A DNA stretch of 64,000 nucleotides from an uncultured Candidatus Saccharibacteria bacterium. GTDB taxonomy: Bacteria > Patescibacteriota > UBA1384 > 2-12-FULL-50-11. The position numbers and the translations under genes are program-made. Shown in pieces: positions 1 to 64,000 of the stretch (within the stretch, counting starts at the first letter, position 1; each line of letters opens with the position of its first letter). A model generated the notes under the pieces. It saw only the letters and a program-made list of their open reading frames with translations, was not told where the DNA came from and did no database searches. The stretch is taken from assembly GCA_964599405.1 (NCBI GenBank), contig CAZRED010000001.1, forward strand, positions 11,528-75,527, in the 5' to 3' direction.

Positions 1-39
1 TGCTAAACTTCACCAAAACCGTTACAATCGAGATACTTC

Positions 40-426
40 ATGACAAAAAACGACGCCTTACCGTTTCCGAACATCCTGCTAATTGACTGCGCCGAGCGGC
101 AACACAGTGCGATCGCCTTACTGCAGGTAAGGCAAAGGCCGCTAGTTGACGAGCGGGATGTCCAAGCCCAAGAGTTGCCAAAGATGATTGAAGAACTTCT
201 GGCCGCCGCGAAAATCCTGCCGGCCCAGCTAAAAGGGGTTGCCCTAGTGAAACGCGACGGTTCGGTAACGGCTATTCGCATCGGCACGGCTACAGCCAAC
301 ACCCTGGCCTGGCTGGAACGATTGCCGATTCTGGAAGTAGAAGCCGAATCAATCAACGAGGCAATTAAGCTTTTGCAGGCCGGCCGATACAGCGCCGCCG
401 TCAAAACCAGCTTGCCCGGCGCCTAA
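40..426 (+). CDS. tsaB: tRNA threonylcarbamoyladenosine biosynthesis protein TsaB-like (short, inactive Kae1/YeaZ homolog)
   Basis: N-terminal LLIDCA...GSVTAIRIGTATANTLAW resembles YeaZ/TsaB actin-like fold; only 128 aa so possibly truncated form. Confidence 0.55.
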   Translation: MTKNDALPFPNILLIDCAERQHSAIALLQVRQRPLVDERDVQAQELPKMIEELLAAAKILPAQLKGVALVKRDGSVTAIRIGTATANTLAWLERLPILEVEAESINEAIKLLQAGRYSAAVKTSLPGA

Positions 427-463
427 ACGCCCTACTTACCTAGCCTGCAGTTGTTGTGTTAAA

Positions 464-1837
464 GTGGTGAAGCGAATGCTATTTCGAAAAACATCACTAT
501 ACGACCGGCCAATTACCCAAATTAAGCCAAGACGCAGTAAAAATCTGCGCATCTTTTTTTGGATACTGGCTCTAATCGTCGTTGGGGTTGTCAGCTGGAT
601 CGGCGTTACTGGAATTGTTGCCTTCAACAACATTACTGACAAAAACGACTCTGATGACCCGTCCTTTTTCAAGTTCGGTGACGAAGTTAATCCGGACAAT
701 CTCAAAGAAGGCGAAACCAGGATTAATGTTTTGTTGATAGGTTTGGCCGATCAGGGTGGTACAGACACAATTCAGATAGCTTCGATTGACCCCTTCAACA
801 AACAGATGTCACTGCTCTCGGTCCCACGCGACCTACACGTGAAGAGTCCTTTGGGCGGCAATTCTAGGATAAACGCAGTCTACGGTGAAGGTATTACCAA
901 GTGTAATCAAACTAGAGTCTGTGACAAAAGTGTTAATGCCGGTGCCGCCGCCCTTAAATCTACCTTACGAGAAGTGCTGGGTACCGACATCCACTACTAT
1001 GCCTTTGTAGATTTTGAAGGATTCAAAGATGTCGTTGACGCAATCGGTGGTGTTAGTATCTACGTTGAAAAGGCGCTCAGTGACCCCGATTACCCTTGCG
1101 ATAACGATCCCCTTAAGATCTGTGGCTACTCGCAGAAAGCCGGGACGGTGACAATGAGCGGTACCCAAGCACTCAAATACGCCCGTTGCCGCGGTGGCAC
1201 CTGCGGCAGTGATTTCGGCCGTTCCCAGCGCCAACAGCAGGTAATTGAGGCGATTCGCCAGAAAACCTTGAGCTTAGGCGTTCTGAGTAACCCGAAAAAA
1301 ATTACTGATTTAATGACAGCGTTGGGCAATCACTTCAAAACCGATATGAAGTTGGACGAGATGCTTAAAACCTTTGAGCTCGTCCAAGCCGTTGATAAGA
1401 CCAAAACCGTTACCGCAACTTTAGATACGAGCGCTGAAGGACCTCTTAAGGTTCTTAGTAGCAACCCATATTTAATCACCCCTAAGGCAGGCCAAAACGA
1501 TTGGAGCGGCGTTCACGACTTTGTTTTGTCGGCGATGCCGGAGCCGTATGTGATTAAAGAAGCCGCCAAGGTGCTTATAGTTGACGCTTCCGGTAAAAAG
1601 TCCGCTGCGGCGCTGGAAAAGAAGCTAACCGCCCTGGGTTACAATATTGTTGGCAGCGAAACGGCCACAATTGTTCAAACCGCCACCAGCCTGTGGGGCA
1701 ATAAAGATATGAAGTATACCTTGGCACTGCTGAAAAAACGTTTCAGTGCTAATCTCACCAACAACAAACCGACTGCTACCTCTATCCAGCCAGCCGATAT
1801 CATCTTGGTAATTGGCAGCAATTACTCTACAAAGTAG
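464..1837 (+). CDS. LytR-CpsA-Psr (LCP) family cell-envelope polymer transferase
   Basis: N-terminal TM then LCP core motifs (INVLLIGLADQGG...DTIQIASID...SVPRDLHV...INAVYGEG...HYYAFVDFEGFKDVVDAIGGV) and C-terminal LytR_C-like region. Confidence 0.8.
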   Translation: MVKRMLFRKTSLYDRPITQIKPRRSKNLRIFFWILALIVVGVVSWIGVTGIVAFNNITDKNDSDDPSFFKFGDEVNPDNLKEGETRINVLLIGLADQGGTDTIQIASIDPFNKQMSLLSVPRDLHVKSPLGGNSRINAVYGEGITKCNQTRVCDKSVNAGAAALKSTLREVLGTDIHYYAFVDFEGFKDVVDAIGGVSIYVEKALSDPDYPCDNDPLKICGYSQKAGTVTMSGTQALKYARCRGGTCGSDFGRSQRQQQVIEAIRQKTLSLGVLSNPKKITDLMTALGNHFKTDMKLDEMLKTFELVQAVDKTKTVTATLDTSAEGPLKVLSSNPYLITPKAGQNDWSGVHDFVLSAMPEPYVIKEAAKVLIVDASGKKSAAALEKKLTALGYNIVGSETATIVQTATSLWGNKDMKYTLALLKKRFSANLTNNKPTATSIQPADIILVIGSNYSTK

Positions 1838-1839
1838 CT

Positions 1840-2412
1840 ATGCGACGACTCCGTTCTCTCCCGCCAGTTGGCCTACTCGCCTGCTGGCTATTAACGTTAG
1901 TTGGTATTGTGGTGATGTGGCGGTTACTACCAACCGGGCTATCGCAGCTGGGAATATTAATTCTAGTGGTTACCTCGTTTTTGTCTGGGATGCGCGGCAA
2001 CATGCTACCAACTATTTATGCTACCGCCCTGCTTGGCCTGTCGTTAATCAATTACACCCAAGCCTCGCTGCAGTGGCCGGCCATCAGCGCCACCGTCGCC
2101 GTTTTTGCGTTAATGTTGTTAATTACTACCGTGAAAAACCGCTTTCACGATGGTCGGGTCGGGCAGCTGGAACAGATCCTCCTCGCCTTCTTTGTTACCC
2201 AGGTAAATAGCATCACTAGCCTCTGGCCAATTTCGTCGTTCAACCGCTCGCTGCTTACCGGCATCGCGTTCTACGTGCTCTGGCACATTTTCGAGGAGCG
2301 CGAGGGCGAGGCCGTCGGATTGGGTAAGCACTTCGTCTTTGCCGTTTTGGCTGCTATCCTGGTGATAGGAAGCATCATATGGGCAAACTTTCCTCAATTA
2401 CTGTCGTTTTAA
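1840..2412 (+). CDS. hypothetical polytopic membrane protein
   Basis: 190 aa, 5-6 hydrophobic helices, no recognisable motif. Confidence 0.45.
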   Translation: MRRLRSLPPVGLLACWLLTLVGIVVMWRLLPTGLSQLGILILVVTSFLSGMRGNMLPTIYATALLGLSLINYTQASLQWPAISATVAVFALMLLITTVKNRFHDGRVGQLEQILLAFFVTQVNSITSLWPISSFNRSLLTGIAFYVLWHIFEEREGEAVGLGKHFVFAVLAAILVIGSIIWANFPQLLSF

Positions 2413-3425
2413 ATTGGCTGCGCGACGCCCTGGCTTTGGCTTGGAAATACCTGAAAATCGGTTTTTCATTTGTTGCTAGTGGCACCAGCCGGATCCGCAA
2501 CTGGCTACGCCTGCACGTGCCGTTTATCGAGGCGGTTGTTCAGCGCCACATTCATAATCCGGCCACAATTTTTATCGATATCGCCGTTTTTGTTCTAGGG
2601 CTATATCTAGTCTTTGGCGTTACCGGCTATATCAACGTCTACAACCAAAAATCCGAGAGTCGGTTTTCCGAAGTATTAATGGGCCTCTACCCTTTGCCGG
2701 CTGCCAAAGTCGATAGCTCTTACGTCTGGAGCCACCGTTTTCTGCAGCGACTGCGGTTTTTGAATACCTTTAATTCCCAAGCGCCGGCCGAGGTGAGAGA
2801 CAAGCTGCCAACGGAAGTCGAACTGCGGGAAAAAATTATGGCCGGACTAATTGAAGATCAAGTCGTGTTATTGGAGGCAACTGAATTGGGGGTGCGAGTA
2901 ACGAAAGAAGAGCTGGACGCCGCCTTTGAAGAGCAGAAAAAGCAGACGGAGAATTTCGAGGCCACTTTGAAAGCCCTTTACGGCATGAGCGCCCAAGAAT
3001 TCAAGCAAGTTATTGCCGAACGAATTTTGAAAGAAAAACTCAAGAGCGTGGTACTGCTGCGGGTGAAAGTTCGCCATATTTTAACCGCCACTGAGGGCGC
3101 CGCCCGGGAGGCGCGGACGAAAATCGAGCAGGGTGGAACGTTTGAGGATGTTGCTAAAGAGTACAGCCAGGATACCCAGACTAAAGAGGTCGGCGGCAAT
3201 TTGGGCTACTGGACCACCGGGGAACTAGCCGCCCAGGTATCGACAAACTTTGAGGAGGTCGCCTTTTCTCTGCCAATTAGCCAATTATCTGACCCCATTC
3301 AAACCAAATTCGGTTTTCACGTTATTCAAATCACCGAGCGTAACGAGGGCGAGCCAAAAACCTACGCTGACTGGTACGCCGAAGTTCAGAAAAACCATAC
3401 CGCCAAAGTATATATTCCCTACTAG
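2379..3425 (+). CDS. membrane-anchored PpiC/parvulin-type peptidyl-prolyl isomerase (PrsA/SurA-like)
   Basis: N-terminal TM; C-terminal parvulin domain (VRHILTATEG...GGNLGYWTTGEL...FGFHVIQITER). Confidence 0.75.
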   Translation: MGKLSSITVVLNWLRDALALAWKYLKIGFSFVASGTSRIRNWLRLHVPFIEAVVQRHIHNPATIFIDIAVFVLGLYLVFGVTGYINVYNQKSESRFSEVLMGLYPLPAAKVDSSYVWSHRFLQRLRFLNTFNSQAPAEVRDKLPTEVELREKIMAGLIEDQVVLLEATELGVRVTKEELDAAFEEQKKQTENFEATLKALYGMSAQEFKQVIAERILKEKLKSVVLLRVKVRHILTATEGAAREARTKIEQGGTFEDVAKEYSQDTQTKEVGGNLGYWTTGELAAQVSTNFEEVAFSLPISQLSDPIQTKFGFHVIQITERNEGEPKTYADWYAEVQKNHTAKVYIPY

Positions 3426-3473
3426 CGCCTTTCTTGAAGGACGAAAAATTGGTAAAATACGGGGGTGCTATAT

Positions 3474-3549
3474 GCGTCCGTAGCTTAGCCTGGTTTAAAG
3501 CGCCTCCCTGTCACGGAGGAGATCGCCGGTTCGAATCCGGTCGGACGCG
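3474..3549 (+). tRNA. tRNA-Asp (GTC)
   Basis: Cloverleaf: acceptor GCGTCCG/CGGACGC, anticodon stem CCTCC/GGAGG, loop CTGTCAC, T-loop GGTTCGAATCC; CCA not encoded. Confidence 0.85.
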
Positions 3550-3591
3550 CAAAATATTGACACCTTTTCCCGTTTCGGCCACGCTGGCCGT

Positions 3592-3747
3592 ATGGAAGAC
3601 CAAAAAGGTTACGGCAGTAATTGGAAGAAGTGGCTGTGGATATATCTGGTAATCGCGGTCGTGCTTTACGGCGGGTATTACTTATACAAGGTAAACCAGA
3701 ACAGCGACAGCTCTGACAGCTCTACTCCTTCAAACAGCCTCTACTAA
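3592..3747 (+). CDS. small membrane protein (51 aa), absent from ORF track
   Basis: ATG at 3592, MEDQKGYGSNWKKWLWIYLVIAVVLYGGYYLYKVNQNSDSSDSSTPSNSLY, single TM helix; fills gap between tRNA-Asp and next gene. Confidence 0.35.
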   Translation: MEDQKGYGSNWKKWLWIYLVIAVVLYGGYYLYKVNQNSDSSDSSTPSNSLY

Positions 3748-3753
3748 ACGAGC

Positions 3754-4431
3754 GTGAGCGAGTTAGCCAACATTAAGGTTAAGCGTTACCGCGCTTCGCG
3801 CAGTATTAAATTACGTGTTAGCGAAGATGGGAGCGTTACTGTCACAGCTCCGCCAAACGTGAGCGAGCGGCAGATCAACAAATTTGTCGAGCAAAATAAA
3901 GATTGGTTGGCCGAAAAGTTGTCGCACGTTCGAGCAAAACAGCAGCATCTGACCGCCGAGCGAGATTTGTTGCCGTTTCGGGGAAAAGATTATCAATTCC
4001 GGTTGGCAATTGCTCCAAAAAAACCCGGCGTTACCTTAGCAGAAAAAACCATCACCGTATCTGCACCGAGCGAAGACGACAAAGCGGTTCGGCAGATACT
4101 AGAGAAGTGGTACAAAACCCAAGCTAAAAATTATTTTGAAACCCGTGTTCCCCTACTGGCCGATCTGGTTAACTACGATGTCCATAACGTTACCATTCGC
4201 TCCCAAAAAACCCGCTGGGGATCGTGTTCCAGCCGCCAAACGATTTCACTCAATTGGCGGCTAATCCTTTGCCCGGATTGGGTCAGCGACTACGTTATTT
4301 ACCACGAACTAGCCCATTTGAAACATATGAACCACTCAAAAGCGTTTTGGAGCTTAACTGCCGATTACTTTCCAAAGTATAAAGAAGCCGAAAAGTGGCT
4401 CAAGCAAAATAGCCAGCTGCTACGCTTCTAG
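3754..4431 (+). CDS. YgjP/DUF45 family (SprT-like) zinc metallohydrolase
   Basis: C-terminal ILCPDWVSDYVIYHELAHLKHMNHSKAFW (HExxH) typical of DUF45/M48-like. Confidence 0.7.
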   Translation: MSELANIKVKRYRASRSIKLRVSEDGSVTVTAPPNVSERQINKFVEQNKDWLAEKLSHVRAKQQHLTAERDLLPFRGKDYQFRLAIAPKKPGVTLAEKTITVSAPSEDDKAVRQILEKWYKTQAKNYFETRVPLLADLVNYDVHNVTIRSQKTRWGSCSSRQTISLNWRLILCPDWVSDYVIYHELAHLKHMNHSKAFWSLTADYFPKYKEAEKWLKQNSQLLRF

Positions 4432-5489
4432 ACGTTAAAAAGAAACTCCACGACATCGCCGTCTTGGACAGTGTAATCTTTGCCTTCGCTGCGCATTTTG
4501 CCAGCTTCTTTGATCGCTTTTTCGCTGCCGAACTTTTCTAAGTCGGAAACGCTGAATACCTGGGCGCGAATAAAGCCCTTTTCAAAATCGGTGTGGATTT
4601 TTCCGGCGGCCTGCGGCGCTTTGGTACCCTTAGAGATAGTCCAAGCGTGGGATTCTGTCGGCCCGGCGGTAAAAAAGGTAATTAAATTCAGCAATTCGTA
4701 GCCGGCTATGATCATTTCGCCCAGCCCACTCTTTAGCCCCAGCCCTTGGCGATATTCCTGCTGATCAGCTTCCGGCAGTTCCACAATTTCCACTTCCGTT
4801 TTTACCGAGATTGCCACTAACGCAGCACTTTCGCTGGCGGCATGCTTTTGGACGGCTGAAATATCACTGTTTTCATCGTCAATATTTGCCACATACATCA
4901 AAGGTTTGGCTGTGAGAAATTGAAAAGTTCGTAACTCCTCCGCCAGCTCTGGCTTTGTGCGTAGCGGCGTATCATCGTTCAATAGTGTGATTACTTGCTC
5001 TAGAGCGGTGCCGATTTTTACAGCTTCTTTTTCGCCTTTTTTAACTTTTTCTTGATTGTTAGCATATGCTTTTTGAGCTTGCTCCAAATCAGCCAACATC
5101 AGTTCGGTATTAATTGTGGCGATATCGCTATCCGGATCAACCTTGCCGTGAACATGAGTGATATTTGGTTCCTGAAAGCAGCGCACTACTTCGGCAATCG
5201 CATCCACCGAACGAATGTGGCTCAAAAATTTATTTCCCAACCCCTCGCCCTGCGCAGCTCCTTTGACTAACCCGGCAATATCAACAAATTTCATTGTGGC
5301 CGGGACAGTTTTAGCTGCAGCGTATGTTTTTGTTAGAAATTCCAAACGCTCATCCGGCACGTCAACAATCCCGACATTTGGCTCGATAGTGGTAAATGGA
5401 AAATTAGACGCTTGCGCGCCAGCTTTGGTTAAGGCATTAAACAACGACGACTTTCCAACGTTTGGGAGTCCGACAATTCCTATTTCCAT
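4428..5489 (-). CDS. ychF: redox-regulated ribosome-binding ATPase YchF
   Basis: GIVGLPNVGKSSLFNALT G1 motif, C-terminal TGS domain; start moved to MEIGIVGLP (ORF track start 5564 is an upstream extension). Confidence 0.9.
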   Translation of the reverse strand: MEIGIVGLPNVGKSSLFNALTKAGAQASNFPFTTIEPNVGIVDVPDERLEFLTKTYAAAKTVPATMKFVDIAGLVKGAAQGEGLGNKFLSHIRSVDAIAEVVRCFQEPNITHVHGKVDPDSDIATINTELMLADLEQAQKAYANNQEKVKKGEKEAVKIGTALEQVITLLNDDTPLRTKPELAEELRTFQFLTAKPLMYVANIDDENSDISAVQKHAASESAALVAISVKTEVEIVELPEADQQEYRQGLGLKSGLGEMIIAGYELLNLITFFTAGPTESHAWTISKGTKAPQAAGKIHTDFEKGFIRAQVFSVSDLEKFGSEKAIKEAGKMRSEGKDYTVQDGDVVEFLFNV

Positions 5490-5823
5490 CAGGAGAGCGG
5501 TTCGCCGCTCGACTGACGAGCAAAATATCTTTGCGACATAGTGTGATTTTACCGGGAAAACCACTTTCTTGACAGTAGGTTATTCAGGCGATATACATAG
5601 CTAGCACACTGACATGTTAATCCAATAGCAACTAGAACATTGCTTAGTGAGCGTATCCCGCTCACTATTGGTGAAGGCCGTGAGATTCGGCCGCTGTGCC
5701 GCAACGGTTTACTTCGAGCGTAGTCGAGAAGTGAAAGCCCGATCCCAGCTGGATATATTTGTTCCGAGCAGAATATTAATTGTTTCCCCGGTTGCTTGGC
5801 GAGGATTTTTTAGAAAGGGTTTC

Positions 5824-6186
5824 ATGAAACAACGCACCAGCTTTTACGTAGTAGCAGCGATTATTTTCATTTTCGGATTATTTTTAATTATTCCGAACGG
5901 CATTATTGGCGAAACTTCCCAAGACAGCAGCCAGGTTAATACTATTAGCTACCAGGGCGTTGAAGGCCAAACGGCGCTAGCTTTGTTGAAGGCTGGACAC
6001 GTTGTTGAGAGCACCACCTACGACTTTGGTGATTTCGTGACGTCAATTGATGGCCAAGCCTCTGACAGCGCCACCAACTTCTGGGCATTTTACGTCAACG
6101 GAACACAATCGACCGTTGGCGCTGGCGACTACATTACCAAAAACGGCGACGTGATTGAGTGGCGGTTGGAAGCGTTTGAGCTGTAA
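5824..6186 (+). CDS. DUF4430 (transcobalamin-like) domain secreted protein
   Basis: N-terminal TM/signal; C-terminal FWAFYVNGTQSTVGAGDYITKNGDVIEWRLEAF matches DUF4430 signature; start chosen at MKQRTSF. Confidence 0.6.
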   Translation: MKQRTSFYVVAAIIFIFGLFLIIPNGIIGETSQDSSQVNTISYQGVEGQTALALLKAGHVVESTTYDFGDFVTSIDGQASDSATNFWAFYVNGTQSTVGAGDYITKNGDVIEWRLEAFEL

Positions 6187-6229
6187 ACTCCCGACTTGAT
6201 ATTTTCCGGCAGTTTGGCACCATGAATAC

Positions 6230-6502
6230 ATGGACGATCAAACCCAGGTAGAAGAACCGGGCAAGGTAATTTACTGGCTACTAGCGGTGTTTGTGATTGT
6301 GGTGATGGTTGGGCTGGCGGTTTTCTACTACGTTAGCGGTACCGATAAGGCTGATACCAACGTTGACGCTACCCAGTCCGAAGTGGCCACCACCACCGAG
6401 GACGACGCCACAATCGATAGCTCAATTAACGAGCTTGATCAGGATTTAAAAGCGATTGATGATGAAATTAACTCCACAGAAGATGACACGACTGATATAT
6501 AG
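6230..6502 (+). CDS. small acidic membrane protein
   Basis: One TM helix then Asp/Glu/Thr-rich tail. Confidence 0.4.
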   Translation: MDDQTQVEEPGKVIYWLLAVFVIVVMVGLAVFYYVSGTDKADTNVDATQSEVATTTEDDATIDSSINELDQDLKAIDDEINSTEDDTTDI

Positions 6503-7226
6503 CTTACTTGCGGCAGCAATATTGCTGCCGGGTTTAGTCCTAGCCCAAAGCAGCAGATTTGATGTAAACACCCAGTTCAAGGCTGATTTGGAGGCCCTAA
6601 AAACCGAAAGGGAAAGCTACCGGGCGTCAAAACTGCAAGAACGCCAAGACATTCAAAAAACCCGAACCCTGGCATTGGCCCAAAAAATGGTTGATGTGCG
6701 AATTCGGGTGTTGGAAGCCCAGAAAAACCGGATCTTGAACGGGCGTTGCAGCAATATTAAAGCGATCGACGTGGCAACTCCGGTTAATGCGGCGATTAAT
6801 AGCCTGTCGGCAGATTTAAAGACATATCTCACCACCATTGAGGCACTCACCGACCTGGCAGCCATCCGCACCGAACTGAAAGAGGCTGTTGACACGACCC
6901 GAGTATTCTCGGTGTTAAACCCGGCAATTTCCGGACTATGTGCTAGTGGGCGGATTCTGGACCGAATTACCGACAAAATAGACCCCGCAGTAGACGAAGC
7001 AAAGGCGGCCGGCACCGATACGACAGCAATTGAGGCGTTGATTGCATCAGCTAAAACCAAAGTTAACGAGGCGGTCGTCTTATTTACTAAAGCCCTGAAC
7101 AAGCCGAGTGCCAGCGACGCTAAAGCCACCATCAAAGCCGGACGTGACAAACTAAAGGCCGCTCACCAGGATTTAGTTAGCGCTGTTCAAGCACTCCGCG
7201 GCGCAGAAACCAAGACACCGCTTTAG
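6483..7226 (+). CDS. secreted coiled-coil protein of unknown function
   Basis: Signal peptide MTRLIYSLLAAAILLPGLVLAQSS then helical Ala/Lys-rich sequence. Confidence 0.45.
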   Translation: MTRLIYSLLAAAILLPGLVLAQSSRFDVNTQFKADLEALKTERESYRASKLQERQDIQKTRTLALAQKMVDVRIRVLEAQKNRILNGRCSNIKAIDVATPVNAAINSLSADLKTYLTTIEALTDLAAIRTELKEAVDTTRVFSVLNPAISGLCASGRILDRITDKIDPAVDEAKAAGTDTTAIEALIASAKTKVNEAVVLFTKALNKPSASDAKATIKAGRDKLKAAHQDLVSAVQALRGAETKTPL

Positions 7227-7675
7227 TTTCCCTGTTTTTTCTGCCGAATTTCTTCACGAAGGGCCTTGTCGATATCCCGTTTTTTCAGGATTTCTCGTTT
7301 GTCTTTTTTGTTTTTACGGCTGGCCAGACCAATTTTTAGCTTAGCCATGCCTTTTTTCAGGTATAGATCGAGCGGTAGCACTGTGTGATTGCCGCTAGCC
7401 AACTTACCAACGATTCGATTAATTTCGGTGCGATGCAGTAACAATTTGCGGGAGCGATCCGGCTCGACAGCAGCGGCGAAGTTGCCGCCCAACCACCAAA
7501 GTTCAGCTTGGCCGTTAGCAATAAATGGTTTGACGTAGCTGCCGTTAATGTTCACTCGGCGTGCCCGAATCGCTTTAATTTCATCGCCATGCAACGCCAA
7601 ACCCGCCTCCCAGTCCTCATGGATCTGGTAGTCGAATTTCCCCCGTTTGTTTTCAGCGATCGGTTTCATCCCCAA
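7223..7675 (-). CDS. smpB: SsrA-binding protein SmpB
   Basis: Whole-length similarity to SmpB (KPIAENKRGKFDY...GLALHGDEIKAIRARRVN...LLLHRTEI). Confidence 0.9.
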   Translation of the reverse strand: MGMKPIAENKRGKFDYQIHEDWEAGLALHGDEIKAIRARRVNINGSYVKPFIANGQAELWWLGGNFAAAVEPDRSRKLLLHRTEINRIVGKLASGNHTVLPLDLYLKKGMAKLKIGLASRKNKKDKREILKKRDIDKALREEIRQKKQGN

Positions 7676-7692
7676 TAGTATAGCTGATACAA

Positions 7693-8838
7693 TTGGTCGA
7701 GATGATTTCTGAACTAATCAAGGAAGAGGAAAAACGTCAGTCCGAAACGATCAACCTAATTGCGTCGGAAAATTACGTCTCGGATGCCGTTCGCGGTGCC
7801 TTGGGCTCAGTTTTAACGAATAAATACGCCGAAGGCTACCCGGAAAAACGCTACTATAGCGGCACGAAAATTGTTGACCAAGTTGAGTTGGCGGTACAGG
7901 AATTAGCCCGGAAAGTTTTCCAAACCGACTACCACGTTAATGTCCAGCCGTACTCCGGCTCCGTCGCCAATTTGGCAATTTATTTATCGTTCATGCAACC
8001 CGGCGACCCGATTATGTCGCTGGACTTGGCCCACGGCGGGCATCTGAGCCACGGCCACAAAGTGAATTTTGTCGGCAAACTCTTTGACCGTTACGCCTAC
8101 TTTGTTGATGCCGATACCCACCTACTCAACTACGAAGAGATTGAAGAAGAAGCTAAAGAAGTAAAACCCAAAATTATCGTCTCCGGCGCCTCCGCCTATT
8201 CGCGCCAAATTGATTTTAAGAGGATTTCCCAAATCGCTCACAACGTCGGGACGCGGCATCTGGCGGACATATCTCATATCTCCGGACTGGTCGCAACGGG
8301 TTTGCACCCAACGCCTTTCGGTAATGCTGACTACGTAATGACCACCACCCACAAGATTCTGCGCGGGCCACGGGGCGCGCTGATTTTTGGCAAACCGGAG
8401 TTTGCCAAAGAAATTGATAAAACGGTTTTTCCGGGGCTGCAAGGCGGGCCACATATGCACACCATTGCCGCTATCGGCGTTTGCCTGGAAGAGGCACTGC
8501 TGCCCAGTTATAAACAATACTGCCAACAGGTTGTTATTAATGCCCAGCTCCTGGCCGCCGAGCTGCAGAAGCTCGGCGTAAGCATTATCACGAGCGGCAC
8601 CGACAACCACCTTTTCTTGATTGACTTGCGCCCATTGAAAATTAGCGGTCAAGACGCCCAGGATCGGTTGGAAGCAGTTGGGGTTACGGTTAATAAAAAT
8701 GCTATTCCATACGACGAAGCGCCTCCACAGAACCCCTCCGGAATTAGGCTTGGCACACCAGCCATCACTACCCGCGGTATGACCGAAAAAGAAATGCCGG
8801 CGTTAGCACAAAAAATTGCCACGGCTTTGAATAAATAG
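7693..8838 (+). CDS. glyA: serine hydroxymethyltransferase
   Basis: LIASENYVS, PLP-lysine region TTTHKILRGPRGALI. Confidence 0.95.
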   Translation: MVEMISELIKEEEKRQSETINLIASENYVSDAVRGALGSVLTNKYAEGYPEKRYYSGTKIVDQVELAVQELARKVFQTDYHVNVQPYSGSVANLAIYLSFMQPGDPIMSLDLAHGGHLSHGHKVNFVGKLFDRYAYFVDADTHLLNYEEIEEEAKEVKPKIIVSGASAYSRQIDFKRISQIAHNVGTRHLADISHISGLVATGLHPTPFGNADYVMTTTHKILRGPRGALIFGKPEFAKEIDKTVFPGLQGGPHMHTIAAIGVCLEEALLPSYKQYCQQVVINAQLLAAELQKLGVSIITSGTDNHLFLIDLRPLKISGQDAQDRLEAVGVTVNKNAIPYDEAPPQNPSGIRLGTPAITTRGMTEKEMPALAQKIATALNK

Positions 8839-8865
8839 TTTCCCCGCCAACCAGGTTGGGCTACA

Positions 8866-10626
8866 ATGGGTGGGTTGATGAAACAGGAAAACTACGAAAA
8901 TTCGCCGCTCTACAAACTGCGCCACACCGCTGCTCATGTTTTGGCGATGGCCGCTCGGGAGTTTGATCCGGAGGTAAAATTAGCGATCGGGCCGCCAATT
9001 GAAACCGGGTTTTACTACGATTTTCAGTTTTCCCGCCCAGTTTCCGACTCTGACTTAGAAAAACTGGAAAAATCGATGGTAAAAATCATCGCCAAAGATA
9101 TTCCGGTGGTGAAAAAAACGATGTCGCACGCTGAGGCCGTTAAACTGTTGAAAAAAGAACAGCAGCCCTACAAGTTAGAGTTAGCCGAAGAGCTAAAAGA
9201 CGAGGAATTGAGTTTCTACGGCATCGACACTTTCTGGGATCTCTGCAAGGGACCGCACGTTGAATCTACGAGTGAAATAAAGGCCTTTAAACTACTCTCT
9301 GTTGCCGGAGCCTACTGGCGCGGCGACGAGCATCAGCCGATGCTGACTCGTATCTACGGAACGGCCTTTGCCAGCCAAAAAGCCCTGGATGAACATTTGG
9401 TAGCACTGGAAGAAGCCAAAAAGCGGGATCATCGCAAACTTGGCAAAGAGCTGGGAATTTTTATGATCTCCCCAGAGATTGGTAGCGGTTTGCCGCTCTG
9501 GCTGCCTAAAGGTGCCACGCTTTACCGCTTGCTGCGGGAATATTTAACGAAGCTGGAAGTTGAAGCCGGCTATCAACACGTGATTACCAGCGAATTGGGT
9601 AAAAAAGAACTTTACGAAAAGTCTGGCCACCTCTCCCACTACGCCGACAGTATGTATCCGCCGCTGGATCTAGACGGCGAAACATTTTACTTGCGGCCAA
9701 TGAACTGCCCGCATCACATCGCCATTTTCTCCCATGAGCTACACTCCTACCGCGACCTACCGATTCGTATTGCCGAGTTCGGTGAGGTGTTCCGTTTGGA
9801 AAAATCCGGCGAACTCTCCGGCTTACAGAGGGTACGCAGCTTCACCATTAACGACGCCCACATTTTCTGCCGGGAAGATCAGATCAAACAAGAGTTCCGA
9901 CAAGTGGTGGAGATGGTACAGTTTGTTTATAAAAGTCTCGACCTTAATGATTGGTGGTTCCGCCTGTCGCTCCACGATCCAGCTAACAAGAAAAAATACT
10001 CCGACAATATTCTACTGTGGGAAAAGTCGGAAAAAATATTGCGGGAAACGCTGGTGGAAATGAACGTTGACTTTACGGAAGCTAAAGACGAAGCAGCCTA
10101 TTACGGACCAAAACTCGATATCCAGATGAAAAACGTTAACGGTAAAGAAGAAACCATTGCCACTGTTCAACTGGATTTTTACCTGCCAAAACAGTTCGGG
10201 ATTGAGTATATCGACGAGAAAGGCCAAAAACAGCAACCAGTAATGATTCATCGAGCGATTTTTGGCTCGATGGAGCGCTTTATTGGCTTTTATTTGGAGA
10301 AAACCGGTGGAGAATTCCCGCTCTGGCTCTCGCCGATACAAGTGCGAATCTTGCCGATTTCCGAAAAAACCTCAAAGTACGCCGCCGATGTAAAGTGCGA
10401 ATTAACAACGGCTGGTTTCCGAGCCGAAGTTGACGAAAGTGCCGAAACTCTAGGTAAACGGATTCGCCAAGCAGAGTTGGAAAAAATCCCGCTGACATTA
10501 ATCCTCGGTGAAAAAGAAATGGCCGGTAAAACCGTGACGGTCCGGGTTCGCCATACTGCCGATCAAGCAACGCTCAAACTGGCCGATTTCGTTTCGAGCT
10601 ATCTTGCTGGAGCTCTGAAGAGCTAA
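8866..10626 (+). CDS. thrS: threonine--tRNA ligase
   Basis: Class II aaRS motifs, HTAAHVLAMA editing/second domain, anticodon-binding C-terminus. Confidence 0.95.
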   Translation: MGGLMKQENYENSPLYKLRHTAAHVLAMAAREFDPEVKLAIGPPIETGFYYDFQFSRPVSDSDLEKLEKSMVKIIAKDIPVVKKTMSHAEAVKLLKKEQQPYKLELAEELKDEELSFYGIDTFWDLCKGPHVESTSEIKAFKLLSVAGAYWRGDEHQPMLTRIYGTAFASQKALDEHLVALEEAKKRDHRKLGKELGIFMISPEIGSGLPLWLPKGATLYRLLREYLTKLEVEAGYQHVITSELGKKELYEKSGHLSHYADSMYPPLDLDGETFYLRPMNCPHHIAIFSHELHSYRDLPIRIAEFGEVFRLEKSGELSGLQRVRSFTINDAHIFCREDQIKQEFRQVVEMVQFVYKSLDLNDWWFRLSLHDPANKKKYSDNILLWEKSEKILRETLVEMNVDFTEAKDEAAYYGPKLDIQMKNVNGKEETIATVQLDFYLPKQFGIEYIDEKGQKQQPVMIHRAIFGSMERFIGFYLEKTGGEFPLWLSPIQVRILPISEKTSKYAADVKCELTTAGFRAEVDESAETLGKRIRQAELEKIPLTLILGEKEMAGKTVTVRVRHTADQATLKLADFVSSYLAGALKS

Positions 10627-11371
10627 CGACGTTTTTCAGCAACAGTAAGACTGTCAGTGGCCCGACGGCACCGCGCTTTGGCGTAATTAATTTAACCGCT
10701 TTTTCGACTGACTCGAAGTCCACATCAACCCCGGAAGCGTCGACAACCGTCATGTTTTCGGTAACAAAATCGGCCGTGACTAATTTTTCTACGCCGGTAG
10801 CAGTAATTAAAATATCGAAAGTTTTAATTTTTGCGGTTTCGTTTTCAGCCTTGCTGACAATCTGTTCATAGGGCCAGCTGTTGCGCTGAAACATTTCTGC
10901 CAACGGCTTACCAACCAATCGGCCAGCGCCTAAAATTACTGTATTGGATTTTTTTAAATTCAGGCCGTTACGCTCCAGCAGCATCACAATGCCGGTAGGT
11001 GTGGGAGGGGGAAAATTTTCCGAAATTAGCCCGTCGACATCTTTACTTGGCTCTATTTGCGAGAGAATTCGCTCGGTCTTAACATTTTTTGGCAGCGGTA
11101 GCTGCACAACAATTCCATCAATTTTTTTGTTTTCGTTCAAGCTGGCAATTAACGCTGATAGCTGGCGTTCGGCGGCGCGTTCGAAATGGTGGAGCTGGAA
11201 TTCAATCCCCAGCTCCAGTGCTTTTTTCTGTTTGGCACGGACAAACTTTTCCGTTTGTTTGTCGTTACCCACCCAAATCAACGACAGTTGTGGTGCGCGC
11301 TCCAAATTCTGGCGCGTTAGCAGAATTTCTTCTGTTAGCACGTCTAGTGCTTCCGTTGCGGACAGCAACAT
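10574..11371 (-). CDS. folD: bifunctional methylenetetrahydrofolate dehydrogenase/cyclohydrolase
   Basis: VGNDKQTEKFVRAKQK...DGIVVQLPLPKNV...ILGAGRLVGKPLA; 3' end overlaps thrS 3' end by 53 nt on the opposite strand. Confidence 0.85.
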   Translation of the reverse strand: MLLSATEALDVLTEEILLTRQNLERAPQLSLIWVGNDKQTEKFVRAKQKKALELGIEFQLHHFERAAERQLSALIASLNENKKIDGIVVQLPLPKNVKTERILSQIEPSKDVDGLISENFPPPTPTGIVMLLERNGLNLKKSNTVILGAGRLVGKPLAEMFQRNSWPYEQIVSKAENETAKIKTFDILITATGVEKLVTADFVTENMTVVDASGVDVDFESVEKAVKLITPKRGAVGPLTVLLLLKNVVSSSELQQDSSKRNRPV

Positions 11372-12012
11372 CAGCTAGTTGGAGTAAGCTCGGCAAGTTT
11401 GCGGTTGATAATTTCCTGCCACTGATCCATGGACTGTGCCCCAACGATTCGCTCACCGTTGACAAAAAAGGTTGGGGTTGATGAAACTCCGACGCGATCA
11501 GCTTCAGCCTTGTCTCGCCCGATGGCATCAGCCACGGCGGACGAACCGTAATCGTTGCCGAATTTATCCACGTCCATGCCTAATGATTGGGCATAGGCAA
11601 CAAATTGCGCTTTCGGATCGGCCAAACCACTCCACGTTTCCTGTTCAGCAAATAGAATATCGTACATCTCCCAAAATTTGCCTTGTAATCCCGCTGCTTC
11701 TGCCGCTTGGGCAGATTCGTCGGCATTCGGATGGATTGGCAATGGAATGTGGCGGTAAATTAACTGAACGTTTTGTTTGTTATTCTCAAAGCTTTGTTTT
11801 AGGGGCGCCGCGGCCGCTCGACAGGCCGGGCACTGGAAATCGCCGAATTCAACAATTTTAATTGGAGCCTCGTCGCTACCAAGTTTTTGACCAACTGTTG
11901 TATCAATTGTTGCGTTACCGTCAGAAGATTTGCCGCCAAAGACGACAAAACCAACCACTGCCAAAATCGCTACTGCAATCACTCCAACGAAAAACTTTCC
12001 GTCACCGCTCAT
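11371..12012 (-). CDS. DsbA-family thiol:disulfide oxidoreductase (membrane-anchored)
   Basis: N-terminal TM; thioredoxin-fold active site FGDFQCPACR; stop overlaps folD start by 1 nt. Confidence 0.8.
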   Translation of the reverse strand: MSGDGKFFVGVIAVAILAVVGFVVFGGKSSDGNATIDTTVGQKLGSDEAPIKIVEFGDFQCPACRAAAAPLKQSFENNKQNVQLIYRHIPLPIHPNADESAQAAEAAGLQGKFWEMYDILFAEQETWSGLADPKAQFVAYAQSLGMDVDKFGNDYGSSAVADAIGRDKAEADRVGVSSTPTFFVNGERIVGAQSMDQWQEIINRKLAELTPTS

Positions 12013-12424
12013 ATTGAACTCCTTTCAAGTTAGGTAAAAATAGCAAAATTATGGTGATTGTGACAATCGTCAGTGAAACCAAACACCAGGTGCAGTAGGC
12101 GTGGATGAAGAAAACTTCGGCGGCTAGTAGATACAGGCTGAAGGCCAAGCCCAACATTGCCCAGATACGCAGCTCTTTGATTCCAAACCGCTTTCGGAAA
12201 ACAATCATGTATAGCAACCCTAATTGAATAATGTACCAGGCAATCCCGTAAATCGAGACAGGGATGCCAAAGAAATAGGCGTATTTACTGGAAAGGACAG
12301 TTTCGCAGCCACCACCAATTGAGCAAGCCACCGAACTGGGGTCGTAGGTTTTGAAAGTTAAATATATTGATACCGCCAAGCCTAGTGCTGCAAGAATAGT
12401 CAGTATCCGGCCGGAGTTGTTCAT
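12002..12424 (-). CDS. vitamin K epoxide reductase (VKOR) family protein
   Basis: 4-5 TM helices, CSIGGGCETV and HAYCTWC motifs typical of bacterial VKOR; overlaps dsbA-like start by 11 nt. Confidence 0.75.
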   Translation of the reverse strand: MNNSGRILTILAALGLAVSIYLTFKTYDPSSVACSIGGGCETVLSSKYAYFFGIPVSIYGIAWYIIQLGLLYMIVFRKRFGIKELRIWAMLGLAFSLYLLAAEVFFIHAYCTWCLVSLTIVTITIILLFLPNLKGVQYER

Positions 12425-12544
12425 CGGTTTTACTCTATCATCCTTGTTAGCGATAAAAAAGGATGAAGCGAAGCTATCACCGGTTGCCTTCCGATGCGAG
12501 GGGTGGCATAAATGATATAAGCAATGAATCGTTTATAAGACTAA

Positions 12545-13222
12545 ATGAGACTAAACAAATTTATTGCGGCTTCTGGTTTCTGCTCCCGCCGCAAAGCCGA
12601 CGAACTGATTGCTGCCGGTCAGGTGAAAATTAATGGCCAATCCGTTACGACACTTGCTACAATTGTCGACCCCAAAACTGACGAAGTAACCATCAACGGC
12701 CAGAAAATTTCTCACGAAGAAAAAAAAGTTCTGTATTTGCTGAATAAGCCGCGCGGTGTTGTCACTACTGCCGACGATCCGGAAGGACGCAAAACAGTCT
12801 TGGATTTCGTGCCGACGGAGCCGCGAGTTTTCCCATGTGGGCGATTGGACGTGGAGACAATGGGTTTGGTAGTTTTAACCAACGACGGCAACCTCTGCTA
12901 CCAACTAACCCATCCGAAATTCGAGCACAAAAAGGAGTACTTTGTTCAGGGCGTTAGCCGCAACCCGCAGTTCTCTTGGGAGAAGTTACAAAAACCGCGC
13001 ATTCGGGTTGGTTTCGGCCAAGTGGCGATTGACGATCGGAAACTGAAGAAAATGTTTGAGAAAAAAATTGATTTTTGGCTAACCGTGCACGAAGGGAAGT
13101 ACCACATTGTCCGTAAACTCTGCAGTTCGGTTGGTATTGATGTCGTTCACCTTACCCGCACCAAGCTTGGCCAGTACGAACTGGGCGATATCGAGCCAGG
13201 ACACTACCAAGAAGTTTTGTAA
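12545..13222 (+). CDS. S4-domain pseudouridine synthase (RsuA/RluB family)
   Basis: N-terminal S4 domain (MRLNKFIAASGFCSRRKADELIAAGQVKING), catalytic GRLD motif (CGRLDVETMGLVVLTNDG). Confidence 0.85.
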   Translation: MRLNKFIAASGFCSRRKADELIAAGQVKINGQSVTTLATIVDPKTDEVTINGQKISHEEKKVLYLLNKPRGVVTTADDPEGRKTVLDFVPTEPRVFPCGRLDVETMGLVVLTNDGNLCYQLTHPKFEHKKEYFVQGVSRNPQFSWEKLQKPRIRVGFGQVAIDDRKLKKMFEKKIDFWLTVHEGKYHIVRKLCSSVGIDVVHLTRTKLGQYELGDIEPGHYQEVL

Positions 13223-13291
13223 AAATTCACGCGATTACAAATAATACTAATCGAACGAATATGTGTTTAAACACATATTCGTCTAAGATTG

Positions 13292-13363
13292 TGGGGCATG
13301 CTGGAATCGAACCAGCGACACACGGATTAAGAGTCCGTTGTTCTACCGCTGAACTAATGCCCC
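13292..13363 (-). tRNA. tRNA-Lys (CTT)
   Basis: Reverse complement folds as cloverleaf: acceptor GGGGCAT/ATGCCCC, anticodon stem ACGGA/TCCGT, loop CTCTTAA, T-loop GGTTCGATTCC. Confidence 0.85.
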
Positions 13364-13491
13364 GATTAACGTATTAAATTATATCTTTTATCCTTGCGAA
13401 AATGAATAAGGTGGGTACAATTAGCCTGCCTTGTCCGTCCAACGACAAGGGCTAGCCGGACTTTCCTACTGGTCAGTCTCGGTTTTCGATT

Positions 13492-13530
13492 GCGGGGTGA
13501 GGTGCTAGCCTCCCCCGCTTATTCTTTATT
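13492..13530 (+). terminator. GC-rich hairpin plus U-tract; possible terminator of an unannotated small RNA
   Basis: GCGGGGTGAGG-TGCTAG-CCTCCCCCGC then TTATTCTTTATTC; no + strand CDS ends nearby. Confidence 0.3.
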
Positions 13531-13556
13531 CACAACATTTACAGTATCCTTAACGC

Positions 13557-14171
13557 ATGGAATTTTGGGAATGGGTCAAGGGAATTGCTTCGCAGGAAAC
13601 ACTCCAGCATCTCGGGCATATTGGCATCTGGGCGATAATTTTTGCCGAGTCGGGGATTTTAGCCGGGTTCTTTTTGCCGGGTGACAGTTTGCTTTTTACC
13701 GCCGGACTACTGGCCTGGGCCGGGCATCTCAATATTTACTATCTTATTATTGGTGGAATAATTGCCGCCATTGCTGGCGATAGCTTTGGATATTATTTAG
13801 GGCGGCGGTTTGGACCCAGGGTGTTTAGTAAAGAGAATTCAAGAATTTTTCACAAAGACCATATTGAGCGCGCCAAGCAGTATTTCGCCAAATATGGCCC
13901 AATCACGATCTTTTTAGCCCGGTTTACACCGTTTATCCGCACGTTTGCCCCGGTTTTAGCGGGCGTTGGCGGCATGGAGTACGGCACGTTTGTTTTCTAT
14001 AATATTTTTGGCGGTATTTTTTGGGTACTATCAATGACGCTGCTCGGTTACTTTTTGGGCTCGGTGATCCCCGACGTAGACCGCTATGTCTTGCCGATTG
14101 TCGGCGGAATAATCTTACTTTCGGTTATTCCAGCAGTAGTGAGTATTGTTAGACGAAAACCTAAGGCCTAA
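13557..14171 (+). CDS. DedA/SNARE-associated family membrane protein
   Basis: LPGDSLLFTAG...YFAKYGPITIFLARFTPFIRTFAPVLAGV signature. Confidence 0.85.
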   Translation: MEFWEWVKGIASQETLQHLGHIGIWAIIFAESGILAGFFLPGDSLLFTAGLLAWAGHLNIYYLIIGGIIAAIAGDSFGYYLGRRFGPRVFSKENSRIFHKDHIERAKQYFAKYGPITIFLARFTPFIRTFAPVLAGVGGMEYGTFVFYNIFGGIFWVLSMTLLGYFLGSVIPDVDRYVLPIVGGIILLSVIPAVVSIVRRKPKA

Positions 14172-14401
14172 TACGGCAAGGATTGGTCAATTTTTTGCAA
14201 TATTTCACCGATAAACGGGATTGTGCCCAGCTTGCTGACTAAAAATCCCAACAATATTATTATCAGTGCCGCGCCAAGCACACCGCCGATACCGGAAGCA
14301 AAACCGACCAAAAAACCGCGCTTAATTGCATGTGATGATTTGCCGTAGAACTTATCGAGAGCGTGGATCAGTCGCTCAATCTGCTGGTTGTTGTGCTCCA
14401 T
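14168..14401 (-). CDS. small membrane protein
   Basis: 77 aa with C-terminal TM helix. Confidence 0.35.
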   Translation of the reverse strand: MEHNNQQIERLIHALDKFYGKSSHAIKRGFLVGFASGIGGVLGAALIIILLGFLVSKLGTIPFIGEILQKIDQSLPY

Positions 14402-14424
14402 TTATTTAGTGTAGCAGAAGCTAG

Positions 14425-14500
14425 TGGCGCGCCCGGAGGGATTTGAACCCCCGACCCTCTGTTCCGAAGACAGATACTCTATCCACTGAGCTACGGGCGC
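14425..14500 (-). tRNA. tRNA-Arg (TCG), CCA encoded
   Basis: Reverse complement: acceptor GCGCCCG/CGGGCGC, D-arm GCTCAGTGGATAGAGT, anticodon stem TCTGT/ACAGA loop CTTCGGA, T-loop GGTTCAAATCC, 3' GCCA. Confidence 0.8.
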
Positions 14501-14520
14501 GAGCCTACATTTGTAGGTAT

Positions 14521-14683
14521 AAATTACTGGCGAGTGCCAGTAGGTCAGGGGACAAACGCAGGTTTGATCCACTGAGCTACGGGCGCTGGTTGCGAGTTGT
14601 GCTCGCGGCTCGGAGGACAATCGGAAGTTTGATCCACGAAGTGGAACGAGACTTCAGTCGAGTATCCGCTGAGCTACGGGCGC
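14521..14683 (-). repeat. two degenerate copies of the 5' end of the adjacent tRNA-Arg; pseudo-tRNA/remnant repeats
   Basis: Each copy carries acceptor plus D-arm and a shared ~30-nt core (GTGGATCAAACYTSCGWTTGTCCYCYGASCC); copies end at 14586 and 14683; neither folds as a complete cloverleaf. Confidence 0.6.
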
Positions 14684-14767
14684 ATGTTATGTGTTAATTT
14701 TACGATATTTCAGGGGTAAAAGGAATGGCGATGGGCGCAAAAGCGCCCATCGCCTGGATAATGAAAA

Positions 14768-15205
14768 TTACAGAATCTCCGTCACACACCCGTCAAGCGA
14801 GTAATGTTCGGAGTTGTAGACGCTCACCTGTGCCCCCGCTGACACCGAAAGGAAATTTTTTCCCATTTTTCTTTCGGTTGAGCAGAAAACGACGTCAGTA
14901 AGATCGAACTCTTCGGCAATTTTTCCCAACTGATGGTCAATTGAGCTGTGCGATACCGGTTCACCGTAAGACAGATCCCCACAGTTGTAGAGGATAATTG
15001 CCATCTCCCCTTCAGCGGTGGCAACCACAACAATTCTCCCCTCACCGCCCGGCTGCACGAAATTGTCGCGCAGATACGCCCGCAGACTTCTTGTTTCGAT
15101 AGACTTTCCGCAAGCCTCACAAAGTTTCCCGACGAGAGATTGCCGATTCAGACCGGCTCTTTTTCCTGTTAACGTTCCCAGTAACATCCGATGAATCTCC
15201 AACAC
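14768..15205 (-). CDS. hypothetical Cys-containing cytoplasmic protein
   Basis: 145 aa ORF, no family recognised by eye. Confidence 0.4.
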   Translation of the reverse strand: MLEIHRMLLGTLTGKRAGLNRQSLVGKLCEACGKSIETRSLRAYLRDNFVQPGGEGRIVVVATAEGEMAIILYNCGDLSYGEPVSHSSIDHQLGKIAEEFDLTDVVFCSTERKMGKNFLSVSAGAQVSVYNSEHYSLDGCVTEIL

Positions 15206-15261
15206 AGCAAAAGGCCGTGGATGATAAAGATACCAAATATTAAATAGTAAATAAAGGTAAA

Positions 15262-16233
15262 TTAACGGATTTCTTTGGCCTGAATTTTATGATTATCGTT
15301 TAGCGACTCGGTCATTTCGTCTTTGGTCAGCAGTCCTTGCTCCGGACCGATTTTTTCCAGTACCGCAGCCGAGTTGGCCATACCCCAACGCATCGCTTCA
15401 CCGATGTCTTCGCCTTGCAGTAGCGCGGCGGTGAAGGCGGCGGAGAAGGCGTCGCCACAACCAGTTCGCTCCACCACCTTGGCCGGAAAGATGTCGCAAA
15501 ATAACAGCTGGTTGCCGTTGAAAACATAAGCGCCGTTAGGACCGTCAGTGACAATTACTAATTTCGGGCCTAGATCAAAGAGCTGTTCGGAGATCTCTCT
15601 AATGGTGGCCTTGATAGATAGCTCGGTTAATAGCCTGGCTTCCTCAAGATTAACAAACAGACACTCGGTAACTGCCATGACCGGCTTTAATGCTTGTACT
15701 CCGGCTTTAATCTGATGGGTACCGGGGTTAAAGCTAAGTTTAATTTTGTGCTGTAACACAAACCGGACAACTTTTTCGTAAGCTCCAGAAAAAGCCTTAC
15801 CCATGGCTGTCAGGTAAACCCAATCAACCGGCTCAAAATCTGGCAACTGGTATTCGCGCGGGACGTGGTAGACCACGAGAGTGCGCTCGCCCTGGAAAAC
15901 CAGGGCAGTAGCGTAGCTGGTCGGGCCTTTTTCGATAACAACATAACGAGGATCAACGCCTTCTGTGGCAAGTTGTTGGTCGACTAGCTTACCGATCCAA
16001 TCGTCGCCATGCACGCTATAGAGATCGGCTTTGACGCCAAGGCGAGCAAAGGAAACGGCCGTATTAACGGCATTACCGCCAACGTGAAACTGGACATCAT
16101 CGGCCATGATTTTACTGGCATAATTAATGCAGAATTCGCACTTACTTTTATCAATATTGCAGTGGACGTTAGCATCGCTGACAAAAACAAACGAATCAAC
16201 TGTGGCTTCCCCGACCGACAAGACATTCTTCAT
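15262..16233 (-). CDS. PfkB-family carbohydrate kinase (ribokinase-like)
   Basis: C-terminal TGCGDAFSAAF anion-hole motif, GG dipeptide region; start set at MKNVLSVGEA. Confidence 0.8.
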   Translation of the reverse strand: MKNVLSVGEATVDSFVFVSDANVHCNIDKSKCEFCINYASKIMADDVQFHVGGNAVNTAVSFARLGVKADLYSVHGDDWIGKLVDQQLATEGVDPRYVVIEKGPTSYATALVFQGERTLVVYHVPREYQLPDFEPVDWVYLTAMGKAFSGAYEKVVRFVLQHKIKLSFNPGTHQIKAGVQALKPVMAVTECLFVNLEEARLLTELSIKATIREISEQLFDLGPKLVIVTDGPNGAYVFNGNQLLFCDIFPAKVVERTGCGDAFSAAFTAALLQGEDIGEAMRWGMANSAAVLEKIGPEQGLLTKDEMTESLNDNHKIQAKEIR

Positions 16234-16294
16234 CTCTAATAACCGTAGCACAAACCTGTCAGTTGGCTAAGTTATTTGGTAAAATTAGCACCAT

Positions 16295-16367
16295 GGTGCT
16301 AGTAGCTCAGTGGTAGAGCAACCGGTTGTGGTCCGGTTGGCCGCAGGTTCGATCCCTGTCTAGCACC
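16295..16367 (+). tRNA. tRNA-His (GTG) with G-1
   Basis: G-1 + GTGCTAG acceptor, anticodon stem ACCGG/CCGGT loop TTGTGGT, T-loop GGTTCGATCC. Confidence 0.85.
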
Positions 16368-16375
16368 CTAAGGAA

Positions 16376-16864
16376 ATGAGAAAACCGTTAGTAGGCATTA
16401 TTATGGGCTCGAAATCAGATTTAGCAGTGATGGAAAAAGCTGCTGAAGTTTTCCAAAATTTTGGAGTTCTATATGAATTAGATATCGTTTCCGCTCACCG
16501 TACTCCAAAGAAAATGTACGAATATGCTTCTGCAGCTGAAAATCGAGGTATCCAGGTAATTATTGCCGGGGCTGGTGGAGCCGCACATTTACCTGGCATG
16601 ACTGCCGCACTAACAAAATTGCCGGTAATCGGTGTGCCGGTGGAGACAAAAACTATGAAGGGTCTAGACTCATTACTCTCAATTGCCCAAATGCCCTTCG
16701 GTGTTCCTGTTGCAACAGTTGCAATTAACGCTGCTGATAACGCTGCATTACTAGCAGTGAAAATTCTCGCTTTGCAAGACGGTAAGCTTTCTCAAAAATT
16801 GGCCGATTTTTATGAAAATCAAAAAGAAAAAGTCATGGAAGATTCGAAAGTACTGAATAGATAA
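16376..16864 (+). CDS. purE: N5-carboxyaminoimidazole ribonucleotide mutase
   Basis: [11 protein letters not shown]...HRTP...[14 protein letters not shown] signature. Confidence 0.9.
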
Positions 16865-16896
16865 GTATTAACATCGCTCATTATCTGACCGACAAT

Positions 16897-17187
16897 ATGT
16901 TTGAAAAGGCAAAGTACGAGAACTTCTCCGAAGCAAAAATAATAGAAGATCTGGAATCCCATGGTTATCAACCGGTTTCTTTTACAGAAAAACCAAACGA
17001 CTATCTAGCTCCGCATTCTCACAGGGAAAACCATATCCTCGTCGTAATAATGGGGGAGATGAAACTTAAGCTAACCGATGGCGAGAAAGTAATGAAACCC
17101 GGGGACAAGATTACCTTACTATCTGGCACTGAACACGAAGTATGGTTCGGCAACCAAGGCTGCACATATCTCTGGGCTGAGTATTGA
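16897..17187 (+). CDS. cupin-domain protein
   Basis: 96 aa, HSHxxxH..E..G double-strand beta-helix motifs. Confidence 0.55.
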   Translation: MFEKAKYENFSEAKIIEDLESHGYQPVSFTEKPNDYLAPHSHRENHILVVIMGEMKLKLTDGEKVMKPGDKITLLSGTEHEVWFGNQGCTYLWAEY

Positions 17188-17194
17188 ATTAGCT

Positions 17195-19012
17195 TTACTT
17201 CTTAGATTTTGCTCGGAGTGAGCCGTTGAGGATCTTTTTGCGCAGACGCAAAGACTTCGGTGTGGCTTCTAGCATCTCGTCATCTTCCAGGAAGTCGATT
17301 GATTGCTCCAAGCTCAAAACCGTTGCCGGGGTTAGCGTAATCGCGTCGTCGTTACCAGCCGAGCGGACATTGGTCTGTTTTTTCTCTTTAGTAATGTTAA
17401 CTTCCAAATCGTTATCACGTGAATGCAGACCGACAATCATCCCTTCGTAAACTGGTGTTTGTGGTTGAATAAAGGTAATACCCCGTTCTTGAGCATTATT
17501 AAGGCCATAAGACACCGCTTTACCACCAACTGATGCAACTAAAACACCATTACGAAGCTTAGGAATAGCGCTGCCCAGCGGAGCGAAACGCAAAAAGTTT
17601 GTGCCCATCACCGCTGTGCCACGAGAAATTGTAAGTAAAACGTTACGCAAGCCCAAAAGTCCGCGGGTAGTAATTTCAAAAAGTAAGCGGGTAGTGCCGT
17701 CTTCGTTTTCGGTTTGTAGCATTAAGATGCCCTTGCGCTTGCCAACTTCGCCGTTGACGGCGTTGGCAAATTCGCTTTTAACGTCAATTGTTAATTCTTC
17801 CACCGGCTCTTGGACTTGCCCGTCAATCACTTTGGTAATAACTTGCGGTTTACCGACCTGCATCTCGAAACCTTCGCGGCGGAGATTTTCAATAAAAACC
17901 GACAAGTGCAGTTCACCACGGCCCCACAGGATATATTCGTTATTTTCGCCGGATGTCATTTTCAGCGAAACATTCACTTCCAGCTCTTTGATAATTCGTT
18001 CGTAAATTTTTTGGCTGGTAAGCTGGGTGCCTTCTTTGCCGACAAACGGCGAAGTATTGGCCGAAATGGCCATTTTCAGCGTTGGCTCAGCAATCTGGAG
18101 CGTTGGTAAGGCAACGGGCGTAGCGGCATCGGCAATGGTGTCGCCAATTCGACAGTTCTTAATACCAGTAATCGCCACAATGTCGCCGGCATCAGCGAAA
18201 GCCACTTGTGAGCGGGTTAACCCATGCGTGCTATAAACTCGATCAATTTTAGCGTTTTCGCGAAAACCGTCCGGCGTACCGATCGATACGGCTAGACCTG
18301 GTTTAGCAATGCCGCGAGTCACTTTACCGATGGCGTACTTGCCTTGGAAGTTGTCCCAATCCAGGGCGGTGACCAACATTTGGAACGGCTGATCTTTCTG
18401 CGATTGGGGGGCGGGAATATGTTTTAAAATTGCGTCAAAAATCGGCGTTAGGTCGGTGTCCGCGCTGATCTGTTCGCTGGTGGGCAGGTTTTCCCATGAC
18501 TTGCCGTCGCGGCCAACGGCGTAGTAAACCGGGAAATCCAATTGAGCCTCGTCGGTCGCTAGATCCAAAAATAAATCCGAGGTGTCGCGGAGGACTTTAG
18601 CAATCTGGGAGTCATGTTTATCAATTTTGTTAATCACCACAATTGGTCGTAAGCCTAGCTCCAGCGCTTTTTTAAGCACAAATTTGGTTTGGGGCATTGG
18701 ACCTTCTTTGGCATCAATAATTAGCAAGGCGCCGTCAGTCATGGTTAGTGTGCGCTCTACTTCACCACCAAAATCGGCGTGGCCGGGGGTGTCGATAATA
18801 TTTATCTTCACGCCTTTGTAGGTAACCGCTGTGTTTTTAGCAAGAATCGTAATGCCGCGCTCCCGTTCCTGATCGTTAGAGTCCATAATCAGGGTTTGGT
18901 TCATCTCCGCCTCGTTATCGCGGAAGGTGTGCGACTGCTTCAATAGCCCATCCACCAGGGTAGTTTTACCGTGGTCAACGTGGGCGATGATGGCGACGTT
19001 GCGAATAGGCAT
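17195..19012 (-). CDS. typA: translational GTPase TypA/BipA
   Basis: [22 protein letters not shown]-like domain order. Confidence 0.95.
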
Positions 19013-19021
19013 TAGTTTTTC

Positions 19022-20200
19022 TTAGGCGCCAATACCAACAAAGGTCAGGGCTTTACCCTTTTTGTCGGCCCGGCCGGTGCGGCCGATGCGGTGAATATAG
19101 TCGGAATAGTTTTCCGGCGCTTCAAAGTTAACAACATGGCTAACGTTAGGAATATCCAAACCACGAGCGGCCACATCGGTGGCAACCATAATCTGGACGC
19201 GATTTTGTTTGAAGTCGTTCAAGGCTCGTTGGCGCTGGGCTTGGGTTTTATTGCCATGAATGGAAACAGCGCTAAAGCCACGTTCCATCAGAGTTTTCAT
19301 CAGTTTTTCCACACCGTGTTTGGTCCGGCCAAAAATCAGCACTTTGGTGGATTCCGGTTCAGTCAAAAGGTTATGGAGCAAGCTCATTTTGTGAAAGTTG
19401 TCGGTGTAGCGAATCACGTCTTGGTCAACGTTCTGGGCAGTTTCACGTCGTTTAACGGAAACTGACTGCGGATTTTGGGTGAAGTCAGCAATTAAGGTCC
19501 GGACTTCTGGGGTGATGGTAGCAGAGAAAAACAGCGATTGACGTTGTCGCGGTAGCTCACGAATCAGTTTGCGGACGTCATCAATAAAGCCCATCTCCAC
19601 CATCCGGTCGGCCTCATCAAGAACTAGATTATTCACATCAAATAGCCGCATTGTCCGACGATTCAAATGATCAAGCAGGCGACCGGGAGTGCCGATAATA
19701 AACTGGGGATTGCGGCGCAGAGCCTGAATTTGGGAACCAAAGCCGTTACCACCGATGCAAAGCGCAGAATACAGCTGCATGCCCTGCGAGAAACTACGCA
19801 GTTCTTCTTCGATCTGCACGGCTAATTCGCGGGTTGGGACGATAATTAAGGCCTTTTGCGAACGGTCTTTCATGAATTTATGCATTAATGGCAGCAAAAA
19901 CGCGGCCGTTTTACCGGTACCGGTTTCGGCGATGCCGATAACATCTTGGCCGCTCATGACTAGCGGAATGGATTTATCCTGAATTGGTGTTGGTGTAACG
20001 TAGCCGCGAGCGTTTACGCGCTCCACAATTCGGTTGTCCAGCGAAAAATCGCTGAAGCGATGGATAATTGGTTCCGGAGTTGTTTCGCCAACCTCAACCG
20101 CTTTATTAATATAGCGGTCCGGGTGAATCGAACTGGATCGTGGGGAACGTCGTTGTCGACGTCCAAAGCCACCACGGTGGCTTCGTACATTGTTATACAT
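19022..20200 (-). CDS. DEAD-box ATP-dependent RNA helicase with Arg-rich N-terminus
   Basis: Q-motif, GTGKT (motif I), [15 protein letters not shown] motifs. Confidence 0.9.
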
Positions 20201-20501
20201 TTTCTAAAAACAGCCTTTCTACTGTCTACTCCCAGACAGTAGTGCCGCCTTAGAAGGGGCCACGATCCGAAAGTAATTATTTAATTACTTCTTCGCACTC
20301 ATTTCCCTGCGAGTGCGGTTAAAGCTCAACTAGCTTAGCACGAATATTGGTAAATTACTAGGGAGTCACCCCTAAACCCTTGACAGGAGATTTGGTTGGG
20401 TTACACTTGTTCTCGTCTATTTTGTAAGGAGGTTCATTAGAACAACCATCAATATTCTTAGACAAAAATTAGAGAATCTATCAAATAAAGTAAAAAAATC
20501 T

Positions 20502-21437
20502 TTGGCCCCGGTTGAGCGGTATTTTCAGAAAATATCTGTCCGTACCAACCACTTGGCCAATGCGATAATCGTTTCGCCCCAATATAAGCGGGGGATGCGG
20601 TTCTTCAAGCGGTACTCCACCCAAACTAGCTTTGGGTTTGTGATTGCCGTCTTTTTGACGGTGACTGTCGGCGAAGGCCAAGCCTTTATTGTCTCCACCC
20701 CCACCGTGGCTGCCCAACTGGAAAGCCAAAACGACGGCTTTGTTAGTAAGCCGCAACTTTTTGCCGGCCAAACCATTTTAACTGGTGAGGTACAGCAATC
20801 GGCGGCGATTATTTATACGGTGGAAACCGGTGACAATTTGGTGGCGATTGCCGCTCGTTATAATATTAGCGTCGGTTCGATATTGGATGCTAACGACATT
20901 GAGCCAATTAAAGCTGAAACGATTCGCCCGGGTACTGATTTAATTATTCCGGCTGAAGATACGAATACTTCGCTCGCCTGGCTGGATTCAATCAATAAAG
21001 CCAAAGCCGAGCAAGCCCGCTTAGCGGAAGCAGCCCGCCTGCGCGATCTGGCCCGCTCGCGCACCACTTCTACCCGTGTCACTAACATCGGTGGCCATAC
21101 CATTCTTGGTACGATGCGCGGCGGTTACAACGGTGGCTACCCAGGACAGTGCACTTGGTACGCTAACTACAAACGTTCCGACCTGCCAAATGGCATGGGT
21201 AACGGTGGCCAATACGTAGCCAGTGCTCGAAAGTTTGGATTACCAACTGGCACCACCCCCCGTGTCGGTTCGCTAGTGGTTACTAACGAAGCGGCCTACT
21301 ACGGCCACGTTGCTTACGTTGAATCAGTCAGCGGCAGCTCTATCACGATAACTGAGATGAACTACGTCGGCCCGTACGTCGTCAGCCGCCGAACAATTTC
21401 GATCAACTCTCCAGCCATCAAAGGCTACGTTTACTAA
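20502..21437 (+). CDS. membrane-anchored LysM + CHAP domain peptidoglycan hydrolase
   Basis: Signal anchor, LysM (YTVETGDNLVAIAARYNISVGSILDAND), C-terminal CHAP (GQCTWYA...GHVAYVESV); alternative start at 20595. Confidence 0.75.
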   Translation: MAPVERYFQKISVRTNHLANAIIVSPQYKRGMRFFKRYSTQTSFGFVIAVFLTVTVGEGQAFIVSTPTVAAQLESQNDGFVSKPQLFAGQTILTGEVQQSAAIIYTVETGDNLVAIAARYNISVGSILDANDIEPIKAETIRPGTDLIIPAEDTNTSLAWLDSINKAKAEQARLAEAARLRDLARSRTTSTRVTNIGGHTILGTMRGGYNGGYPGQCTWYANYKRSDLPNGMGNGGQYVASARKFGLPTGTTPRVGSLVVTNEAAYYGHVAYVESVSGSSITITEMNYVGPYVVSRRTISINSPAIKGYVY

Positions 21438-21458
21438 TTCTGCTACGCTGAAATCATC

Positions 21459-21950
21459 ATGGAGGGGCAACGCAAAGGATTTTTGCGCAATACCATTTTT
21501 GGCGCTGAAGACAGTTTGGTTTCGACTGTTGGGTTACTTTCCGGCGTCAGTTTTGCCGGGCTAAGTAGCCGGGAGATAGTTATTAGCGGTGTTGTCTTGA
21601 TTGTTGTTGAAGCCCTATCGATGGGTGCTGGCACTTACATTGCTGACGACTCAACCAATCAGCTGGTGCGGCTAAAATCCGAACGGGAAAACCAGCTTTA
21701 TAACGCCGTTGTGATGTTCCTATCTTATATAATGGTTGGACTAATCCCGCTTGGTCCGTACTTATTTAGCGCCGATACCCGCGTGGCTTTCTATTATTCC
21801 TTGGGGGCAACGCTGTTTGCCCTGTTTTGTTTAGGGCTTTTCCGGGGATTTTATGTCGGTCAATCGCTCTGGAAGTCGGCGGTTAAAATTACGATAATTG
21901 GTTCGATTACGGCCGGAATTGGCGTAATGGTTGGGTATTTGTTGCGTTAA
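21459..21950 (+). CDS. VIT1/CCC1-family (DUF125) membrane protein
   Basis: GAEDSLVSTVGLLSGVS...ALSMGAGTYIA motifs. Confidence 0.65.
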   Translation: MEGQRKGFLRNTIFGAEDSLVSTVGLLSGVSFAGLSSREIVISGVVLIVVEALSMGAGTYIADDSTNQLVRLKSERENQLYNAVVMFLSYIMVGLIPLGPYLFSADTRVAFYYSLGATLFALFCLGLFRGFYVGQSLWKSAVKITIIGSITAGIGVMVGYLLR

Positions 21951-22024
21951 TCCATTGATTTACCGCAATATGTAGTTATACTTTCGTTCACGCACCAAGC
22001 ACCTAGAAATCACGGACGAGAAAA

Positions 22025-22735
22025 ATGAACACACTGCTTCTTATCTCCGCACTCTTCACCAGCCAAGCGGCCGGTGCCCAGACCCCACAGACGTTCCTCG
22101 AACGTTTCGACGATCAGGTTGGTATCCGTAATTCCGTTCAAGTGCTGCTAGAAGCAGCTTCAGCAAACGGGTGGACCGGCGTACGTGACGTTGCCACGAA
22201 AAGTGCCAATGTGCCAGGCCTGTCAGAAAGCGATCGGATCGGCGCCATGCTGGATCTGTTCGATGGGGTCAAGTACATGATCGGGTTCTCTAAGGAGAAT
22301 GAGGCTAAAGGAAAGTTCCCTATTGGCACAACCGCCAAAGAACTGATCGTCTCCGAATTACGTTACGGTCTCGACGACATTAAGAAAATCGTCGAGTCCC
22401 CCGATTACGAGAAGAACCTGAGAAGGGGGCCCAGCCAGCACCGGTTCTACGAATCCTTCAAGACATATGTCTCAATGGAGCCGGAAAACTCGCCGCCACA
22501 TATTATTGCCGTTCGCTTTCGGACGGTCCCACGTGCGGGAGATGTCATTCAGTTTTTCCTCTGTTTCAGAACGGTGGAAATTGACGGGCAAAAGAAATCG
22601 CGCCTGGAATTCATCGTCCCCGAAGTCCGTCTTTCCGTTACCCCGGCATCCGCCGGGGATTTTTTTATCTTTGCGCCCCGGGAGAGATTCGAACTCCCGA
22701 CCTTGACGATAGAAGCGTCCTGCTCTAACCGCTGA
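22025..22735 (+). CDS. secreted hypothetical protein (3' end runs through a terminator and into tRNA-Arg on the opposite strand)
   Basis: Signal peptide MNTLLLISALFTSQAAGAQT; no known domain. Confidence 0.45.
   Translation: MNTLLLISALFTSQAAGAQTPQTFLERFDDQVGIRNSVQVLLEAASANGWTGVRDVATKSANVPGLSESDRIGAMLDLFDGVKYMIGFSKENEAKGKFPIGTTAKELIVSELRYGLDDIKKIVESPDYEKNLRRGPSQHRFYESFKTYVSMEPENSPPHIIAVRFRTVPRAGDVIQFFLCFRTVEIDGQKKSRLEFIVPEVRLSVTPASAGDFFIFAPRERFELPTLTIEASCSNR
22641..22667 (+). terminator. rho-independent terminator
   Basis: CCCCGGC-ATCC-GCCGGGG followed by ATTTTTTTA. Confidence 0.7.
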
Positions 22736-22746
22736 GCTACCGGGGC
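22674..22746 (-). tRNA. tRNA-Arg (TCT)
   Basis: Reverse complement: acceptor GCCCCGG/CCGGGGC, anticodon stem GGACG/CGTCA loop CTTCTAT, T-loop AGTTCGAATCT; CCA not encoded. Confidence 0.8.
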
Positions 22747-22810
22747 AATTGAGCTGTATTTTACCCGAATTCTGGTTGCTAATACAGGGATATCGGCTAT
22801 ATTTTACCTT

Positions 22811-23377
22811 ATGTTGACCCGCGATGATGCCTACAAGCTTTTAACCGAACATGTCGCTGGAGAAAATCTCATTCGCCACTGTTTGGCCGTGGAAGCGGCG
22901 ATGCGCGGACTAGCCAATCACTTCCAGGAGGATCAGGAGTCTTGGGGTATCGCTGGGCTGTTACACGACGCCGACTGGGAAATCACCCGCGACACGCCAG
23001 AAACTCACGCTAAAGTGGTCGCCGAATGGCTGGAGGATTGGGATTTGGGCGACGAAGGTATTAAAGAAGCGATTTTAGCCCACAACCACTTTCATAACGG
23101 CCACGAGCCGCCGCAGAACCAAATGGAGTGGTCGCTTTACTGCTGCGACGAGCTGACCGGCTTGATTGTCGCTTGTGCATTGGTTCAGCCGAATAAGAAC
23201 TTGGAAACCGTGACGGTGGAATCGGTAATGCGCAAATTCCCGGAAAAAGCCTTTGCCGCCGGGGTGGATCGCTCAAAGATTCAGCACTGCCAAGCCGAAT
23301 TGGGAATTGAACTGGAAGACTTTGTGGGGATTGTGCTGGAAGCAATGCAGAATATCTCCACCGAACTCGGTCTTTAG
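22811..23377 (+). CDS. HD-domain phosphohydrolase
   Basis: H...HD...H...D metal-binding pattern (HCLAVEAAMRGL...GLLHDADWE). Confidence 0.7.
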   Translation: MLTRDDAYKLLTEHVAGENLIRHCLAVEAAMRGLANHFQEDQESWGIAGLLHDADWEITRDTPETHAKVVAEWLEDWDLGDEGIKEAILAHNHFHNGHEPPQNQMEWSLYCCDELTGLIVACALVQPNKNLETVTVESVMRKFPEKAFAAGVDRSKIQHCQAELGIELEDFVGIVLEAMQNISTELGL

Positions 23378-23379
23378 CT

Positions 23380-23406
23380 TGTTTTTACCCTAGAAAAGTA
23401 TATACT
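23380..23406 (+). promoter_or_regulatory. conserved promoter-like motif CCCTAGAAAAGTATATACTTTT (copy 1, upstream of deacetylase)
   Basis: Nearly identical motif recurs at 25559-25588 upstream of the small ORF/GT2; contains TATACT -10-like hexamer. Confidence 0.45.
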
Positions 23407-23413
23407 TTTTCTG

Positions 23414-25552
23414 ATGAAATTTTTGAAAGGTCTCCTGGCTGTTGTGCTGGCTGCTACGCCGCTTCTGACTATTGCACCGCAAACGGCATCGGCCCACGAA
23501 AACCTTATCCCTAATCCCTCCGTAGAAACTCCAGCAACTGGCGAAAATCGTCCGGAGAATTGGCAGCCCGGTTTTATTTGGGGTGAATTAAAGCCGTCGT
23601 TTTCATATGAAAACGACGGATTACAAGGCAATCGCTCGGTTAAAGTAGCTGTTAGTAACTACAGCTCCGGCGATGCTAAGTGGTACTTCGACCACGTTAA
23701 TGTTGCGCCAAACCAAGAATATACTTACAGTGATTACTACAAATCCGATGTTGGCACCGAGCTGGTCGCTGAAACTCTCGATTCAGCCGGTAGCGCCTCC
23801 TACCAGTGGCTATCCTGGACTAGCCCGAGCGACCAGTGGAAACCGGTCATTGTCGACTTCACTACCCCTTCTAACGCTGTGAAAGTCTCCGTTTTCCACC
23901 TATTACTTAGTAACGGCTACCTCCAAACTGACGCTTTTTCGCTAACTGACAAACACCCGCCAGGTGGCAACATTCTTAACCCTGGCCTTGAATCAGCCGA
24001 TCCGAACAATGCCAACCAGCCATTTGCCTGGAAAACCGGCTCCTGGGGTAATAATCAACCAACCTATACCTACCAAAACACTGGCTATCAATCCAATCGT
24101 AGTGGCAAGGTTAGTATTGCTAATTTCCAATCGGGCGATGCTAAGTGGTACTTCGAGCCAATTACCGTAGCACCAAGCACCAGCTACCTCTTCGAGGACT
24201 ACTACCGATCAGACATTCTAACCTCGGTAGTTGCCCGGGTTGAGTCAGCCAGTGGTGCTATCTCCTATCTGTGGCTTGGCGACGTAGCGGCTAGCGCAGT
24301 TTGGAAGCAAGCATCCCTACCGATTACGACACCTGCCGACATCAAACAGCTAACTGTTTTTCACCTGTTAGCTGGCAACGGCTATCTAGAAACTGATAGT
24401 TTCAGTTTTTCTGAAATTCAACAGGGGTTAGTGCCAAACCCATCATTTGAAACTGCCGATGCCGGCAACCCGAACATGCCTGCTCAATGGCAAACAAATA
24501 ACTGGGGTAATAACGTCGCCTCATTTGAATACTTAAACAACGGCCACACCGGCAATCACAGCGCCAAGGTTACAGTTAGTAATTACAGCTCCGGCGATGC
24601 TAAATGGTGGTACGAACCGACAGTAATCGAACCTGAAGAAGAATATGCTTTCTCTAATTTTTATCAATCAAATACCTCCACCCGAGTAGTCGTGTGGGTG
24701 GTCACTACTGGCGGCGTTAACCAGTACATCGGCCTGGGGAGTGCTCCAGCCAGCTCGACCTGGACGGAGTTTCACGATACCTTCACGATGCCCGTTAACG
24801 CTGCCCGTGCCGCAATACTCCATATTGTTGAGGGTAACGGTTTCTTAATAGTTGATGACTACTCGCTTGCAATCGGTGAAATTCAAGGATTCAACCGCGG
24901 CCTCGTCACACTAACCTTCGACGACGGCTGGGAAGCCAACGTTTCCACTGCCCTACCAATTATGCAGCAGTACGGCTTCCTCTCTACCCAATTCTACGCC
25001 ACCGGCTTTTTGAACGGCGAAGATTATCAGTCTCTAGCTAACGTTTGGAAATTTATTGACGCTGATCACGAGATTGGTTCGCACTCGGTTACCCACCCCG
25101 ATTTAACGACACTTTCACCAGAAGCACTAGACTATGAGCTGCGCGAATCAAGACGGTTCCTTGAAGATACGTTCGGCGTTAAAATAAAGAACTTCGCTTC
25201 ACCGTTTGGCGCTTACAACAATAATGTTATCCAGGCAATTCAAGGTTATTACGAATCACACCGGAGCGTTGACGTCGGTTACAACAGTAAAGACAACTAC
25301 GATCAGTGGCGTTTCAAGGTTCAGAACATGACTCCTACCACTACTTTGGCCGAATATCAGGCCTGGCTCCAACACGCCAAGAGCAAAAAATTATGGCTGA
25401 TTTTGGTTTATCACAAGGTTGAAAATAGTAATGTTGGCCCGTACGACAGCACGACGGACCAATTTGCTGCTCAAATGGCCGCGCTATCAACCAGCGCTAT
25501 AGTTGTTGCCACCATGCAGCAGGCGATCGAAGAGCTGACACCACAGCTCTAG
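23414..25552 (+). CDS. secreted polysaccharide deacetylase (CE4/NodB homology domain) with three N-terminal CBM4/9-like carbohydrate-binding repeats
   Basis: Signal peptide; three ~150-aa repeats each with NPSxE...W...SGDAKWY(F/Y)...Y; C-terminal TFDDGW, HSVTHPDL, FASPFG motifs of CE4. Confidence 0.8.
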   Translation: MKFLKGLLAVVLAATPLLTIAPQTASAHENLIPNPSVETPATGENRPENWQPGFIWGELKPSFSYENDGLQGNRSVKVAVSNYSSGDAKWYFDHVNVAPNQEYTYSDYYKSDVGTELVAETLDSAGSASYQWLSWTSPSDQWKPVIVDFTTPSNAVKVSVFHLLLSNGYLQTDAFSLTDKHPPGGNILNPGLESADPNNANQPFAWKTGSWGNNQPTYTYQNTGYQSNRSGKVSIANFQSGDAKWYFEPITVAPSTSYLFEDYYRSDILTSVVARVESASGAISYLWLGDVAASAVWKQASLPITTPADIKQLTVFHLLAGNGYLETDSFSFSEIQQGLVPNPSFETADAGNPNMPAQWQTNNWGNNVASFEYLNNGHTGNHSAKVTVSNYSSGDAKWWYEPTVIEPEEEYAFSNFYQSNTSTRVVVWVVTTGGVNQYIGLGSAPASSTWTEFHDTFTMPVNAARAAILHIVEGNGFLIVDDYSLAIGEIQGFNRGLVTLTFDDGWEANVSTALPIMQQYGFLSTQFYATGFLNGEDYQSLANVWKFIDADHEIGSHSVTHPDLTTLSPEALDYELRESRRFLEDTFGVKIKNFASPFGAYNNNVIQAIQGYYESHRSVDVGYNSKDNYDQWRFKVQNMTPTTTLAEYQAWLQHAKSKKLWLILVYHKVENSNVGPYDSTTDQFAAQMAALSTSAIVVATMQQAIEELTPQL
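23495..24866 (+). repeat. three tandem ~450-nt coding repeats (CBM-like modules) inside the deacetylase gene
   Basis: Protein repeats approx aa 28-180, 183-338, 339-485 share NPxxE(T/S)...NxSxKV(x)(V/I)xN(Y/F)xSGDAKW(Y/W)(F/Y). Confidence 0.75.
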
Positions 25553-25558
25553 CTTGTT

Positions 25559-25588
25559 GCATTTTCCCTTACAAAAGCATATACTATT
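25559..25588 (+). promoter_or_regulatory. conserved promoter-like motif CCCTTACAAAAGCATATACTATT (copy 2)
   Basis: Matches copy 1 over ~20 nt; followed by GGGGGG SD-like run and ATG 25621. Confidence 0.45.
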
Positions 25589-25620
25589 GTTCGTAAAAGC
25601 GGGGGGCTAGAAAGTAGCCA

Positions 25621-25740
25621 ATGTATACACTTCCAAAAGCTGGTCCAAGCACCTTCGTTCACTTAATTGCCCTAGTGGTTGCGACTGCTATTGTTTTCGG
25701 TAAATCCGCTTACAAAGCCGTAGTCAAAAGCGCTAAGTAA
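25621..25740 (+). CDS. 39-aa single-TM peptide between deacetylase and GT2 (not in ORF track)
   Basis: MYTLPKAGPSTFVHLIALVVATAIVFGKSAYKAVVKSAK; position matches small IcaD/PgaD-type subunits. Confidence 0.35.
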   Translation: MYTLPKAGPSTFVHLIALVVATAIVFGKSAYKAVVKSAK

Positions 25741-25760
25741 TTTGGCTACATTTTTATTTA

Positions 25761-26780
25761 ATGAATAAAACTACCATTGCGGTAGTGGTTCCTGCATACA
25801 ACGAAGAGAAAGTGATTGGCGCGTCTCTCGCTTCACTGCGCCGTTGTATTGATATGAAGCATGTTTACGTTGCTAGCGACGGTTCGACAGATACAACTGC
25901 CAGTATTGCCCGTAGCTATACTAAAAACGTCTTAAGCCTGCGGAAAAACCGCGGCAAGGCCGGAGCGCTTCAGGCCTTGATTAAAAAGTTCTCCCTCACA
26001 GAAAGCTATAAATACGTCTTCTTTTTTGACGCCGACACCAAGATTGATCGAAACTTTTTACCAGAAATTAAAAAAGTAGTTGCTGCACAGCGCCCCGCCT
26101 GTGTCGTCGGTACCGTTACCAGCACTAAAAACAAGTTAATCAGCGCTTTTCGGGTGTTTGAGTACGGTTTTTCTCATAAATTCTTTAAAAACGCCCAGAA
26201 TTTCATGGGAACTATCGTGATCGCCCCCGGTTGTGCTTCCGTTTACCGGGCGGATGTGTTGGCTAAGCTGGATTTTAGCCGTAGAACCCTAACGGAAGAC
26301 TTGGATTTCACCATTCAAATTCAAAAATACCGCTACGGCAAGGTTGTTTATTGTCCGCGAGCCCGAGTTCTTACCCAAGACCCAATGAGTTTTAGTGACT
26401 TTTGGAATCAAATCACTCGCTGGAATACCGGTTTTTGGCAAAACTTCTTTATCCATCGTCTTTACCAACCAAACCGCAAGCTAAACTTCGAAGTACTGCT
26501 GTTGCTAAGCGACTTCCTGCTTTGGGGTGGATTGCTAGTGTTTGCTCTGTTTGAACCAATCTACTTTTTAGAGCTGTATGCCACGTCTCTATTGATCTTA
26601 ACTGCCATCGCTAGCGGAACGATCGTTGCCGAGAAACAGTATTGGGCCCTGCCGTACGTGCCGTTGTTCAACTTTTTCCAGATCGTTAACACGGTTTCGT
26701 TTGTTTACTCCTTTTTCCGAGCAGTTATTGGCTCTGGCAAACAGTTGTCCTGGCAAAAAGTTTCTCGCTACGCCAACTAA
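25761..26780 (+). CDS. processive family-2 glycosyltransferase (IcaA/PgaC/NodC-like polysaccharide synthase)
   Basis: VVVPAYNEE, DGSTD, FFDADT, TED, QITRW (QxxRW) motifs; two C-terminal TM helices. Confidence 0.8.
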   Translation: MNKTTIAVVVPAYNEEKVIGASLASLRRCIDMKHVYVASDGSTDTTASIARSYTKNVLSLRKNRGKAGALQALIKKFSLTESYKYVFFFDADTKIDRNFLPEIKKVVAAQRPACVVGTVTSTKNKLISAFRVFEYGFSHKFFKNAQNFMGTIVIAPGCASVYRADVLAKLDFSRRTLTEDLDFTIQIQKYRYGKVVYCPRARVLTQDPMSFSDFWNQITRWNTGFWQNFFIHRLYQPNRKLNFEVLLLLSDFLLWGGLLVFALFEPIYFLELYATSLLILTAIASGTIVAEKQYWALPYVPLFNFFQIVNTVSFVYSFFRAVIGSGKQLSWQKVSRYAN

Positions 26781-26858
26781 TCGCTTGTCATATTGCCCGT
26801 GACAGGCAATAAGCAATCTACCGGTTGCTATCAAGAGCTCGCCTGGTAGTATCAAGCC

Positions 26859-28223
26859 ATGCGGCCGGGAGGGTTCACCCTTATCTTGCTAGTAATTGGC
26901 TTATGTTTTTCTGCCTTATTTTCGGTGTTTCCAGCTCAAGCAAAAACCCGGGTTGAGGTAAATATTTTTTTCCCCGGCGCAGCTTGGAATACCAATCTTC
27001 TGAATAACTTCCAAGCTGACTTGGGAATTAAGTTCACCGCCGCCAAGTGGTATATGGACTGGGCCACCGCTTTTGATACCGGCGTGGCTAACCGTTTGAA
27101 CAATAACGGCTACATCCCAGAAATGACTTGGGAGCCGTCGCTAAATAGCAACGGCGTATCCTACGACGACGTTGTTAACGGCATTTACGATCCCTACATT
27201 ATTCAAACCGCCCAGACTGTGAAGAACCTGGGCTTCCCAATTCGGATTGCGTTGGCGCCGGAGATGAACGCTACCTGGACGCCGTGGGGAGGGCTGTCCG
27301 GTAATAATCCTGATAATTTCAAAGCTTTTTGGCAGCACACTGTCCAAATTTTTGACAACCAGGGCGCCAACAACATTACTTGGATTTGGTCGCCGAACGT
27401 CATTCCTTACGGCCCAGAGAGAGTGGGGTCGTACGGGGAAATGTACCCAGGTAATAGCTACGTCGATTACATGGGGCTGGATGGCTATAACTGGGGCACC
27501 AGCCAACCATGGTCGGTTTGGCAGAGCTTCCGGGAGGTATTTTTAGACTCGTATAACGAACTCCTTGGAGTTTCCTCCAAAGATATTTTAATCATGGAGA
27601 TGGCTTCAACGGAGCTGGGCGGCAGCAAGGCGGCCTGGATTACCGATATGTACAACGAACTCCAAAACAGCTTCCCGCGTATCAAGGGCTTCACCTGGTT
27701 TCATATTAATAAAGAAACCGACTGGCGAATTGATTCCAGTGCTAGCGCCAAAGCCAGCTTTGCCGCCGGCTACCACGGTACTGCCGTCGTAACTGCACCA
27801 CCACCAAACACCGCTCCAGCTGGTACCACCAAAACCACCCAACCCAAATCTAACGGCACCGCCCCGGTTGTCGCTACTAATGAGTTGGTCCCAGAAGTGA
27901 CAAATGAACCCCAGCCGAGTCCAGCAGACTACGCCGTGACAACGCCGATTCGGCCAAAAATTGCCGGAACAATTTTAGTGGCAGAGCGAACGTCGATGCG
28001 TTCGCCGGAAAAGCTTCGCCTGCTCGGCGGTATTCTACTTGGCGGCTTAATCGTCGGCGGGTTATTTATTCGTCGGATGCTGTTAATTCATAGTTACGCC
28101 GTCGAGCCTATCCAACCGACTTCGCCCGTTGTGGTTGCGTTGCCAAAGAAACCTGCCGCAAAAAAGATGGACGGCGTTGGAAAAACCAAACCAAAAAAGA
28201 AGAAAAACCAGACGACCAAGTAG
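26859..28223 (+). CDS. membrane-anchored extracellular clan GH-A glycoside hydrolase (GH26-like)
   Basis: Signal peptide, PEMN (acid/base) and STELGG (nucleophile) motifs, YPGNSYVDYMGLDGYNW; Pro/Thr linker, C-terminal TM and Lys-rich tail. Confidence 0.65.
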   Translation: MRPGGFTLILLVIGLCFSALFSVFPAQAKTRVEVNIFFPGAAWNTNLLNNFQADLGIKFTAAKWYMDWATAFDTGVANRLNNNGYIPEMTWEPSLNSNGVSYDDVVNGIYDPYIIQTAQTVKNLGFPIRIALAPEMNATWTPWGGLSGNNPDNFKAFWQHTVQIFDNQGANNITWIWSPNVIPYGPERVGSYGEMYPGNSYVDYMGLDGYNWGTSQPWSVWQSFREVFLDSYNELLGVSSKDILIMEMASTELGGSKAAWITDMYNELQNSFPRIKGFTWFHINKETDWRIDSSASAKASFAAGYHGTAVVTAPPPNTAPAGTTKTTQPKSNGTAPVVATNELVPEVTNEPQPSPADYAVTTPIRPKIAGTILVAERTSMRSPEKLRLLGGILLGGLIVGGLFIRRMLLIHSYAVEPIQPTSPVVVALPKKPAAKKMDGVGKTKPKKKKNQTTK

Positions 28224-29429
28224 CTACTCGTAGCGTAGCGCTCGAACCGGATGTTTGCGGGCGGCGCGGAAGGCGGGGAAAAGACCAAAAACAATTCCGG
28301 TTAATGCCCCCATGCCGATAGCTAGCATAATTGTTGAGTTAGTTAACGCTGGCACCAAAGGCGTGAATTTAGCAACAAGAATGGTCGTTCCCCAGGCCAA
28401 CCCCAACCCAATTAACGCACCAACAATCGTCAGCATGATTGATTCAATCAAAAACTGCAGCATGATCGCCCATTCGGTAGCCCCAACGGCCTTCCGAATA
28501 CCGATTTCCCGGGTGCGCTCGGTGACAGTTACTAACATAATATTGGAGATTCCAATACCGCCAACCAGCAGGGAAATAGCGGCAATGCCAACTACGGCGT
28601 ATTTCAATATGTCGGTAATTTGGGTCACGGAGCCAAGCAGGTCGCTAGATAGTAGAACTGTAAAGTCTGTCGTGCCATGTTTTTTTGTTAATAAGCCAGT
28701 AACTTCGATTTTGGCGGCCTCGACATTGTCGATGTCTTTAGCCTGAACCAGGATCCGACTAACTTGGTTGGATTGGTTGATCTCGCTAGCTAATGTTGCT
28801 GGAATAATTGCCATCTCACCGCTATCGCCAAAGTTCAGCCCGCCGTTTTCCGGCGCGGCGTAAATACCTGCAACGGTAAACTTTTCCGTTCCCAGTTCAA
28901 CTTCAGAACCAATCTCTACTCCTAGCTTTGTGGCGGACGCGGCAGTGATGAAAATCACTTTTTCATTGTCGGCAACGTCGGCTTCAGTCATCTCTCGTCC
29001 ACTTTGCAGATTTTTCAACCCCAGGTTTTCTGGTAGCCCCGGTGTCACGCCCATCGGCAAAACAGTAACTTTTTTATCGCCGTGGCGCAGAATACCGCCC
29101 AAAATCACGGCGTAATCAACCTGGTCTTCGATGGTGGTAGCGTTGGCTTTGAGGTAACCCACATCCTCCACAAAGATCGTTGATGGGGCGAATTGGGCAG
29201 TGAAATTCGGGGTTGAAGCGCCTTCCTCTGTTTCGCCCGGCAAAACAAATATCGCTCGCGGACCGAGGCCTTCGACTTGGTCGGCAATCTGTGCCTGGAT
29301 ACCCTGGGCCAGCGATAGCAGTGTGACAACGGCATAAATGCCAATGACCATACCCAGTAAGGTTAGAAAGCTGCGCATTTTATTAGACCACAAAGATTTT
29401 GAGGCGGTTTTGAAAGCTTCGTACCACAT
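28224..29429 (-). CDS. MacB/FtsX-type ABC transporter permease with large extracytoplasmic domain
   Basis: N-terminal TM, ~250-aa external domain, C-terminal three TM FtsX-like core. Confidence 0.8.
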   Translation of the reverse strand: MWYEAFKTASKSLWSNKMRSFLTLLGMVIGIYAVVTLLSLAQGIQAQIADQVEGLGPRAIFVLPGETEEGASTPNFTAQFAPSTIFVEDVGYLKANATTIEDQVDYAVILGGILRHGDKKVTVLPMGVTPGLPENLGLKNLQSGREMTEADVADNEKVIFITAASATKLGVEIGSEVELGTEKFTVAGIYAAPENGGLNFGDSGEMAIIPATLASEINQSNQVSRILVQAKDIDNVEAAKIEVTGLLTKKHGTTDFTVLLSSDLLGSVTQITDILKYAVVGIAAISLLVGGIGISNIMLVTVTERTREIGIRKAVGATEWAIMLQFLIESIMLTIVGALIGLGLAWGTTILVAKFTPLVPALTNSTIMLAIGMGALTGIVFGLFPAFRAARKHPVRALRYE

Positions 29430-30088
29430 TACTTGTCCCCCACAATTACGCCGTCACGCATTAAGATAGTCCGGCTGGCGTAGCTAAGCAGCTCGTTATT
29501 ATGTGTCACAAACAAAATAGTTTTGCCCTTTTGGTTGATACCTTTGAGGATTTCCATAATTTCCGTGCCGGTTTTAGTGTCCAAGTTGCCGGTCGGTTCA
29601 TCGGCCAAAATTACTTCTGGCTCGGCTACTAAGGCTCGGGCAATTGCCACGCGTTGCTGCTGGCCGCCGGAGAGTTGGTTGGGCGCTTGTTTAATTTTGT
29701 CGCTTAAACCCACTTCTCCGAGCATTTTCAAAACCCGTTCGTGCTTGCCACTGCCGCCACGATAGTTGAGTGGAAGCATGACGTTGTCAAAGGCGGATGT
29801 GCGCGGCAGCAGGTTGAACGATTGGAAAACAAAACCGAAATGCTGGTTACGCAATTTTGCGCGCTCTTTGCCGGAGGTTTCATTAACTTTTTTATCGTTC
29901 AGCAAATATTCACCACTGTCTGGCACGTCCAGCAATCCTAAAATGTTGAGAAGCGTAGATTTACCGCAGCCGCTCGGACCCATAATCGCTACAAACTCGC
30001 CATCGGCAATTTTTAAATTAATGTCTTTGAGGGCGGTGGTTTCTTCACCATCAGTATAGACCCGGGAAATGTTTTTCAGCTCCAGCAT
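29429..30088 (-). CDS. ABC transporter ATP-binding protein (MacB/LolD-like)
   Basis: Walker [10 protein letters not shown], signature [15 protein letters not shown], Walker [12 protein letters not shown]. Confidence 0.9.
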
Positions 30089-30230
30089 ATCTAACTAATA
30101 CTACTAGATTGCCATAGTACCTTCTAGGCACTTGATTGCGAGTATTTTCAGAAATACGAGCAACAAGGCACGAGATAATATGCTGCTCGTGCCTTGACTT
30201 TTACAGGTTTATGTGCTAGCATTCCGACAT

Positions 30231-30613
30231 GGGCCTGACTGGCTTCGACGAGAACATTTACAACCAAATTGGCAAGCGGAAGTGGCCGGCCTTAGAGCCA
30301 CACCCAAATACGTGCAAACGCATTTGAAAAAGCAAAAGCTGGTATCGCTAACTTGTTTAGCGCGCCTACCTTTGCGCCAGCAGTAGCTTAAACACTCACT
30401 GCCGTTTTACTTGATGATTCTACTAATCGGGTAAAGCGCCATATTCGTAGATTGGCCGAGCTGTCCGTGATGCAGTTCGTGCTGAAAATACTTCACTGCT
30501 GTCGTTGGTATTCTGACTGTCTCAAGCCAACGATTTAAGATTTAGACAATCTATGCTTGTAGAAGATTTGGTTAGTAGGTTTTCGGACCCGAGTTCAATT
30601 CTCGGCAGGTCCA
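30231..30613 (+). ncRNA. ssrA: tmRNA (ssrA)
   Basis: 5' GGGCCUGACUGGCUUCGACGAG and 3' UUUCGGACCCGAGUUCAAUUCUCGGCAGGUCCA parallel E. coli GGGGCUGAUUCUGGAUUCGACGGG / UUUCGGACGCGGGUUCAACUCCCGCCAGCUCCA; ends pair; tag ORF GCT at 30347 to TAA at 30389-30391 encodes ANLFSAPTFAPAVA; resume context UAUC-GCU-AAC vs E. coli UAGUC-GCA-AAC; CCA not encoded. Confidence 0.85.
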
Positions 30614-30739
30614 CTTCTCGACTCGTTACACTCGCTCGAAGTAAACCACTTCGGACTCAAGCGGATGACGAATCGACAACTAACTAACAGCACGAGAAAC
30701 CCCGAGCAACGTCGAGGGGCTCTTGCTGTATGATTTTTT

Positions 30740-30997
30740 ATGATGCCCTGGTTTCTATATATAGCTAAAACTCGAACGAAAAAGTTTTATACAGGGATAA
30801 CAATTGACCCACAAAAAAGAATGCGTGATCACAATGCAGGCAGGGGTGCAATGATGGCAATCGAACACGGCCCATTTGAGTTGGTTTACGTTTCTCCTCC
30901 GTTCCCCAATAAATCACTTGCCAGAAAAAGGGAAATTCAAGTTAAAGACTGGTCTCAAGCCAAAAAACTCAAACTAATTTCCGGTGAGATAAAGTAG
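30740..30997 (+). CDS. GIY-YIG nuclease family protein (UPF0213-like)
   Basis: WFLYIAKTRTKKFYTGITIDPQKRMRDHNAG matches GIY-YIG signature. Confidence 0.7.
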   Translation: MMPWFLYIAKTRTKKFYTGITIDPQKRMRDHNAGRGAMMAIEHGPFELVYVSPPFPNKSLARKREIQVKDWSQAKKLKLISGEIK

Positions 30998-31053
30998 GAA
31001 AGGTGGTTTTTTCTTTTGCTCGACAATTCTTGGTCAATAGTTAGGATGAAACT

Positions 31054-31338
31054 ATGAGCCACGAGCTAAAAGCCGGCATTTACCGGCACTACACCGGATT
31101 GATGGTAATAGTCCTGGGTGTAGCTCGGCACAGCGAAACGGAAGAAAAGTTTGTTTGTTATATTCCCCTTGGGCCAAAAGCCGGGCCGCGAATCACGATT
31201 CGGCCATATGAAATGTTTTTTGAAAAAGTTACGAAGGACGGCAAAGAGATCCCCCGTTTTGAATTTATTGATTACGAAATGCCTAAAGATTTAGCCGAAA
31301 GCTACAAAGATATGAAAAACTGGGGTCAACCGGGCTAA
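31054..31338 (+). CDS. DUF1653 domain protein
   Basis: GIYRHYTG...HSETEEKFVCY pattern. Confidence 0.6.
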   Translation: MSHELKAGIYRHYTGLMVIVLGVARHSETEEKFVCYIPLGPKAGPRITIRPYEMFFEKVTKDGKEIPRFEFIDYEMPKDLAESYKDMKNWGQPG

Positions 31339-31375
31339 AAACAAGCCCCGACCTAGTAAAGGTCGGGGCGGGGAG

Positions 31376-31828
31376 TCATGAACAGAGCCTAATCGCGCCT
31401 CCAGGTGGGGGCGGAAGCTCTACTTGATTGAGTAGCGAGTCTGCAAGGACCGCGCAAAAAGAACGAAGAACCAAGAGTCTCTGTTCATCAATCCGTTCTC
31501 CCGCGATCAGGTTGATTAAGTCCGCAACCACTCCTTTTAGGAGTTCAGCACATCCGGTAGAGAGGTTGGCTTTTTCAAGATCGTCGGTTAACCCCTGACA
31601 GGCCGTTGCGATTGAGCACATGGTTTCATTTGGGAATTCTAACCAATACGAACTTTCCATACTCTCAATTGAGTATTTTAGTACCTCAACGAACTCGGAA
31701 AGCCCCGTTCCCTGTATCGCCTCTGGCCCTTTTAACCTTGCTGCATCAAGAGCCCCCGACGCACGGATAGCAATTCCCGTAAGCGTTAGCGGCTCAAGTG
31801 AGAATCGGTCAGCTGTGAACTTTTCCAT
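31376..31828 (-). CDS. hypothetical protein
   Basis: 150 aa, no recognisable motif; start lies at left edge of the AT-rich patch (31850-32650). Confidence 0.4.
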   Translation of the reverse strand: MEKFTADRFSLEPLTLTGIAIRASGALDAARLKGPEAIQGTGLSEFVEVLKYSIESMESSYWLEFPNETMCSIATACQGLTDDLEKANLSTGCAELLKGVVADLINLIAGERIDEQRLLVLRSFCAVLADSLLNQVELPPPPGGAIRLCS

Positions 31829-31901
31829 TATGTTAACCTGCTTGTCTAATTCTTATATATATTTTGGGAGCTCTATTGTCTACAGTACTGAAGTAAGTTC
31901 A

Positions 31902-32642
31902 ATGAAAAATCCAAACTTCTCTAAATTACTAGGACGATTTGAGGGAGACTATCAGTTCAAAAAGTTCATTACCCGCTACGACCTTTCGTGGGATATGTTT
32001 GTGTATGAAATCGAAACAAATCATGGCCGCTGCGCGATTTTCGAGATCGACTTTATAAGCAACTTTAGCGAAGTAAAAAAAGAAATTAAACGAACGGGTA
32101 GTTTTTCTCAATTTATAGAAGTAAAGAAACCCCTAGAGTTCAGACAGGCTATTCCTGTGCGTAAAGCCGTTAAATACACTAAGCCGAGAGTTTGGGAGAA
32201 GATTAGGCTATACGCAAACGAAAAATATGGCTCGTATGATATTTACTTTAATTTTCTCGTGAATGGTTTCAAAGTAAAAAAGAAAATAGAATACGACGAA
32301 TACCATCCGATTTATTACCGGGCAGAGACTTGGAACTACATCCTTCAAAAATTGGGTGGAGATGCAGCGAAAAATTACAATAACAACAAGCCTGGGAAAA
32401 TTGCATTTACAGCTGGTTTGCTTAAAGAACCTGGCTTGCTTCAAGATACTGTTATCGACCTGGATGATGGTGTTGACTACCTGATCGATAAGAGGGTGGC
32501 TAATGAATTAGCGAGTGGAGGGAGATTGATTACTTTGACCCGGCTTTTCGATAAAAAGCAAAAAGAATTTTCTTCCAAAAAAATAATAAACGCTATCAAG
32601 AATGGACCGACGTTTGACCAGATAACGATAAAGCAAGTGTGA
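31902..32642 (+). CDS. hypothetical Lys-rich protein in AT-rich (low-GC) segment
   Basis: Start set at MKNPNFSKLL; local GC far below window average; no known domain. Confidence 0.5.
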   Translation: MKNPNFSKLLGRFEGDYQFKKFITRYDLSWDMFVYEIETNHGRCAIFEIDFISNFSEVKKEIKRTGSFSQFIEVKKPLEFRQAIPVRKAVKYTKPRVWEKIRLYANEKYGSYDIYFNFLVNGFKVKKKIEYDEYHPIYYRAETWNYILQKLGGDAAKNYNNNKPGKIAFTAGLLKEPGLLQDTVIDLDDGVDYLIDKRVANELASGGRLITLTRLFDKKQKEFSSKKIINAIKNGPTFDQITIKQV

Positions 32643-32689
32643 AATCATACCTGCACCCCTAAATCAGAAGGTATTTAAAAGGGAGCGCT

Positions 32690-32887
32690 TTACACGCTCC
32701 CAATGACCATGTTCAACACTTCTGCGGTTATTCTTTGTGATTCCTCTAGCATCTCAAGGCTTTGCTTAAGTTGAGTACTGCGTCCGCTCTTCTTCCATTG
32801 CTCAATCATTTCTTCAGCGGTCGTGATCTCAAAAAGTATGCCCTCACAAGGATCAGCTTTCTTTGGTTGTTTTTCTTTCTTTGGCAT
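32690..32887 (-). CDS. small charged hypothetical protein (65 aa)
   Basis: MPKKEKQPKKADPCEGILFEITTAEEMIEQWKK...; longer ORF-track version overlaps next gene. Confidence 0.25.
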   Translation of the reverse strand: MPKKEKQPKKADPCEGILFEITTAEEMIEQWKKSGRSTQLKQSLEMLEESQRITAEVLNMVIGSV

Positions 32888-33017
32888 GTGCGCATCTCCA
32901 AGGGATGTTGGCATGATTATTGCTCTTTTCGGATTGATTTTCCAGACATCGCAGGTATCATGAGCGAAGCAATCCACCCCCTGGGAGTGGCTGCACATTC
33001 CCAGTTTGGAGAAATCT

Positions 33018-33632
33018 ATGAACGAAGCAGAAGTACTTACAATTTTCAATGAAGTTGGGACGATTATCACCGGCCACTACATCTTCACTTCTGGAATGCA
33101 CGGCAAGACCTACGTTAACAAAGACGCGATCTACCCGTACACGGCTAAAGTTTCGCGACTCTGCTTGAGCTTGGCTGGGGAGTTCACGAGTAGTAAGGTC
33201 GACACTATCGTCGCTCCGGCCATTGGTGCCATTGTTCTGTCGCAGTGGACAGCTCACCACTTAAGCGGCTTAATCGGCCGGGAAATACTAGCAGCCTACG
33301 CCGAGAAGGATGAAGACGGCTTTATGGCCATTAATCGCGGTTACGATAAGCTCGTCACCGGCAAAAACGTCCTGGTAGTGGAGGATGTCCTCAACACCGG
33401 CGGCTCGGCAAGGAGAGTGGTTGAAGCGGTTCGAGCGATTGGTGGTAATGTGGTTGGCGTCGGCGCGCTCTGCAATCGCGGCGGAGTGACTGTAGAAATG
33501 ATTGGAGACGTTCCAAAACTTATCAGTCTCACTAACCTAAACTTTGAAAAGTGGGAAAGAGACGACTGCCCGCTCTGCAAACAAAACATCCCAATTAACG
33601 AATACTTCGGAAAAGGCTGCAAGTTTGCGTAA
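33018..33632 (+). CDS. type I phosphoribosyltransferase (orotate PRTase-like) with extra C-terminal CxxC
   Basis: PRPP-binding loop VLVVEDVLNTGGSA; N-terminal GHYIFTSGMHGKTYVNKDAIY like PyrE; C-terminal DDCPLCKQ not typical of PyrE. Confidence 0.65.
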   Translation: MNEAEVLTIFNEVGTIITGHYIFTSGMHGKTYVNKDAIYPYTAKVSRLCLSLAGEFTSSKVDTIVAPAIGAIVLSQWTAHHLSGLIGREILAAYAEKDEDGFMAINRGYDKLVTGKNVLVVEDVLNTGGSARRVVEAVRAIGGNVVGVGALCNRGGVTVEMIGDVPKLISLTNLNFEKWERDDCPLCKQNIPINEYFGKGCKFA

Positions 33633-33670
33633 TGTCAGCAACAGCAAGCACTCTGAGGTTAGTTTCTATC

Positions 33671-33700
33671 GGCCGTCATCGCAAGATGACGGCCTTTTTT
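33671..33700 (+). terminator. rho-independent terminator
   Basis: GGCCGTCATC-GCAA-GATGACGGCC then TTTTTT. Confidence 0.85.
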
Positions 33701-33710
33701 CTTTTGCCTA

Positions 33711-33744
33711 AAAAATGCCCCGCCGGTTGGAAAGCGGCGGGGCT
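33711..33744 (-). terminator. rho-independent terminator for the minus-strand gene ending at 33780
   Basis: GCCCCGCCG-loop-CGGCGGGGC followed by TTTTTT on the minus strand. Confidence 0.7.
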
Positions 33745-33779
33745 ATTCGTTAGACTAGTACGTTGCGGTAGTAAAAGTG

Positions 33780-34379
33780 CTATGCCTGGGGCGGGGTGGG
33801 TGGGTCGCTCTTGCGGCCGTGCTGCAAATCTATCACCCGACGACGGGTGTCGTAGAGCATGATCAGAATTAAAATCAGTAAGAAAAAAGACGGGATGACA
33901 AAATAAGTTAGTAAGGCGCTAGTTTCGCCACTGGTACCGGAGAAGAATTCAAAGACGCCCCGGTCAGTATCGTCGGTAGTAACTGGCGTGGTTTTGGTTG
34001 GGTCAGTACTGTTAGTTGCTTGATCGGCATCCGTAGCCGTTGTACTAGCCGTCCCATCGGCTGAACTGGTACCGCCGCCGGTTGAGGTGGTGCCGCTACC
34101 AGAGCCACTCGTGCCGCCGCTTTCAGTGGTTCCCTCACCGGTCGAGGTAGTGCCGCCGCTTTCAGTTTCGGGAGTAACGTCAGGGTCGGGTGTTGGTTCG
34201 GGGTCAGGAGTTGGATCGGGAGTTGGCTCGGGCTCTTCGGTAGGTGGCGGTTCACTCTGGGAGGCCGCAAAGAAGTATTGGCGCATTCCGATAGCACCGT
34301 AAAGCAAGGCAATAACGACGATAATTGATAGAACAACGGCGGTAGCACGGCCAGATTGGACAAGTGGCTTGTTCAGCAT
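33780..34379 (-). CDS. bitopic membrane protein with Pro/Thr/Asp and Gly/Thr/Ser low-complexity extracellular region
   Basis: N-terminal and C-terminal TM helices flanking PEPTPDPTPDPEPTPDP and GTTSTGEGTTESGG repeats. Confidence 0.5.
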   Translation of the reverse strand: MLNKPLVQSGRATAVVLSIIVVIALLYGAIGMRQYFFAASQSEPPPTEEPEPTPDPTPDPEPTPDPDVTPETESGGTTSTGEGTTESGGTSGSGSGTTSTGGGTSSADGTASTTATDADQATNSTDPTKTTPVTTDDTDRGVFEFFSGTSGETSALLTYFVIPSFFLLILILIMLYDTRRRVIDLQHGRKSDPPTPPQA

Positions 34380-34455
34380 CTATTAACACTCTGCGCTGGA
34401 TGTTTTTCGTCGTCAACCCTTCGACAGTGCTCAGGTTGACCTTGAGCTTGTCGAA

Positions 34456-34523
34456 AGGTCAAGTTTTAATCAAGCGTTAGCATTAGCGCTTCTCATCTTG
34501 ACTCGGTGTAAAGCTTGCTTTAC
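34456..34523 (+). promoter_or_regulatory. operator-like palindromes in the promoter of the HTH-Hsp20 gene
   Basis: TTGACCTT(12 nt)AAGGTCAA at 34456-34482 and perfect GTAAAGC-TT-GCTTTAC at 34508-34523, 11 nt before the ATG. Confidence 0.5.
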
Positions 34524-34534
34524 ATTACTGTCAA

Positions 34535-35239
34535 ATGACTAAGATCCGATTACTGCTTCGCGAGCTGCGCCAAGCCAACGAATTAAGCCAAGAAGAACTG
34601 GCCCAGGCGCTACAAGTATCGCGTCAATCGATTATTTCGCTGGAACACGGTGAGTATCTGCCAAGTACACCGGTATTGCTGGCAATGATGGACTTTTTTG
34701 GCTGTCCCGTTGACCAGCTTTTCACTGGCTACGAGTTCAAAATTCGCCAAATAACTAACGATCAACCGGAGGAAGGGGTTGAGCAGACAATGCAACAAAC
34801 ACCAACCAATAATCCATTCAGCCAATTGGACCACCTGCATGAAGAAATGAACGACATGGTGGAAAAGACGTTCGGCCGCGGCGATTGGTCGCGCTCACTG
34901 GGCAATGTGGCAGGAGCAATGAACATCCATGAGACAGCCAAAGACTACGAAGTTCAGTTTCAGGTGCCTGGCTACGCTGATGAGGAACTAAATATTGAGA
35001 TCTCTGATAATACCCTGACCGTAACGGGGGCCAAAAAAGCCGCCGAAGAAGAAAAAAGCAAAAACCTGGTTCGCCGAGAGTGGCAACACAGTGAGTTTTC
35101 CCGATCCGTTCGCTTTGCCGCGCCAATCAAAGAAGACAAAGTGGAGGCCAAGCTGGAACACGGGACGTTGACGATTACCGCGCCAAAAGTAGAGCCGGTC
35201 AAACCAAAAATTAAGAAGATTTCAGTGAAAAAGAAGTAA
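34535..35239 (+). CDS. HTH (XRE/Cro-C1 type) domain fused to Hsp20/alpha-crystallin domain
   Basis: N-term LRELRQANELSQEELAQALQVSRQSIISLEHGEYLPS; C-term ACD (DYEVQFQVPGYADEELNIEISDNTLTVTG...REWQHSEFSRSVRFAAPI...AKLEHGTLTITAPK). Confidence 0.75.
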   Translation: MTKIRLLLRELRQANELSQEELAQALQVSRQSIISLEHGEYLPSTPVLLAMMDFFGCPVDQLFTGYEFKIRQITNDQPEEGVEQTMQQTPTNNPFSQLDHLHEEMNDMVEKTFGRGDWSRSLGNVAGAMNIHETAKDYEVQFQVPGYADEELNIEISDNTLTVTGAKKAAEEEKSKNLVRREWQHSEFSRSVRFAAPIKEDKVEAKLEHGTLTITAPKVEPVKPKIKKISVKKK

Positions 35240-35245
35240 TAACTT

Positions 35246-35539
35246 CTATTTTGGAGCGTCTTCTTCGAACTGTTTTTTGTAGGCGTCAGGGTCGGTGATG
35301 TTGCCGATGCCAGGGATGAAGTTGGATTCAAATTGGTAGGTGGTTTGGCCGTTTTTAAGGGCTTCCTGGATGGCGATGTTGCGCTGGGTGTTACTGGAAA
35401 TTGGAAGTGGCACCCCTGTTTCACTGGAGCTGAAATGGGCGGAAGCAAAATTAAAACCACCCAGTAGGGCGATTAGCGCCCCAAGGGCAAAAACCGCTTC
35501 GGGTAAATTACTGCGAGATTTCGATTTTGGTGATTTCAT
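35246..35539 (-). CDS. small secreted hypothetical protein
   Basis: Signal-like N-terminus; unknown. Confidence 0.35.
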
Positions 35540-36107
35540 CGCCGACACGAATGGATTGTACCACGTCCACGCCAACAGTTACTTTGCCAAAAATGGTGTA
35601 ACTTTTCGGCAAAGAATCGTTGTCGCCCAACATAATAAAGAACTGGCTGGAGTTAGTGTTGGGACCACGGTTGGCCATTGCCAAGACACCCGTTTTGTAC
35701 CCAGCTTGGTAAGAGGCGGTGTCAGCGTTGAGTTCGTCTTCGAACTCCGGCCCGTATATAGATTCACCACCAGTGCCGTTGCCGCTTGGGTCGCCGCCCT
35801 GAATTACAAACCCGGGCTCCACACGGTGAAATGTCAGGCAGTCGTAAAATCCGTTCTTGGCTAGGGTGGCAAAGTTAGTAACGGTTTTCGGTGCATCGTT
35901 TGGATAAAGCTCTAATTCGATATCGCCCTTGGGTGTTTTTATTACGGCTTTGGTCGCGGAAACTGGTTCATACTTCATGGGTGGGACCTCCTTATTGGGG
36001 TTAGGTTGGCAAGTGATGGCAGTGCTAGACGTATCGCTTCCAGGAGTAAAAATAAATATTCCGGCGATGACGGCCACAACAACAATAATACCAAACCAAT
36101 TTTTCAT
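35508..36107 (-). CDS. cyclophilin-type peptidyl-prolyl isomerase with N-terminal membrane anchor
   Basis: [14 protein letters not shown]...[13 protein letters not shown] motifs. Confidence 0.9.
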
Positions 36108-36108
36108 G

Positions 36109-36180
36109 TGCGCCCACTTGGACTCGAACCAAGGGCCCCTTCCACGTCAAGGAAGTGCTCTACCGCTGAGCTATAGGCGC
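36109..36180 (-). tRNA. tRNA-Val (GAC)
   Basis: Reverse complement: acceptor GCGCCTA/TGGGCGC, anticodon stem CTTCC/GGAAG loop TTGACGT, T-loop GGTTCGAGTCC. Confidence 0.85.
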
Positions 36181-36350
36181 TGGCTGCGCTCGCACCTTCT
36201 TCAAATCGTAGATTTGAATATGAGCGCGCTAGGAAATATTATACCTGGATTAGCGTCCTCGATAAAGATTCTATTGATTTTTTCGTGGGCAGGAATATTG
36301 TCTAGGTAGAACCACTAGCTGCGGCACTGCTGCGGGTGGAGGCACTTAAC

Positions 36351-36920
36351 ATGAATAAAGCATACTTTTTCGTCGTCGTACTCGTTCTCATGCTTCTGTC
36401 TGGTTGTGGCGGAAACAAGGGAACAACCGGGAACCTGTTTAGTCCGTTCGCGGGCAAGTACAGCGGCACCCTCGACTGCACCATTACGGGAAGCCAAAGC
36501 CACCAAACCAGCATCCATAAGTTCGATTTCGTTCTCGAGATCGCCCTTCAACAAGGAGGCTGGGTAGTTGTCTACTCAAAAGTCATCTACCGGCCGACAG
36601 GTGAATTCGTTGAAGGGGTCTTCACGCAAGTGGACTTCGACGACGACATGGGTCCGCACCATGTTAAATACTTCTGGTTTGAGATGTTGAACCCACCAGG
36701 AAAATCCTTGCACGGCATTGACAAAATCTACCAGAACACCCAGCTCAACCAAGACCCCAACAACCCAGGCGGGCTACTTCTTGAGGACGGCACGTATGAA
36801 GGCCCAATCAGTGCTGACATGATCGGCAGCGAGCACGGAACCGGGCCGAACTTCCCACAAGGATCGGGCGGTGTCGTAGGCGCTGACTACCGGCTCGAGA
36901 TGCAAAAGGTTATGCCATAA
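36351..36920 (+). CDS. lipoprotein of unknown function
   Basis: Lipobox LLSGC after signal peptide. Confidence 0.55.
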   Translation: MNKAYFFVVVLVLMLLSGCGGNKGTTGNLFSPFAGKYSGTLDCTITGSQSHQTSIHKFDFVLEIALQQGGWVVVYSKVIYRPTGEFVEGVFTQVDFDDDMGPHHVKYFWFEMLNPPGKSLHGIDKIYQNTQLNQDPNNPGGLLLEDGTYEGPISADMIGSEHGTGPNFPQGSGGVVGADYRLEMQKVMP

Positions 36921-36944
36921 ACTGGCAAGATCGTTACATACAAC

Positions 36945-36978
36945 GGGACCCTGAAATAATGGGTCCTTTTCTTTTTTT
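36945..36978 (+). terminator. rho-independent terminator
   Basis: GGGACCC-TGAAATAAT-GGGTCC then TTTTCTTTTTTT. Confidence 0.75.
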
Positions 36979-36983
36979 AATAA

Positions 36984-37676
36984 TTAGTTAACTGTTCCGA
37001 CAACGGTCCACTGGAGCGGCATCATCAGCCCCGTCCAATGAACCGTATCCGCTCCCCCGTTACCGTTAGGCTGCTCGTAGTAGCTAAACCCGTACGCTCC
37101 AGTCGTTGCGATGCAATCACCGAGAAAGTTTTCTAGCACCCCGAAGAAACAACTTGCAGCACCGCCCGAGTATCCTTGTGGGCCCTCAAAGTATACCGAG
37201 CTTGACGGAGCGCTTTTTAACATTATATCCAGTCCGGTGTTGGTATGAGAGCCATTAGTAAAACACATGTGACCAAGAAGCCAGAGTGACCGTTCATACC
37301 CGTTAGTTCTGCAGAATGGCTCTCCAAACTCCGAGTGATTCGTCAGCTTCGCCGAAGTCGGGTCCGGACCAGTCCAGGTTTCTGTAAAAGTCGGTCCGTT
37401 GGTAAAAGATCCGTTAACAACCCATTTATAGACACCAATCGCAATTGAGTTAGCACGAACGTTGGTGCTTCGATTACGCATTTCCAATTGGTAGAGCTCG
37501 GTTGCCTCCCAGTGTGTCGTGTATCCTCCTGTCACTTGAGCACCGGTTTTTGGCGGGGTTTGGCCAAGATTAAAGAAAGCCAACCCTGCTGCAGCTAAAA
37601 CCAGGCCGGCAACAGTTAGAAATACTTTTCCCCTCATCATTTTTACCAGCATCACTGTTTGGGAAAAATTTGTCAA
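36984..37676 (-). CDS. secreted Cys-containing hypothetical protein
   Basis: N-terminal hydrophobic anchor/signal; no known domain. Confidence 0.45.
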   Translation of the reverse strand: MTNFSQTVMLVKMMRGKVFLTVAGLVLAAAGLAFFNLGQTPPKTGAQVTGGYTTHWEATELYQLEMRNRSTNVRANSIAIGVYKWVVNGSFTNGPTFTETWTGPDPTSAKLTNHSEFGEPFCRTNGYERSLWLLGHMCFTNGSHTNTGLDIMLKSAPSSSVYFEGPQGYSGGAASCFFGVLENFLGDCIATTGAYGFSYYEQPNGNGGADTVHWTGLMMPLQWTVVGTVN

Positions 37677-37725
37677 CAGCGGCTTTTTTCTCCCCGTTAA
37701 TTATCGTATAATTGCTAAAGTACTT

Positions 37726-37799
37726 GGTCCCATCGTCTAGTGGCCTAGGACGCCTGGTTTTCATCCAGGAAATCACGGGTTCGACTCCCGTTGGGACCG
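37726..37799 (+). tRNA. tRNA-Glu (TTC)
   Basis: Acceptor GGTCCCA/TGGGACC, anticodon stem CCTGG/CCAGG loop TTTTCAT, T-loop GGTTCGACTCC. Confidence 0.85.
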
Positions 37800-37804
37800 C
37801 TCGT

Positions 37805-37836
37805 CAAATATACCCGCATTTTTGCGGGTATATTTG
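37805..37836. repeat. perfect 13-bp inverted repeat hairpin immediately after tRNA-Glu
   Basis: CAAATATACCCGC-ATTTTT-GCGGGTATATTTG. Confidence 0.7.
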
Positions 37837-37932
37837 GTGAACAGTGCCGGGATAGAACCCGTTTGCGTTAGCAAAACGGGTGCGACTGCGACTGAGTGAA
37901 GCGAAGGAGAAGCAGGCGGCCGAAGGCCGACT

Positions 37933-37950
37933 ACTCCCGCTGGGACCGCC
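37933..37950 (+). repeat. direct repeat of tRNA-Glu 3' end (att-like)
   Basis: ACTCCCGCTGGGACCGCC vs tRNA 3' ACTCCCGTTGGGACCGC (37783-37799). Confidence 0.55.
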
Positions 37951-38017
37951 AACCTTCGCTGAAGCTACGGCTGGCGAGCAGATTGCAAGTACGGGTTAAC
38001 TTCGGCAAGATAAGAAT

Positions 38018-38704
38018 ATGAGGAGAGGCTTCACCCTTATCAGGCGAAAAGCGAAACGCAGAGCGTTTACGCTTATTGAAGTACTGACAACTATCGTCAT
38101 TTTCGGAATTCTAATTTCGATTACCGGCTACGTTTACGGTGTGTCATTGGCCCGCTCCCGGGATAATCAACGGCTAGTTGACGTGGCGACGATCAAAAAC
38201 GCCCTGGAGCAGTACTACTTAGACGAACGCTCCTACCCGCAAAATAGTTTTTATACAAACCCAGGCCGGCCATGGGTGGCAAAATACGAATTGGAACGCT
38301 ACAAAACCGATGGTTGCGACAATGTAGACCCAGGCAAGACTAAATACTTGGCGCCCACCTACATAACTTCGTTACCGGAAGACCCTCGCTACCAAATGGT
38401 GTTGAATACTTCGTGCGACCTGGCTACCCCGCCCACCCCCGTCGGCTACGGACAGTATCTCTATGTCAGTCTGGTTGCAGACGAAACAGAGCTCAAACCC
38501 AAAGAATACTACCTGATGGCGCGGCTAGAACGGGTTACTCATGTTTCCGATGAGATACCGACGGTTGGCAACATATATGACTTCACTCTTAATGAAATAT
38601 TCCCGACAAATAACCCCTGGGGATACAATTACTGCGCCGGTGTTGATTCAACTGTTGCCACCTGTAGCTACAATTACTACGTGAAGAATAGTAATAATGA
38701 CTAA
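38018..38704 (+). CDS. type IV pilin-like / pseudopilin protein
   Basis: Prepilin leader and N-methylation motif KRRAFTLIEVLTTIVIFGILISI. Confidence 0.75.
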   Translation: MRRGFTLIRRKAKRRAFTLIEVLTTIVIFGILISITGYVYGVSLARSRDNQRLVDVATIKNALEQYYLDERSYPQNSFYTNPGRPWVAKYELERYKTDGCDNVDPGKTKYLAPTYITSLPEDPRYQMVLNTSCDLATPPTPVGYGQYLYVSLVADETELKPKEYYLMARLERVTHVSDEIPTVGNIYDFTLNEIFPTNNPWGYNYCAGVDSTVATCSYNYYVKNSNND

Positions 38705-38731
38705 CCCTTCGACTACGCTCAGGGCAAGCGA

Positions 38732-40249
38732 CTAGTTTTCGCTATCGCGCTTAATTCCCGATTCTACAGCGATCTTCTTGGTGACATTAAATACGGTAAA
38801 TGGTTTATTCATTAGTAGCCGGGTTTGCGAATCGATGGCCGGTACGGCTGAAAAGAAAATGCCGCTGATTGGCAAAATAATCGGTGCCAAAAGCCATTCT
38901 TTCACCATCGTCAATAGGTAAACCGACTGGCTGCCCGGACGCGGTGGAACTAGCAGGGTAGCCACTAACATATTGGCGATCATGCCGAGCCAAGCGGTGT
39001 AGAAAAACGTCCGGTAGACAATCGGAAAGCTGTAACCGGTGACCGAGTCGCGAAAGACCGGGTCAATAAGGATCGGCAACCAACCAATCAATAGCACGAA
39101 CGACTGGGTGGAAAGAGAGTAGTGCGACTCAAACAGGCGCAGGAACTGCAGCCACTTGTAGAAAAAGGGGATTTTACCGTTGCCGTAGGAGTGCTCAAAG
39201 ACAAACGGCACGTCCGAAACCCCCCAAAACCAGCGGCGACGCTGGAGATACTGCTCGCGAAAAGTATCAAGCAGATTGTCGCCCTGGACGGCATCCATGT
39301 AGACCGGCACGAAAATCGGCACGACGTGGTGATTACCATCAAACTTAAAGTACGACCGCCAATACTGGTGGCCATCCTCAACGATAGTAGTGACCGACCA
39401 AAAATCCGTTTCTACTAACGCTGCCAGGCTTTGAGCGTGAGCCGAGAAATTGCGCGAATAGTGCGGCCGCATCGCTTGGATGATCTGCCAAAAGCTTGAG
39501 CCCATGGCGGTTAGTTTCACTGGCAACGGAACCTTCCAGATGTTGTTGAAAAACATCGGGATCGGCTGGAAACTTTTGTGAACTGGATCGGGAGTGCGCA
39601 GATAATTCCAGGTGAGATTAGCAAAATAATCGCGGTCAACCCGGTTGTCAGCGTCCAGGGTGGTAACAATCACGTCTTCATACGGAATCACCTGCTTGTC
39701 GATATATTGCAGCGACTGCCGGCCGGCCCAGGTAATGTTTGGCCCTTTGCCGCGGACTTCGCCGGGAATATCGGTCGGGTGATAGGTGACTAAAAAGCCG
39801 CCGAAAGAATTAACGTACTCTTCTTCCAAAATTGGGCCGTATTTTGGCGCCAGCTCCTTGTCGCGCGCCTCGAACGCTACCACGACAATTAATTTGTTTT
39901 TCGGGTAGTTGCTTAAGTGAATAGCGTCCAGGGTGTGACGAATTATCGAAATATCCTCTTTGTAGCTGGGGACAATTGCTAGGTGGTAGAAACGGCTATG
40001 CTCGTCGGGAAATTCCTGACTCAAACGTGAAAACCAATCAATTTCCCGGGCTTGGCGGTAGCGTAAAAAACCCCCGACCAAAAAGTAGGTAATAATAAAC
40101 ACCCGGACTAACCAGTAAATGGCAAATAGCAGCACAATCAGCGTCAACAGTTCGGGATTAACCACTGCCAGAGTGATTAAAAAAACAAAAGTTCCCCAGG
40201 TGGCCAAGCCCGGAATAATTTCCCACAACCGCACTAAAGAAGGCTTCAT
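38732..40249 (-). CDS. polytopic membrane family-2 glycosyltransferase, processive synthase type
   Basis: TLDADNRVD (DxD) and LQRRRW (QxxRW) motifs, multiple N- and C-terminal TM helices. Confidence 0.75.
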   Translation of the reverse strand: MKPSLVRLWEIIPGLATWGTFVFLITLAVVNPELLTLIVLLFAIYWLVRVFIITYFLVGGFLRYRQAREIDWFSRLSQEFPDEHSRFYHLAIVPSYKEDISIIRHTLDAIHLSNYPKNKLIVVVAFEARDKELAPKYGPILEEEYVNSFGGFLVTYHPTDIPGEVRGKGPNITWAGRQSLQYIDKQVIPYEDVIVTTLDADNRVDRDYFANLTWNYLRTPDPVHKSFQPIPMFFNNIWKVPLPVKLTAMGSSFWQIIQAMRPHYSRNFSAHAQSLAALVETDFWSVTTIVEDGHQYWRSYFKFDGNHHVVPIFVPVYMDAVQGDNLLDTFREQYLQRRRWFWGVSDVPFVFEHSYGNGKIPFFYKWLQFLRLFESHYSLSTQSFVLLIGWLPILIDPVFRDSVTGYSFPIVYRTFFYTAWLGMIANMLVATLLVPPRPGSQSVYLLTMVKEWLLAPIILPISGIFFSAVPAIDSQTRLLMNKPFTVFNVTKKIAVESGIKRDSEN

Positions 40250-40546
40250 CTAGACTAGGATACTAATTGACGAAAAGTAATAATAGCCAAAGGTCACGGC
40301 ATTAAGGATGGTCATGACGGCCAAAATCGCCGTCACTAGCCGAGTAATCCCCCCGCGCAGCGAAAAAAGTATTGCTGAATTAATCAGCATTAAGACCGCG
40401 ACCATCAGGTAAGTCCCCCATTCCCCCTTGCTGGAAATCACAAACAGACCAATCAACAGGAAAAGGCCCAGGTTAAACAGCCAGAATCGGAAATTACGCT
40501 GATCAAGTCCAAAATTGCCGCGCCAAGCCAGAAGAAATCGCTGCCA
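40250..40546 (-). CDS. small membrane protein co-transcribed upstream of the GT2
   Basis: Start set at MWQRFLLAW to avoid 5' overlap with divergent gene. Confidence 0.4.
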   Translation of the reverse strand, partial: WQRFLLAWRGNFGLDQRNFRFWLFNLGLFLLIGLFVISSKGEWGTYLMVAVLMLINSAILFSLRGGITRLVTAILAVMTILNAVTFGYYYFSSISILV

Positions 40547-40658
40547 CATTGACCCGATTGTAGCGGGTTTCAACCTGGGAAAACAGAGGGGGTAATTGAC
40601 TTTCGAACGAAAAAGGGATAGTATTTGAAGTCGCTGGAATCCTCCGGCAGGGAAAGTC

Positions 40659-41015
40659 ATGGAGGAATTGATCATTTTACAGATTGTTTGTTTCGCCAAC
40701 CGCTCACCAGAAGCAATTGTTGATACGCTAAGGTATTTTGCCGAAGCACCCAACAATAAAGAAATGGAAGATCTTTACGCCGGGTTGGGGGAAAGATTGA
40801 AGGATCATCAGACGATGCCAACCTCAAGCTTTGCCACAATTCTTCGCGAAGAAATCACCTCCTTCGTTGAGAAGTCACCGCGCGATCGTCGCTACGCTGA
40901 AGAAACTCTTACGGAAGCGATAGTCCGCGCGCTTATTGGCAACGGCCCGGAGCACGACCAGACTCTCGAGTTTTTTCGGAAAGTTAAGCCGAGGGAGTTA
41001 ACCTCTTGCAACTGA
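40659..41015 (+). CDS. hypothetical cytoplasmic protein
   Basis: 118 aa, no motif. Confidence 0.4.
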   Translation: MEELIILQIVCFANRSPEAIVDTLRYFAEAPNNKEMEDLYAGLGERLKDHQTMPTSSFATILREEITSFVEKSPRDRRYAEETLTEAIVRALIGNGPEHDQTLEFFRKVKPRELTSCN

Positions 41016-41056
41016 CCAACTTTTGTCCGCGCCCAGGTTTTCAACCTGGGCGCTTT

Positions 41057-43114
41057 TCAATTACTTTGAAAATATTTTTGTAAGCGACGGCCGCGGATAA
41101 TTAGGGCGCCGGCCAGCAGACCGGCGGCAAACACCAGGCTGTCAGGCAATGACTGATTACTTTGGACACCGGCTACTTTTGTGGAGTCGGTAACTTTTGT
41201 CGCATCAATAGGACGCGACGCGCTCGGAACAGCTGAAGCGACTGGAGCGACATTGCTCGAGCTAACCGATGTACCGCCAGACGATTTAGCGCTTGTGGTT
41301 TTGGCAACGGTTTCAGTTTCTTCGTCCGTTTTTGGCGCGGCCGTAATTAATTTGGCCGTGCCGCCGGCAAACCACGCCTCTACTTGGTCGGTCGAAGAGT
41401 TATCGTCAACCACTGTTCGAACTAAAATGACGTCGCCATTTTGGAATTGGGTTTTTATCCCGTCGAAATGCAGTTTGATCGATCCACTAGAATCGGTGAG
41501 CGTACCGGAGTCGGTGGCCAGTGCAGAAAGGCTGCCGCGCACCAGCGCTGTTTGGCCACGACGATTTTTTGCTTGGGTAATAGCATATTCTTTATCAGTT
41601 ACCGCCGCCGGCGCACCTACAATTATCGTGTTAGCGGCGTCCAGCAGGATTCGCCCAACGGCGCTAGAGCTAATTTTGCCGATGGCCGAAGCGGTCGAAA
41701 AAGTTGTTAACGAATACTCGCCTTTGGATTGGCTTAAAAATAGTTGGATGCCGGCCAAGCCTTCTTCCAAGTAAACTATCTCATCGCCAGCCAGGCCTGG
41801 TAAAACTGTCACGGTTCCCTCTACTTCCACGGCAGTGTTCTCCGGCAAGGCTCGGGCTTCGCCGATGGTCACCAAATGGGTAGCAGCCGTGGGCATAGTA
41901 ACGCGCTGCCAGCTGCGATAGTCGGCAGAGCGATAAACATTCGGGTTGTTTGAAGAATTGCGCAGCACCAGCAGCAAGCCTTGTGGCGTGTCAGCAAAGG
42001 TTTTAATGCGCGAGCTGACCGCCCAGGAGCTGTCCATTTCGCTAAACACCCCGGGGACGCCTTCGTAGAAAGCGCCGCTGCCTTCCGGTAAGTAGGCAAT
42101 TAACCCACTCGCTGAAGAATGTAGCTGATACGTCCCCGTAAGATTGGTTTCAGTCCAGCTGGTAAACGATTTCGAATAGTAAACTTTTGACGCAGTCTGC
42201 AGTATGACTTTTTTATTCTCGTCGGTGCTGTGTAGTACCCCTGGCTCGGGCAAGGCCGCAATTTCCACGTTGGATAGCCGCCAAGCTACTTCAAAAAGCC
42301 CAGTCGCTTTGCGGTAAAAAAGTCGGTCCCCAACTACTTCCAGGGTATCGCCGGGTTGCCAGTCGGAAAATGTGAGGGCGGTGAGCGCTCCGTCATAAAG
42401 ATAAAAATCGCTAGTGGCGCTGGACTGCCACAGCCGCAGCTGCTCGCTGCCGGAGAGATAGTTAACGGCGTTTAATATTTCTACAAACGCCCCGTTTTGG
42501 TAGCGCCAGACAGTATTGTCGCACTGGATTAGTAGCTCCGGCGTTCGGTACTGGGCAGCGGTAGCGCAGCTAAGGCTCCAGCGCGGCGAGGTGGTGGACG
42601 AGCTCAAAAGGTATATGTCAATGCGGCCGTTAGCGATGACGGAAAAAATAACCCCGAGATTTGTTTGGGCAAAGTATTCTTGCGGGTTGGCATAGGGATG
42701 ACTTGGCAAGTTAAAGACGGTTTGGCCAGTACCAGTGAAAAGAACGGCTTGGTCGGTGGTTGCCCCAATTAGCACATTATCAAGCCGCGCCAGGGCGATT
42801 GGTTGCTGGCTGGAAAAACGATCAACAAATCGCAAACCGTCCACAGACGAAATAATTCGGTAGTCGTTGATGCCTATTTCGACGACGTAATAAATTGTGT
42901 CAGCCAACTTTTCGGCAGCACTCACTAATGACTGTTGATGAACCGAGCGCTGCCAAATACCGGGAATGGTTCGGTAGCGAAAAAGTGCTAAATCATCGTC
43001 GACAACTGTGTTGCTGTTAAGGCTGAAAATTGACGAGGCAAAGGCACTGGATAAGGGCAGGAGTAGTAAGGCAACAAGAACGGGGAGTAACTTAAGGAAG
43101 TTTTTTGTCTTCAT
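41057..43114 (-). CDS. large secreted surface protein with C-terminal sorting-signal-like anchor
   Basis: Signal peptide; C-terminus LPDSL + hydrophobic stretch + RGRR. Confidence 0.55.
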   Translation of the reverse strand: MKTKNFLKLLPVLVALLLLPLSSAFASSIFSLNSNTVVDDDLALFRYRTIPGIWQRSVHQQSLVSAAEKLADTIYYVVEIGINDYRIISSVDGLRFVDRFSSQQPIALARLDNVLIGATTDQAVLFTGTGQTVFNLPSHPYANPQEYFAQTNLGVIFSVIANGRIDIYLLSSSTTSPRWSLSCATAAQYRTPELLIQCDNTVWRYQNGAFVEILNAVNYLSGSEQLRLWQSSATSDFYLYDGALTALTFSDWQPGDTLEVVGDRLFYRKATGLFEVAWRLSNVEIAALPEPGVLHSTDENKKVILQTASKVYYSKSFTSWTETNLTGTYQLHSSASGLIAYLPEGSGAFYEGVPGVFSEMDSSWAVSSRIKTFADTPQGLLLVLRNSSNNPNVYRSADYRSWQRVTMPTAATHLVTIGEARALPENTAVEVEGTVTVLPGLAGDEIVYLEEGLAGIQLFLSQSKGEYSLTTFSTASAIGKISSSAVGRILLDAANTIIVGAPAAVTDKEYAITQAKNRRGQTALVRGSLSALATDSGTLTDSSGSIKLHFDGIKTQFQNGDVILVRTVVDDNSSTDQVEAWFAGGTAKLITAAPKTDEETETVAKTTSAKSSGGTSVSSSNVAPVASAVPSASRPIDATKVTDSTKVAGVQSNQSLPDSLVFAAGLLAGALIIRGRRLQKYFQSN

Positions 43115-43691
43115 TCTCGCGATGCAAGTCCAAAATCAGCCGAGCGATGCGGTTGGGGTCGGGCACATCAACAATGGTGAAATAGCCCTGTTTCCCGGGC
43201 TTGTGCGGGTCGTCGCTGGTGCCACCGCCAGCCGTTTCCACTACCAGCACGCCGTAATCAAAGATGCTTCGTAAGAAACCGGCAACATCAGCCGAAACGT
43301 TTTGAACTTGGTTTAAAGATAGCTCTGATGTTTTACGAGCCAGTAAGCCTTCTTGATCAACATTAATAATTCGCTCGGTGGTGATGAAAATAATGTCGTA
43401 GTAAAAATTTATCCAGGCCCCAAACAGAAATGTCAGCAGGAAAACAATATAGCCGGAAAAAAGTACAACAATTAGGCCCCGGAACTGGTCGATAGAGGCG
43501 GTGAAGGCAATATTTAGGCCAAATAGCAAAAACAGCGGCACTAAACCCATGGCCAACACAATCCCAATCATCGGTAGAAAGCCGGCCCAATGGTGGCGAA
43601 TAATCATCTTAATCTCCTCTTTTTCGTGAAGATCCAGATACAGAAACGCTGGGTCGTTGTGGTCTATATTGGTTTGGATAAGGTGTGGCAT
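43092..43691 (-). CDS. bacterial PH-domain (bPH_2/YdbT-like) membrane protein
   Basis: Two TM helices then PH-like domain. Confidence 0.55.
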   Translation of the reverse strand: MPHLIQTNIDHNDPAFLYLDLHEKEEIKMIIRHHWAGFLPMIGIVLAMGLVPLFLLFGLNIAFTASIDQFRGLIVVLFSGYIVFLLTFLFGAWINFYYDIIFITTERIINVDQEGLLARKTSELSLNQVQNVSADVAGFLRSIFDYGVLVVETAGGGTSDDPHKPGKQGYFTIVDVPDPNRIARLILDLHRENEDKKLP

Positions 43692-43882
43692 TAGAGAATT
43701 AGCAAGCTACTTACTACTAAAGTGCCAGCGATTAGCAGGATATGAAACGCCAATATGCCCAACGAGGCGTCGCCCGGCAAGCGGTACTTAAAGACCTGAA
43801 AAAAGTAGAGGAGGTTGATAACGAGCATGATAAACAGAAAGACGGCGTAACCGATTAAGACTGCGTTGGGGACGGTCATCAC
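43691..43882 (-). CDS. small two-TM membrane protein (YdbS-like partner?)
   Basis: 63 aa hydrophobic. Confidence 0.35.
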   Translation of the reverse strand: MMTVPNAVLIGYAVFLFIMLVINLLYFFQVFKYRLPGDASLGILAFHILLIAGTLVVSSLLIL

Positions 43883-43883
43883 T

Positions 43884-45092
43884 TTAGCGAATTATTTTCA
43901 TTGATCGGACGTTACCAAGTGCGTAGCTTCGTCCAGGACCCAGTGGATCGTGCATAAAGTACTTGCCACCTGCTCGACCATATATCACGACAAAGTGATG
44001 GGAGCCGTCCTGATTCCATGGAGCACCAAGACTTGGTATGTAGATGCTGGCGATAATGGGGTGCCCCAAATCAACTTCAGAGTTAACCCTTGACCAGTTA
44101 ACGGGACTGGTGGAAACCGAAGATAAGCCGGTGGGAAGCGGCGGCTGTTTGATTAAAAAACCATTCGAGCTGAAGTTATCGGATGAGTATTGGGCGATGT
44201 CTAACGGCGTCACCCTAGTGCCGTGATAGGTTGAAACCATAGCATATGAGGTAATTAAGCAGCCATATTTAGCAATCGTGCAGTCGTAGCAATTCGGGTT
44301 TGGTTGAACGTAATATTGCGGGTAATCGAGTTGTCGGTAATACCAGCTTGGGTCTTGTACGGACACGATGTCACTACCCCAAGATGCTTGTGCGATCAAT
44401 AAACTTAGTCGCTTCTCTACGTCGGCTATTTTACTTTGGATTTCTGCGCTTAGGTTAGCGTAGCTAGCCGCATCCCTTTTTGCACCAGCAAGTAAGTATG
44501 ATTGTTGAGATTTTTTTGTTGCCAGAGAGGATCGTTCTTCTTCTAGCCCAGCAATAAGCTCTTCTAGGCTCTTTCTTTGCTGCTCTTGGTCGGTTTTAGA
44601 TTGTTGCAAATTACCAATTTCTTTTTGAAGTTGGGTTTGAATTGCTTGGATATATTGCGCTCTGGTGATTGTGTCATTCAACGATGTCTGCAGTATTGTC
44701 TCGCTTGTTGATGCGCGGGAGAGTTCGTACAGGCCGACGTATGCGGAAGATAGTTTTGCTTCAAGCCCGGAAATATCAGAAGAAAGTTGCTGCAATATGG
44801 CGTTAGTAATGGTTATTTGCTGTTCGGTATTATCAATTCTGCCTTCTGTATAGCTGATATCTGATTGGATATCACTGATTAGACCTTGAATATTCTGAGC
44901 CTGTTTCTTACTGGCGTCACGCCTAGCTTCAGCATCTTGTCTTTGCTTTTTTAGATTTAGTAGCTCAGCGTTACAGGTAGAGGTAGAGTTGCACGATTTA
45001 GTATTTTGTGGACTTATAAAAAGTCCCCCTAGCAGTAGCGCAAAGGCTAGAATCACTACAATAGACATGTGCATTGTTTTCTCCCTCACCAT
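43884..45092 (-). CDS. coiled-coil protein with C-terminal C39-like cysteine peptidase domain (PcsB/CwlO/EnvC analogue)
   Basis: N-terminal signal/TM, ~250 aa coiled coil, C-terminal CYDCTIAKYGCLITSYAMVSTYHG papain-like motif; directly downstream of ftsEX. Confidence 0.65.
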   Translation of the reverse strand: MVREKTMHMSIVVILAFALLLGGLFISPQNTKSCNSTSTCNAELLNLKKQRQDAEARRDASKKQAQNIQGLISDIQSDISYTEGRIDNTEQQITITNAILQQLSSDISGLEAKLSSAYVGLYELSRASTSETILQTSLNDTITRAQYIQAIQTQLQKEIGNLQQSKTDQEQQRKSLEELIAGLEEERSSLATKKSQQSYLLAGAKRDAASYANLSAEIQSKIADVEKRLSLLIAQASWGSDIVSVQDPSWYYRQLDYPQYYVQPNPNCYDCTIAKYGCLITSYAMVSTYHGTRVTPLDIAQYSSDNFSSNGFLIKQPPLPTGLSSVSTSPVNWSRVNSEVDLGHPIIASIYIPSLGAPWNQDGSHHFVVIYGRAGGKYFMHDPLGPGRSYALGNVRSMKIIR

Positions 45093-45119
45093 CGAAAAAA
45101 TAATAACAGATTTCGCTTC

Positions 45120-46052
45120 TTATGCACGCAGATATTTTCTAATTGACATTGTGCTAACTAAAATCCCCAAGCCCAAACCAATAACCAGCTGTACCGTTAT
45201 CAGTACTGGTAGGTGGGCAGCAACATAGCTAAACATATCGGTGCCAATTAATGCAAATGCGCCACCAATACTTCCTCCGGCATTAGTTAAAGAAAATATT
45301 TTTGTAACCAACGGCAATGCCAGAGTCGTAATGAAAGTTGCAAAAAACCCATACAGTATCCCCTCAACAATGAATGGCCCCCTAACAAACGAGTTAGAGG
45401 CTCCAACGAAGCGCATTACCTCTATTTCATCCGAACGTGCTGTTATGGTAATTCGGATAATGTTGAAAATGTTGAAGAGGGCGATAATCCCGAAGAATAT
45501 ACTAAGCAACCATCCGGCTTGCTGAAAAGCTTTCGTACCACTAATTATACGATCAATTATTTCCTGATTTCTTTTTAGCGAGAAACAATCATTACAGATA
45601 ATTTTTTCGGAATCCGCCACAACAATTTCCCCCTGTAGTTGCTCCAATCTCTCGACATCGGCTGTTTTTATTTCCAAACTTCGAGGCAATGGATTGAACT
45701 CGGCCGTAATTGGTTCTTTAATATTTTCGTCAATAGGAAATTGCCCGAAAATTTCACGAGCTTTATCTTTACTAACAAAATCGATACTTTGCACGCCGCT
45801 AATATTTTTTATCCTATCGGACAGTGTAGTAATTTTATCATCGGGTACGGCATCGTCACGAAAATAAATTGTTAGACTGATTTTATCTCTAATAACTAAG
45901 GTCGCATCACTAACTACATAGGTGACTAGCAACGAAAAGCTAATCATCATAAGTGTTAAGGTCATAAGTAAGGTTGCTCCGAAGGTTAACCAGCGGTTTC
46001 GCCAAAAGTTGTTTAGACCTAATTTCACTATTCTTAGAAATTGTTCCGACAT
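45120..46052 (-). CDS. ftsX: cell division permease FtsX
   Basis: FtsX topology and motifs. Confidence 0.85.
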   Translation of the reverse strand: MSEQFLRIVKLGLNNFWRNRWLTFGATLLMTLTLMMISFSLLVTYVVSDATLVIRDKISLTIYFRDDAVPDDKITTLSDRIKNISGVQSIDFVSKDKAREIFGQFPIDENIKEPITAEFNPLPRSLEIKTADVERLEQLQGEIVVADSEKIICNDCFSLKRNQEIIDRIISGTKAFQQAGWLLSIFFGIIALFNIFNIIRITITARSDEIEVMRFVGASNSFVRGPFIVEGILYGFFATFITTLALPLVTKIFSLTNAGGSIGGAFALIGTDMFSYVAAHLPVLITVQLVIGLGLGILVSTMSIRKYLRA

Positions 46053-46053
46053 C

Positions 46054-46800
46054 TTAGATAACGTACTTTCCGCCGCGCTGGTCGCTGATGACTTTGCCGG
46101 ATTTCATTAAAATTACCCGTTTTTGAATGCGATCAACCACCTGACGGTTGTGGGTAGCCAGAATCACCGTCGTACCTTTTTGATTAATCCGATAAAGTAG
46201 CTCGATAATCTCCCAAGTGTTCACCGGGTCAAGGTTACCGGTCGGCTCGTCGGCAATTAAGAGTTTTGGTGAGTGAACCAGCGCCCGGGCAATGGCGGCG
46301 CGCTGCCGCTCGCCGCCAGAGAGCTCGTGAGGATAGGCATTTTTGCGCCGGCCCATATTGACCAAATCAATCACTTTTTCGGCCCGGCGTTCAATATCAG
46401 CTTGGGAGAAGCCACAGACTTCTAGCGCAAAGGCGACGTTTTCCCAAACAGTTTTTTGGGGTAGGAGCTTAAAATCTTGGAACACCACGCCGATTTTGCG
46501 ACGGTAAAACGGCACTTCACTGTCGCGCAAGTCCGATAAATTACGACCAGCCACATATACCTCACCTCTTGATGGACGCTCTTGGAGCGATAAAAGTTTA
46601 ATTAAAGTGGTTTTACCGACACCGCTCTGACCCACTAGAGTGATAAACTCACCTTCGTTAATCACCAAACTGATGTCGCGCACCGCCGCCCGCTTGGCAT
46701 ACTCCTTGCTGGCGTGCTTAAACTCAATCAACGGAATGTTGGTTGGCTTAGACTGGGCGGAGACGAGAGGATTTTGGCCAATCCGAATTACTTCATTCAT
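46054..46800 (-). CDS. ftsE: cell division ATP-binding protein FtsE
   Basis: Walker [35 protein letters not shown]. Confidence 0.9.
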   Translation of the reverse strand: MNEVIRIGQNPLVSAQSKPTNIPLIEFKHASKEYAKRAAVRDISLVINEGEFITLVGQSGVGKTTLIKLLSLQERPSRGEVYVAGRNLSDLRDSEVPFYRRKIGVVFQDFKLLPQKTVWENVAFALEVCGFSQADIERRAEKVIDLVNMGRRKNAYPHELSGGERQRAAIARALVHSPKLLIADEPTGNLDPVNTWEIIELLYRINQKGTTVILATHNRQVVDRIQKRVILMKSGKVISDQRGGKYVI

Positions 46801-46821
46801 CTGTTATATACTACGGCAATT

Positions 46822-48069
46822 TCAGAGAACGAACAGCAACACCATTGCGATCGACATGATCGCAAATGTCGCGTAGCCCAGCACATTGCTTAAGCGGGAA
46901 TTAGTATAGCGGCCCATTAATTTTTTATTGTTGGCGACATGAAGAATAACGTAAATTAAAATTGGCGAAGTGACACCGTAGAATATTCCGGTATATATGA
47001 GGGCTTTAATCGGATGAATACCCAAAAGCGGAATCATCAATCCAATGATAGTCGAGACAATAATTACCCAGTAGAATTGTTTGGCTTGGTAGAACTTACG
47101 CTCCAAGCCTTCCTTCCAATCGAAAGTTTCGGAAAGAGCGTAGGAGCTGGCACCAGCCAACACCGGGATAGCTAGAAAACCAACACTTATAATACCAATT
47201 GCAAAAATAGCATATGCTAAATCTCCGGCAATTGGCCGGAGTGCTTCGGCCGCGTCGCGTACAGTTTCAATATTGGTAACACCGTTAGCGTTTAGTGTGA
47301 CGGCAGCAGCCACAATAATAAACCACATCACTAAATTAGATAAGAACATTCCCGTTGTGACATCTTGTTCCATGTCTTTTAACTCATGTTTTGTGACTAG
47401 CCAGCGGGAGAAAAAACGCTTTACCTTTGAAAGCTTATCTTCTACTTCCATCGAGGTCTGCCAGAAAAATAAGTAAGGCGAGATGGTTGTTCCGAAGATT
47501 GCCACAATTAGAGCGATCGAATCTTTATTAAATGTAAGATTAGGCACAATTGTGGCCTGTAGTGCAGCAGACCAGTCGGTTTTAGTGATAAATGGTATAA
47601 CCAAGTACGCAAGGAGCACTAAAGCAATCCATTTCAACGTATTGGCGATCGCTCGGTAGGAGAAGATGATTAAACAGACCATAATTAGAGCGGCAAAAAT
47701 AATAGCGTAAAACCACTGGGGCAGTGCAGGAATTAGTAGCTCGGTTACTGCTGCCATTGCCGCCAGATCGGCTCCAATATTTAATGCGTTGCCAGCAAAA
47801 ACCAGCCCAACCAACAGTAGCAGTAGCGGACGCGGGTAATGTTTTTTTAGATTTCCCGCCAAGCCATGCCCGGTAACCAAACCGATCCGGGCGCACATCT
47901 CCTGAATTGCCACCATCAACGGAAAAGTTAGTAGCGATGTCCAGAGCAGTTGGAAGCCTGTTTGGGCACCAACTTGAGAATAAATCGTGATGCCGGCAGC
48001 GTCGTCATCACTTAGCCCGGTGACTATCCCGGGACCAACTTTGCGCCAAAACGACCCCAATCGAGACAT
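46822..48069 (-). CDS. mntH: NRAMP-family divalent metal (Mn2+/Fe2+) transporter
   Basis: GPGIVTGLSDDDAAG and TGHGLAGNL motifs, 11 TM. Confidence 0.85.
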   Translation of the reverse strand: MSRLGSFWRKVGPGIVTGLSDDDAAGITIYSQVGAQTGFQLLWTSLLTFPLMVAIQEMCARIGLVTGHGLAGNLKKHYPRPLLLLLVGLVFAGNALNIGADLAAMAAVTELLIPALPQWFYAIIFAALIMVCLIIFSYRAIANTLKWIALVLLAYLVIPFITKTDWSAALQATIVPNLTFNKDSIALIVAIFGTTISPYLFFWQTSMEVEDKLSKVKRFFSRWLVTKHELKDMEQDVTTGMFLSNLVMWFIIVAAAVTLNANGVTNIETVRDAAEALRPIAGDLAYAIFAIGIISVGFLAIPVLAGASSYALSETFDWKEGLERKFYQAKQFYWVIIVSTIIGLMIPLLGIHPIKALIYTGIFYGVTSPILIYVILHVANNKKLMGRYTNSRLSNVLGYATFAIMSIAMVLLFVL

Positions 48070-48085
48070 TCCCCTCCTTACGCTC

Positions 48086-48640
48086 TTAACGCAATTGTCG
48101 CAAAACTTCGACCGAACGCAAAAACAGCGTCGTCAGTTCGGTAATCCGTTGATTAACTTTTTCGTCAGTTACCCGCTCGTCGCCGTCGATAATTTTATCG
48201 CCCCGGGGGATGAACAGTTCGTGCGGCAGTAGCCAAGCTTTGTAGGTGCGCAGAATTGGGTAGATAGAGTGTTGAGCTTGGAGAGTACCAAACTGGCCGG
48301 TCGAGGCGCCAAACAGTAAAACCGGCTTGTTTTCGAGCCCATTACTGCCGTCGAGATGTTCAAAAGCGTTTTTCAGCACCGCTGGTAGGGCATGGTCGTA
48401 CTCTGGCGTCGCCAGAACAAAGCCATCGGCTTCTTCAACCGCTGCTCGCCACTTCTCTACTGCTTGACCGCGCGACGTCTCGTAACCAAGAAACAACGGC
48501 AAGTCCAGGGTGCGTAGCCGGATGGTTTTTGGTTCAAAGCCGGGGTTGGCGCCAATCAGCCGTTCAAAGACTGCCAAGAAACGCTCGTTTAACGATTCGT
48601 GTTGGGCGGAGCCAGAGATTAACAGGATTTTTTGTTTCAT
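48086..48640 (-). CDS. NADPH-dependent FMN reductase family protein
   Basis: KILLISGSAQHESLN flavodoxin-like N-terminus. Confidence 0.8.
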   Translation of the reverse strand: MKQKILLISGSAQHESLNERFLAVFERLIGANPGFEPKTIRLRTLDLPLFLGYETSRGQAVEKWRAAVEEADGFVLATPEYDHALPAVLKNAFEHLDGSNGLENKPVLLFGASTGQFGTLQAQHSIYPILRTYKAWLLPHELFIPRGDKIIDGDERVTDEKVNQRITELTTLFLRSVEVLRQLR

Positions 48641-48656
48641 TTACGTAGTAAACAAT

Positions 48657-49454
48657 TCATAGGATTACTTCTTCCAAATCATGACGGAGTACGCGGCCCG
48701 CTTCAATGTCGAACTCCCGAACTAACTTTTCGAACTGTTGCGCCGACTCGTGGGCTTTTTTGTCTTCACCGAGCTGGTCATAAAGAATTGAAAGCAACCC
48801 GTAGAGCTGGGCGCGACGCCGATCGTAGTGCTCGTCGCCGTGATCAGCTTCGTACCAGCTCAAACTCTGGGTAGCCCAATCCATTGCCTCAAGATACTGG
48901 CCTTTTTTAGCCAACACCCGCGCTAAGTCGAGCATAGCGGTAGCTTGAAAAAAGCCGCTTCCCCGGTCCCTTCTGAATAGTTCCATCGCTCGATTGATAT
49001 AATCGGTCGCTGCGTCGAGATCGTTTTTCTTAAAAAAATGTAGCCCGAGTTTGTCATAGGTGATTGCTAACTCTGAAATAGCGTCGGTTTTTTCCAGCAG
49101 CTCAATACTTTTTTGGAAATACGGCAACGCCTGGGTTGTTAGCGCGGTATGATCATGGAGCATGGCGATGTCGCGGTAGAGATTTCCTAAATCTCTAAGC
49201 GACCGTTCCTGGCTAAACATTTGCTCGGCGGCTCGAAAATATTTTAGGGCATCGCGAAATTTCGTTGAGTCGCTACTCATTACCGACTGCATTGCCGATA
49301 CCCCAGCCAAATGGACGGCCCGAGCTGCTAAAGGCATAGCGCCGTCTGCTTCGGCAAGGCGGGCAATCTCTAAATATTCAGTAATTGCATCATCAACCTT
49401 AGCGTTGTTGCGTAGATTGTCAGCCCGTTGAAAACGCCCCTCCCACGCTGGCAT
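48657..49454 (-). CDS. TPR-repeat protein
   Basis: Repeated TPR-like helices; start set at MPAWEG one nt after secA stop. Confidence 0.5.
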   Translation of the reverse strand: MPAWEGRFQRADNLRNNAKVDDAITEYLEIARLAEADGAMPLAARAVHLAGVSAMQSVMSSDSTKFRDALKYFRAAEQMFSQERSLRDLGNLYRDIAMLHDHTALTTQALPYFQKSIELLEKTDAISELAITYDKLGLHFFKKNDLDAATDYINRAMELFRRDRGSGFFQATAMLDLARVLAKKGQYLEAMDWATQSLSWYEADHGDEHYDRRRAQLYGLLSILYDQLGEDKKAHESAQQFEKLVREFDIEAGRVLRHDLEEVIL

Positions 49455-49455
49455 C

Positions 49456-52044
49456 TTAGGCCCGGTGATGCGGCGCGTTAACCAGCCCGCATTTTTTGTA
49501 TTTGTAAACTTTACCGGTCGCCGGATCGACAGCGCCGCATGGACAAGAATCGTTGCGGCCAATCTTTTTCGAGTCCAGTTTTTTATTGTCAGTGGCTTCA
49601 CGATTAGTCACTTGTTTTTGTTGCGGCGTCACTGTTGTTACTGCTGGCTGATTGACTTGCACCTCCACCCGTTGGAGCATGTCGGTAACTTGGCGATTAA
49701 TCGCTTCATTTAGTTCGTTAAAGAGTCGGTAAGCCTCCTGCTTATACTCCACTAGCGGGTCGCGCTGGCCGTAACCCCGCAGGCCGGTGGAGTCGCGTAA
49801 ATCCTCTAAATTCTTCAGGTGCTCAATCCAGAGTAGGTCGATAGCCCGGAGAAACACCGTCCGCTCCACTTGGGCACGTAGTTCATCGCTCCACTGCTCG
49901 CTCTTTTTTTGGTAGGCGGCCGGTTGGGACTCGGTGAAATAGCTTAAAATTTCTTGATGAATCGCTGCGAAGTGGTCGGGGGTTTTGGCGCTGACCACCG
50001 TGAAACGACGACGGTAGATGGCTTGGCGGTGCTTATTCATTACGTCGTCGTACTCAACCAACTGTTTGCGCATATCGAAGTTGTGCGTCTCCACTTTGCC
50101 TTGGGCTTGCTCAATTGCACGGGAGAGTAGTTTGTTATTGATACTCATATCGTCAGGGATATTCAGGCGCTCCATGATGGCTTTCATCCGGTCACCGCCG
50201 AAGATTCGCATCAGGTCATCTTCCATCGAAACAAAGAACCGGCTGACACCAGGATCGCCTTGCCGGCCGGCTCGGCCACGCAGCTGGTTATCAATGCGAC
50301 GAGACTCGTGCCGCTCGGTACCAACAACGTAGAGTCCCCCCAATTCCAGTACTTGCTGATGACAGGTCTCCCAAGCTTTGAAGGCACTTTTGTCTTCACC
50401 CTCTTGCGGGGTCGCCCCACCCAACACAATATCGACGCCGCGCCCGGCCATATTGGTCGCTACCGTTACTGCGCCCGGTGAACCCGCTTGGGCCACTACT
50501 TCGCCTTCTTTTTGGTGAAGTTTGGCGTTTAAAACATTATGGGGGATGTTGGCGGCTTTCAGCAGCCGAGCTAATTTCTCCGATTTGGCAATCGAAGCAG
50601 TTCCGATTAGCACTGGCTGGCCGATGGTTTGGCGCTCCTTGACTAAGTTAACTACTGCCTGAAACTTGGCCTGCTCATTTTTGTAAATTTCATCAGCGGC
50701 ATCGGTTCGCTGGCTTGGTCGGTTAGTGGGAATTGAGACAACTTCCAAGTGATAAATTTTCGAAAACTCCTCGGCTTCCGTAGCCGCCGTACCGGTCATG
50801 CCGGCTAGTTTCCAATATTGGCGAAAGTAATTTTGGAAGGTGATGGTGGCTAACGTTACCGATTCTTCTCGCACCGCCACTGCCTCTTTAGCCTCGATGG
50901 CTTGATGAAGGCCGCCGTTGTAACGCCGCCCGTGGAGCATTCGGCCAGTGAACTCGTCAATAATTATTACTTCCCCACCCTTCACAACGTAGTCTTTGTT
51001 CTTGCGGTAAAGGGCATGGGCCCGGAGCGCCACATCGGCGTGATGAACCAGCCGGGTATTCTCCGGATCGTACATATTGGTAACTCCCAGCAGCGTCTCC
51101 AACTTTTTTATGCCACTTTCTTGCAATGACGCCCGCTTGGCTTTTTCATCGATAATGTAATCTTGTTCGACCGCCAGCTTCCCGACCAGGGCAGCAAATG
51201 TCTGATAAAGATCGGCTGATTCGTTGGAGGGAGAAGAGATAATCAACGGCGTCCGAGCCTCATCGATTAAAATTGAGTCAACTTCGTCAACAATGGCGAA
51301 TACATGGGGACGCTGTTTCATTTCGTTGGCCGATGAAACCATATTGTCGCGCAAGTAATCAAAGCCAAACTCGTTATTGGTGCCGTAGGTAACGTCGGCT
51401 TGATAGGCTTCCTGGCGGGTAGCGGCTCGGAGATGTTGCAGCCGCCAGTCGTGCTGGTCGTTGGTTTGGTGTGGGTCGTAAATAAAAGAAAAGTCCGGCC
51501 CAATTACCCCGATCGACAGCCCTAAGAAGTGGTAAATTCTGCCCATCCAACCAGCGTCGCGTCGGGCTAAGTAATCATTAACGGTGACGAGGTGTGCTCC
51601 TAAGCCAGTTAGAGCGTTAAGGTACAGCGGCAGGGTGGCCACTAACGTTTTCCCTTCGCCGGTTTGCATTTCGGCAATTTGGCCGCGGTGCAGTACCGAG
51701 CCACCAATAATTTGGACGTCGTAATGGCGCAGTCCTAATGTTCGTTTGGCCGCTTCCCGAACTAAAGCAAAGGCTAACGGCAAATGCGGCGCTAATAAGT
51801 TTACAATCGCTTCTTTGCGCTGCTTATTCTGGAGGATCGAATCGTCAATAGCGCTAGTTTCGGCAACGATTTTTTCGGCCTGGTCGCTGATGGTTTTTTT
51901 TAGCTGCAGCGATCGCTCTTGAAGCTGTTGATTTGTAGCTTTCTCCAATTCCGGCTCCAGTGCTGCCACCGCCGCCGCTGTGTCATCGTAGCGCGAAACC
52001 TCTTTGGCGTTGGCATCGCCAAAGAGCCTAGAAAGTAAACCCAT
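49456..52044 (-). CDS. secA: preprotein translocase ATPase SecA
   Basis: DEAD-like motor motifs, C-terminal zinc finger CPCG...KKCG; start set at MGLLSRLFG. Confidence 0.95.
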   Translation of the reverse strand: MGLLSRLFGDANAKEVSRYDDTAAAVAALEPELEKATNQQLQERSLQLKKTISDQAEKIVAETSAIDDSILQNKQRKEAIVNLLAPHLPLAFALVREAAKRTLGLRHYDVQIIGGSVLHRGQIAEMQTGEGKTLVATLPLYLNALTGLGAHLVTVNDYLARRDAGWMGRIYHFLGLSIGVIGPDFSFIYDPHQTNDQHDWRLQHLRAATRQEAYQADVTYGTNNEFGFDYLRDNMVSSANEMKQRPHVFAIVDEVDSILIDEARTPLIISSPSNESADLYQTFAALVGKLAVEQDYIIDEKAKRASLQESGIKKLETLLGVTNMYDPENTRLVHHADVALRAHALYRKNKDYVVKGGEVIIIDEFTGRMLHGRRYNGGLHQAIEAKEAVAVREESVTLATITFQNYFRQYWKLAGMTGTAATEAEEFSKIYHLEVVSIPTNRPSQRTDAADEIYKNEQAKFQAVVNLVKERQTIGQPVLIGTASIAKSEKLARLLKAANIPHNVLNAKLHQKEGEVVAQAGSPGAVTVATNMAGRGVDIVLGGATPQEGEDKSAFKAWETCHQQVLELGGLYVVGTERHESRRIDNQLRGRAGRQGDPGVSRFFVSMEDDLMRIFGGDRMKAIMERLNIPDDMSINNKLLSRAIEQAQGKVETHNFDMRKQLVEYDDVMNKHRQAIYRRRFTVVSAKTPDHFAAIHQEILSYFTESQPAAYQKKSEQWSDELRAQVERTVFLRAIDLLWIEHLKNLEDLRDSTGLRGYGQRDPLVEYKQEAYRLFNELNEAINRQVTDMLQRVEVQVNQPAVTTVTPQQKQVTNREATDNKKLDSKKIGRNDSCPCGAVDPATGKVYKYKKCGLVNAPHHRA

Positions 52045-53252
52045 TACTTTTGGAGCTCCTCCGGCCAATTGACTTCGCCATTTTGTCCGGAGTGATTTTC
52101 AATAATTGCCAGTAATAGGCGCTCTGTTGCTAGCGTTGCATTCAAAGTATGAGCTAGCTCGTTGCCCGATTGGGAGCTAACTTTAATTTTGAGTAACCGC
52201 GACTGATAGTCAGTGCAATTGCTGGCCGAGTGAGTTTCGCGATAGCGCTGCTGTGAGGGGAACCAACACTCTAAATCCACTTGCTTGGCCGATGTTTGAC
52301 TTTGATCACCGGCGGCGAGCAGTACTGTTTGGTAAGGTAGCTCAAACATTTCGACGAATTTTTTCTGTAATGAAATTAGGAACTGATGTTCTTTTTCAGA
52401 GTCTTCGGGACTAACAATTGAAACTAGCTCCACTTTGTCGAACTGGTGAAGGCGAAACATTCCCCGAACATCTTTGCCGTAGGAGCCAGCCTCTTTGCGG
52501 AAACAGGTTGAAAATCCGACATAACGCCTTGGTAGCTGGTTTTTGGTAATTTTTTGGTTGGCGACCAGTGCTAAGAGTAACGGTTCGGAAGTACCAGAAA
52601 GATACTGGCCATCACCAAGTGAAAATGTATCGTCCTTACCGGCCGGGAAGAAACCAGCGGCTGTGAGCAGTTCTTCTTTGGCAACCACCGGCGGTAGCAC
52701 AAACTGAAAACCATTTTCTTGTGCTAGTGCAATCGCCTTATCCATCAGCCGTCGCTCCATCAGTGCCGCCTCGCCGATCAGGTAGCGGTAGCGGCTACCG
52801 GAAAACTCGGCCGCAATCGGCAGATTTAACTGTCCAGATTTTGTTAAGAGCTGCTCGTGCGCCGGTTTGGCTGAACTATTCGCGTCACCAACTTGATCTA
52901 GAACCTTATTTTTATCGGCCGAGCCGGCTGGAACATCGTCGGTCACCACGTTTGGCAGTTTCAGTAAAGCAACGTGAAGACGCTGCTGGGTTTCGGCGGC
53001 TTTCTTCTTGGCGTTGGTAAGTTCGTCTTTTAGTTTGTTTAGCTCTTCCCTATGACTAACCGCCGACTCTTTAGTTTTAGAAAGTCGGTTACTTTCGCCT
53101 TGGAATAGCTCTAGTTTCTGAATGGTTTTACGAGCCAGTTCGTCCAGAGCCAGTAGCTCGTCAACGGCTTTTTCGCTTAAGCCGCGCTTGGCTAAAGATT
53201 GGCGAACAGTGTCTGATTGTTGGCGAATTAGACCGATGTCAAGCATGGTCAA
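52044..53252 (-). CDS. serS: serine--tRNA ligase
   Basis: N-terminal coiled-coil arm, class II motifs; stop overlaps secA start by 1 nt. Confidence 0.9.
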   Translation of the reverse strand: MTMLDIGLIRQQSDTVRQSLAKRGLSEKAVDELLALDELARKTIQKLELFQGESNRLSKTKESAVSHREELNKLKDELTNAKKKAAETQQRLHVALLKLPNVVTDDVPAGSADKNKVLDQVGDANSSAKPAHEQLLTKSGQLNLPIAAEFSGSRYRYLIGEAALMERRLMDKAIALAQENGFQFVLPPVVAKEELLTAAGFFPAGKDDTFSLGDGQYLSGTSEPLLLALVANQKITKNQLPRRYVGFSTCFRKEAGSYGKDVRGMFRLHQFDKVELVSIVSPEDSEKEHQFLISLQKKFVEMFELPYQTVLLAAGDQSQTSAKQVDLECWFPSQQRYRETHSASNCTDYQSRLLKIKVSSQSGNELAHTLNATLATERLLLAIIENHSGQNGEVNWPEELQK

Positions 53253-53282
53253 AGTGTAGCAAACCCCTGGGAAAGTTCCAGG

Positions 53283-53744
53283 TTAATCTACCGACAGAAC
53301 TTCGTAGGTAATGGCGCCGTCCGGGGTTTCTACCTTGATCTTGTCTTTGGCAATATGCCCAAGCAGGGCCAGTCCCACCGGTGAATCGACAGAAATTTTG
53401 CCGTTCTCTGGATCGGATTCGGTTTGACCAACCAGCTCAAATGTTTCCTTATCGCCCTCAACCAGTACTGTGACCTGGCAGCCGATACTGATAGCGCCAG
53501 TATGCGACTCGGAGACCACTTTGGCGTGCTTTAGGGTTTGTTCAATCTCTTGGATTCGCCCTTCGATAAACGACTGGTCTTCTTTGGCAGACGTATATTC
53601 GGCATTCTCACTTAAATCGCCCAATTCCTTGGCCGTTTTAATGCGGTTAACCACTTCGGGCCGGCGGACTTTGATAAGTTCGTCGAGCTCGTTCTGTAAT
53701 TTATCAAGCCCTTCCTGTGTTACAAGTATATCTTTCTTCGCCAT
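53283..53744 (-). CDS. greA: transcription elongation factor GreA
   Basis: Full-length similarity (LTQEGLDKLQNELDEL...GDLSENAEY). Confidence 0.9.
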   Translation of the reverse strand: MAKKDILVTQEGLDKLQNELDELIKVRRPEVVNRIKTAKELGDLSENAEYTSAKEDQSFIEGRIQEIEQTLKHAKVVSESHTGAISIGCQVTVLVEGDKETFELVGQTESDPENGKISVDSPVGLALLGHIAKDKIKVETPDGAITYEVLSVD

Positions 53745-53939
53745 ATTCCTCGGTTGTCATCGTAGTAGAAATAAAAAAATACGCCGGATGACTATTAATT
53801 TAGTGACAGAAAAATCTTAACAACCCCACCCGAATTGTCAAGTCTAATTGCCCTTGTAGGATTATCTAAAATTACTCAGCAATGTTAGGGGAAAATAGCA
53901 ACTGGGTTAAGGCTAAGTAAAAGGAAAAGGTGTAACCTG

Positions 53940-55562
53940 ATGCCGATGAAGCAAATAAAGTCTCGACCATCGCAGCTGTGGGAGCAATGGTTGGCGCGCT
54001 TACATGGCGCCGAAGTTCCCCAAAAAAACTACTATCGTCTCGAGCTACTGCAGTTAATATCTAGCTGCGACCCTACTGACCATCAACGTTTTTTTCCCCG
54101 TTTTGGCACAATCTTAGCCCGCTCCCTAAAGAGTGGGGTAGTAAAAATTATCGAGCCGGGCAACGGTACCATTCTCTATACCAGCAAATCACCATCCAAT
54201 AAAAAAGTTAACAGAGTCTTAATGAAACAGCTGGCAGATAAACCGGTCGGTTTAATTATTCGGCAGTTTCCCCGCCCACTACGGATAAGCAATAACCGCC
54301 CAGCCATTAAGTCAATTTGCCAGCTTCGGATAGCTATTTCCCCCGAGACACCGGTAGATTTACTAATTCTATCTCCAGAATCACTCGATGATGAAGATCG
54401 CCGTTTCCTGCACTTTGTCGCCGGTATTATTGGACTGTTGGAACAACAGCTGGAAGTATCGCGACAATTAGCGCGTGAGCAAAAATTAATCCAATCGTTA
54501 ACTCAAAATTTGAGCGAAGGGTTAGCACTTTTCTCCGCCGAAGGACGGGTGGTTATTTGGAATCGGCCTCTCCAACGAATGACCGGGTTTGCGCCCAAGG
54601 ACGCCCAAGGAAAAACTTACGATCAAGTTCTCCGCTTTGTTGATCGGCCGAATTGGCTCCAAGAGTTAATTGACACCCACCAAAGTAACCCCAATCAAAG
54701 CGGTTTTTTAGTAGATGGACAAGTAACAACACCTTCCAAGCAATTGCGCTGGCTAGCCGTTTCTGGTTCATTTCTGCGTGACGAACAGGGAACAATTGAG
54801 CAGGTGATTATCCTGGTCCGGGACATCTCCCACAGTAAAGAATTGGAGCAGCGCAAAAACGAGTTTATCTCCATTGCCACCCACGAGCTGCGCACCCCAA
54901 TTACCGCCGTCAAAGGGTACTTGAGCCTCTTGGACAAAGCCCTCGACACGCCGAGCGAAAAACAACAGCTCTACCTAGCCAATGCGTCTTTAGCGACCGA
55001 ACGACTGGTACGGTTAGCCGAAGACCTGCTGCAAGTCATTCGACTCGATGAGGACCGAATGCAGTTTGCCCTGCAACCAATGCAACTAACCAACGTCATT
55101 GAAAAAGTCTGCCACGACTTTAAAGAAAAGGCCCAAAAGAAAAACCTGACCATCCAGTTGACACTACCACCCTTTACAACCACAGTTATTGCCGACCCGA
55201 TAAGATTAGAACAGGTTTTTGCCAATCTCGTTGATAACGCCATTAAGTACACCGACAAAGGGTCAATTAGTATCGGTTTCGAACACTTTTCCGAGAAGCT
55301 GACTAAAGAAGATAAGGTAACTGTTGTTATAAAAGACACGGGAATCGGTATTGACGGTCGGGATTTGGGCGGCGTTTTTGAAAAATTCCATCGCACCAAC
55401 CGGGCAGCTAATACTCGAGAGCCGGGTGCTGGTTTGGGGCTATACATTGTTAAGTCGTTCGTAGAAAAACAGGGCGGTAAGATCAACGTTAAGAGCCGCC
55501 CAAAGCGTGGTAGTGCCTTTGCCATTACCTTCCCTGTCGCCGCCGGCAGAGAACGAATGTAG
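53940..55562 (+). CDS. cytoplasmic PAS-domain sensor histidine kinase
   Basis: PAS region, H-box ATHELRTPITAV, HATPase_c N/G boxes; no TM helices seen. Confidence 0.85.
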   Translation: MPMKQIKSRPSQLWEQWLARLHGAEVPQKNYYRLELLQLISSCDPTDHQRFFPRFGTILARSLKSGVVKIIEPGNGTILYTSKSPSNKKVNRVLMKQLADKPVGLIIRQFPRPLRISNNRPAIKSICQLRIAISPETPVDLLILSPESLDDEDRRFLHFVAGIIGLLEQQLEVSRQLAREQKLIQSLTQNLSEGLALFSAEGRVVIWNRPLQRMTGFAPKDAQGKTYDQVLRFVDRPNWLQELIDTHQSNPNQSGFLVDGQVTTPSKQLRWLAVSGSFLRDEQGTIEQVIILVRDISHSKELEQRKNEFISIATHELRTPITAVKGYLSLLDKALDTPSEKQQLYLANASLATERLVRLAEDLLQVIRLDEDRMQFALQPMQLTNVIEKVCHDFKEKAQKKNLTIQLTLPPFTTTVIADPIRLEQVFANLVDNAIKYTDKGSISIGFEHFSEKLTKEDKVTVVIKDTGIGIDGRDLGGVFEKFHRTNRAANTREPGAGLGLYIVKSFVEKQGGKINVKSRPKRGSAFAITFPVAAGRERM

Positions 55563-55598
55563 TAACTCACAAATTTGCTCTTGATGTAATAATGACAA

Positions 55599-55997
55599 TT
55601 GTTAATATGCCTTCAGATGATCCGGAAAAAAATATTGTTAGTTGAAGACGAGCCGTTATTGGTTAGTTTATACAAAGAAGCTTTTTTGGAGGAGCCGCTG
55701 GCGTTGGATGTGGCTGAAACCGGCAACGATGCTCTGGAGCAAGTCAGGAAAAATCGTCCTGATTTAATCCTGCTCGATATTCTCCTGCCTGGAATGAATG
55801 GATTCGAGGTGTTGCGAAAGCTCAAAGCCTCATCGAAAACCCGTGATATCCCGGTGATTGTTCTAACTAACTTGGGCAGCGAAGAGACCGATAAGGACCG
55901 CCAGCTAGCATTGTCGTTGGGAGCGGTTGATTACCTGGTTAAGTCGTACCACACGCCAGGTGAGATGATTAAAATTGTCTCCAAACGTCTGACTTAG
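55599..55997 (+). CDS. single-domain response regulator (CheY-like receiver)
   Basis: KILLVEDEP...DLILLDILLPGMNGFEV...K motifs; start may be at 55617. Confidence 0.85.
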   Translation: MLICLQMIRKKILLVEDEPLLVSLYKEAFLEEPLALDVAETGNDALEQVRKNRPDLILLDILLPGMNGFEVLRKLKASSKTRDIPVIVLTNLGSEETDKDRQLALSLGAVDYLVKSYHTPGEMIKIVSKRLT

Positions 55998-57157
55998 CTT
56001 TTTGGTTTGTCACCGAAAACTCGGCGGAAGAGTAGCGCCAGATGCAGCTCGACAGCGTCGGAAAATTGACGGGGATCGCGGTTAATTTTTTCGGCAATTT
56101 TGTCGAGTCGGTAAATGACGGTGTTGCGATGAACTTTCAAATTTTCGGCTGTTTTAGTTAAGTTTAAGCTATCCTGCAGAAACATCTCTAGTGTTTCAGT
56201 GAGTTCGGCGTCTAAGTTGGCTAAAACTTTATCGGCATAGTCACGTTTTTGTTTAGGGTTACTAGAAACGAGCAGTGGCAACACGCCCAGCTCACCAATC
56301 CGGTAGACGTGGCTTTGGGAGTTGAGGTTTTTACCGATCTCCAATACTTGGAGCGCTTCTTTAGCAGAGCCAATTAGCTCGTCTGGGGAGTTGGCTGGTG
56401 AGCCAATGCCAATGGAAACATTAGTGATATAAACGTTTTTTAGCGAGTCGGTAATGTCGCGGTAATGGGTGGTAACTAGGTGACAGAAACGTTCGTAGTC
56501 GGTAGTGGAGAGGTCTTTCAGAACCAAGAAAGTATCGTTCCCAATATAGCCAACGACATTATCGGGATTTTTGGTGAAAAAGCTGCGCAACCCCAGTTCA
56601 ATGTCGCGTTTCTTGGAAGCAATCAGGCTGTCTTTCTCGCCCAAGGGCTCGCCGGCCGTGTGGAGATAATTATCCCAAAACCCGGTTAGCTCAAATACGA
56701 CAACCGTGCGCTGAACATCGAGACGGTATCCGAGAGCGGCCATCTGCTGCTCCAGCTCGTCTTCGTCAATGGATTCTGGACGGTAGGCCAGGCGGGTTAA
56801 GAGTAAGTCAACGGCGTCGGGTCGGGGCTTATTGGCCGAGATAAACTGCTGAACCACCAGTTGGGCCATGGAGATAATGATTTGAGTGGTTTGGATATCT
56901 TCGAGTGTTAGTTCAGTAACCACCACCCCGAAAAAGTTACCCTCCCAGTAGACTGGTAATCCCAGTAGGTGGTCGTGGCTATCAATCCGGACTGAGTCTT
57001 TAGCTTGACTAATCCCTTCCGAAAAATGGAAACTACTAATCTTCGAGAAGTCACTACAACCACCAATAATGTGGCCGTCTTTGTCGACAATGGCAAAGGT
57101 TTTGGCAAAAACCTGTTTTAGTTGACTATGTAGTTGTTTAGCAAGAATTGGTGACAT
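55994..57157 (-). CDS. PucR/CdaR-family transcriptional regulator
   Basis: C-terminal PucR-type HTH (HRNTVIYRLDKIAEKINRDPRQ). Confidence 0.65.
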   Translation of the reverse strand: MSPILAKQLHSQLKQVFAKTFAIVDKDGHIIGGCSDFSKISSFHFSEGISQAKDSVRIDSHDHLLGLPVYWEGNFFGVVVTELTLEDIQTTQIIISMAQLVVQQFISANKPRPDAVDLLLTRLAYRPESIDEDELEQQMAALGYRLDVQRTVVVFELTGFWDNYLHTAGEPLGEKDSLIASKKRDIELGLRSFFTKNPDNVVGYIGNDTFLVLKDLSTTDYERFCHLVTTHYRDITDSLKNVYITNVSIGIGSPANSPDELIGSAKEALQVLEIGKNLNSQSHVYRIGELGVLPLLVSSNPKQKRDYADKVLANLDAELTETLEMFLQDSLNLTKTAENLKVHRNTVIYRLDKIAEKINRDPRQFSDAVELHLALLFRRVFGDKPKS

Positions 57158-57264
57158 TATTTACTCCCCCACTTTTTAATGTTTATACAAAAATACAAAA
57201 AATAACAGCCCCTTGGCCGTATAAATACTGCCACTTCTTAATATTTTTTAGATAAATACACAAA

Positions 57265-59313
57265 CTACTCGATGATAACCGCTGGAACGATGGGGGTGAG
57301 CGGCAAATGGAAGTACTGCTCAATAATATTCTTTACCACTGGCGCAGCGACGGAGAACCCCTCTCCACCGCCTTCAATAATCACCGAAACCGCAATCTCC
57401 GGATTTTGATATGGTGCAAATGCCGTAAACCAAGAGTGTGTGCGATCCTTAGCCACGGTAAATTGAGCCGTTCCGGTCTTGGCGGCCACTTCGATTGGTA
57501 AATTCAGAAACGATCGGGCTGAGCCGTTTTCAACGGCTCGACGCATCCCTTCCCGAACAATCCGTAAAACATTAGGGTTGATGAAATTGTCCCGGATTAC
57601 CCGGTTAGCGATATCTTCCGTATTGGCTTGATCGGTGGCTAAGTACTTCTTTACAACTTTTGGCTCAAATAAGGTCCCTCCATTAGCAATGGCGGCCGTG
57701 GCAGCGGTCAGCTGCAAGGGTGTTACCAGTAAGTCCCCTTGGCCGATTGCCAAGTTGTAGGTATCACCAATGTACCAGCGCTCCTTCTTGGTCTGTTCTT
57801 TCCAATCTGGTGTTGGCACTAAGCCTTTAGCCTCTCCGGAGATATCAATCCGCAGACGTTCACCAAAACCGAACAAGCGCAGGTATTGCCCTAACCGAGT
57901 CGCCCCTAGACCAGCGATATTGCCGTGGCCGCCGCCCACTGTGTAGAAGAAAATATTATTACTTTCGGCGATCGCCTGACGAACATCCGACAAGCCATGT
58001 ACCCGCCAGTCCGGAAAAGTCCATGGACCAACGGTAATTTTTCCTTCGGAAGTGTCAATTTTCGTTTGCTCGGAGATTACCCCCTCCTGCAATGCAGCGG
58101 CGGCCACGACCGGCTTAATCGTCGAGCCGGAGGGGTACTGGCCGGACACTGCCCGATTTAATAGTGGTGACTGGGGATCGGCCAGAACTGCTTGGCGTAG
58201 TAGCGGATCGCTGTTGGGTGAAAAGACGTTGTTGTCAAAATATGGGGCACTAACCATGGCCAGCACGTCGCCAGTACGAACATCCAGCACCACCGCAGCG
58301 CCGCTCGTGGCTTTATTCTTAACGATTGAATCTAACAGCGCTGTCGCAGCCAGCTGCTGGAGTGGAGCATCAATAGTTAACAATAGCGATCGACCAACTT
58401 GCGCTGGTTGAACACCAATCGACCGGATGGCCCGACCTGCTGAGTCAACTTCTAGTGTCTCAACTCCCGGGATTCCCTGAAGAACCCAATCGTAATTCTT
58501 TTCTACGCCCGTTTTACCAATATAAGAAATCGGTAGTAGCTCCCGGCGCTGCTCAAGCTCTTCAACGGTAATTTTACCCACATAGCCGACAATATGGCTA
58601 AGGCTGGTGATTGTGGCGTAGTTACGCACTGGTGTAGTCGCCAACTCAATGCCAGATACCCCCTCCAACTGCAGCTCGCTAATTAAAGCTTCATCTCGGG
58701 TCAAACCATCTTTCAAGATTACGCTTTCTCGAGTCTTGTTTTGCTCAACGGTCTTTTGGAGTTCGTCCAGCGGTAGGCCCAATTCGTTACTAATTTTTTG
58801 AATGGCTTGTTGGCGCTCTTCACTTTGACGGGGTAGCTCGCTCGGTCGCAATACTAGCGAAAAACTCGGCACATTTTGCACTAGCGCTACCCCGTTACGG
58901 TCGTAAAGCAGACCCCGAGCCGACAGTACCGGGGTGGTTTTTAGGCGGTTACCTTCTGCCAGCAGAAAATTCTCTTGTCCTTGGGTAATCTGCAACAATA
59001 CCAACCGAAACGCTAGCACCCCAACGGTTAGCAGTACCGCTAACTTGAAAACGGTGAATCCCCGCTTTGGTTCGGCCACGTCTTCAAACGACGACTGGTT
59101 AATGTCGCTGCTCGGTGAGAGCTCTGGCTGAAATTCGTTACCGACCTGCCGGAGCGATCCCAGCGGGACGTAGGGATCAAAAATACCAGTATCACTGGAT
59201 CGTGGCCGACCGGCAGCAACGACAGCTTTAACTAAGCTAATAAACCAGAAGTAAAGTTGTTGGATGTAACCGAATAGTTTTTTTCCCATCACGACAGTTG
59301 CTGCCCCCGCCAC
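57265..59313 (-). CDS. mrdA: penicillin-binding protein 2 (class B transpeptidase)
   Basis: SGSTIKP (SxxK), SNN, KTGTAQ motifs; position after mreBCD. Confidence 0.9.
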   Translation of the reverse strand: MAGAATVVMGKKLFGYIQQLYFWFISLVKAVVAAGRPRSSDTGIFDPYVPLGSLRQVGNEFQPELSPSSDINQSSFEDVAEPKRGFTVFKLAVLLTVGVLAFRLVLLQITQGQENFLLAEGNRLKTTPVLSARGLLYDRNGVALVQNVPSFSLVLRPSELPRQSEERQQAIQKISNELGLPLDELQKTVEQNKTRESVILKDGLTRDEALISELQLEGVSGIELATTPVRNYATITSLSHIVGYVGKITVEELEQRRELLPISYIGKTGVEKNYDWVLQGIPGVETLEVDSAGRAIRSIGVQPAQVGRSLLLTIDAPLQQLAATALLDSIVKNKATSGAAVVLDVRTGDVLAMVSAPYFDNNVFSPNSDPLLRQAVLADPQSPLLNRAVSGQYPSGSTIKPVVAAAALQEGVISEQTKIDTSEGKITVGPWTFPDWRVHGLSDVRQAIAESNNIFFYTVGGGHGNIAGLGATRLGQYLRLFGFGERLRIDISGEAKGLVPTPDWKEQTKKERWYIGDTYNLAIGQGDLLVTPLQLTAATAAIANGGTLFEPKVVKKYLATDQANTEDIANRVIRDNFINPNVLRIVREGMRRAVENGSARSFLNLPIEVAAKTGTAQFTVAKDRTHSWFTAFAPYQNPEIAVSVIIEGGGEGFSVAAPVVKNIIEQYFHLPLTPIVPAVIIE

Positions 59314-59774
59314 CGCTGAAGAAACCGAAAACGGATGACTAGCAAGTAGTATAGTAGGGAACCAACAACGACATTCAATAGCACACTGACCAACACTTGG
59401 TAGGGATAGAAGGCTTGAATGATTATTCCAACGACTAAGTGGTAGAACAGTGTCCCTCCCGCTAGAGTCAGAATGGCTTGCCAGAGTGAGGAAACGGTCA
59501 GATAGCGTTCGCGCAACCAGTTAATCCCCAGGACCATTGCGCAAAACACGGCCGTCCAAATACCGAACGGCAAAAACGACACAAAATCTAGTGCCACTCC
59601 GGCAGTTAAGGCAAAAAGTAGCGCCAACTCCAGGTTGGTTAGCCAACAGTAGAGCCAAAGGACGATAACAATAATATCTAGCGAGTATTGGTGGTCGATA
59701 GCTAACCGACCGGAAAGGCCAAGCGTTAAGATGGCACTAGCCACGGCAATAAGGTAGAGAAAGAACCGGTTCAT
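59289..59774 (-). CDS. mreD: rod shape-determining protein MreD
   Basis: 161 aa polytopic membrane protein after mreC. Confidence 0.7.
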   Translation of the reverse strand: MNRFFLYLIAVASAILTLGLSGRLAIDHQYSLDIIVIVLWLYCWLTNLELALLFALTAGVALDFVSFLPFGIWTAVFCAMVLGINWLRERYLTVSSLWQAILTLAGGTLFYHLVVGIIIQAFYPYQVLVSVLLNVVVGSLLYYLLVIRFRFLQRWRGQQLS

Positions 59775-59849
59775 TTAGTGAACATTGTGAACGAAAGAGT
59801 TGGTGAATTCATTTCGTGAGCGTAGCGAACGAAAGAGATAGTAACTTAC

Positions 59850-60632
59850 TCATCTAACTATGAAGACTGTCCGGATATTGGCAACGTTGACCGGCGAGCT
59901 AATCCGTAGCGCGATAAAAATTTCCTCTTTTTGGGAGATTGTTTCCTCAACTTGGCCGATCGCTAAACCGGCCGGGTAAAGACCCTCAAGTGAAGAAGAA
60001 ACGACGATCTCACCGGAAGTAGTTACTGTATCAACTGGGATGTTATCAACCACTAGCCCGCGTATTCCGCCTTTGAGAATTCCTGTAACCTGGCTACCCG
60101 TCAGGGTGACTGGCGTCGCCAGATTACGATTGGTCAGCAGCCAAACCTCGGCAGTGGATTCAGCCACATTCTTAACCTTGCCAATCAGAAATCCGGACGA
60201 AACGACCGCCTGATTTTCTTTAATACCATCACGGCTACCTTTATCGATAGTTAGCGCTTGATAGGAACCAATCGGCGAGTAGTTGATAATCGAGGCCGGC
60301 AGTAGCGACAGCTCTGGATGGAGGTTGCTAAAATTGAGATCTTCCCGTAACTGTCGGTTTTCATTCTTGACGTTAGTTAACTCGGCAATTTCCGCTAGTT
60401 GGGTAATTGTTTGCTCGCGAAGTTGGGAGTTTTCTCTTGAGAGCTGGCGAATGGCACCAATAAGTGCCAATGTGTCGCTGAACTTTTGACCAATGCCGGC
60501 AACGATCATTACTGGCTTAGCAACCACCTGTCGGGCTAACTCGCGAGTTGGCGTAAAAAACGCAAATTGAGCCAAAATAAACAGGGTGATAAGGCCAACA
60601 ATTACCCAAAATCGCTGACGTCGACGCGACAT
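59850..60632 (-). CDS. mreC: rod shape-determining protein MreC
   Basis: N-terminal TM, coiled coil, beta-rich C-terminal domain. Confidence 0.85.
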   Translation of the reverse strand: MSRRRQRFWVIVGLITLFILAQFAFFTPTRELARQVVAKPVMIVAGIGQKFSDTLALIGAIRQLSRENSQLREQTITQLAEIAELTNVKNENRQLREDLNFSNLHPELSLLPASIINYSPIGSYQALTIDKGSRDGIKENQAVVSSGFLIGKVKNVAESTAEVWLLTNRNLATPVTLTGSQVTGILKGGIRGLVVDNIPVDTVTTSGEIVVSSSLEGLYPAGLAIGQVEETISQKEEIFIALRISSPVNVANIRTVFIVR

Positions 60633-61675
60633 TACTTTCGCAAGGCGCTACTTAGTAGGACACTTTCCAGAGTTTCTAAATCTTCCAGAACTACGCCGGT
60701 GCCCCGCGCCACAGCGGTCAGGGGGTCGTCACAAATATAAACTTTTGTTTGGGTGGCTTGGGAAATAAGTAAGTCTAAATCGCGCAACAACGCCCCACCG
60801 CCAGCTAAGACAATACCGCGCTCCATTATATCGGCCACCAACTCGGGTGGGGTTTCTTCAATTGTTGCCTTAACTGCTTCAATAATCGCCCCAACCGAGC
60901 GATTAATTGCTTGGCGGACTTGTTCGTCGTTAATAATCACTTCCCTCGGTAAGCCGGTAACTAAGTCGCGTCCGCGCATTGGTCGTTCTAACTTTTCTTT
61001 CTGGGGAAAGGCCGAGCCAATCTCCATTTTTATTCGCTCAGCCGTGCGCTCGCCCAACAGCATATTAAAGTTGTCGCGAGCAAAATCGATGATATCTTGG
61101 TTCATTTCATCGCCGGCAATTCGCAGCGACCGCGAAGCGACAATTCCCCCCATCGAGATAACTGCCACTTCAGTTGTCCCACCGCCGATGTCGATAATCA
61201 TGTTGCCGGTTGCTTCTTGGATTGGCAGTTTTGAACCAATCGCCGCAGCGACCGGCTCTTCAATAAGAAAGGCTTGGCGGGCACCGGCGTTAATAGTTGC
61301 TTCCTCGACCGCCCGACGCTCTACTTCGGTAACGCCGTATGGAATGGCTACGAGCACCCGGGGACGGGGCAATAAGGAAAAGCCTTCTTTGTGAACGCGG
61401 TCTATAAAGTGTCGGAGCATTTGCTCGGTTACCTCGAAATCACTCACCACGCCGTTCACTAACGGCCGAGTAGCGACGATATGCCCGGGGGTTTTGCCCA
61501 CCATAATTTGGGCGTCATGCCCGATGGCTAACACCTGCTTGGTTTTCTGGTTAATGGCCACCACTGACGGCTCGTTAATCACTACTCCCTTACCGCGAAC
61601 GTAAACTAAGGTATTAGCAGTCCCTAAATCAATTCCAATGTCATGCGAAAAGGCTCCAAATAGGCGATTAAGCAT
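60632..61675 (-). CDS. mreB: rod shape-determining actin homologue MreB
   Basis: [26 protein letters not shown] aligns with E. coli [26 protein letters not shown]; start set at that Met. Confidence 0.95.
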   Translation of the reverse strand: [347 protein letters not shown]

Positions 61676-61766
61676 CGCCACCACCAAATGTTTTTTCGCT
61701 AGAGCTAACAACGGCCAGAGCCGTTGTTACATCATGCGAAAAGGCTCCAAAAAGTCGATTTAACAT
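61668..61766 (-). CDS. 32-aa leader ORF duplicating the first 12 codons of mreB
   Basis: [32 protein letters not shown]; stop TAA overlaps mreB codons 2-3. Confidence 0.3.
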   Translation of the reverse strand: [32 protein letters not shown]

Positions 61767-61840
61767 TGTGTTTGAATATTAGGGTAAGGCTTCGAGAAAA
61801 TCAATCACAAAAGTGACGATTAGAGTATATCTCTAATCGA

Positions 61841-62572
61841 TTACTGGTTGTATACCATCACTGCCACCTCTCCTGAAAGAATATTATCTTGGTTCCAGTT
61901 ATGGATAGCGTTCATTAAATTATCCTCACGATAGTAAAAATCGGCACCACTACGGGTTCCCGGGTCATTTGTAATAAATCCTTCCGGGTCATAGCCCTTA
62001 ATTACTACCATATGGTAGAGCGGTCCGGGCGGGGTAAAATTCGGGTTAGCTAGTAGTCGGCCGGCTGCTGGAACAATTACCGGCGTCCCAGCGGCAATTA
62101 GTTGCTTAATTTGCTCAACTGTCGGGTCGCTGATAATTTCGGCGCCGCTAAACTGATAATAAGCGCTGGAGGCCTCGGACAGTTGTTGGAGCGTGATGCT
62201 GTATTTATAGCCACGCTCGGTTTGCCAGGCAACAAATTTTTGCAACTCCACTTCTAGCTGTTCTTTAGTGAGGCTCTGCTTCAAGTAGTAGTCGCGAATC
62301 ATTAAAATCACCGCTTCTTCGCAAGTTTCATTGTGAATAGCGTCCCAAATACCGTTTGGTGCTTGGACATAGAAGGGCACATCTAAAACAATCCGATCAG
62401 GTAGGGTAGCAATTGGTGCCGGCTCAGGCTTAACAACCGGTGGAGGAGTTACGGAAATCGTCGGCTCGGGCTCGGGAATGGCCTGGCTGTTTGCTAGCAC
62501 AAAAACGTAGCTAACTCCGGCACAGAGGCCGAGTGTCACAACCAATAAAAAAATAATGGCCGGATTTCGCAT
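61841..62572 (-). CDS. secreted C39-like (papain-fold) peptidase
   Basis: Signal peptide, Pro-rich linker, VPFYVQAPNGIWDAIHNETCEEAVILMIRDYY motif. Confidence 0.6.
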   Translation of the reverse strand: MRNPAIIFLLVVTLGLCAGVSYVFVLANSQAIPEPEPTISVTPPPVVKPEPAPIATLPDRIVLDVPFYVQAPNGIWDAIHNETCEEAVILMIRDYYLKQSLTKEQLEVELQKFVAWQTERGYKYSITLQQLSEASSAYYQFSGAEIISDPTVEQIKQLIAAGTPVIVPAAGRLLANPNFTPPGPLYHMVVIKGYDPEGFITNDPGTRSGADFYYREDNLMNAIHNWNQDNILSGEVAVMVYNQ

Positions 62573-62575
62573 CTA

Positions 62576-63907
62576 TTAGTAGACTACCACGCCGCTGTTA
62601 TTAAATTTTGACCAATCCGCTAAAAGTTTGGCGGTTGACCAAGTTAGGCGGCCGCTGATTGGGTCGTTAATAATAAACGAGGTTGGATTTGTAGGGGAGC
62701 CAGTATAACCAATAACCGTTCGAGCATGTTCACCCTTCCACGCGGCAATGTAGCGACCCGATGGTGTAGTCCAAGGGTCAAAGTAGGCGCCACCCAACAC
62801 TCCCCAAACAATCACTGGGTTACCCGCTTCAATTTCCCAAGCTAGTTGTGTTGCACTCCAGTTACTGAACGCTGTCGCGTTGCGCCAGGTTCGAGCGGCG
62901 CGGGCCACCGGGTCCCAGTGGACACCGTAACCAGTGGAGTTTTGGCTGCCATCAATATTGCCGACAAACGCTTGGTCGGGATCACCCCAAGTACCGCCAC
63001 TTTTAATTGTTGGATCGTAGCCAATTAGTGCCATAATGTCGCCCTCACTGACCGTAATCCCTCGGTAGGCCAACGCCATCTTCAAGGCAGCCGCCTCGCA
63101 GGAGAGTGGCCGGTCTTGGTAGTCAAGTTTGATGTTCAAGACCCGACGAATCTGTTCGCTCGTAAAGCGCAGGCTATAATCACCGCTCATCAGCCGGCCG
63201 TACTGCGGCTTGGCTCCGGCGGCAATACGGACTTGATAGCCAGTGTAGTACGCCAAAGGACTGCTCAGCGACAGTCTAAGAGTACTGCCCGACCAACTGG
63301 CCTGGTAGTCAATCGCCGGAGCTATCGACAGCGCTGCTAAAACACTCTCTTGAATAACCGGCTGGTCGAAGGTAATTTCGATTAAACTGTTAATTGAAAT
63401 ACCGCTGGCGGTGTTTTTCGGTGAAGAGCTAACGACGTGGAGTGCCCCGACGGTGGAAAATGAAAATACCTGGTCACTCTCCACGAAACTGCCGCTTTGA
63501 GCCCGAGCACCAGTCGCAATTGTTAGGGTATATTTCGTATCAATCGGCAGTAACTCGCTGATTTGGTAGGTCAGCGTTTGGTCGTCGGTCCATTGCCACT
63601 CGCCAACCGGCGCCGGATTGATTGCGGGCGTCACGGAAGCCCTCTCCATCGCCTCGCTAAAGACAACTTTTACCTGTTCAGTCGTCGGTAGTACGGAGCT
63701 GCCTTGAGGAATAACGCTGGAGACTAATACTGGGCTGACGGTGGTAAAATCGGTCTGGAAAACCGGCTCTTTCTCCAGGCGGTTTTGGATTTCTTCGGTC
63801 GCGGGGTTATAGTCGATTACTTGTCGCTCCACGGCCAGCGTGTAAGTTGAACCTTGAGGGAGCGGCTGGTCAAAGGTTAGTTGGTATTCGGCGCCATTCT
63901 GGAGCAC
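62576..63907 (-). CDS. secreted Ig-like-repeat protein with C-terminal C39-like peptidase domain (N-terminus may extend beyond window)
   Basis: Ig-like beta-rich repeats then DRPLSCEAAALKMALAYRG peptidase-like motif. Confidence 0.55.
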   Translation of the reverse strand: MLQNGAEYQLTFDQPLPQGSTYTLAVERQVIDYNPATEEIQNRLEKEPVFQTDFTTVSPVLVSSVIPQGSSVLPTTEQVKVVFSEAMERASVTPAINPAPVGEWQWTDDQTLTYQISELLPIDTKYTLTIATGARAQSGSFVESDQVFSFSTVGALHVVSSSPKNTASGISINSLIEITFDQPVIQESVLAALSIAPAIDYQASWSGSTLRLSLSSPLAYYTGYQVRIAAGAKPQYGRLMSGDYSLRFTSEQIRRVLNIKLDYQDRPLSCEAAALKMALAYRGITVSEGDIMALIGYDPTIKSGGTWGDPDQAFVGNIDGSQNSTGYGVHWDPVARAARTWRNATAFSNWSATQLAWEIEAGNPVIVWGVLGGAYFDPWTTPSGRYIAAWKGEHARTVIGYTGSPTNPTSFIINDPISGRLTWSTAKLLADWSKFNNSGVVVY

Positions 63908-64000
63908 GGTGTGCTCAACTGGGGGCGTGAAGAGAAAGAAAAACTCGGCAATTTCGCCGGGATCTTGGCTAAGCTTAACAGTGATTGGCTCGTCGGGACG

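Follow-up and report, generated by a model that had tools for sequence, protein, structure and literature searches.

A compact gene module from a Saccharimonadia-like bacterium, predicted to make, deacetylate and trim a surface polysaccharide

Most Patescibacteria (CPR) are epibionts that have never been cultured, and almost nothing is known of their surface chemistry. The locus described here raises the question of whether such a cell, in this case a small-genome, Saccharimonadia-like bacterium, carries a dedicated system for a surface polymer, and of what that polymer might be. A preliminary description of the 64,000-nucleotide stretch of DNA that was analysed (the window) had read four co-oriented genes in a row as an exopolysaccharide synthase, deacetylase and hydrolase module. 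All four open reading frames were found on the plus strand between 23414 and 28223 (Table 1), with intergenic gaps of 68, 20 and 78 bp, and a search for terminators between them returned none that was convincing. The module reading is supported, and the findings named as fatal to it (a non-processive synthase, a hydrolase gene that encodes no glycosidase, unrelated neighbours in related genomes) were looked for and not encountered. Most probably the products of the module build a sugar polymer of the cell surface, remove acetyl groups from it and trim it, although the evidence for the whole is computational throughout. A literature search found no paper on this four-gene module, which, being compact and conserved, is a concrete candidate for the adhesion or matrix material of Patescibacteria.

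Table 1. Features of the module and its upstream neighbour, in coordinates of the window
Feature	Position	Strand	Basis
HD-domain protein, 188 aa (syntenic upstream neighbour)	22811..23377	+	Pfam HD, E 1.2e-8
CE4 deacetylase gene (gene 1)	23414-25552	+	ORF, 712 aa
Signal peptide of deacetylase, aa 1-27, end ...TASA/HE	23414..23494	+	hydrophobic segment aa 2-25
Three tandem beta-sandwich modules, CBM4/9/22 type, aa 28-182, 183-337, 338-490	23495..24883	+	repeats, AF2 model, Foldseek
CE4 (NodB-homology) catalytic domain	24884..25552	+	PF01522; motifs TFDDG, HSVTH
Micro-protein gene (gene 2)	25621-25740	+	ORF, 39 aa
GT2 synthase gene (gene 3)	25761-26780	+	ORF, 339 aa
GH26 gene (gene 4)	26859-28223	+	ORF, 454 aa

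The central component is the GT2 protein. It matched PF00535, PF13641 and PF13632 in Pfam (E values from 1e-22 to 5e-15) and also Chitin_synth_2, and direct reading located DGSTD at residue 40, DAD at 90, TED at 178 and QITRW at 217, so that the DxD, TED and QxxRW motifs claimed at the outset are all present. Together these are the D, DxD, (T/G)ED and QxxRW GT-A motifs of processive GT2 synthases of the BcsA, HAS, CHS, NodC and PgaC type, and they are invariant in 31 GT2 relatives, as is a C-terminal W..RY segment. The GT-A domain (aa 4-205, with D40, D90xD92 and T178-E-D180) is followed by an interface helix (aa 211-231, Q217xxRW221), a transmembrane (TM) hairpin (aa 240-290), a further helix (aa 294-323) and the invariant W331...R336-Y337, the catalytic domain packing on the interface and TM helices in a synthase fold. 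The statement that there are only two C-terminal TM helices holds in part: two segments (aa 240-264 and 266-290) are strongly hydrophobic and are the clear TM helices of the synthase, with one more in the neighbouring peptide, but the third long, weakly hydrophobic helix and the interface helices had been overlooked.

Among curated families the synthase scored best with PgaC/IcaA (86.3 bits, far below the equivalog cut-off of 422.3 bits for that model, TIGR03937), followed by the XrtG-associated GT2 family (51), NodC (about 32) and CelA (about 31), and Chitin_synth Pfam matches recur throughout its relatives. Compared with individual enzymes, it scored higher with HAS and BcsA than with PcManGT, and much higher than with DPMS, GtrB or ArnC. 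A polyprenyl-phosphate sugar transferase of the latter type was rejected on these scores and on the presence of TED and QxxRW, and the domain searches did not place the protein in a non-processive family such as the dolichol-P sugar transferases. Pyrobaculum has a minimal cellulose-synthase-like GT2, PcManGT (6yv7), whose sequence is similar only over the first 90 residues (E 7.8e-6); it acts in N-glycan assembly, not polymer export, and we know of no CE4, GH26 or micro-protein partners for it.

These comparisons bear on a scenario in which no polymer is exported and the GT2 instead transfers a single sugar, or a small number of them, onto a lipid or a lipid-linked acceptor (a glycolipid or a cell-wall precursor, for example), in the way of minimal cellulose-synthase-like GT2s or GT21-type lipid glycosyltransferases, the peptide being its membrane partner and the secreted enzymes acting on a surface glycoconjugate or some other target. 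A membrane part of just a TM hairpin and one weakly hydrophobic helix would suit such an enzyme, as would a Glyco_transf_21 score of 23.5 bits, above the cut-off of 21.7. We consider the scenario improbable, given the invariant TED, QxxRW and W..RY (the last probably sitting where synthases have their gating loop), the ranking of HAS and BcsA over PcManGT and far over DPMS, GtrB and ArnC, and the company of genes for a CBM-bearing deacetylase and a GH26 of endo type, which argues for a polymeric extracellular substrate.

For an exporting synthase the protein is small. The class I hyaluronan synthase of Chlorella virus, CvHAS (7sp8, 8snc), and chitin synthases share 18-19% identity with it, but unlike CvHAS it lacks N-terminal TM helices and ends right after the third C-terminal helix, and thus has roughly half of the CvHAS membrane helices; the others may be supplied in trans. 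Among the relatives of hyaluronan, chitin and cellulose synthases this GT2 is unusually reduced, and it comes with a conserved micro-protein, which makes it an attractive minimal model for the membrane elements needed in coupled synthesis and export.

The micro-protein, which we propose is the small subunit of the synthase, is a single-pass protein consisting of an N-terminal MYTLPKAGPSTFVH motif, a TM helix (aa 7-31) and a Lys-rich C-terminal tail. Searches of Pfam and NCBIfam placed it in no family and detected no similarity to IcaD or PgaD, which have two TM helices where this peptide has one. A micro-protein accompanies the GT2 gene in seven related locus types, and a layout of GPSxxxH motif, TM helix and basic tail is conserved among the relatives' peptides, which lie beside GT2 in L001/2, L003/4, L005, L086 and L087, the distance in L085 being 1.4 kb; a tblastn comparison with L001/L002 gave 53% identity over 32 aa. 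Because peptides of the same layout recur beside GT2 in related loci, the 39-aa frame is not a chance ORF, and the TM peptide of the preliminary description is real.

The two remaining genes encode enzymes with signal peptides. The product of gene 1 had been called a secreted CE4 deacetylase carrying three CBM-like modules, and a signal peptide, a CE4 domain and three beta-sandwich repeats of CBM4/9/22 type were recovered. Its catalytic domain matched PF01522 at aa 495-609 (E 1.9e-23; 83.2 bits, cut-off 23.1), with TFDDG at 501 and HSVTH at 557 providing the Asp-Asp and His-x-x-x-His metal/catalytic motifs of the CE4 family, and in the PDB it is related to CE4 esterases and to enzymes that deacetylate chitin or peptidoglycan. 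The curated IcaB and PgaB models (TIGR03933, TIGR03938) gave 24.9 and 16.2 bits against cut-offs of 248 and 322. The three N-terminal repeats are 38-44% identical to one another over about 147 aa and all-beta in an AF2 model (pLDDT 91.2), their best specific Foldseek match being the CBM22-1-CBM22-2 tandem 4xup (E 2.4e-13). Repeats 1 and 3 scored 22.9 and 23.1 bits (E 1e-4), just under the CBM_4_9 (PF02018) gathering score of 25.9, and repeat 2 gave no match; PF02018 is precomputed in many homologues of the protein. Typical ligands of CBM22 and CBM4/9 are xylan or beta-glucans.

Gene 4 had been taken for a membrane-tethered, GH26-like hydrolase. The glycosidase and the anchor both stand, but "GH26-like" is too weak, as this is a true GH26 and a close homologue of a solved lichenase. 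It exceeded the PF02156 gathering score (E 1.9e-12; 47.6 bits, cut-off 20.2), carries the catalytic glutamate pair of clan GH-A, and in phmmer matched CtLic26A (2bv9, 2cip, 2v3g), which is the GH26 module from CelH of C. thermocellum, at E 4.5e-50. Identity to this lichenase (EC 3.2.1.73) is 42.6% over 251 aa across the catalytic domain, which suggests a gluco-configured -1 subsite, and E135 and E247 align with the catalytic E109 and E222. The signal peptide (aa 1-28) and catalytic domain (about aa 45-302) are followed by a Pro/Thr-rich linker, a TM anchor (aa 385-411) and a Lys-rich tail; of 59 close homologues, 50 retain both signal peptide and anchor. Whereas CtLic26A is a secreted cellulosomal degrader of plant glucan, the present enzyme has its anchor in the membrane of the producer, and its gene is linked to that of a synthase. 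To our knowledge, no GH26 member cuts GlcNAc/GlcN polymers, PNAG and chitin included. With its firm genetic tie to a CE4 and a GT2, this lichenase-type enzyme could point to a mixed-linkage glucan system in bacteria or, alternatively, to a specificity that is new among GH26 members.

That the four genes form one functional unit is supported by comparative genomics. Relatives of the peptide, GT2, CE4 and GH26 are present in varied sets in other related genomes: CE4 (divergent), peptide, GT2 and GH26 in L086, peptide, GT2 and GH26 in L001, CE4 (divergent), peptide and GT2 in L087, an adjacent CBM-CE4 gene on either side in L005 and L011, and CE4 then GT2, 3 bp apart, in the Woesebacteria loci L088/89. 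In dozens of loci the spacing is alike, a CE4 gene lying immediately upstream of GT2. When contigs of identical size were scored as shared, 26 of the 54 GT2 relatives whose contigs measure at least 5 kb had a GH26 relative on the same contig, 12 of the shared contigs being under 12 kb. The exact four-gene order is not conserved; CE4 moves or flips, GH26 occurs in about half of the relatives, and among close relatives some have no GH26 (L003, L087) and others no CE4 next to the GT2 (L001, L085). The feared unrelated neighbours were not seen: related genomes again have these genes in each other's company, and other phyla have them as fusions. Outside the CPR the nearest GT2 relatives are fusions with CE4 and a GH18-like domain, as in the single proteins of about 1100 aa from Verrucomicrobia (L048, where a GH26-like gene follows) and Novosphingobium (L054). 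The occurrence of such fusions of GH18-like, CE4 and GT2 domains in Proteobacteria, Acidobacteria and Verrucomicrobia suggests a reach of this logic well beyond the Ica, Pga and Mat systems known to date.

One could argue instead that there is no shared pathway, the CBM-CE4 and GH26 being scavenging or host-attack enzymes of an epibiont, directed at host or environmental glycans, and the GT2 having an unrelated envelope function. Dactylosporangium does have the CBM-CE4 architecture with no GT2 beside it, the Berkelbacteria contig L093 bears a GH26 relative on its own, and a CHAP-LysM wall hydrolase is encoded near the module. This seems highly improbable in the face of a linkage that survives rearrangement and spans phyla, CE4-GT2 single-polypeptide fusions included, and of a GH26 tethered to its producer's membrane in most homologues, since tethering fits a nascent, self-made chain as target better than foraging.

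We read the module as analogous to Ica, Pga and MatAB without belonging to any of them. The earlier appeal to Ica/Pga stands as one of logic, but not of membership, every curated Pga/Ica model scoring far below its cut-off. Like IcaADBC of staphylococci and PgaABCD of E. coli, it combines a GT2 bearing D, DxD, TED and QxxRW with a small membrane partner (IcaD, PgaD) and a CE4 outside the cytoplasm, and it shares with Pga a system-associated hydrolase activity (the C-terminal domain of PgaB). The parts are arranged differently, as had in part been noted: the GT2 is about 70-100 aa shorter than PgaC/IcaA and without their N-terminal TM helices, the partner is a single-pass peptide with no detectable similarity to IcaD/PgaD, the deacetylase, unlike IcaB/PgaB, bears CBM-like repeats and fails both models, the hydrolase is a separate GH26 and not GH153, and there is no IcaC, PgaA or porin. 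Compared with the BcsA-BcsZ cellulose system, the PilZ/c-di-GMP part and BcsB are missing, GH26 stands in place of GH8, and a deacetylase is present. The MatAB system of Streptomyces, also monoderm and porin-less, uses an extracellular CE4 and an intracellular GT2 and does not function without a further small protein, whose fold is unknown, MatB being a CE4-GT2 fusion that makes PNAG (PMC5972031). In the present module CE4 and GT2 have a gene each, the deacetylase is a soluble, secreted protein equipped with CBM-like repeats, and a GH26 is added; judged by the published description of MatB, the related fusions of about 1100 aa differ in bearing a GH18-like domain as well.

What, then, is the polymer? 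We favour, with some reserve, a porin-less, synthase-dependent system of a monoderm for a partly deacetylated, beta-linked N-acetylhexosamine polymer. Hints of a hexosamine come from the CE4 partner, the GH18-like fusion domain, the example of MatB, and a Rhodococcus relative flanked by a GlmS paralogue, an epimerase and a CE4 with a CBM-like module. Counting against it are the beta-1,3-1,4-glucanase activity of CtLic26A, the CBM22 and CBM4/9 likeness of the repeats, the variable make-up of the module, and the occurrence of CBM-CE4 or GH26 alone. With a beta-1,3-1,4-glucanase as the closest characterised kin of the GH26, the polymer may also be a different one. The same architecture could serve a beta-glucan, mixed-linkage beta-1,3-1,4 or beta-1,4, made from UDP-glucose, with the GH26 as a lichenase-type trimmer, as BcsZ is for cellulose, and the CE4 removing O-acetyl groups or acting elsewhere, for example on peptidoglycan. 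Both the GH26 and the CBM-like repeats lean this way, a GH16 gene adjoins GT2 in L091, and the synthase has TED, as do BcsA and PgaC, whereas chitin, hyaluronan and NodC synthases have GEDR. GT2 mixed-linkage glucan synthases are, moreover, known in bacteria (PMC10374906). A beta-glucan is nevertheless rather unlikely in view of the conserved CE4 partner, fused to GT2 and a GH18-like domain across phyla, the GlmS gene beside the Rhodococcus relative, the lead of PgaC/IcaA over CelA among curated families, and the Chitin_synth matches throughout the GT2 family.

For a hexosamine polymer, we infer a processive, exporting system with the following course of events. The cytoplasmic GT-A domain would polymerise a UDP-sugar, most likely UDP-GlcNAc or another UDP-N-acetylhexosamine, and the chain would leave through an assembly of the GT2 hairpin and interface helices with the micro-protein, probably in extra copies of both; by the positive-inside rule the micro-protein would have its N-terminus out and its C-terminus in. 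Outside the cell the CE4, which its three CBM-like modules would keep bound to the polymer, would strip some of the acetyl groups, and the GH26, reaching from the membrane on its Pro/Thr linker, would cut the beta-linked chain, possibly at deacetylated stretches, for release, sizing or clearing. A bolder extension, possible though doubtful, is that the 339-aa GT2 is the smallest known membrane-integrated processive polysaccharide synthase, stopping at the gating-loop position and having its channel completed by the micro-protein and oligomerisation, that the GH26 has a substrate new to its family, a partly deacetylated HexNAc polymer, and that the product is a surface glycan widespread in Patescibacteria that could mediate attachment to host cells.

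Upstream of the module, a promoter-like site lies at 22776-22803, such sites being no more frequent in this region than chance would give. The gene for the HD-domain protein ends 36 bp before the CE4 gene and is possibly, by prediction, the first gene of the transcription unit. The CHAP-LysM gene lies 2 kb upstream of the module. An HD gene also accompanies GT2 in related loci, on the opposite strand in L001/L002 and, at 73% identity, just upstream in L003/L004.

The four-gene module encodes a CBM-bearing CE4 (NodB-type) deacetylase, a 39-aa peptide, a GT2 that is the candidate polysaccharide synthase, and a GH26 enzyme, with intergenic gaps of 68, 20 and 78 bp from gene 1 to gene 4. The preliminary description had read this set as following the logic of the IcaADBC/PgaABCD (PNAG) systems, in which a synthase is combined with a small subunit, a deacetylase and a hydrolase, and domains, motifs and linkage all support that reading; the general mechanism is proposed with moderate confidence. 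The module is an analogue of Ica/Pga rather than a member, as the Pga/Ica models score far under their cut-offs, which rules out membership of these equivalog families, the 39-aa peptide is unrelated to the small subunits IcaD/PgaD, and the hydrolases of Ica/Pga belong to a family other than GH26. The closest characterised monoderm counterpart is MatAB of Streptomyces, where PNAG is made by a CE4-GT2 fusion (PMC5972031). Literature searches yielded no account of the module in Saccharibacteria or Patescibacteria, nor of GH26 in synthase operons. The interest of the module lies in its minimal synthase, its conserved micro-protein and its unusual GH26 partner, and in its being a candidate source of a Patescibacteria surface polymer.

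Features of the module, its surroundings and related loci (positions refer to the window unless a locus is named)
Feature	Position	Strand	Remarks
Gene 1, CBM-CE4 deacetylase	23414-25552	+	ORF, 712 aa
Gene 2, micro-protein	25621-25740	+	ORF, 39 aa
Gene 3, GT2	25761-26780	+	ORF, 339 aa
Gene 4, GH26	26859-28223	+	ORF, 454 aa
HD-domain gene	22811-23377		GT2 neighbour in close relatives L001-L004
ORF, 236 aa	22025-22735		No Pfam match
tRNA-Arg gene	22673-22746		Overlaps the 236-aa ORF on the opposite strand
Strong terminator-like hairpin	22641-22658		Inside the 236-aa ORF
LysM-CHAP hydrolase	20502-21437
LytR-CpsA-Psr family protein	464-1837
tmRNA gene	30231-30614		Tag peptide ANAFEKAKAGIANLFSAPTFAPAVA; just 3' of the MacB/FtsX pair
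Large ORF, 505 aa	38732-40249	-	No Pfam family at E 1e-5
Large ORF, 685 aa	41057-43114	-	No Pfam family at E 1e-5
Big_7-domain surface protein	L001 9978-13007		1009 aa
GH18-like-CE4-GT2 fusion	L048 5772-9068		Verrucomicrobia
GH18-like-CE4-GT2 fusion	L054 5733-9182		Novosphingobium
GT2 relative and neighbours	L012 5964-13587		Rhodococcus sp. WS4
Second synthase set	L086 8729-12248		Right after GT2-GH26
GH16, GT2, sortase and CE4 genes	L091 2973-11808		Verrucomicrobiae label, CPR-like content

The GT2 opens directly with its GT-A domain, with no N-terminal TM helix, and D40, D90xD92, T178-E-D180, Q217xxR220W221 and the C-terminal W331...R336-Y337 are invariant in 31 relatives. Pfam assigned synthase-typical GT2 families together with Chitin_synth_2, while the best curated family, PgaC/IcaA, scored 86 bits (cut-off 422). 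An AF2 model (pLDDT 88.8) contains interface helices and a TM hairpin (aa 240-290), to which aa 294-323 add a third, long helix; its top Foldseek match was the Chlorella virus hyaluronan synthase (E 3e-15, TMq 0.80), followed by vertebrate HAS, chitin synthases and BcsA. Motifs, model and ranking together point to a protein that belongs structurally among the membrane-integrated synthases but is truncated; the position of the conserved W..RY suggests that it ends where those synthases have their gating loop. By analogy with PcManGT, the minimal GT2 of Pyrobaculum, or with GT21 enzymes, it is also possible that so small an enzyme is no exporter at all. A dolichol- or undecaprenyl-phosphate sugar transferase, an identity that would have told against the preliminary description, is ruled out by the motifs and the fold ranking. 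A profile built on the GT2 alignment gave weak partial matches to solved structures (BcsA 1e-9, HAS1 5.5e-8, Chs1 4e-4) that do not separate the synthase families. The plasmid matches to the GT2 in tblastn, one 'bifunctional polysaccharide deacetylase/GT2' and otherwise GT2s with generic names, did not resolve sugar specificity.

The 39-aa product, a single hydrophobic helix with a Lys-rich tail, received no family assignment from Pfam or NCBIfam. Peptides of equal length with an (L/F)xxxGPSxxxH start lie directly 5' of the GT2 in the homologous loci L001/L002, L003/L004, L005, L086 and L087, and in L085 the peptide is 1.4 kb away; the GT2s of these loci are just 45-59% identical to that of the window. 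The recurrence of peptides of the same length and position beside such divergent GT2s shows that the micro-protein is real. It is the most constant GT2-linked partner, being kept even where no CE4 or GH26 is adjacent.

Gene 1 begins with a Sec-type signal peptide followed by three tandem repeats of ~150 aa (38-44% pairwise identity), which are confidently predicted as beta-sandwiches (pLDDT 91) and whose best specific structural match is a xylanase CBM22-1-CBM22-2 tandem (E 2.4e-13). Repeats 1 and 3 fall just under the threshold of Pfam CBM_4_9, a family recorded for many full-length homologues. The C-terminal 220 aa form a CE4/NodB domain (PF01522, E 1.9e-23) with intact TFDDG and HSVTH motifs, the PDB relatives of which are chitin, peptidoglycan and xylan deacetylases. 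The full CBM-CE4 architecture is widespread, with 684 matches that include actinomycetes at ~43% identity.

The proposed hydrolase is indeed a glycosidase. In a phmmer search gene 4 matched the GH26 module of Clostridium thermocellum CelH (CtLic26A) at E 4.5e-50, as against ~1e-7 at most for GH26 mannanases, and over 251 positions it is 42.6% identical to CtLic26A, with E135/E247 aligned to the catalytic E109/E222. It starts with a signal peptide, and its catalytic domain is joined by a Pro/Thr linker to a TM helix and a basic tail; 50 of 59 close homologues retain this layout, which places the enzyme on the producer's own membrane. The nearest literature item to a GH26-synthase pairing is an Actinoplanes Wzx/Wzy cluster with a GH26, for which the authors state that there is no characterised precedent (PMC13390465). 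A lichenase-type GH26, together with the CBM22-like modules of gene 1, points towards a beta-glucan as the product.

Neighbourhood look-ups gave the order peptide-GT2-GH26 in L001, HD-peptide-GT2 in L003 (with a CE4 gene 6 kb off) and GT2-CBM-CE4 in L011, while L085 holds GH26, peptide and GT2 inside ~3.5 kb. A divergent CE4 gene precedes peptide-GT2-GH26 in L086 and peptide-GT2 in L087, as does a divergent CBM-CE4 gene in L005, and in L088/89 (Woesebacteria) CE4 and GT2 are separated by 3 bp. Contig sharing was judged by an indirect proxy, in which longest contigs of identical size across three homologue tables were taken as the same contig. On this basis 26 GT2 relatives share a contig with a GH26 relative, out of 54 whose contig is at least 5 kb long, and the shared contigs include twelve shorter than 12 kb; GT2, GH26 and CE4 coincide on at least five contigs, a lower bound because the best 120 of 684 CE4 matches were used. 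Unlinked copies also occur, namely a solitary GH26 in a Berkelbacteria contig and a lone CBM-CE4 in Dactylosporangium. A metagenome-contig scan with a single GT2 query found a single 1.2-kb contig and gave no large synteny sample.

A genome-contig scan with the GT2 alignment, a generic GT2 pattern whose listed matches were mostly distant GT2s, uncovered CE4-GT2 fusions. Among the matches listed, the nearest GT2s outside CPR (Patescibacteria) have a CE4 immediately 5' in dozens of loci, including those of Acidobacteria, Sphingomonas and Gemmatimonadota. In L048 and L054 GH18-like, CE4 and GT2 domains form single proteins of ~1100 aa, followed in L048 by a GH26-like gene; a fusion of these three domains is not known to have been characterised. 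The L012 GT2, 35% identical, has a GlmS paralogue on one side; further along on the other come an NAD-dependent epimerase and a CE4 whose C-terminal module is CBM-like, an arrangement that suggests an amino-sugar polymer cluster.

An N-acetylhexosamine polymer, later partly deacetylated, is favoured over the beta-glucan, with less confidence than is attached to the general mechanism. This preference draws on the CE4 partnership and the CE4-GT2 fusions, the GH18-like domain within them, the GlmS neighbour in Rhodococcus, the sequence affinities to PgaC and chitin synthases, and the HAS-like fold of the GT2 model. Both lines of evidence would be reconciled if the GH26 cleaved glucosamine-rich (deacetylated) stretches of the polymer; chitosanase and beta-glucanase activity occur together in some enzymes of GH8 and GH5.

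Further GT2 genes lie in two of the loci. In the second set of L086 a UDP-glucose dehydrogenase, split between two ORFs, is accompanied by a chitin-synthase-like GT2 of 449 aa and a CE4 of 180 aa; the set could be a cluster for hyaluronan or a glucuronate-containing polymer. In L091 a GH16 gene stands beside a 451-aa GT2 and a 1114-aa CBM-Big_7-CE4 protein beside a 423-aa GT2, with two sortases between the pairs.

The module lies among housekeeping genes on the chromosome of a bacterium with a small genome, and its homologues carry the labels Patescibacteria, Saccharimonadales or Saccharibacteria. On the 5' side lie BipA, a DEAD helicase, the CHAP-LysM hydrolase, VIT1 and the HD protein, on the 3' side a convergent MacB/FtsX ABC pair and then tmRNA, and the rest of the window carries SecA, tRNA synthetases, a PBP and scattered tRNAs. 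Promoter and terminator scans gave counts close to shuffle expectation, and no clear Shine-Dalgarno sequence precedes any module gene. The 236-aa ORF is probably either a shorter gene than its listed coordinates imply or no gene. The HD-domain gene, 73% identical in L003/L004 and on the opposite strand in L001/L002, is a candidate regulator (e.g. a nucleotide second-messenger hydrolase) or a mere neighbour. The LytR-CpsA-Psr family links glycopolymers to the cell wall, and the envelope functions of its member in the window and of the LysM-CHAP hydrolase might be related to the fate of the polymer. In L001, the closest complete relative, the Big_7-domain protein lies between the GH26 and MacB ABC genes; GH26 and MacB are immediate, convergent neighbours in the window.

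Follow-up and report, generated by a model that had tools for sequence, protein, structure and literature searches.

Replacement-type flexible genomic islets occupy the same site in different strains and carry different cassettes there. Genes for tmRNA are, in turn, classic sites of island integration (PMC3146451, PMC11915505), and the vcr islands of Dehalococcoides lie at the 3' end of ssrA (PMC3146451). Genes for stable RNAs can also have GIY-YIG reading frames as neighbours: T4 SegB is a GIY-YIG homing enzyme within a tRNA cluster (PMC2330249), GIY-YIG ORFs are known in rRNA gene insertions of the CPR (PMC11270868), and such ORFs are found among the genes predicted as transferred from Patescibacteria (PMC12455944).

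The locus described here belongs to an uncultured Candidatus Saccharibacteria bacterium and lies in a window of 64,000 nucleotides, the whole stretch of DNA that was analysed. From an ABC transporter, its gene order runs through ssrA and a small gene for a GIY-YIG protein to a short slot of variable content, then to pyrE, a membrane protein gene that also varies, HTH-HSP20 and PPIase. A sequence-only reading had raised the possibility that a cryptic islet, mobile or defensive, had integrated at the tmRNA gene's 3' end, with a plain pyrE as the fallback for its phosphoribosyltransferase (PRTase). The features that it listed (tmRNA, GIY-YIG, DUF1653, small ORFs, PRTase, terminator pair and low-GC patch) were all borne out, the patch having a GC content of 0.36-0.39 at 31850-32600 compared with 0.485 for the whole window. 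For the question of origin, the outcome is mostly deflationary. The locus is likely to be a conserved chromosomal neighbourhood of Patescibacteria (CPR) rather than an integrated element, with the PRTase as the lineage's PyrE in its ancestral position and variability confined to a slot of 1.9 kb.

Gene order around ssrA

The ssrA gene (30231-30614, plus strand; ARAGORN; Rfam RF00023, 121.8 bits) encodes the tag peptide ANAFEKAKAGIANLFSAPTFAPAVA and is 93% identical to that of the closest relative, locus L121, and 87.5% identical to that of L112. It is followed on the same strand by a structured spacer of two hairpins (30615-30739), with a fold of -40.2 kcal/mol (z -4.0) that none of 200 shuffles equalled in stability; the second hairpin, at about 30687-30729, precedes a U-tract abutting the ATG of the GIY-YIG gene. 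Stem changes in L112 and L121 are compensatory by inspection of the alignment (CCCC/GGGG, CCUC/GAGG, CCCU/AGGG), and the spacer is probably a terminator or processing region of ssrA.

The GIY-YIG gene (30740-30997, plus strand) encodes a stand-alone nuclease-domain protein matching PF01541 (E 2e-15, model positions 2-77 of 78); its whole 85 aa constitute the catalytic domain, with no DNA-binding domain appended. Its 104 homologues (40-88% identity, 82-110 aa) are spread across Patescibacteria and Omnitrophota. In four relatives, L112, L120 and L121 among them, the gene lies directly 3' of ssrA, and it is present in all four that have the site. With a GC content of 0.403 (z -3.4), it is a low-GC outlier.

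Conservation of the order extends well beyond this gene. In L121, the ABC transporter is likewise succeeded by ssrA and GIY-YIG, and these by small genes, pyrE and then the genes for the membrane protein, HTH-HSP20 and PPIase, with 89% identity to the window in the ABC ATPase and 86% in HTH-HSP20; a shared order of this kind is what the sequence-only reading had said would speak against its islet. Its remark that the segment's genes are unrelated to those on either side holds for their functions, but not for their order relative to the flanks, which is kept in L121. The bidirectional terminator pair that it placed at 33671-33744 was recovered by a terminator scan as a convergent pair, with one hairpin at 33671-33694 (plus) serving pyrE and the other at 33737-33720 (minus) serving the gene for a membrane protein of 199 aa; L121 retains both and L112 the second. 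Both L112 and L120 have the GIY-YIG gene beside ssrA but lack pyrE at the locus. When these two were considered on their own, parsimony favoured an insertion of a DUF1653-pyrE block in the window's lineage, a proposal that was overturned by L121; in L112, the slot and pyrE have both been lost.

The phosphoribosyltransferase as a probable PyrE

The PRTase gene (33018-33632, plus strand) encodes 204 aa from a start that was corrected to an ATG with a GGAG Shine-Dalgarno sequence; this form is the only one present in the public collection, and an exact look-up of the form with a TTG start found no contigs. Its assignment as a pyrE-type orotate phosphoribosyltransferase (OPRT) draws on TIGR01367, PF00156, the solved OPRT 4PAW and linkage to pyrF. 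The alignment with TIGR01367 (pyrE_Therm; model positions 2-183 of 187) is full length and scores 133.2 bits, below the trusted cutoff of 150.25; against TIGR00336, the score is 51 bits, again below the cutoff (107). The match to PF00156 (E 5e-10) identifies the fold as that of a type I PRTase, and the PRPP-binding loop, VLVVEDVLNTGGS, is invariant or nearly so in the family alignment. The C-terminal CxxC described earlier as atypical turned out to be a family trait, as the CPLC at residues 184-187 is invariant in all 30 aligned members and aligns with the CPLC of 4PAW (E 7e-14).

More than 1,500 proteins, mostly from Patescibacteria, make up this family. In 41 of 80 homologous loci, and in L122, the gene immediately follows a co-oriented pyrF (Pfam OMPdecase, E down to 1e-46). 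A co-oriented ssrA precedes it in 5 of 80 distant loci; the 64-kb window itself contains no pyrF or other pyr gene. Its composition is host-typical (GC 0.506, GC3 0.585). In the PyrE tree, the window's protein and its positional orthologue in L121 are sisters with 72% bootstrap support. This sister relationship and the order shared with L121 lead us to regard pyrE as ancestral at the locus. If L121 were an outlier, the gene's history might instead be one of gain and not of loss, L112 and L120 having no pyrE there; this scenario requires a gain common to L121 and the window. The window's gene may also have been replaced by a divergent allele, since its product is 62% identical to that of L121 whereas flanking proteins reach 79-89%, and since the sister support is moderate. 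Taken together, pyrF linkage, full-length alignment with TIGR01367, host-typical composition and the sister orthologue in L121 support the fallback that the PRTase is simply PyrE. The enzyme is predicted to form OMP from orotate and PRPP, and it is paired with pyrF in half of the related genomes.

A predicted promoter (TTGATT-16-TATCAT; promoter scan) and 5' leader precede pyrE at 32934-33017 (plus strand) and form the right edge of the slot. Counted from the alignment, this stretch is about 92% identical to L121 over about 65 nt, whereas the coding sequence of pyrE reaches about 66%. A regulatory RNA in the leader was considered and rejected, as the folds were insignificant (z -1.6 and -0.1) and Rfam returned nothing.

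We propose that a PRTase gene beside ssrA in a CPR genome be read as pyrE, and not as the effector of a defence system or the cargo of an island, the ssrA-(pyrF)-pyrE linkage being recurrent across Patescibacteria. Because members of the family are usually labelled only "phosphoribosyltransferase", the assignment is of use for annotation and for metabolic reconstruction of these reduced genomes.

Extent and content of the variable slot

The variable slot, a set of lineage-specific small genes spanning 1.9 kb (31029-32932, no strand assigned), was delimited by blastn, a MAFFT identity profile, junction alignments and tblastn. Its left edge is a conserved junction, GGTGGTTTTTTCTTTTGCTCGACAATT (31002-31028, no strand assigned), defined by alignments with L121, L112 and L082: the junction is identical in L121 over the 27 nt aligned, homology to L112 stops after TTTTTTCTTTT, and homology to L082 starts at 31019/31020. 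Three independent comparisons put breakpoints at 31019-31030, and the comparison with L121 puts one at 32933. A promoter-like site occupies 31020-31047; it is the predicted promoter of DUF1653, and its -35 box lies inside the left junction. In L121, the slot measures 0.69 kb and holds two other genes, one an ORF of 91 aa and the other encoding a DUF5674 protein. The suggestion of variability downstream of ssrA is therefore partly right, because the content of 31029-32932 differs in every relative and one of its genes is strongly low in GC; the boundaries are nevertheless others than those proposed, and neither pyrE nor the GIY-YIG gene is cargo.

In the window, the slot contains a DUF1653 gene, a 150-aa ORFan, a gene for a 246-aa two-module protein and a 65-aa ORF. 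The DUF1653 protein (31054-31338, plus strand, 94 aa; PF07866, E 2e-18) matches the uncharacterised protein of PDB 3BE3 (E 1e-8) and is 87% identical to protein P0122 of L082, with a GC content near the host mean. A G+C-rich hairpin of 10 pairs, 8 of them GC (31345-31369), which the terminator scan scored as a minus-strand terminator,, separates it from the convergent gene for the 150-aa ORFan (31376-31828, minus strand), for which no homologue was found in 5.8 billion proteins and no match in Pfam, PHROG or PADLOC. The ORFan is part of a 563-bp insertion, unique in sequence within the window and among all loci, that splits the DUF1653 gene from the 246-aa gene; in L082, these two genes overlap by 4 bp.

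The 246-aa protein (31902-32642, plus strand) is a fusion of an N-terminal module (about residues 1-121) and a C-terminal one (about 135-243, the protein ending in ...NGPTFDQI). The two divergent orphans noted earlier are indeed a divergent pair, but only the 150-aa protein is a true ORFan; the 246-aa protein has 86 representative homologues, mostly of a single module. AlphaFold models both modules with high pLDDT (96.5 for N, 93.2 for C), and Foldseek found no PDB match with E below 0.1 for either. The gene is a second low-GC outlier (GC 0.381, z -4.2), and the composition of this and of the GIY-YIG gene is consistent with a horizontal origin. DUF1653 and the 246-aa gene are linked in two further contigs, L082 and L083, in other contexts. 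A broader linkage of the two did not hold up, as it was seen in the closest relatives only and in none of 22 more distant loci, where DUF1653 sits in unrelated contexts; nor did the idea that stand-alone N-module and C-module genes are neighbours, an N-module gene in L084 being followed by an unrelated membrane protein gene. In other bacteria, a C-module homologue adjoins an integrase and a Replic_Relax gene. The last member of the slot, the 65-aa ORF (32690-32887, minus strand), is called as a gene on a Logan contig, has a terminator-like hairpin at 32701-32681 and gave no family matches.

Turnover would be limited to the 1.9 kb between the terminator-like T-tract of the GIY-YIG gene and the pyrE promoter, the small genes presumably being exchanged by recombination between two well-conserved flanks. 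The present content would have arisen from a DUF1653 and two-module gene pair, which travels together in other genomes, being split by the 563-bp insertion bearing the ORFan.

Origin of the variability and comparison with known systems

A decayed island would explain the same region as DNA once site-specifically integrated at the ssrA 3' end, the integrase and distal att site since lost and the small genes, possibly with pyrE, left over as cargo. Similarity to relatives does fall right at the ssrA 3' end, low-GC genes are present, content differs among relatives, and the C module of the 246-aa protein has, in other bacteria, a homologue beside integrase and Replic_Relax. We consider this origin improbable, however. 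The ssrA 3' end (21 and 30 nt) occurs once in the 64 kb at up to 3 mismatches, so that no direct repeat marks a distal site, and no repeats were found within 30200-31100. No ORF of the segment has a recombinase domain or matches a phage or plasmid family (PHROG included), and tblastn with tyrosine integrase, serine recombinase fragments, IstB and Replic_Relax returned nothing in the window. As four relatives have the GIY-YIG gene immediately after ssrA and L121 keeps pyrE in position, the variable part starts 400 bp past ssrA and not at its 3' end; rather than a whole segment that is absent elsewhere with ssrA abutting the distal flank, only 31029-32932 is lineage-specific, and the ssrA-pyrE linkage recurs in distant lineages. 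A 13-bp perfect direct repeat, TTTTTTCTTTTGC (31007-31019 and 33695-33707), has copies coinciding with both L112 breakpoints and was considered as an att site or target-site duplication; it was rejected because at least two matches occur in 8% of shuffles, because L121 has the left copy only, and because the pyrE gene between the copies is ancestral. More improbable still is a cryptic anti-phage system with a PRTase-domain effector, as in ShosTA or the PRTase effectors of retron type, a reading we regard as effectively refuted. It could appeal to the location in a variable region and to a sub-threshold PADLOC match of the PRTase to ShosT (E 0.0065, 14 bits), but this match covers about 50 residues around the generic PRPP-binding loop, while the protein aligns full length with PyrE models and a solved OPRT, belongs to a family operonic with pyrF and is encoded with host-typical composition. 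The other five of the six proteins gave no PADLOC match, and no partner gene (ShosA, reverse transcriptase etc.) accompanies it. Immunity-like matches were likewise discarded as insignificant (YezG-like, E 0.03-0.04; CdiI, E 0.67; anti-CRISPR, E 0.34).

Less remote, though still unlikely, is that the GIY-YIG gene is a free-standing selfish element resembling a homing endonuclease, targeting the ends of tRNA-like genes (here ssrA) and having created the slot through double-strand breaks and gene conversion that would swap GIY-YIG alleles and co-convert or scramble adjacent DNA. In all fetched loci, nine of ten small GIY-YIG ORFs lie within 270 bp of a same-strand tRNA or tmRNA gene, compared with a background of 9-13% among ORFs with a length of 100 aa or more, and five of these nine were in loci collected without reference to GIY-YIG; the sample is nonetheless small, with four of the ten ORFs from one lineage, and the adjacency could reflect co-transcription with stable RNA genes or a related function. 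At the same site, behind its 93%-identical ssrA, L121 has a GIY-YIG gene of another subclade (grouped with those of the window and L112 in 0 of 100 bootstraps), the 3' flank of the gene is conserved over 27 aligned nt, and the protein is 76% identical to one from Berkelbacteria, a conservation at cross-phylum level, compared with at most 62% for PyrE. Low GC points the same way, as do L039 and L081, where the GIY-YIG ORF is embedded among duplicated tRNA fragments; no such duplication flanks the gene in the window or L121. Furthermore, known GIY-YIG homing enzymes owe their specificity to a DNA-binding domain, and here the catalytic domain stands alone.

With similar reserve, genes of about 85 aa for GIY-YIG proteins may in general behave as mobile, homing-like elements that ride along with tRNA and tmRNA genes in Patescibacteria, swapped between lineages at the same site, with the neighbouring DNA as a turnover hotspot. 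If so, some exchanges would leave duplicated tRNA fragments, and the slot of the window would be one consequence, with DUF1653 and the two-domain protein, whose folds are unmatched by solved structures, as a captured travelling pair. The strong adjacency and the in-situ swap at ssrA extend the known link of CPR GIY-YIG ORFs to rRNA gene insertions. The two-module family, confidently folded, has no solved structural relative; its links are with DUF1653 and, in other bacteria, with an integrase. These two side results could outweigh the PyrE result in importance.

Returning to the favoured reading of a conserved neighbourhood with a small variable slot, the PRTase resembles the Thermus/Helicobacter-type OPRTs (TIGR01367, 4PAW) in its full-length alignment, its VLVVEDVLNTGGS loop, its CPLC and its size of about 200 aa. 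It differs in that it stays under the 150-bit trusted cutoff (133) and in that the Patescibacteria clade has four invariant cysteines (C49, C152, C184, C187), the window enzyme lying on a long branch and its gene having no adjacent pyrF. The slot shares with replacement-type flexible islets its conserved flanks, unrelated content in each relative and the lack of a dedicated recombinase, but it is very small (0.3-1.9 kb) and its cargo consists of tiny genes of unknown function, whereas those islets are surface-polysaccharide or defence clusters. Like the Dehalococcoides vcr islands (PMC3146451), the locus has variable, partly low-GC DNA downstream of ssrA with content that differs among close relatives; unlike them, it has no integrase and no duplicated ssrA 3' end, and its variable part, of 1.9 kb, follows a conserved GIY-YIG gene and is bounded distally by an ancestral pyrE. 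With T4 SegB and the GIY-YIG ORFs of CPR rRNA insertions, the GIY-YIG gene has in common the catalytic domain, a stable-RNA gene as neighbour, phylogenetic discordance, spread across lineages and, in L039 and L081, tRNA-fragment duplications; the window's protein, a putative homing enzyme at most, differs in having only 85 aa and no DNA-binding domain and in being encoded on a chromosome at a position that is stable in four relatives.

The predicted orotate phosphoribosyltransferase downstream of ssrA

The tmRNA gene ssrA (30231–30614, called by ARAGORN and Rfam) is followed directly on its 3' side by a structured spacer of 125 nt, and then by genes for an 85-aa GIY-YIG protein (30740–30997) and a DUF1653 protein (31054–31338), a 150-aa ORF on the minus strand (31376–31828), a 246-aa ORF on the plus strand (31902–32642), a 65-aa ORF on the minus strand (32690–32887) and a gene for a 204-aa phosphoribosyltransferase (PRTase; 33018–33632), which starts at an ATG preceded by a Shine-Dalgarno sequence, GGAG. 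At 33671–33744 lie two convergent terminators. GC content falls to 0.36–0.39 in the 246-aa gene, compared to 0.485 for the window. The genes, the terminator pair and the AT-rich patch listed downstream of the tmRNA in the sequence-only reading were all recovered and are real. The tag peptide encoded by ssrA is long (25 aa, ANAFEKAKAGIANLFSAPTFAPAVA) and nearly the same in the relatives L112 and L121; that of a third relative, L120, has 13 aa and a similar end, PTFAPALA.

The PRTase matched TIGR01367, the Thermus-type pyrE model, over its full length, with a score of 133 bits that falls slightly short of the 150-bit cutoff, and its closest solved relative was the orotate phosphoribosyltransferase 4PAW. 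More than 1,500 homologues were found at 55–62% identity, mostly in Patescibacteria. In 41 of 80 related loci an OMP decarboxylase gene (pyrF; Pfam E down to 1e-46) ends at the start of the PRTase gene on the same strand, and one more locus beyond the 80 (L122) also has it before the PRTase; no pyrF was detected within the 64-kb window. Composition of the gene is host-typical (GC 0.506 and GC3 0.585, host means 0.488 and 0.522). Profile, solved relative, pyrF linkage and composition all bear out what had been the fallback of the sequence-only reading, that the PRTase is simply PyrE, a predicted orotate phosphoribosyltransferase. Its C-terminal CxxC had been called atypical and turned out to be a family trait, since CPLC, C49 and C152 are invariant across 30 homologues; the CPLC also aligns with that of 4PAW. 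Counted singly, four cysteines (C49, C152, C184 and C187) are invariant in the alignment of this PyrE-like family (A1), which suggests a metal site. The usual annotation of the family is merely "phosphoribosyltransferase".

Gene order in relatives and the variable slot

In five of the 80 distant loci, pyrE has a same-strand tmRNA gene 0.9–4 kb upstream, and one of these loci (L016) shows a compact smpB-ssrA-pyrF-pyrE array. In addition to these five, many pyrE or pyrF-pyrE units are preceded at less than 1 kb by a same-strand tRNA gene of varying identity (L017, L022, L028, L032, L043, L047, L050, L055, L058, L059, L065, L077, L081 and others), as read from ARAGORN tables; the arrangement may stem from expression by read-through or from a hotspot that the genes share.

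Homologues of the GIY-YIG protein and the nearest PyrE matches led to close relatives. In the closest one, L121, the tmRNA is 93% identical to that of the window, with one residue of the tag peptide changed, and protein identities are 89% for the ABC ATPase, 85% for GT2, 86% for HTH-HSP20 and 80% for the PPIase. Gene order is as in the window throughout, with GT2, GH, FtsX (minus strand), ABC (minus), ssrA, GIY-YIG and two small minus-strand genes in the left half, and pyrE, a membrane protein (minus), HTH-HSP20, an ORF (minus) and the PPIase (minus) in the right half. Window and L121 PyrE are each other's best match, and a neighbour-joining tree pairs them as sisters with 72% bootstrap support, each on a long branch. 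From this gene order and sisterhood, pyrE is predicted to be ancestral downstream of ssrA in the lineage of the window.

The relative L112 (~80% nucleotide identity) retains the ssrA, GIY-YIG, membrane protein, HTH-HSP20 and PPIase genes and lacks window positions 31022–33708, in place of which it has 322 bp that include an unrelated ORF of 70 aa. On the other side of ssrA, L112 (at 6702–6769) also lacks the 6.5 kb of 23410–29970, comprising a 712-aa gene, GT2, GH, FtsX and most of the ABC ATPase; as 46 aa of the ABC ATPase survive next to ssrA, this loss is clearly a lineage-specific deletion in L112. In the more distant L120, the same outer flanks enclose FtsX-ABC-ssrA-GIY-YIG in the opposite orientation, and pyrE is absent there. 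Two flanking genes deserve mention. That at 34535–35239 encodes an Xre-type HTH domain fused to an HSP20/alpha-crystallin domain, an unusual domain arrangement among small heat-shock proteins, which is kept in L112 (84%), L121 (86%) and L120 (60%). The 199-aa membrane protein at 33780–34379 (minus strand) has conserved N- and C-termini (83–89% to L121) and a centre rich in Thr, Ser, Gly and Pro, unrelated to that of L121, which has a Big_1 domain there; it looks like a hypervariable surface protein.

DNA identity to L121 is 90–98% in ssrA, ~60–70% in the GIY-YIG gene, ~66% in pyrE and again >80% at the terminators, and the stretch from ~31029 to 32932 could not be aligned. Three independent comparisons agree on the left edge of this slot (L112 at 31021, L121 at ~31029, and L082, a locus carrying DUF1653, from 31019), which falls within a 27-nt motif, GGTGGTTTTTTCTTTTGCTCGACAATT, that has no mismatch in the alignment to L121. 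On the right, the comparison with L121 puts the edge at the promoter and leader of pyrE (32953–33017), which are ~92% identical over 65 nt, compared to ~66% for the coding sequence; the leader showed no significant fold and no match in Rfam. A Logan assembly of SRR6868922 (start of contig L001) breaks at 31307, inside DUF1653 and near the left side of the slot, possibly because the sample is heterogeneous in strains or has DUF1653 in a second context.

Of the two divergent orphans of the sequence-only reading, both of which lie in the slot, the 150-aa ORF indeed had no homologue among 5.8 billion proteins, but the 246-aa protein had 86 representative homologues and joins two modules that elsewhere are mostly separate proteins of 110–130 aa. 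AlphaFold models of both modules were confident (pLDDT 96.5 and 93.2); Foldseek against the PDB gave no match below E 0.1, and profile searches of PDB sequences nothing significant. In L082, a nucleoside deoxyribosyltransferase-like gene precedes DUF1653 (87% identical), and a gene for a homologue of the 246-aa protein (53% identical) comes next, overlapping DUF1653 by 4 bp; in L083 the order of these last two genes is reversed. These pairings indicate that DUF1653 and the 246-aa gene travel as a pair, separated in the window by a unique 563-bp insert with the ORFan; the pairing was absent from 22 more distant DUF1653 loci. In another bacterium (L087/L088, 2946–3287), a stand-alone C-module gene directly follows genes for a tyrosine integrase and Replic_Relax. 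This uncharacterised two-module family is part of the residual interest of the locus.

Island and defence hallmarks

The sequence-only reading had raised as possible a mobile islet integrated at the ssrA 3' end, or a defence system with the PRTase as effector. The variable slot and the AT-rich 246-aa gene are real, but neither proposal was supported. The 3'-terminal 21 or 30 nt of ssrA have no second copy in the 64-kb window with three mismatches allowed, no ORF of the segment contains a recombinase domain, and tblastn of the window with integrase, recombinase fragments, IstB and Replic_Relax gave no match. A perfect 13-bp direct repeat (31007 and 33695) was considered as a target-site duplication and rejected: it arises by chance in 8% of shuffles, L121 lacks the right copy, and pyrE, which lies between the two copies, is predicted to be ancestral. 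The repeat is a terminator tail whose similarity is coincidental. As for defence, the sole PADLOC match was sub-threshold, between the PRTase and ShosT (E 0.0065), and restricted to the PRPP loop, and PHROGs returned nothing but a generic PRTase family. A conserved gene order with a housekeeping-type PRTase, the arrangement that had been set against an islet from the outset, is what the L121 order and the PyrE identity revealed. Here ssrA and pyrE belong to an ordinary, conserved neighbourhood that includes a small flexible slot.

GIY-YIG genes next to stable-RNA genes

The 85-aa GIY-YIG protein is 88% identical to that of L112, 76% to a Berkelbacteria protein and 60–65% to proteins from several other CPR groups and Omnitrophota, and is thus better conserved across lineages than PyrE. 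The window and L112 proteins are sisters (99%), and that of L121, at the same position, belongs to a different subclade (84% identical to the protein P0289), grouping with them in 0 of 100 bootstraps. A different subclade at an identical position points to putative allele replacement in situ next to ssrA. The public NCBI record of the window protein (P0293) apparently holds only a 48-aa product, its C-terminal part (100% identity, 56% coverage); the full ORF begins right at the U-tract of the terminator-like hairpin of ssrA, with no visible Shine-Dalgarno sequence.

Among all fetched loci, nine of ten small stand-alone GIY-YIG ORFs have a same-strand tRNA or tmRNA gene within 270 bp, compared to 9–13% of ORFs in general (at least 100 aa), and five of the nine came from loci picked independently of GIY-YIG. 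The nine are those of the window, L006 (2248–2550), L039 (~2540–2780, minus strand), L059 (~5272–5685 and 7267–7560), L081 (5365–5604), L112, L120 and L121. The exception, in L114, neighbours recombinase fragments, an IS21 IstB and a HamA-like gene. In L039 (2417–2862) and L081 (5305–5766) the ORF sits among duplicated tRNA fragments, namely two tRNA-Asp copies with an identical 52-nt 5' part and a repeated 35-nt 3' arm in the former, and tRNA-Ala fragments of 25–33 nt on either side in the latter, in what looks like an insertion footprint; no such tRNA or tmRNA duplication surrounds the gene in the window or L121. Between the GIY-YIG gene and ssrA of L006 (2557–2775), a 61-bp unit is present in ~4 tandem copies (98–100% identity).

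This association with stable-RNA genes is also part of the residual interest of the locus. GIY-YIG ORFs have been described in rRNA gene insertions of CPR bacteria (PMC11270868) and GIY-YIG genes among predicted transfers from Patescibacteria (PMC12455944), and neither paper notes a position next to tRNA or tmRNA genes in CPR. In phage T4, SegB is a GIY-YIG homing enzyme located within a tRNA cluster (PMC2330249).

Follow-up and report, generated by a model that had tools for sequence, protein, structure and literature searches.

Background

In the HrcA/CIRCE and HspR/HAIR systems, repressor activity depends on how much chaperone is free: GroEL acts on HrcA, and DnaK acts on HspR. Chaperone titration is known for the HrcA/GroEL and HspR/DnaK pairs, as well as for sigma-32 and DnaK. 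Heat-driven release from DNA without client proteins is known for RheA of Streptomyces and for CtsR. In Streptomyces albus, the RheA-hsp18 pair consists of a dedicated autoregulated repressor, which acts through an inverted repeat and is its own sensor, and an hsp18 gene that is separate from the repressor gene and divergent to it. As for small heat-shock proteins (sHSPs), the N-terminal arm is usually the main substrate-binding region, the I-x-I/V motif serves oligomerisation or anchoring, and in canonical oligomers the N-termini face inwards.

Two further systems are close to the locus described here, one through its chaperone and the other through its DNA-binding domain. In E. coli, the sHSP IbpA inhibits translation of its own mRNA and of the sigma-32 mRNA, and aggregates relieve this by titrating IbpA (bioRxiv 10.1101/2020.04.20.050740; PMC10474464; PMC10410725). 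CylR2 of E. faecalis is a dimeric repressor of the XRE type that binds the cytolysin promoter (PMC3709268).

Comparison of the locus with described systems

The window, i.e., the whole 64-kb stretch of DNA that was analysed, contains a gene encoding an XRE-type helix-turn-helix (HTH) domain and an sHSP in a single polypeptide. Its features, together with those of its promoter, are the following (coordinates of the window, strand in parentheses where one applies).

34498-34503 (+): -35 hexamer TTGACT; promoter scan, TTGACT-17 nt-TACATT
34507-34524: operator, perfect palindrome TGTAAAG-CTTG-CTTTACA, i.e., TGTAAAGCTTGCTTTACA; half-site centres 11 bp apart
34521-34526 (+): -10 hexamer TACATT, supplied by the operator's right arm; promoter scan
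34535-35239 (+): coding sequence of the HTH-sHSP fusion, 234 aa plus stop, ATG start
34556-34720 (+): XRE/Cro-C1 HTH domain, residues 8-62 (Pfam HTH_3), recognition helix SRQSIISLE
34721-34924 (+): linker (residues 63-85) and sHSP N-terminal arm (residues 86-130), from alignments
34925-35230 (+): alpha-crystallin domain and C-terminal extension, residues 131-232 (Pfam HSP20)
35219-35227 (+): C-terminal I-S-V, the I-x-I/V motif; I229 and V231 at least 90% conserved in the alignment

Like HrcA/CIRCE and HspR/HAIR, the locus appears to combine an autoregulated repressor, an inverted repeat overlapping sigma-70 promoters of dnaK and groESL, and chaperone feedback. However, there is no homology to these repressors: the fusion matches HTH_3 and HSP20 only, and searches of the protein against Pfam and NCBIfam reveal no HrcA, MerR, or CtsR domain. 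The operator sequence is also distinct, and the chaperone, which here is an ATP-independent sHSP, is a covalent part of the putative repressor. With RheA-hsp18 the fusion would share self-sensing and autoregulated repression of an sHSP gene through an inverted repeat. In contrast to those two divergent genes, a single polypeptide is found here, and the predicted regulon extends to dnaK, dnaJ, grpE, groESL, and clpB.

IbpA, an sHSP that represses its own synthesis as an aggregation sensor, provides a precedent for the model proposed for the fusion. It acts, however, on 5' UTRs of mRNAs, i.e., on translation, and has no DNA-binding domain, whereas the HTH and the operator of the fusion imply transcriptional control. 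Regarding CylR2, its recognition helix (VSRQTINGIE) resembles that of the fusion (SRQSIISLE), its HTH is the nearest one with a solved structure, and half-sites in the cylR1/cylL-L intergenic sequence TTGTCAAGTGTCACTTGACAA match the operator at 6 of 7 positions. The spacing of this similar palindrome is, however, 5 nt rather than the 4 nt of the fusion operator, and CylR2 has 66 aa, no fused domain, and a signal that arrives via the small membrane protein CylR1. Canonical sHSPs (wheat Hsp16.9, IbpA/B, Hsp16.5) share with the fusion the arm, the alpha-crystallin domain, the Arg of F-x-R, G-x-L-x-I-x-x-P-K, and I-x-V, but lack its approximately 85 extra N-terminal residues with the DNA-binding domain.

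The general kind of system, a heat-shock repressor and operator with chaperone feedback, is known, while the covalent sHSP-repressor fusion and the operator appear to be new. In the full-text literature searched, which covered few subscription journals, no description was found of this architecture, of this operator, or of heat-shock regulation in CPR. The fusion is probably a previously undescribed heat-shock regulator with sensor and repressor in one protein.

Domain composition and structure of the fusion protein

According to Pfam, both domains score far above the curated thresholds, in agreement with the original prediction of an XRE HTH and an Hsp20 domain in one polypeptide. HTH_3 (PF01381) matches residues 8-62 with E 2.6e-13 (50.2 bits, cut-off 23), and HSP20 (PF00011) matches residues 131-232 with E 3.1e-21 (75.8 bits, cut-off 20.8), the latter model being covered over its full length (2-102 of 102). 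The alpha-crystallin domain had been anticipated at residues ~120-225, with two separate genes as the outcome that would contradict a fusion; the HSP20 match at residues 131-232 lies in an uninterrupted frame, and no stop codon or frameshift separates the HTH from the HSP20 domain in the ORF at 34535-35239. No named NCBIfam family spans the whole protein, and the only NCBIfam matches are below threshold (Hsp18, Hsp14, IbpA, and assorted XRE proteins). An identical protein is present in public data (P0001).

The sHSP arm begins at an internal Met-Gln (residue 86) and aligns with the N-terminal arms of ordinary bacterial sHSPs; two alignments contain the arm motifs P-F and W-x-P-F-R-E typical of sHSPs. 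In the AlphaFold model of the monomer, pLDDT values are 82-90 for the HTH and 76-87 for the beta-sandwich of the alpha-crystallin domain, and residues 69-124 are disordered or modelled with low confidence. By PDB sequence search, the closest match of the sHSP half is wheat Hsp16.9 (1gme, E 2.9e-13), S. pombe Hsp16 (3w1z) being a further one, and that of the HTH half is CylR2 (2xiu/1utx, E 3.5e-8 over residues 8-64). What follows the HTH is, as judged from these similarities, a complete sHSP (arm, alpha-crystallin domain, and I-x-V) and more than the domain alone. By descent, the fusion belongs both to the sHSPs and to the CylR2-like XRE proteins.

Promoter and operator of the fusion gene

The arms of the operator, TGTAAAGC and GCTTTACA (34507-34514 and 34517-34524), form a perfect inverted repeat with half-sites of 7 bp each. 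Its core is the palindrome GTAAAGC-TT-GCTTTAC noted in the original prediction, which is indeed present and perfect. The operator starts 3 nt after TTGACT and fills the spacer between the -35 and -10 elements, both of which are ordinary sigma-70 hexamers according to the promoter scan. The ATG begins 8 nt past the -10 hexamer, and a Shine-Dalgarno sequence cannot be recognised, so that the fusion is probably translated from a leaderless or nearly leaderless mRNA. Across the fusion genes of the metagenome scan described below, the median distance from the end of the operator to the start codon is about 8 nt.

To assess chance occurrence, the 155-nt intergenic region was shuffled 2000 times with its dinucleotide composition preserved, and inverted repeats with a loop of up to 20 nt were counted. 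At least one perfect repeat of at least 8 nt appears in 4% of the shuffles, and at least two appear in 0.7%. Within the 64-kb window, the 18-nt operator pattern has a single occurrence, even when up to 3 mismatches are allowed. For this palindrome, conservation among orthologues is a stronger argument than the shuffle statistics, and the decisive one.

Conservation of the fusion and the operator

The first protein search yielded 135 homologues, nearly all of them 200-260 aa long with both Pfam domains. They originate from Patescibacteria, 'Candidatus Berkelbacteria', and 'Saccharimonadales' MAGs and are named 'Hsp20 family protein' in the databases. A second, more distant clade was detected with a profile of distant members: the best 120 of 2442 matches (E<=1e-20) are all HTH_3+HSP20 fusions, although some of the 2442 may be sHSPs without an HTH. 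When 1.84 billion representatives were searched exhaustively with HMMER, the result was 77 clusters (50% identity) at E<=1e-30, most of which match over the full length. The architecture, which the original prediction proposed to look for in other genomes, thus recurs in 28 species-representative genomes and 135 homologues. A frameshift or mis-assembly was rejected as an explanation, the same length and domain order being found in >250 listed database proteins and 27 genomes.

In the alignment, the recognition helix SRQSIISLE (columns S29-E37) is invariant, and the sHSP hallmarks E182, F188, R190, G210-x-L, P217-K218, and I229-x-V231 are retained. A subclade of 199-202 aa has the sHSP N-terminal arm deleted and retains the HTH, the alpha-crystallin domain, and I-x-V.

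As for the operator, orthologous loci were examined in 28 species-representative genomes (L001-L027 and L037). A perfect TGTAAAG-N4-CTTTACA lies directly upstream of the fusion gene in 26 of the 28; of the remaining two, L022 has a site with 1 mismatch and L037 has no operator upstream. The perfect operator persists down to 30% protein identity. In nearly all of these loci TTGAC stands 4 nt before the operator (5 nt in L010), and the operator overlaps the -10 element. The palindrome is a phylogenetic footprint in the promoter of the fusion gene itself, which lends strong comparative support to the autoregulatory repressor originally suggested.

The DNA flanking the window gene and its orthologues, 378 kb in total, holds no further operator at up to 2 mismatches except in L021, where one match with 2 mismatches overlaps the -35 element beside the real site. 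Taken on its own, this flanking scan suggested pure autoregulation, a picture that the metagenome scan changed.

The operator at chaperone genes

Metagenome contigs were scanned for TTGAC-N4-TGTAAAG-N4-CTTTACA, which gave at least 120 loci; 122 modules were classed by the first downstream gene, in a sample that is selected for the exact -35/operator module. The classes are as follows.

DnaK: at least 20 modules
GroES, then GroEL: at least 13 modules
GrpE, then DnaK: at least 4 modules
ClpB-like ATPase: at least 1 module
HTH-sHSP fusion: at least 26 modules
Cassette of a small membrane protein and an XRE protein of ~70 aa: about 45 modules among the matches listed

The G+C content of the chaperone-linked contigs (0.33-0.55) falls in the same low-to-mid range as that of the fusion contigs (0.29-0.50). 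Many of the XRE cassettes are carried by contigs of high G+C content, and many have a tandem pair of operators. At two loci (L022 and L179), the operator heads an operon in which the fusion gene comes first and, on the same strand, the gene of a ClpB-type disaggregase (domains Clp_N, AAA_2, and ClpB_D2-small) comes second.

Several results place the fusion and the operator-linked chaperone genes in the same genomes. When the DnaK of locus L276 was used as a query, the longest contigs among the DnaK matches were equal in length to fusion-bearing contigs (803,959; 685,065; 495,617; 253,146; 110,351; 109,143; and 75,148 bp). In 6 of 6 fusion-clade genomes examined (dnaK loci L294, L295/L296, L297, L299, L302, and L303), a perfect operator lies 40-60 nt upstream of dnaK and 3-4 nt past TTGACA. 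A site upstream of dnaJ is present in 5 of the 6, perfect in L303 and with 1-2 mismatches in the other four. The operator-fusion and operator-dnaK pairs share a record in 2 of the 6 genomes. NCBI record JALHMV010000001.1 carries the fusion within 61,910-74,605 and dnaK within 7,635-21,536, both with the operator, and Logan contig SRR10609163_10918 likewise carries a fusion and a dnaK gene that each have one. With 57-64% identity to the window protein, the fusions of these genomes fall in its own clade. For the chaperone loci at large, a BLAST comparison of flanking genes found too few shared genes to assign the loci to clades.

Known heat-shock elements were sought at the same promoters. The 42 chaperone loci (279 kb) contain neither CIRCE (TTAGCACTC-N9-GAGTGCTAA, up to 4 mismatches) nor HAIR (CTTGAGT-N7-ACTCAAG, up to 2 mismatches), and at the chaperone loci inspected grpE and dnaK have no hrcA gene beside them. 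The 64-kb window itself contains no chaperone genes detectable by signature motifs.

The distribution of the operator suggests a regulon, i.e., a scope wider than autoregulation alone. The idea of a one-component stress switch, put forward in the original prediction, is supported and at the same time widened by the comparative evidence: the same operator is found on dnaK, dnaJ, grpE, groESL, and clpB promoters in the same lineage.

Interpretation and alternative explanations

The protein architecture, the conserved operator in front of the fusion gene itself, the operators on chaperone promoters of the same genomes, and the position of the operator relative to the -35 and -10 hexamers follow directly from the comparative data. 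Since the centres of the 7-bp half-sites stand 11 bp apart, the site overlaps the spacer and the -10 element, and both the recognition helix and the operator are invariant, the arrangement bears the classical signature of a dimeric HTH repressor of the kind that blocks RNA polymerase. The operator-linked genes (dnaK, dnaJ, grpE, groESL, clpB, and an sHSP) are the classical heat-shock set. On the most economical reading, HTH-sHSP represses these genes as well as its own. As a whole, the best explanation appears to be that HTH-sHSP is an autorepressor of a heat-shock regulon that is released by stress, for which we estimate a probability of roughly 0.65. The broader claim concerns Berkelbacteria and relatives, CPR bacteria of ultra-small size. 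There, the sHSP-repressor fusion would be the master heat-shock regulator, reading unfolded protein directly, with the operator as a new CIRCE/HAIR-like element and with HrcA/sigma-32-type control replaced; we consider the chances of this to be about even.

According to the proposed mechanism, an sHSP dimer would hold two HTH domains together, and the paired domains would bind TGTAAAG-N4-CTTTACA and block RNA polymerase. Repression, the direction of regulation that seems most plausible, would affect the fusion's own leaderless gene together with dnaK, dnaJ, grpE, groES-groEL, and clpB of Berkelbacteria-like Patescibacteria. Under heat or proteotoxic stress, the sHSP half would be engaged by unfolding proteins or altered in its assembly state, the repressor would come off the DNA, and the regulon would be induced. 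The alpha-crystallin domain is thus expected to control DNA binding, and client engagement or heat is the presumed cause of release. In the preferred, titration-based form of the mechanism, the sHSP half would bind or co-aggregate with unfolding proteins and so deplete the DNA-binding pool. The induced DnaK and ClpB would then dissolve the aggregates, free the fusion, and restore repression.

The alternative that survives best, although we regard it as unlikely, is that the alpha-crystallin domain does no more than bring about dimerisation or oligomerisation and act as an intrinsic thermometer. Heat would then change the assembly state of the protein or unfold it, and so release it from DNA without clients. 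XRE domains need a dimerisation partner, for which the alpha-crystallin domain is the sole candidate here, and temperature-dependent exchange between oligomers and dimers is established for sHSPs. Besides, the subclade of 199-202 aa keeps the HTH, the alpha-crystallin domain, and I-x-V despite the loss of the arm, and its existence weakens a pure substrate-titration model. However, most members and the whole larger clade keep the canonical arm (W-x-P-F-R-E ... D-R-L-F), all substrate- and oligomer-related motifs are kept in most members, the window protein included, and the operon link with the ClpB disaggregase points to genuine chaperone work on aggregates. Since the N-termini of sHSPs normally point into the oligomer, the assembly state that binds DNA is puzzling for the titration and thermometer models alike.

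A less probable explanation, and one we consider distinctly doubtful, leaves the fusion as a mere target or autoregulator and has the chaperone operators bound by another protein, a small XRE of the CylR2-like type encoded elsewhere in the genome. Many small XRE genes of other phyla encode a similar helix (SRQTI..) and carry the same operator, which suggests that the operator specificity is older than the fusion, and in L295 a small HTH_3 gene (10163-10369) lies 2 kb from dnaK. The helix of this paralogue, however, differs (VRQTIAYLE), and its own promoter has no operator but a different, only loosely related repeat. In the fusion, on the contrary, the recognition helix is invariant across lineages that have an invariant operator. 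A separate binder would leave the strict conservation of the HTH and the placement of the site on the gene's own -10 element unexplained, and the fusion-clpB operons under a single operator also speak against it. We infer that it is the fusion, rather than a paralogue, that binds the operator.

Finally, the palindrome could be recognised as part of the promoter by RNA polymerase or an alternative sigma factor, with the HTH directed to some unrelated target, but this is highly improbable. The motif does stand at a fixed distance from TTGAC and supplies the -10 element. However, it is a perfect two-fold palindrome whose 11-bp half-site spacing is typical of dimeric HTH proteins, it is found again, in many cases as a tandem pair, before CylR2-like XRE operons in unrelated high-GC phyla, and the -35 and -10 elements are already ordinary sigma-70 hexamers.

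Significance

Chaperone titration is hard to dissect elsewhere, since sensor and regulator are separate and their contact is transient. If the reading of HTH-sHSP as a stress-released autorepressor is true, a natural sHSP-repressor fusion would be the minimal form of this logic, which would become directly testable with one purified protein, an 18-bp operator, and a denatured client. The locus would also provide a predicted stress regulon for CPR/Patescibacteria, which are mostly uncultured. Regarding annotation, >100 and probably many hundreds of entries named 'Hsp20 family protein' could be reannotated. For synthetic biology, the fusion and its operator may offer a compact promoter/repressor module responsive to proteotoxic stress.

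Other candidates, the second inverted repeat, and neighbouring genes

Two other interpretations of the region were considered and rejected. For an RNA thermometer or another known RNA, Rfam reports nothing relevant in 33600-35700, and transcription probably starts downstream of the palindrome. For an antitoxin of a toxin-antitoxin system (HipB/Y4mF type), TIGR03070 scores below threshold (33 bits vs 71.65) and there is no toxin partner; the neighbours of the fusion gene encode a membrane protein, a small secreted protein, and a cyclophilin, and no toxin gene is adjacent.

The remaining features around the fusion gene are listed below.

34436-34462: perfect inverted repeat TTGACCTT-N11-AAGGTCAA, arms at 34436-34443 and 34455-34462
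33780-34379 (-): Pro/Thr-rich membrane protein, neighbour of the fusion gene
35508-36107 (-): cyclophilin, neighbour of the fusion gene, convergent

The original prediction described two palindromes in the promoter, and both exist. The relevance of the second one did not hold up: the TTGACCTT/AAGGTCAA repeat is absent upstream of the orthologous loci, even in the closest relative (L001), and was dropped as a part of the system for lack of conservation. The Pro/Thr-rich membrane protein and the cyclophilin do adjoin the fusion gene as had been noted, at 33780-34379 (-) and 35508-36107 (-), respectively, and neither belongs to the system. The cyclophilin and a MacB-type ABC transporter were also considered as co-regulated neighbours and set aside, being syntenic but without an operator. 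The Pro/Thr-rich protein is not conserved beside the fusion gene among the orthologous loci; the cyclophilin gene, convergent and operator-free, is syntenic in 17 of the 28.

Membrane-protein/XRE cassettes under the same operator

In the metagenome loci, the identical TTGAC-N4-TGTAAAG-N4-CTTTACA module also precedes two-gene cassettes, which encode a small membrane protein with 3–4 TM helices and an XRE protein of ~70 aa, the gene order varying both ways. The module before the cassettes is frequently doubled (~21 nt start-to-start), and a subset of the membrane proteins matches DUF2178 and carries the motif D-E-R-D or D-E-x-Q-R-R-I-Q. The following metagenome loci are examples.

Cassette loci
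G+C 0.53–0.69: L184, L188, L203/L227, L213, L221, L229, L256, L258, L268
Low G+C: L191, L238, L254, L264

Since this layout of a membrane protein plus a small XRE protein mirrors CylR1/CylR2, the cassettes seem to encode a CylR-like signalling pair, widespread and uncharacterised, under a shared operator. The cytolysin promoter region of the E. faecalis plasmid NZ_CP124896.1 (L301) contains a perfect palindrome, TTGTCAAGTGTCACTTGACAA, in the cylL-L/cylR1 intergenic region (860–880). Its half-sites, TGTCAAG/CTTGACA, agree with those of the operator at 6 of 7 positions, whereas its spacer is 5 nt long vs 4 nt in the operator of the fusion genes.

In Glutamicibacter, HTH-only homologues (L028 and L029) share 51–54% identity with the HTH of the window fusion. 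Two neighbouring half-matching sites, TGTAAAG-N4-CTTGACT/CTTAACT, lie ~550 nt upstream of the HTH-only gene (L028, 5448–5482; L029, 5436–5470).

Links to chaperone genes

Two higher-G+C contigs carry groES-groEL directly upstream of an operator-bearing cassette.

L258, 1–3661: cassette immediately 3' of dnaK-groES-groEL
L233, 1–864: cassette immediately 3' of groES-groEL

This arrangement hints that the operator is linked to chaperone loci also outside CPR bacteria.

As for DUF3467, a protein of this family (95 aa) is encoded by the first ORF downstream of the operator module in metagenome locus L181 (907–933, minus strand). At L303, the dnaK locus of a fusion-clade genome, a DUF3467 gene is located between dnaK and dnaJ (10115–10396). 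The DUF3467 protein, whose function is unknown, may be an additional regulon member.

Divergent members and neighbourhood of the fusion gene

A fusion subclade of 199–202 aa (L012–L015, L017, and L189; proteins P0109, P0113, and P0116) has lost the sHSP N-terminal arm; its HTH, alpha-crystallin domain, and I-x-V motif are still present, as is the operator. A distant Berkelbacteria homologue (L037, 5968–6396) has an identical SRQSIISLE helix, its sHSP half being matched only partially; no operator with ≤2 mismatches was found within 12 kb of it.

Synteny around the fusion gene is conserved between the window and the corresponding genes in L001–L015. In 14–16 of the 28 loci the genes upstream encode an ABC transporter pair of the MacB/FtsX type, which in the window is inverted and displaced; a small secreted protein and a membrane-anchored cyclophilin are convergent downstream in 17 of 28. 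The operator is absent from every one of these syntenic neighbours. Window positions of the neighbouring genes are listed here.

28224–30088 (−): ABC transporter pair
33780–34379 (−): divergent 199-aa protein
35246–35575 (−): small secreted protein
35508–36107 (−): cyclophilin
36108–36180 (−): tRNA-Val (anticodon GAC)

The 199-aa protein, with a long Pro/Thr/Glu/Gly/Ser-rich low-complexity stretch between its N- and C-terminal TM helices, is not conserved beside the fusion gene in relatives. The tRNA-Val gene immediately precedes that for the cyclophilin, both being on the minus strand.
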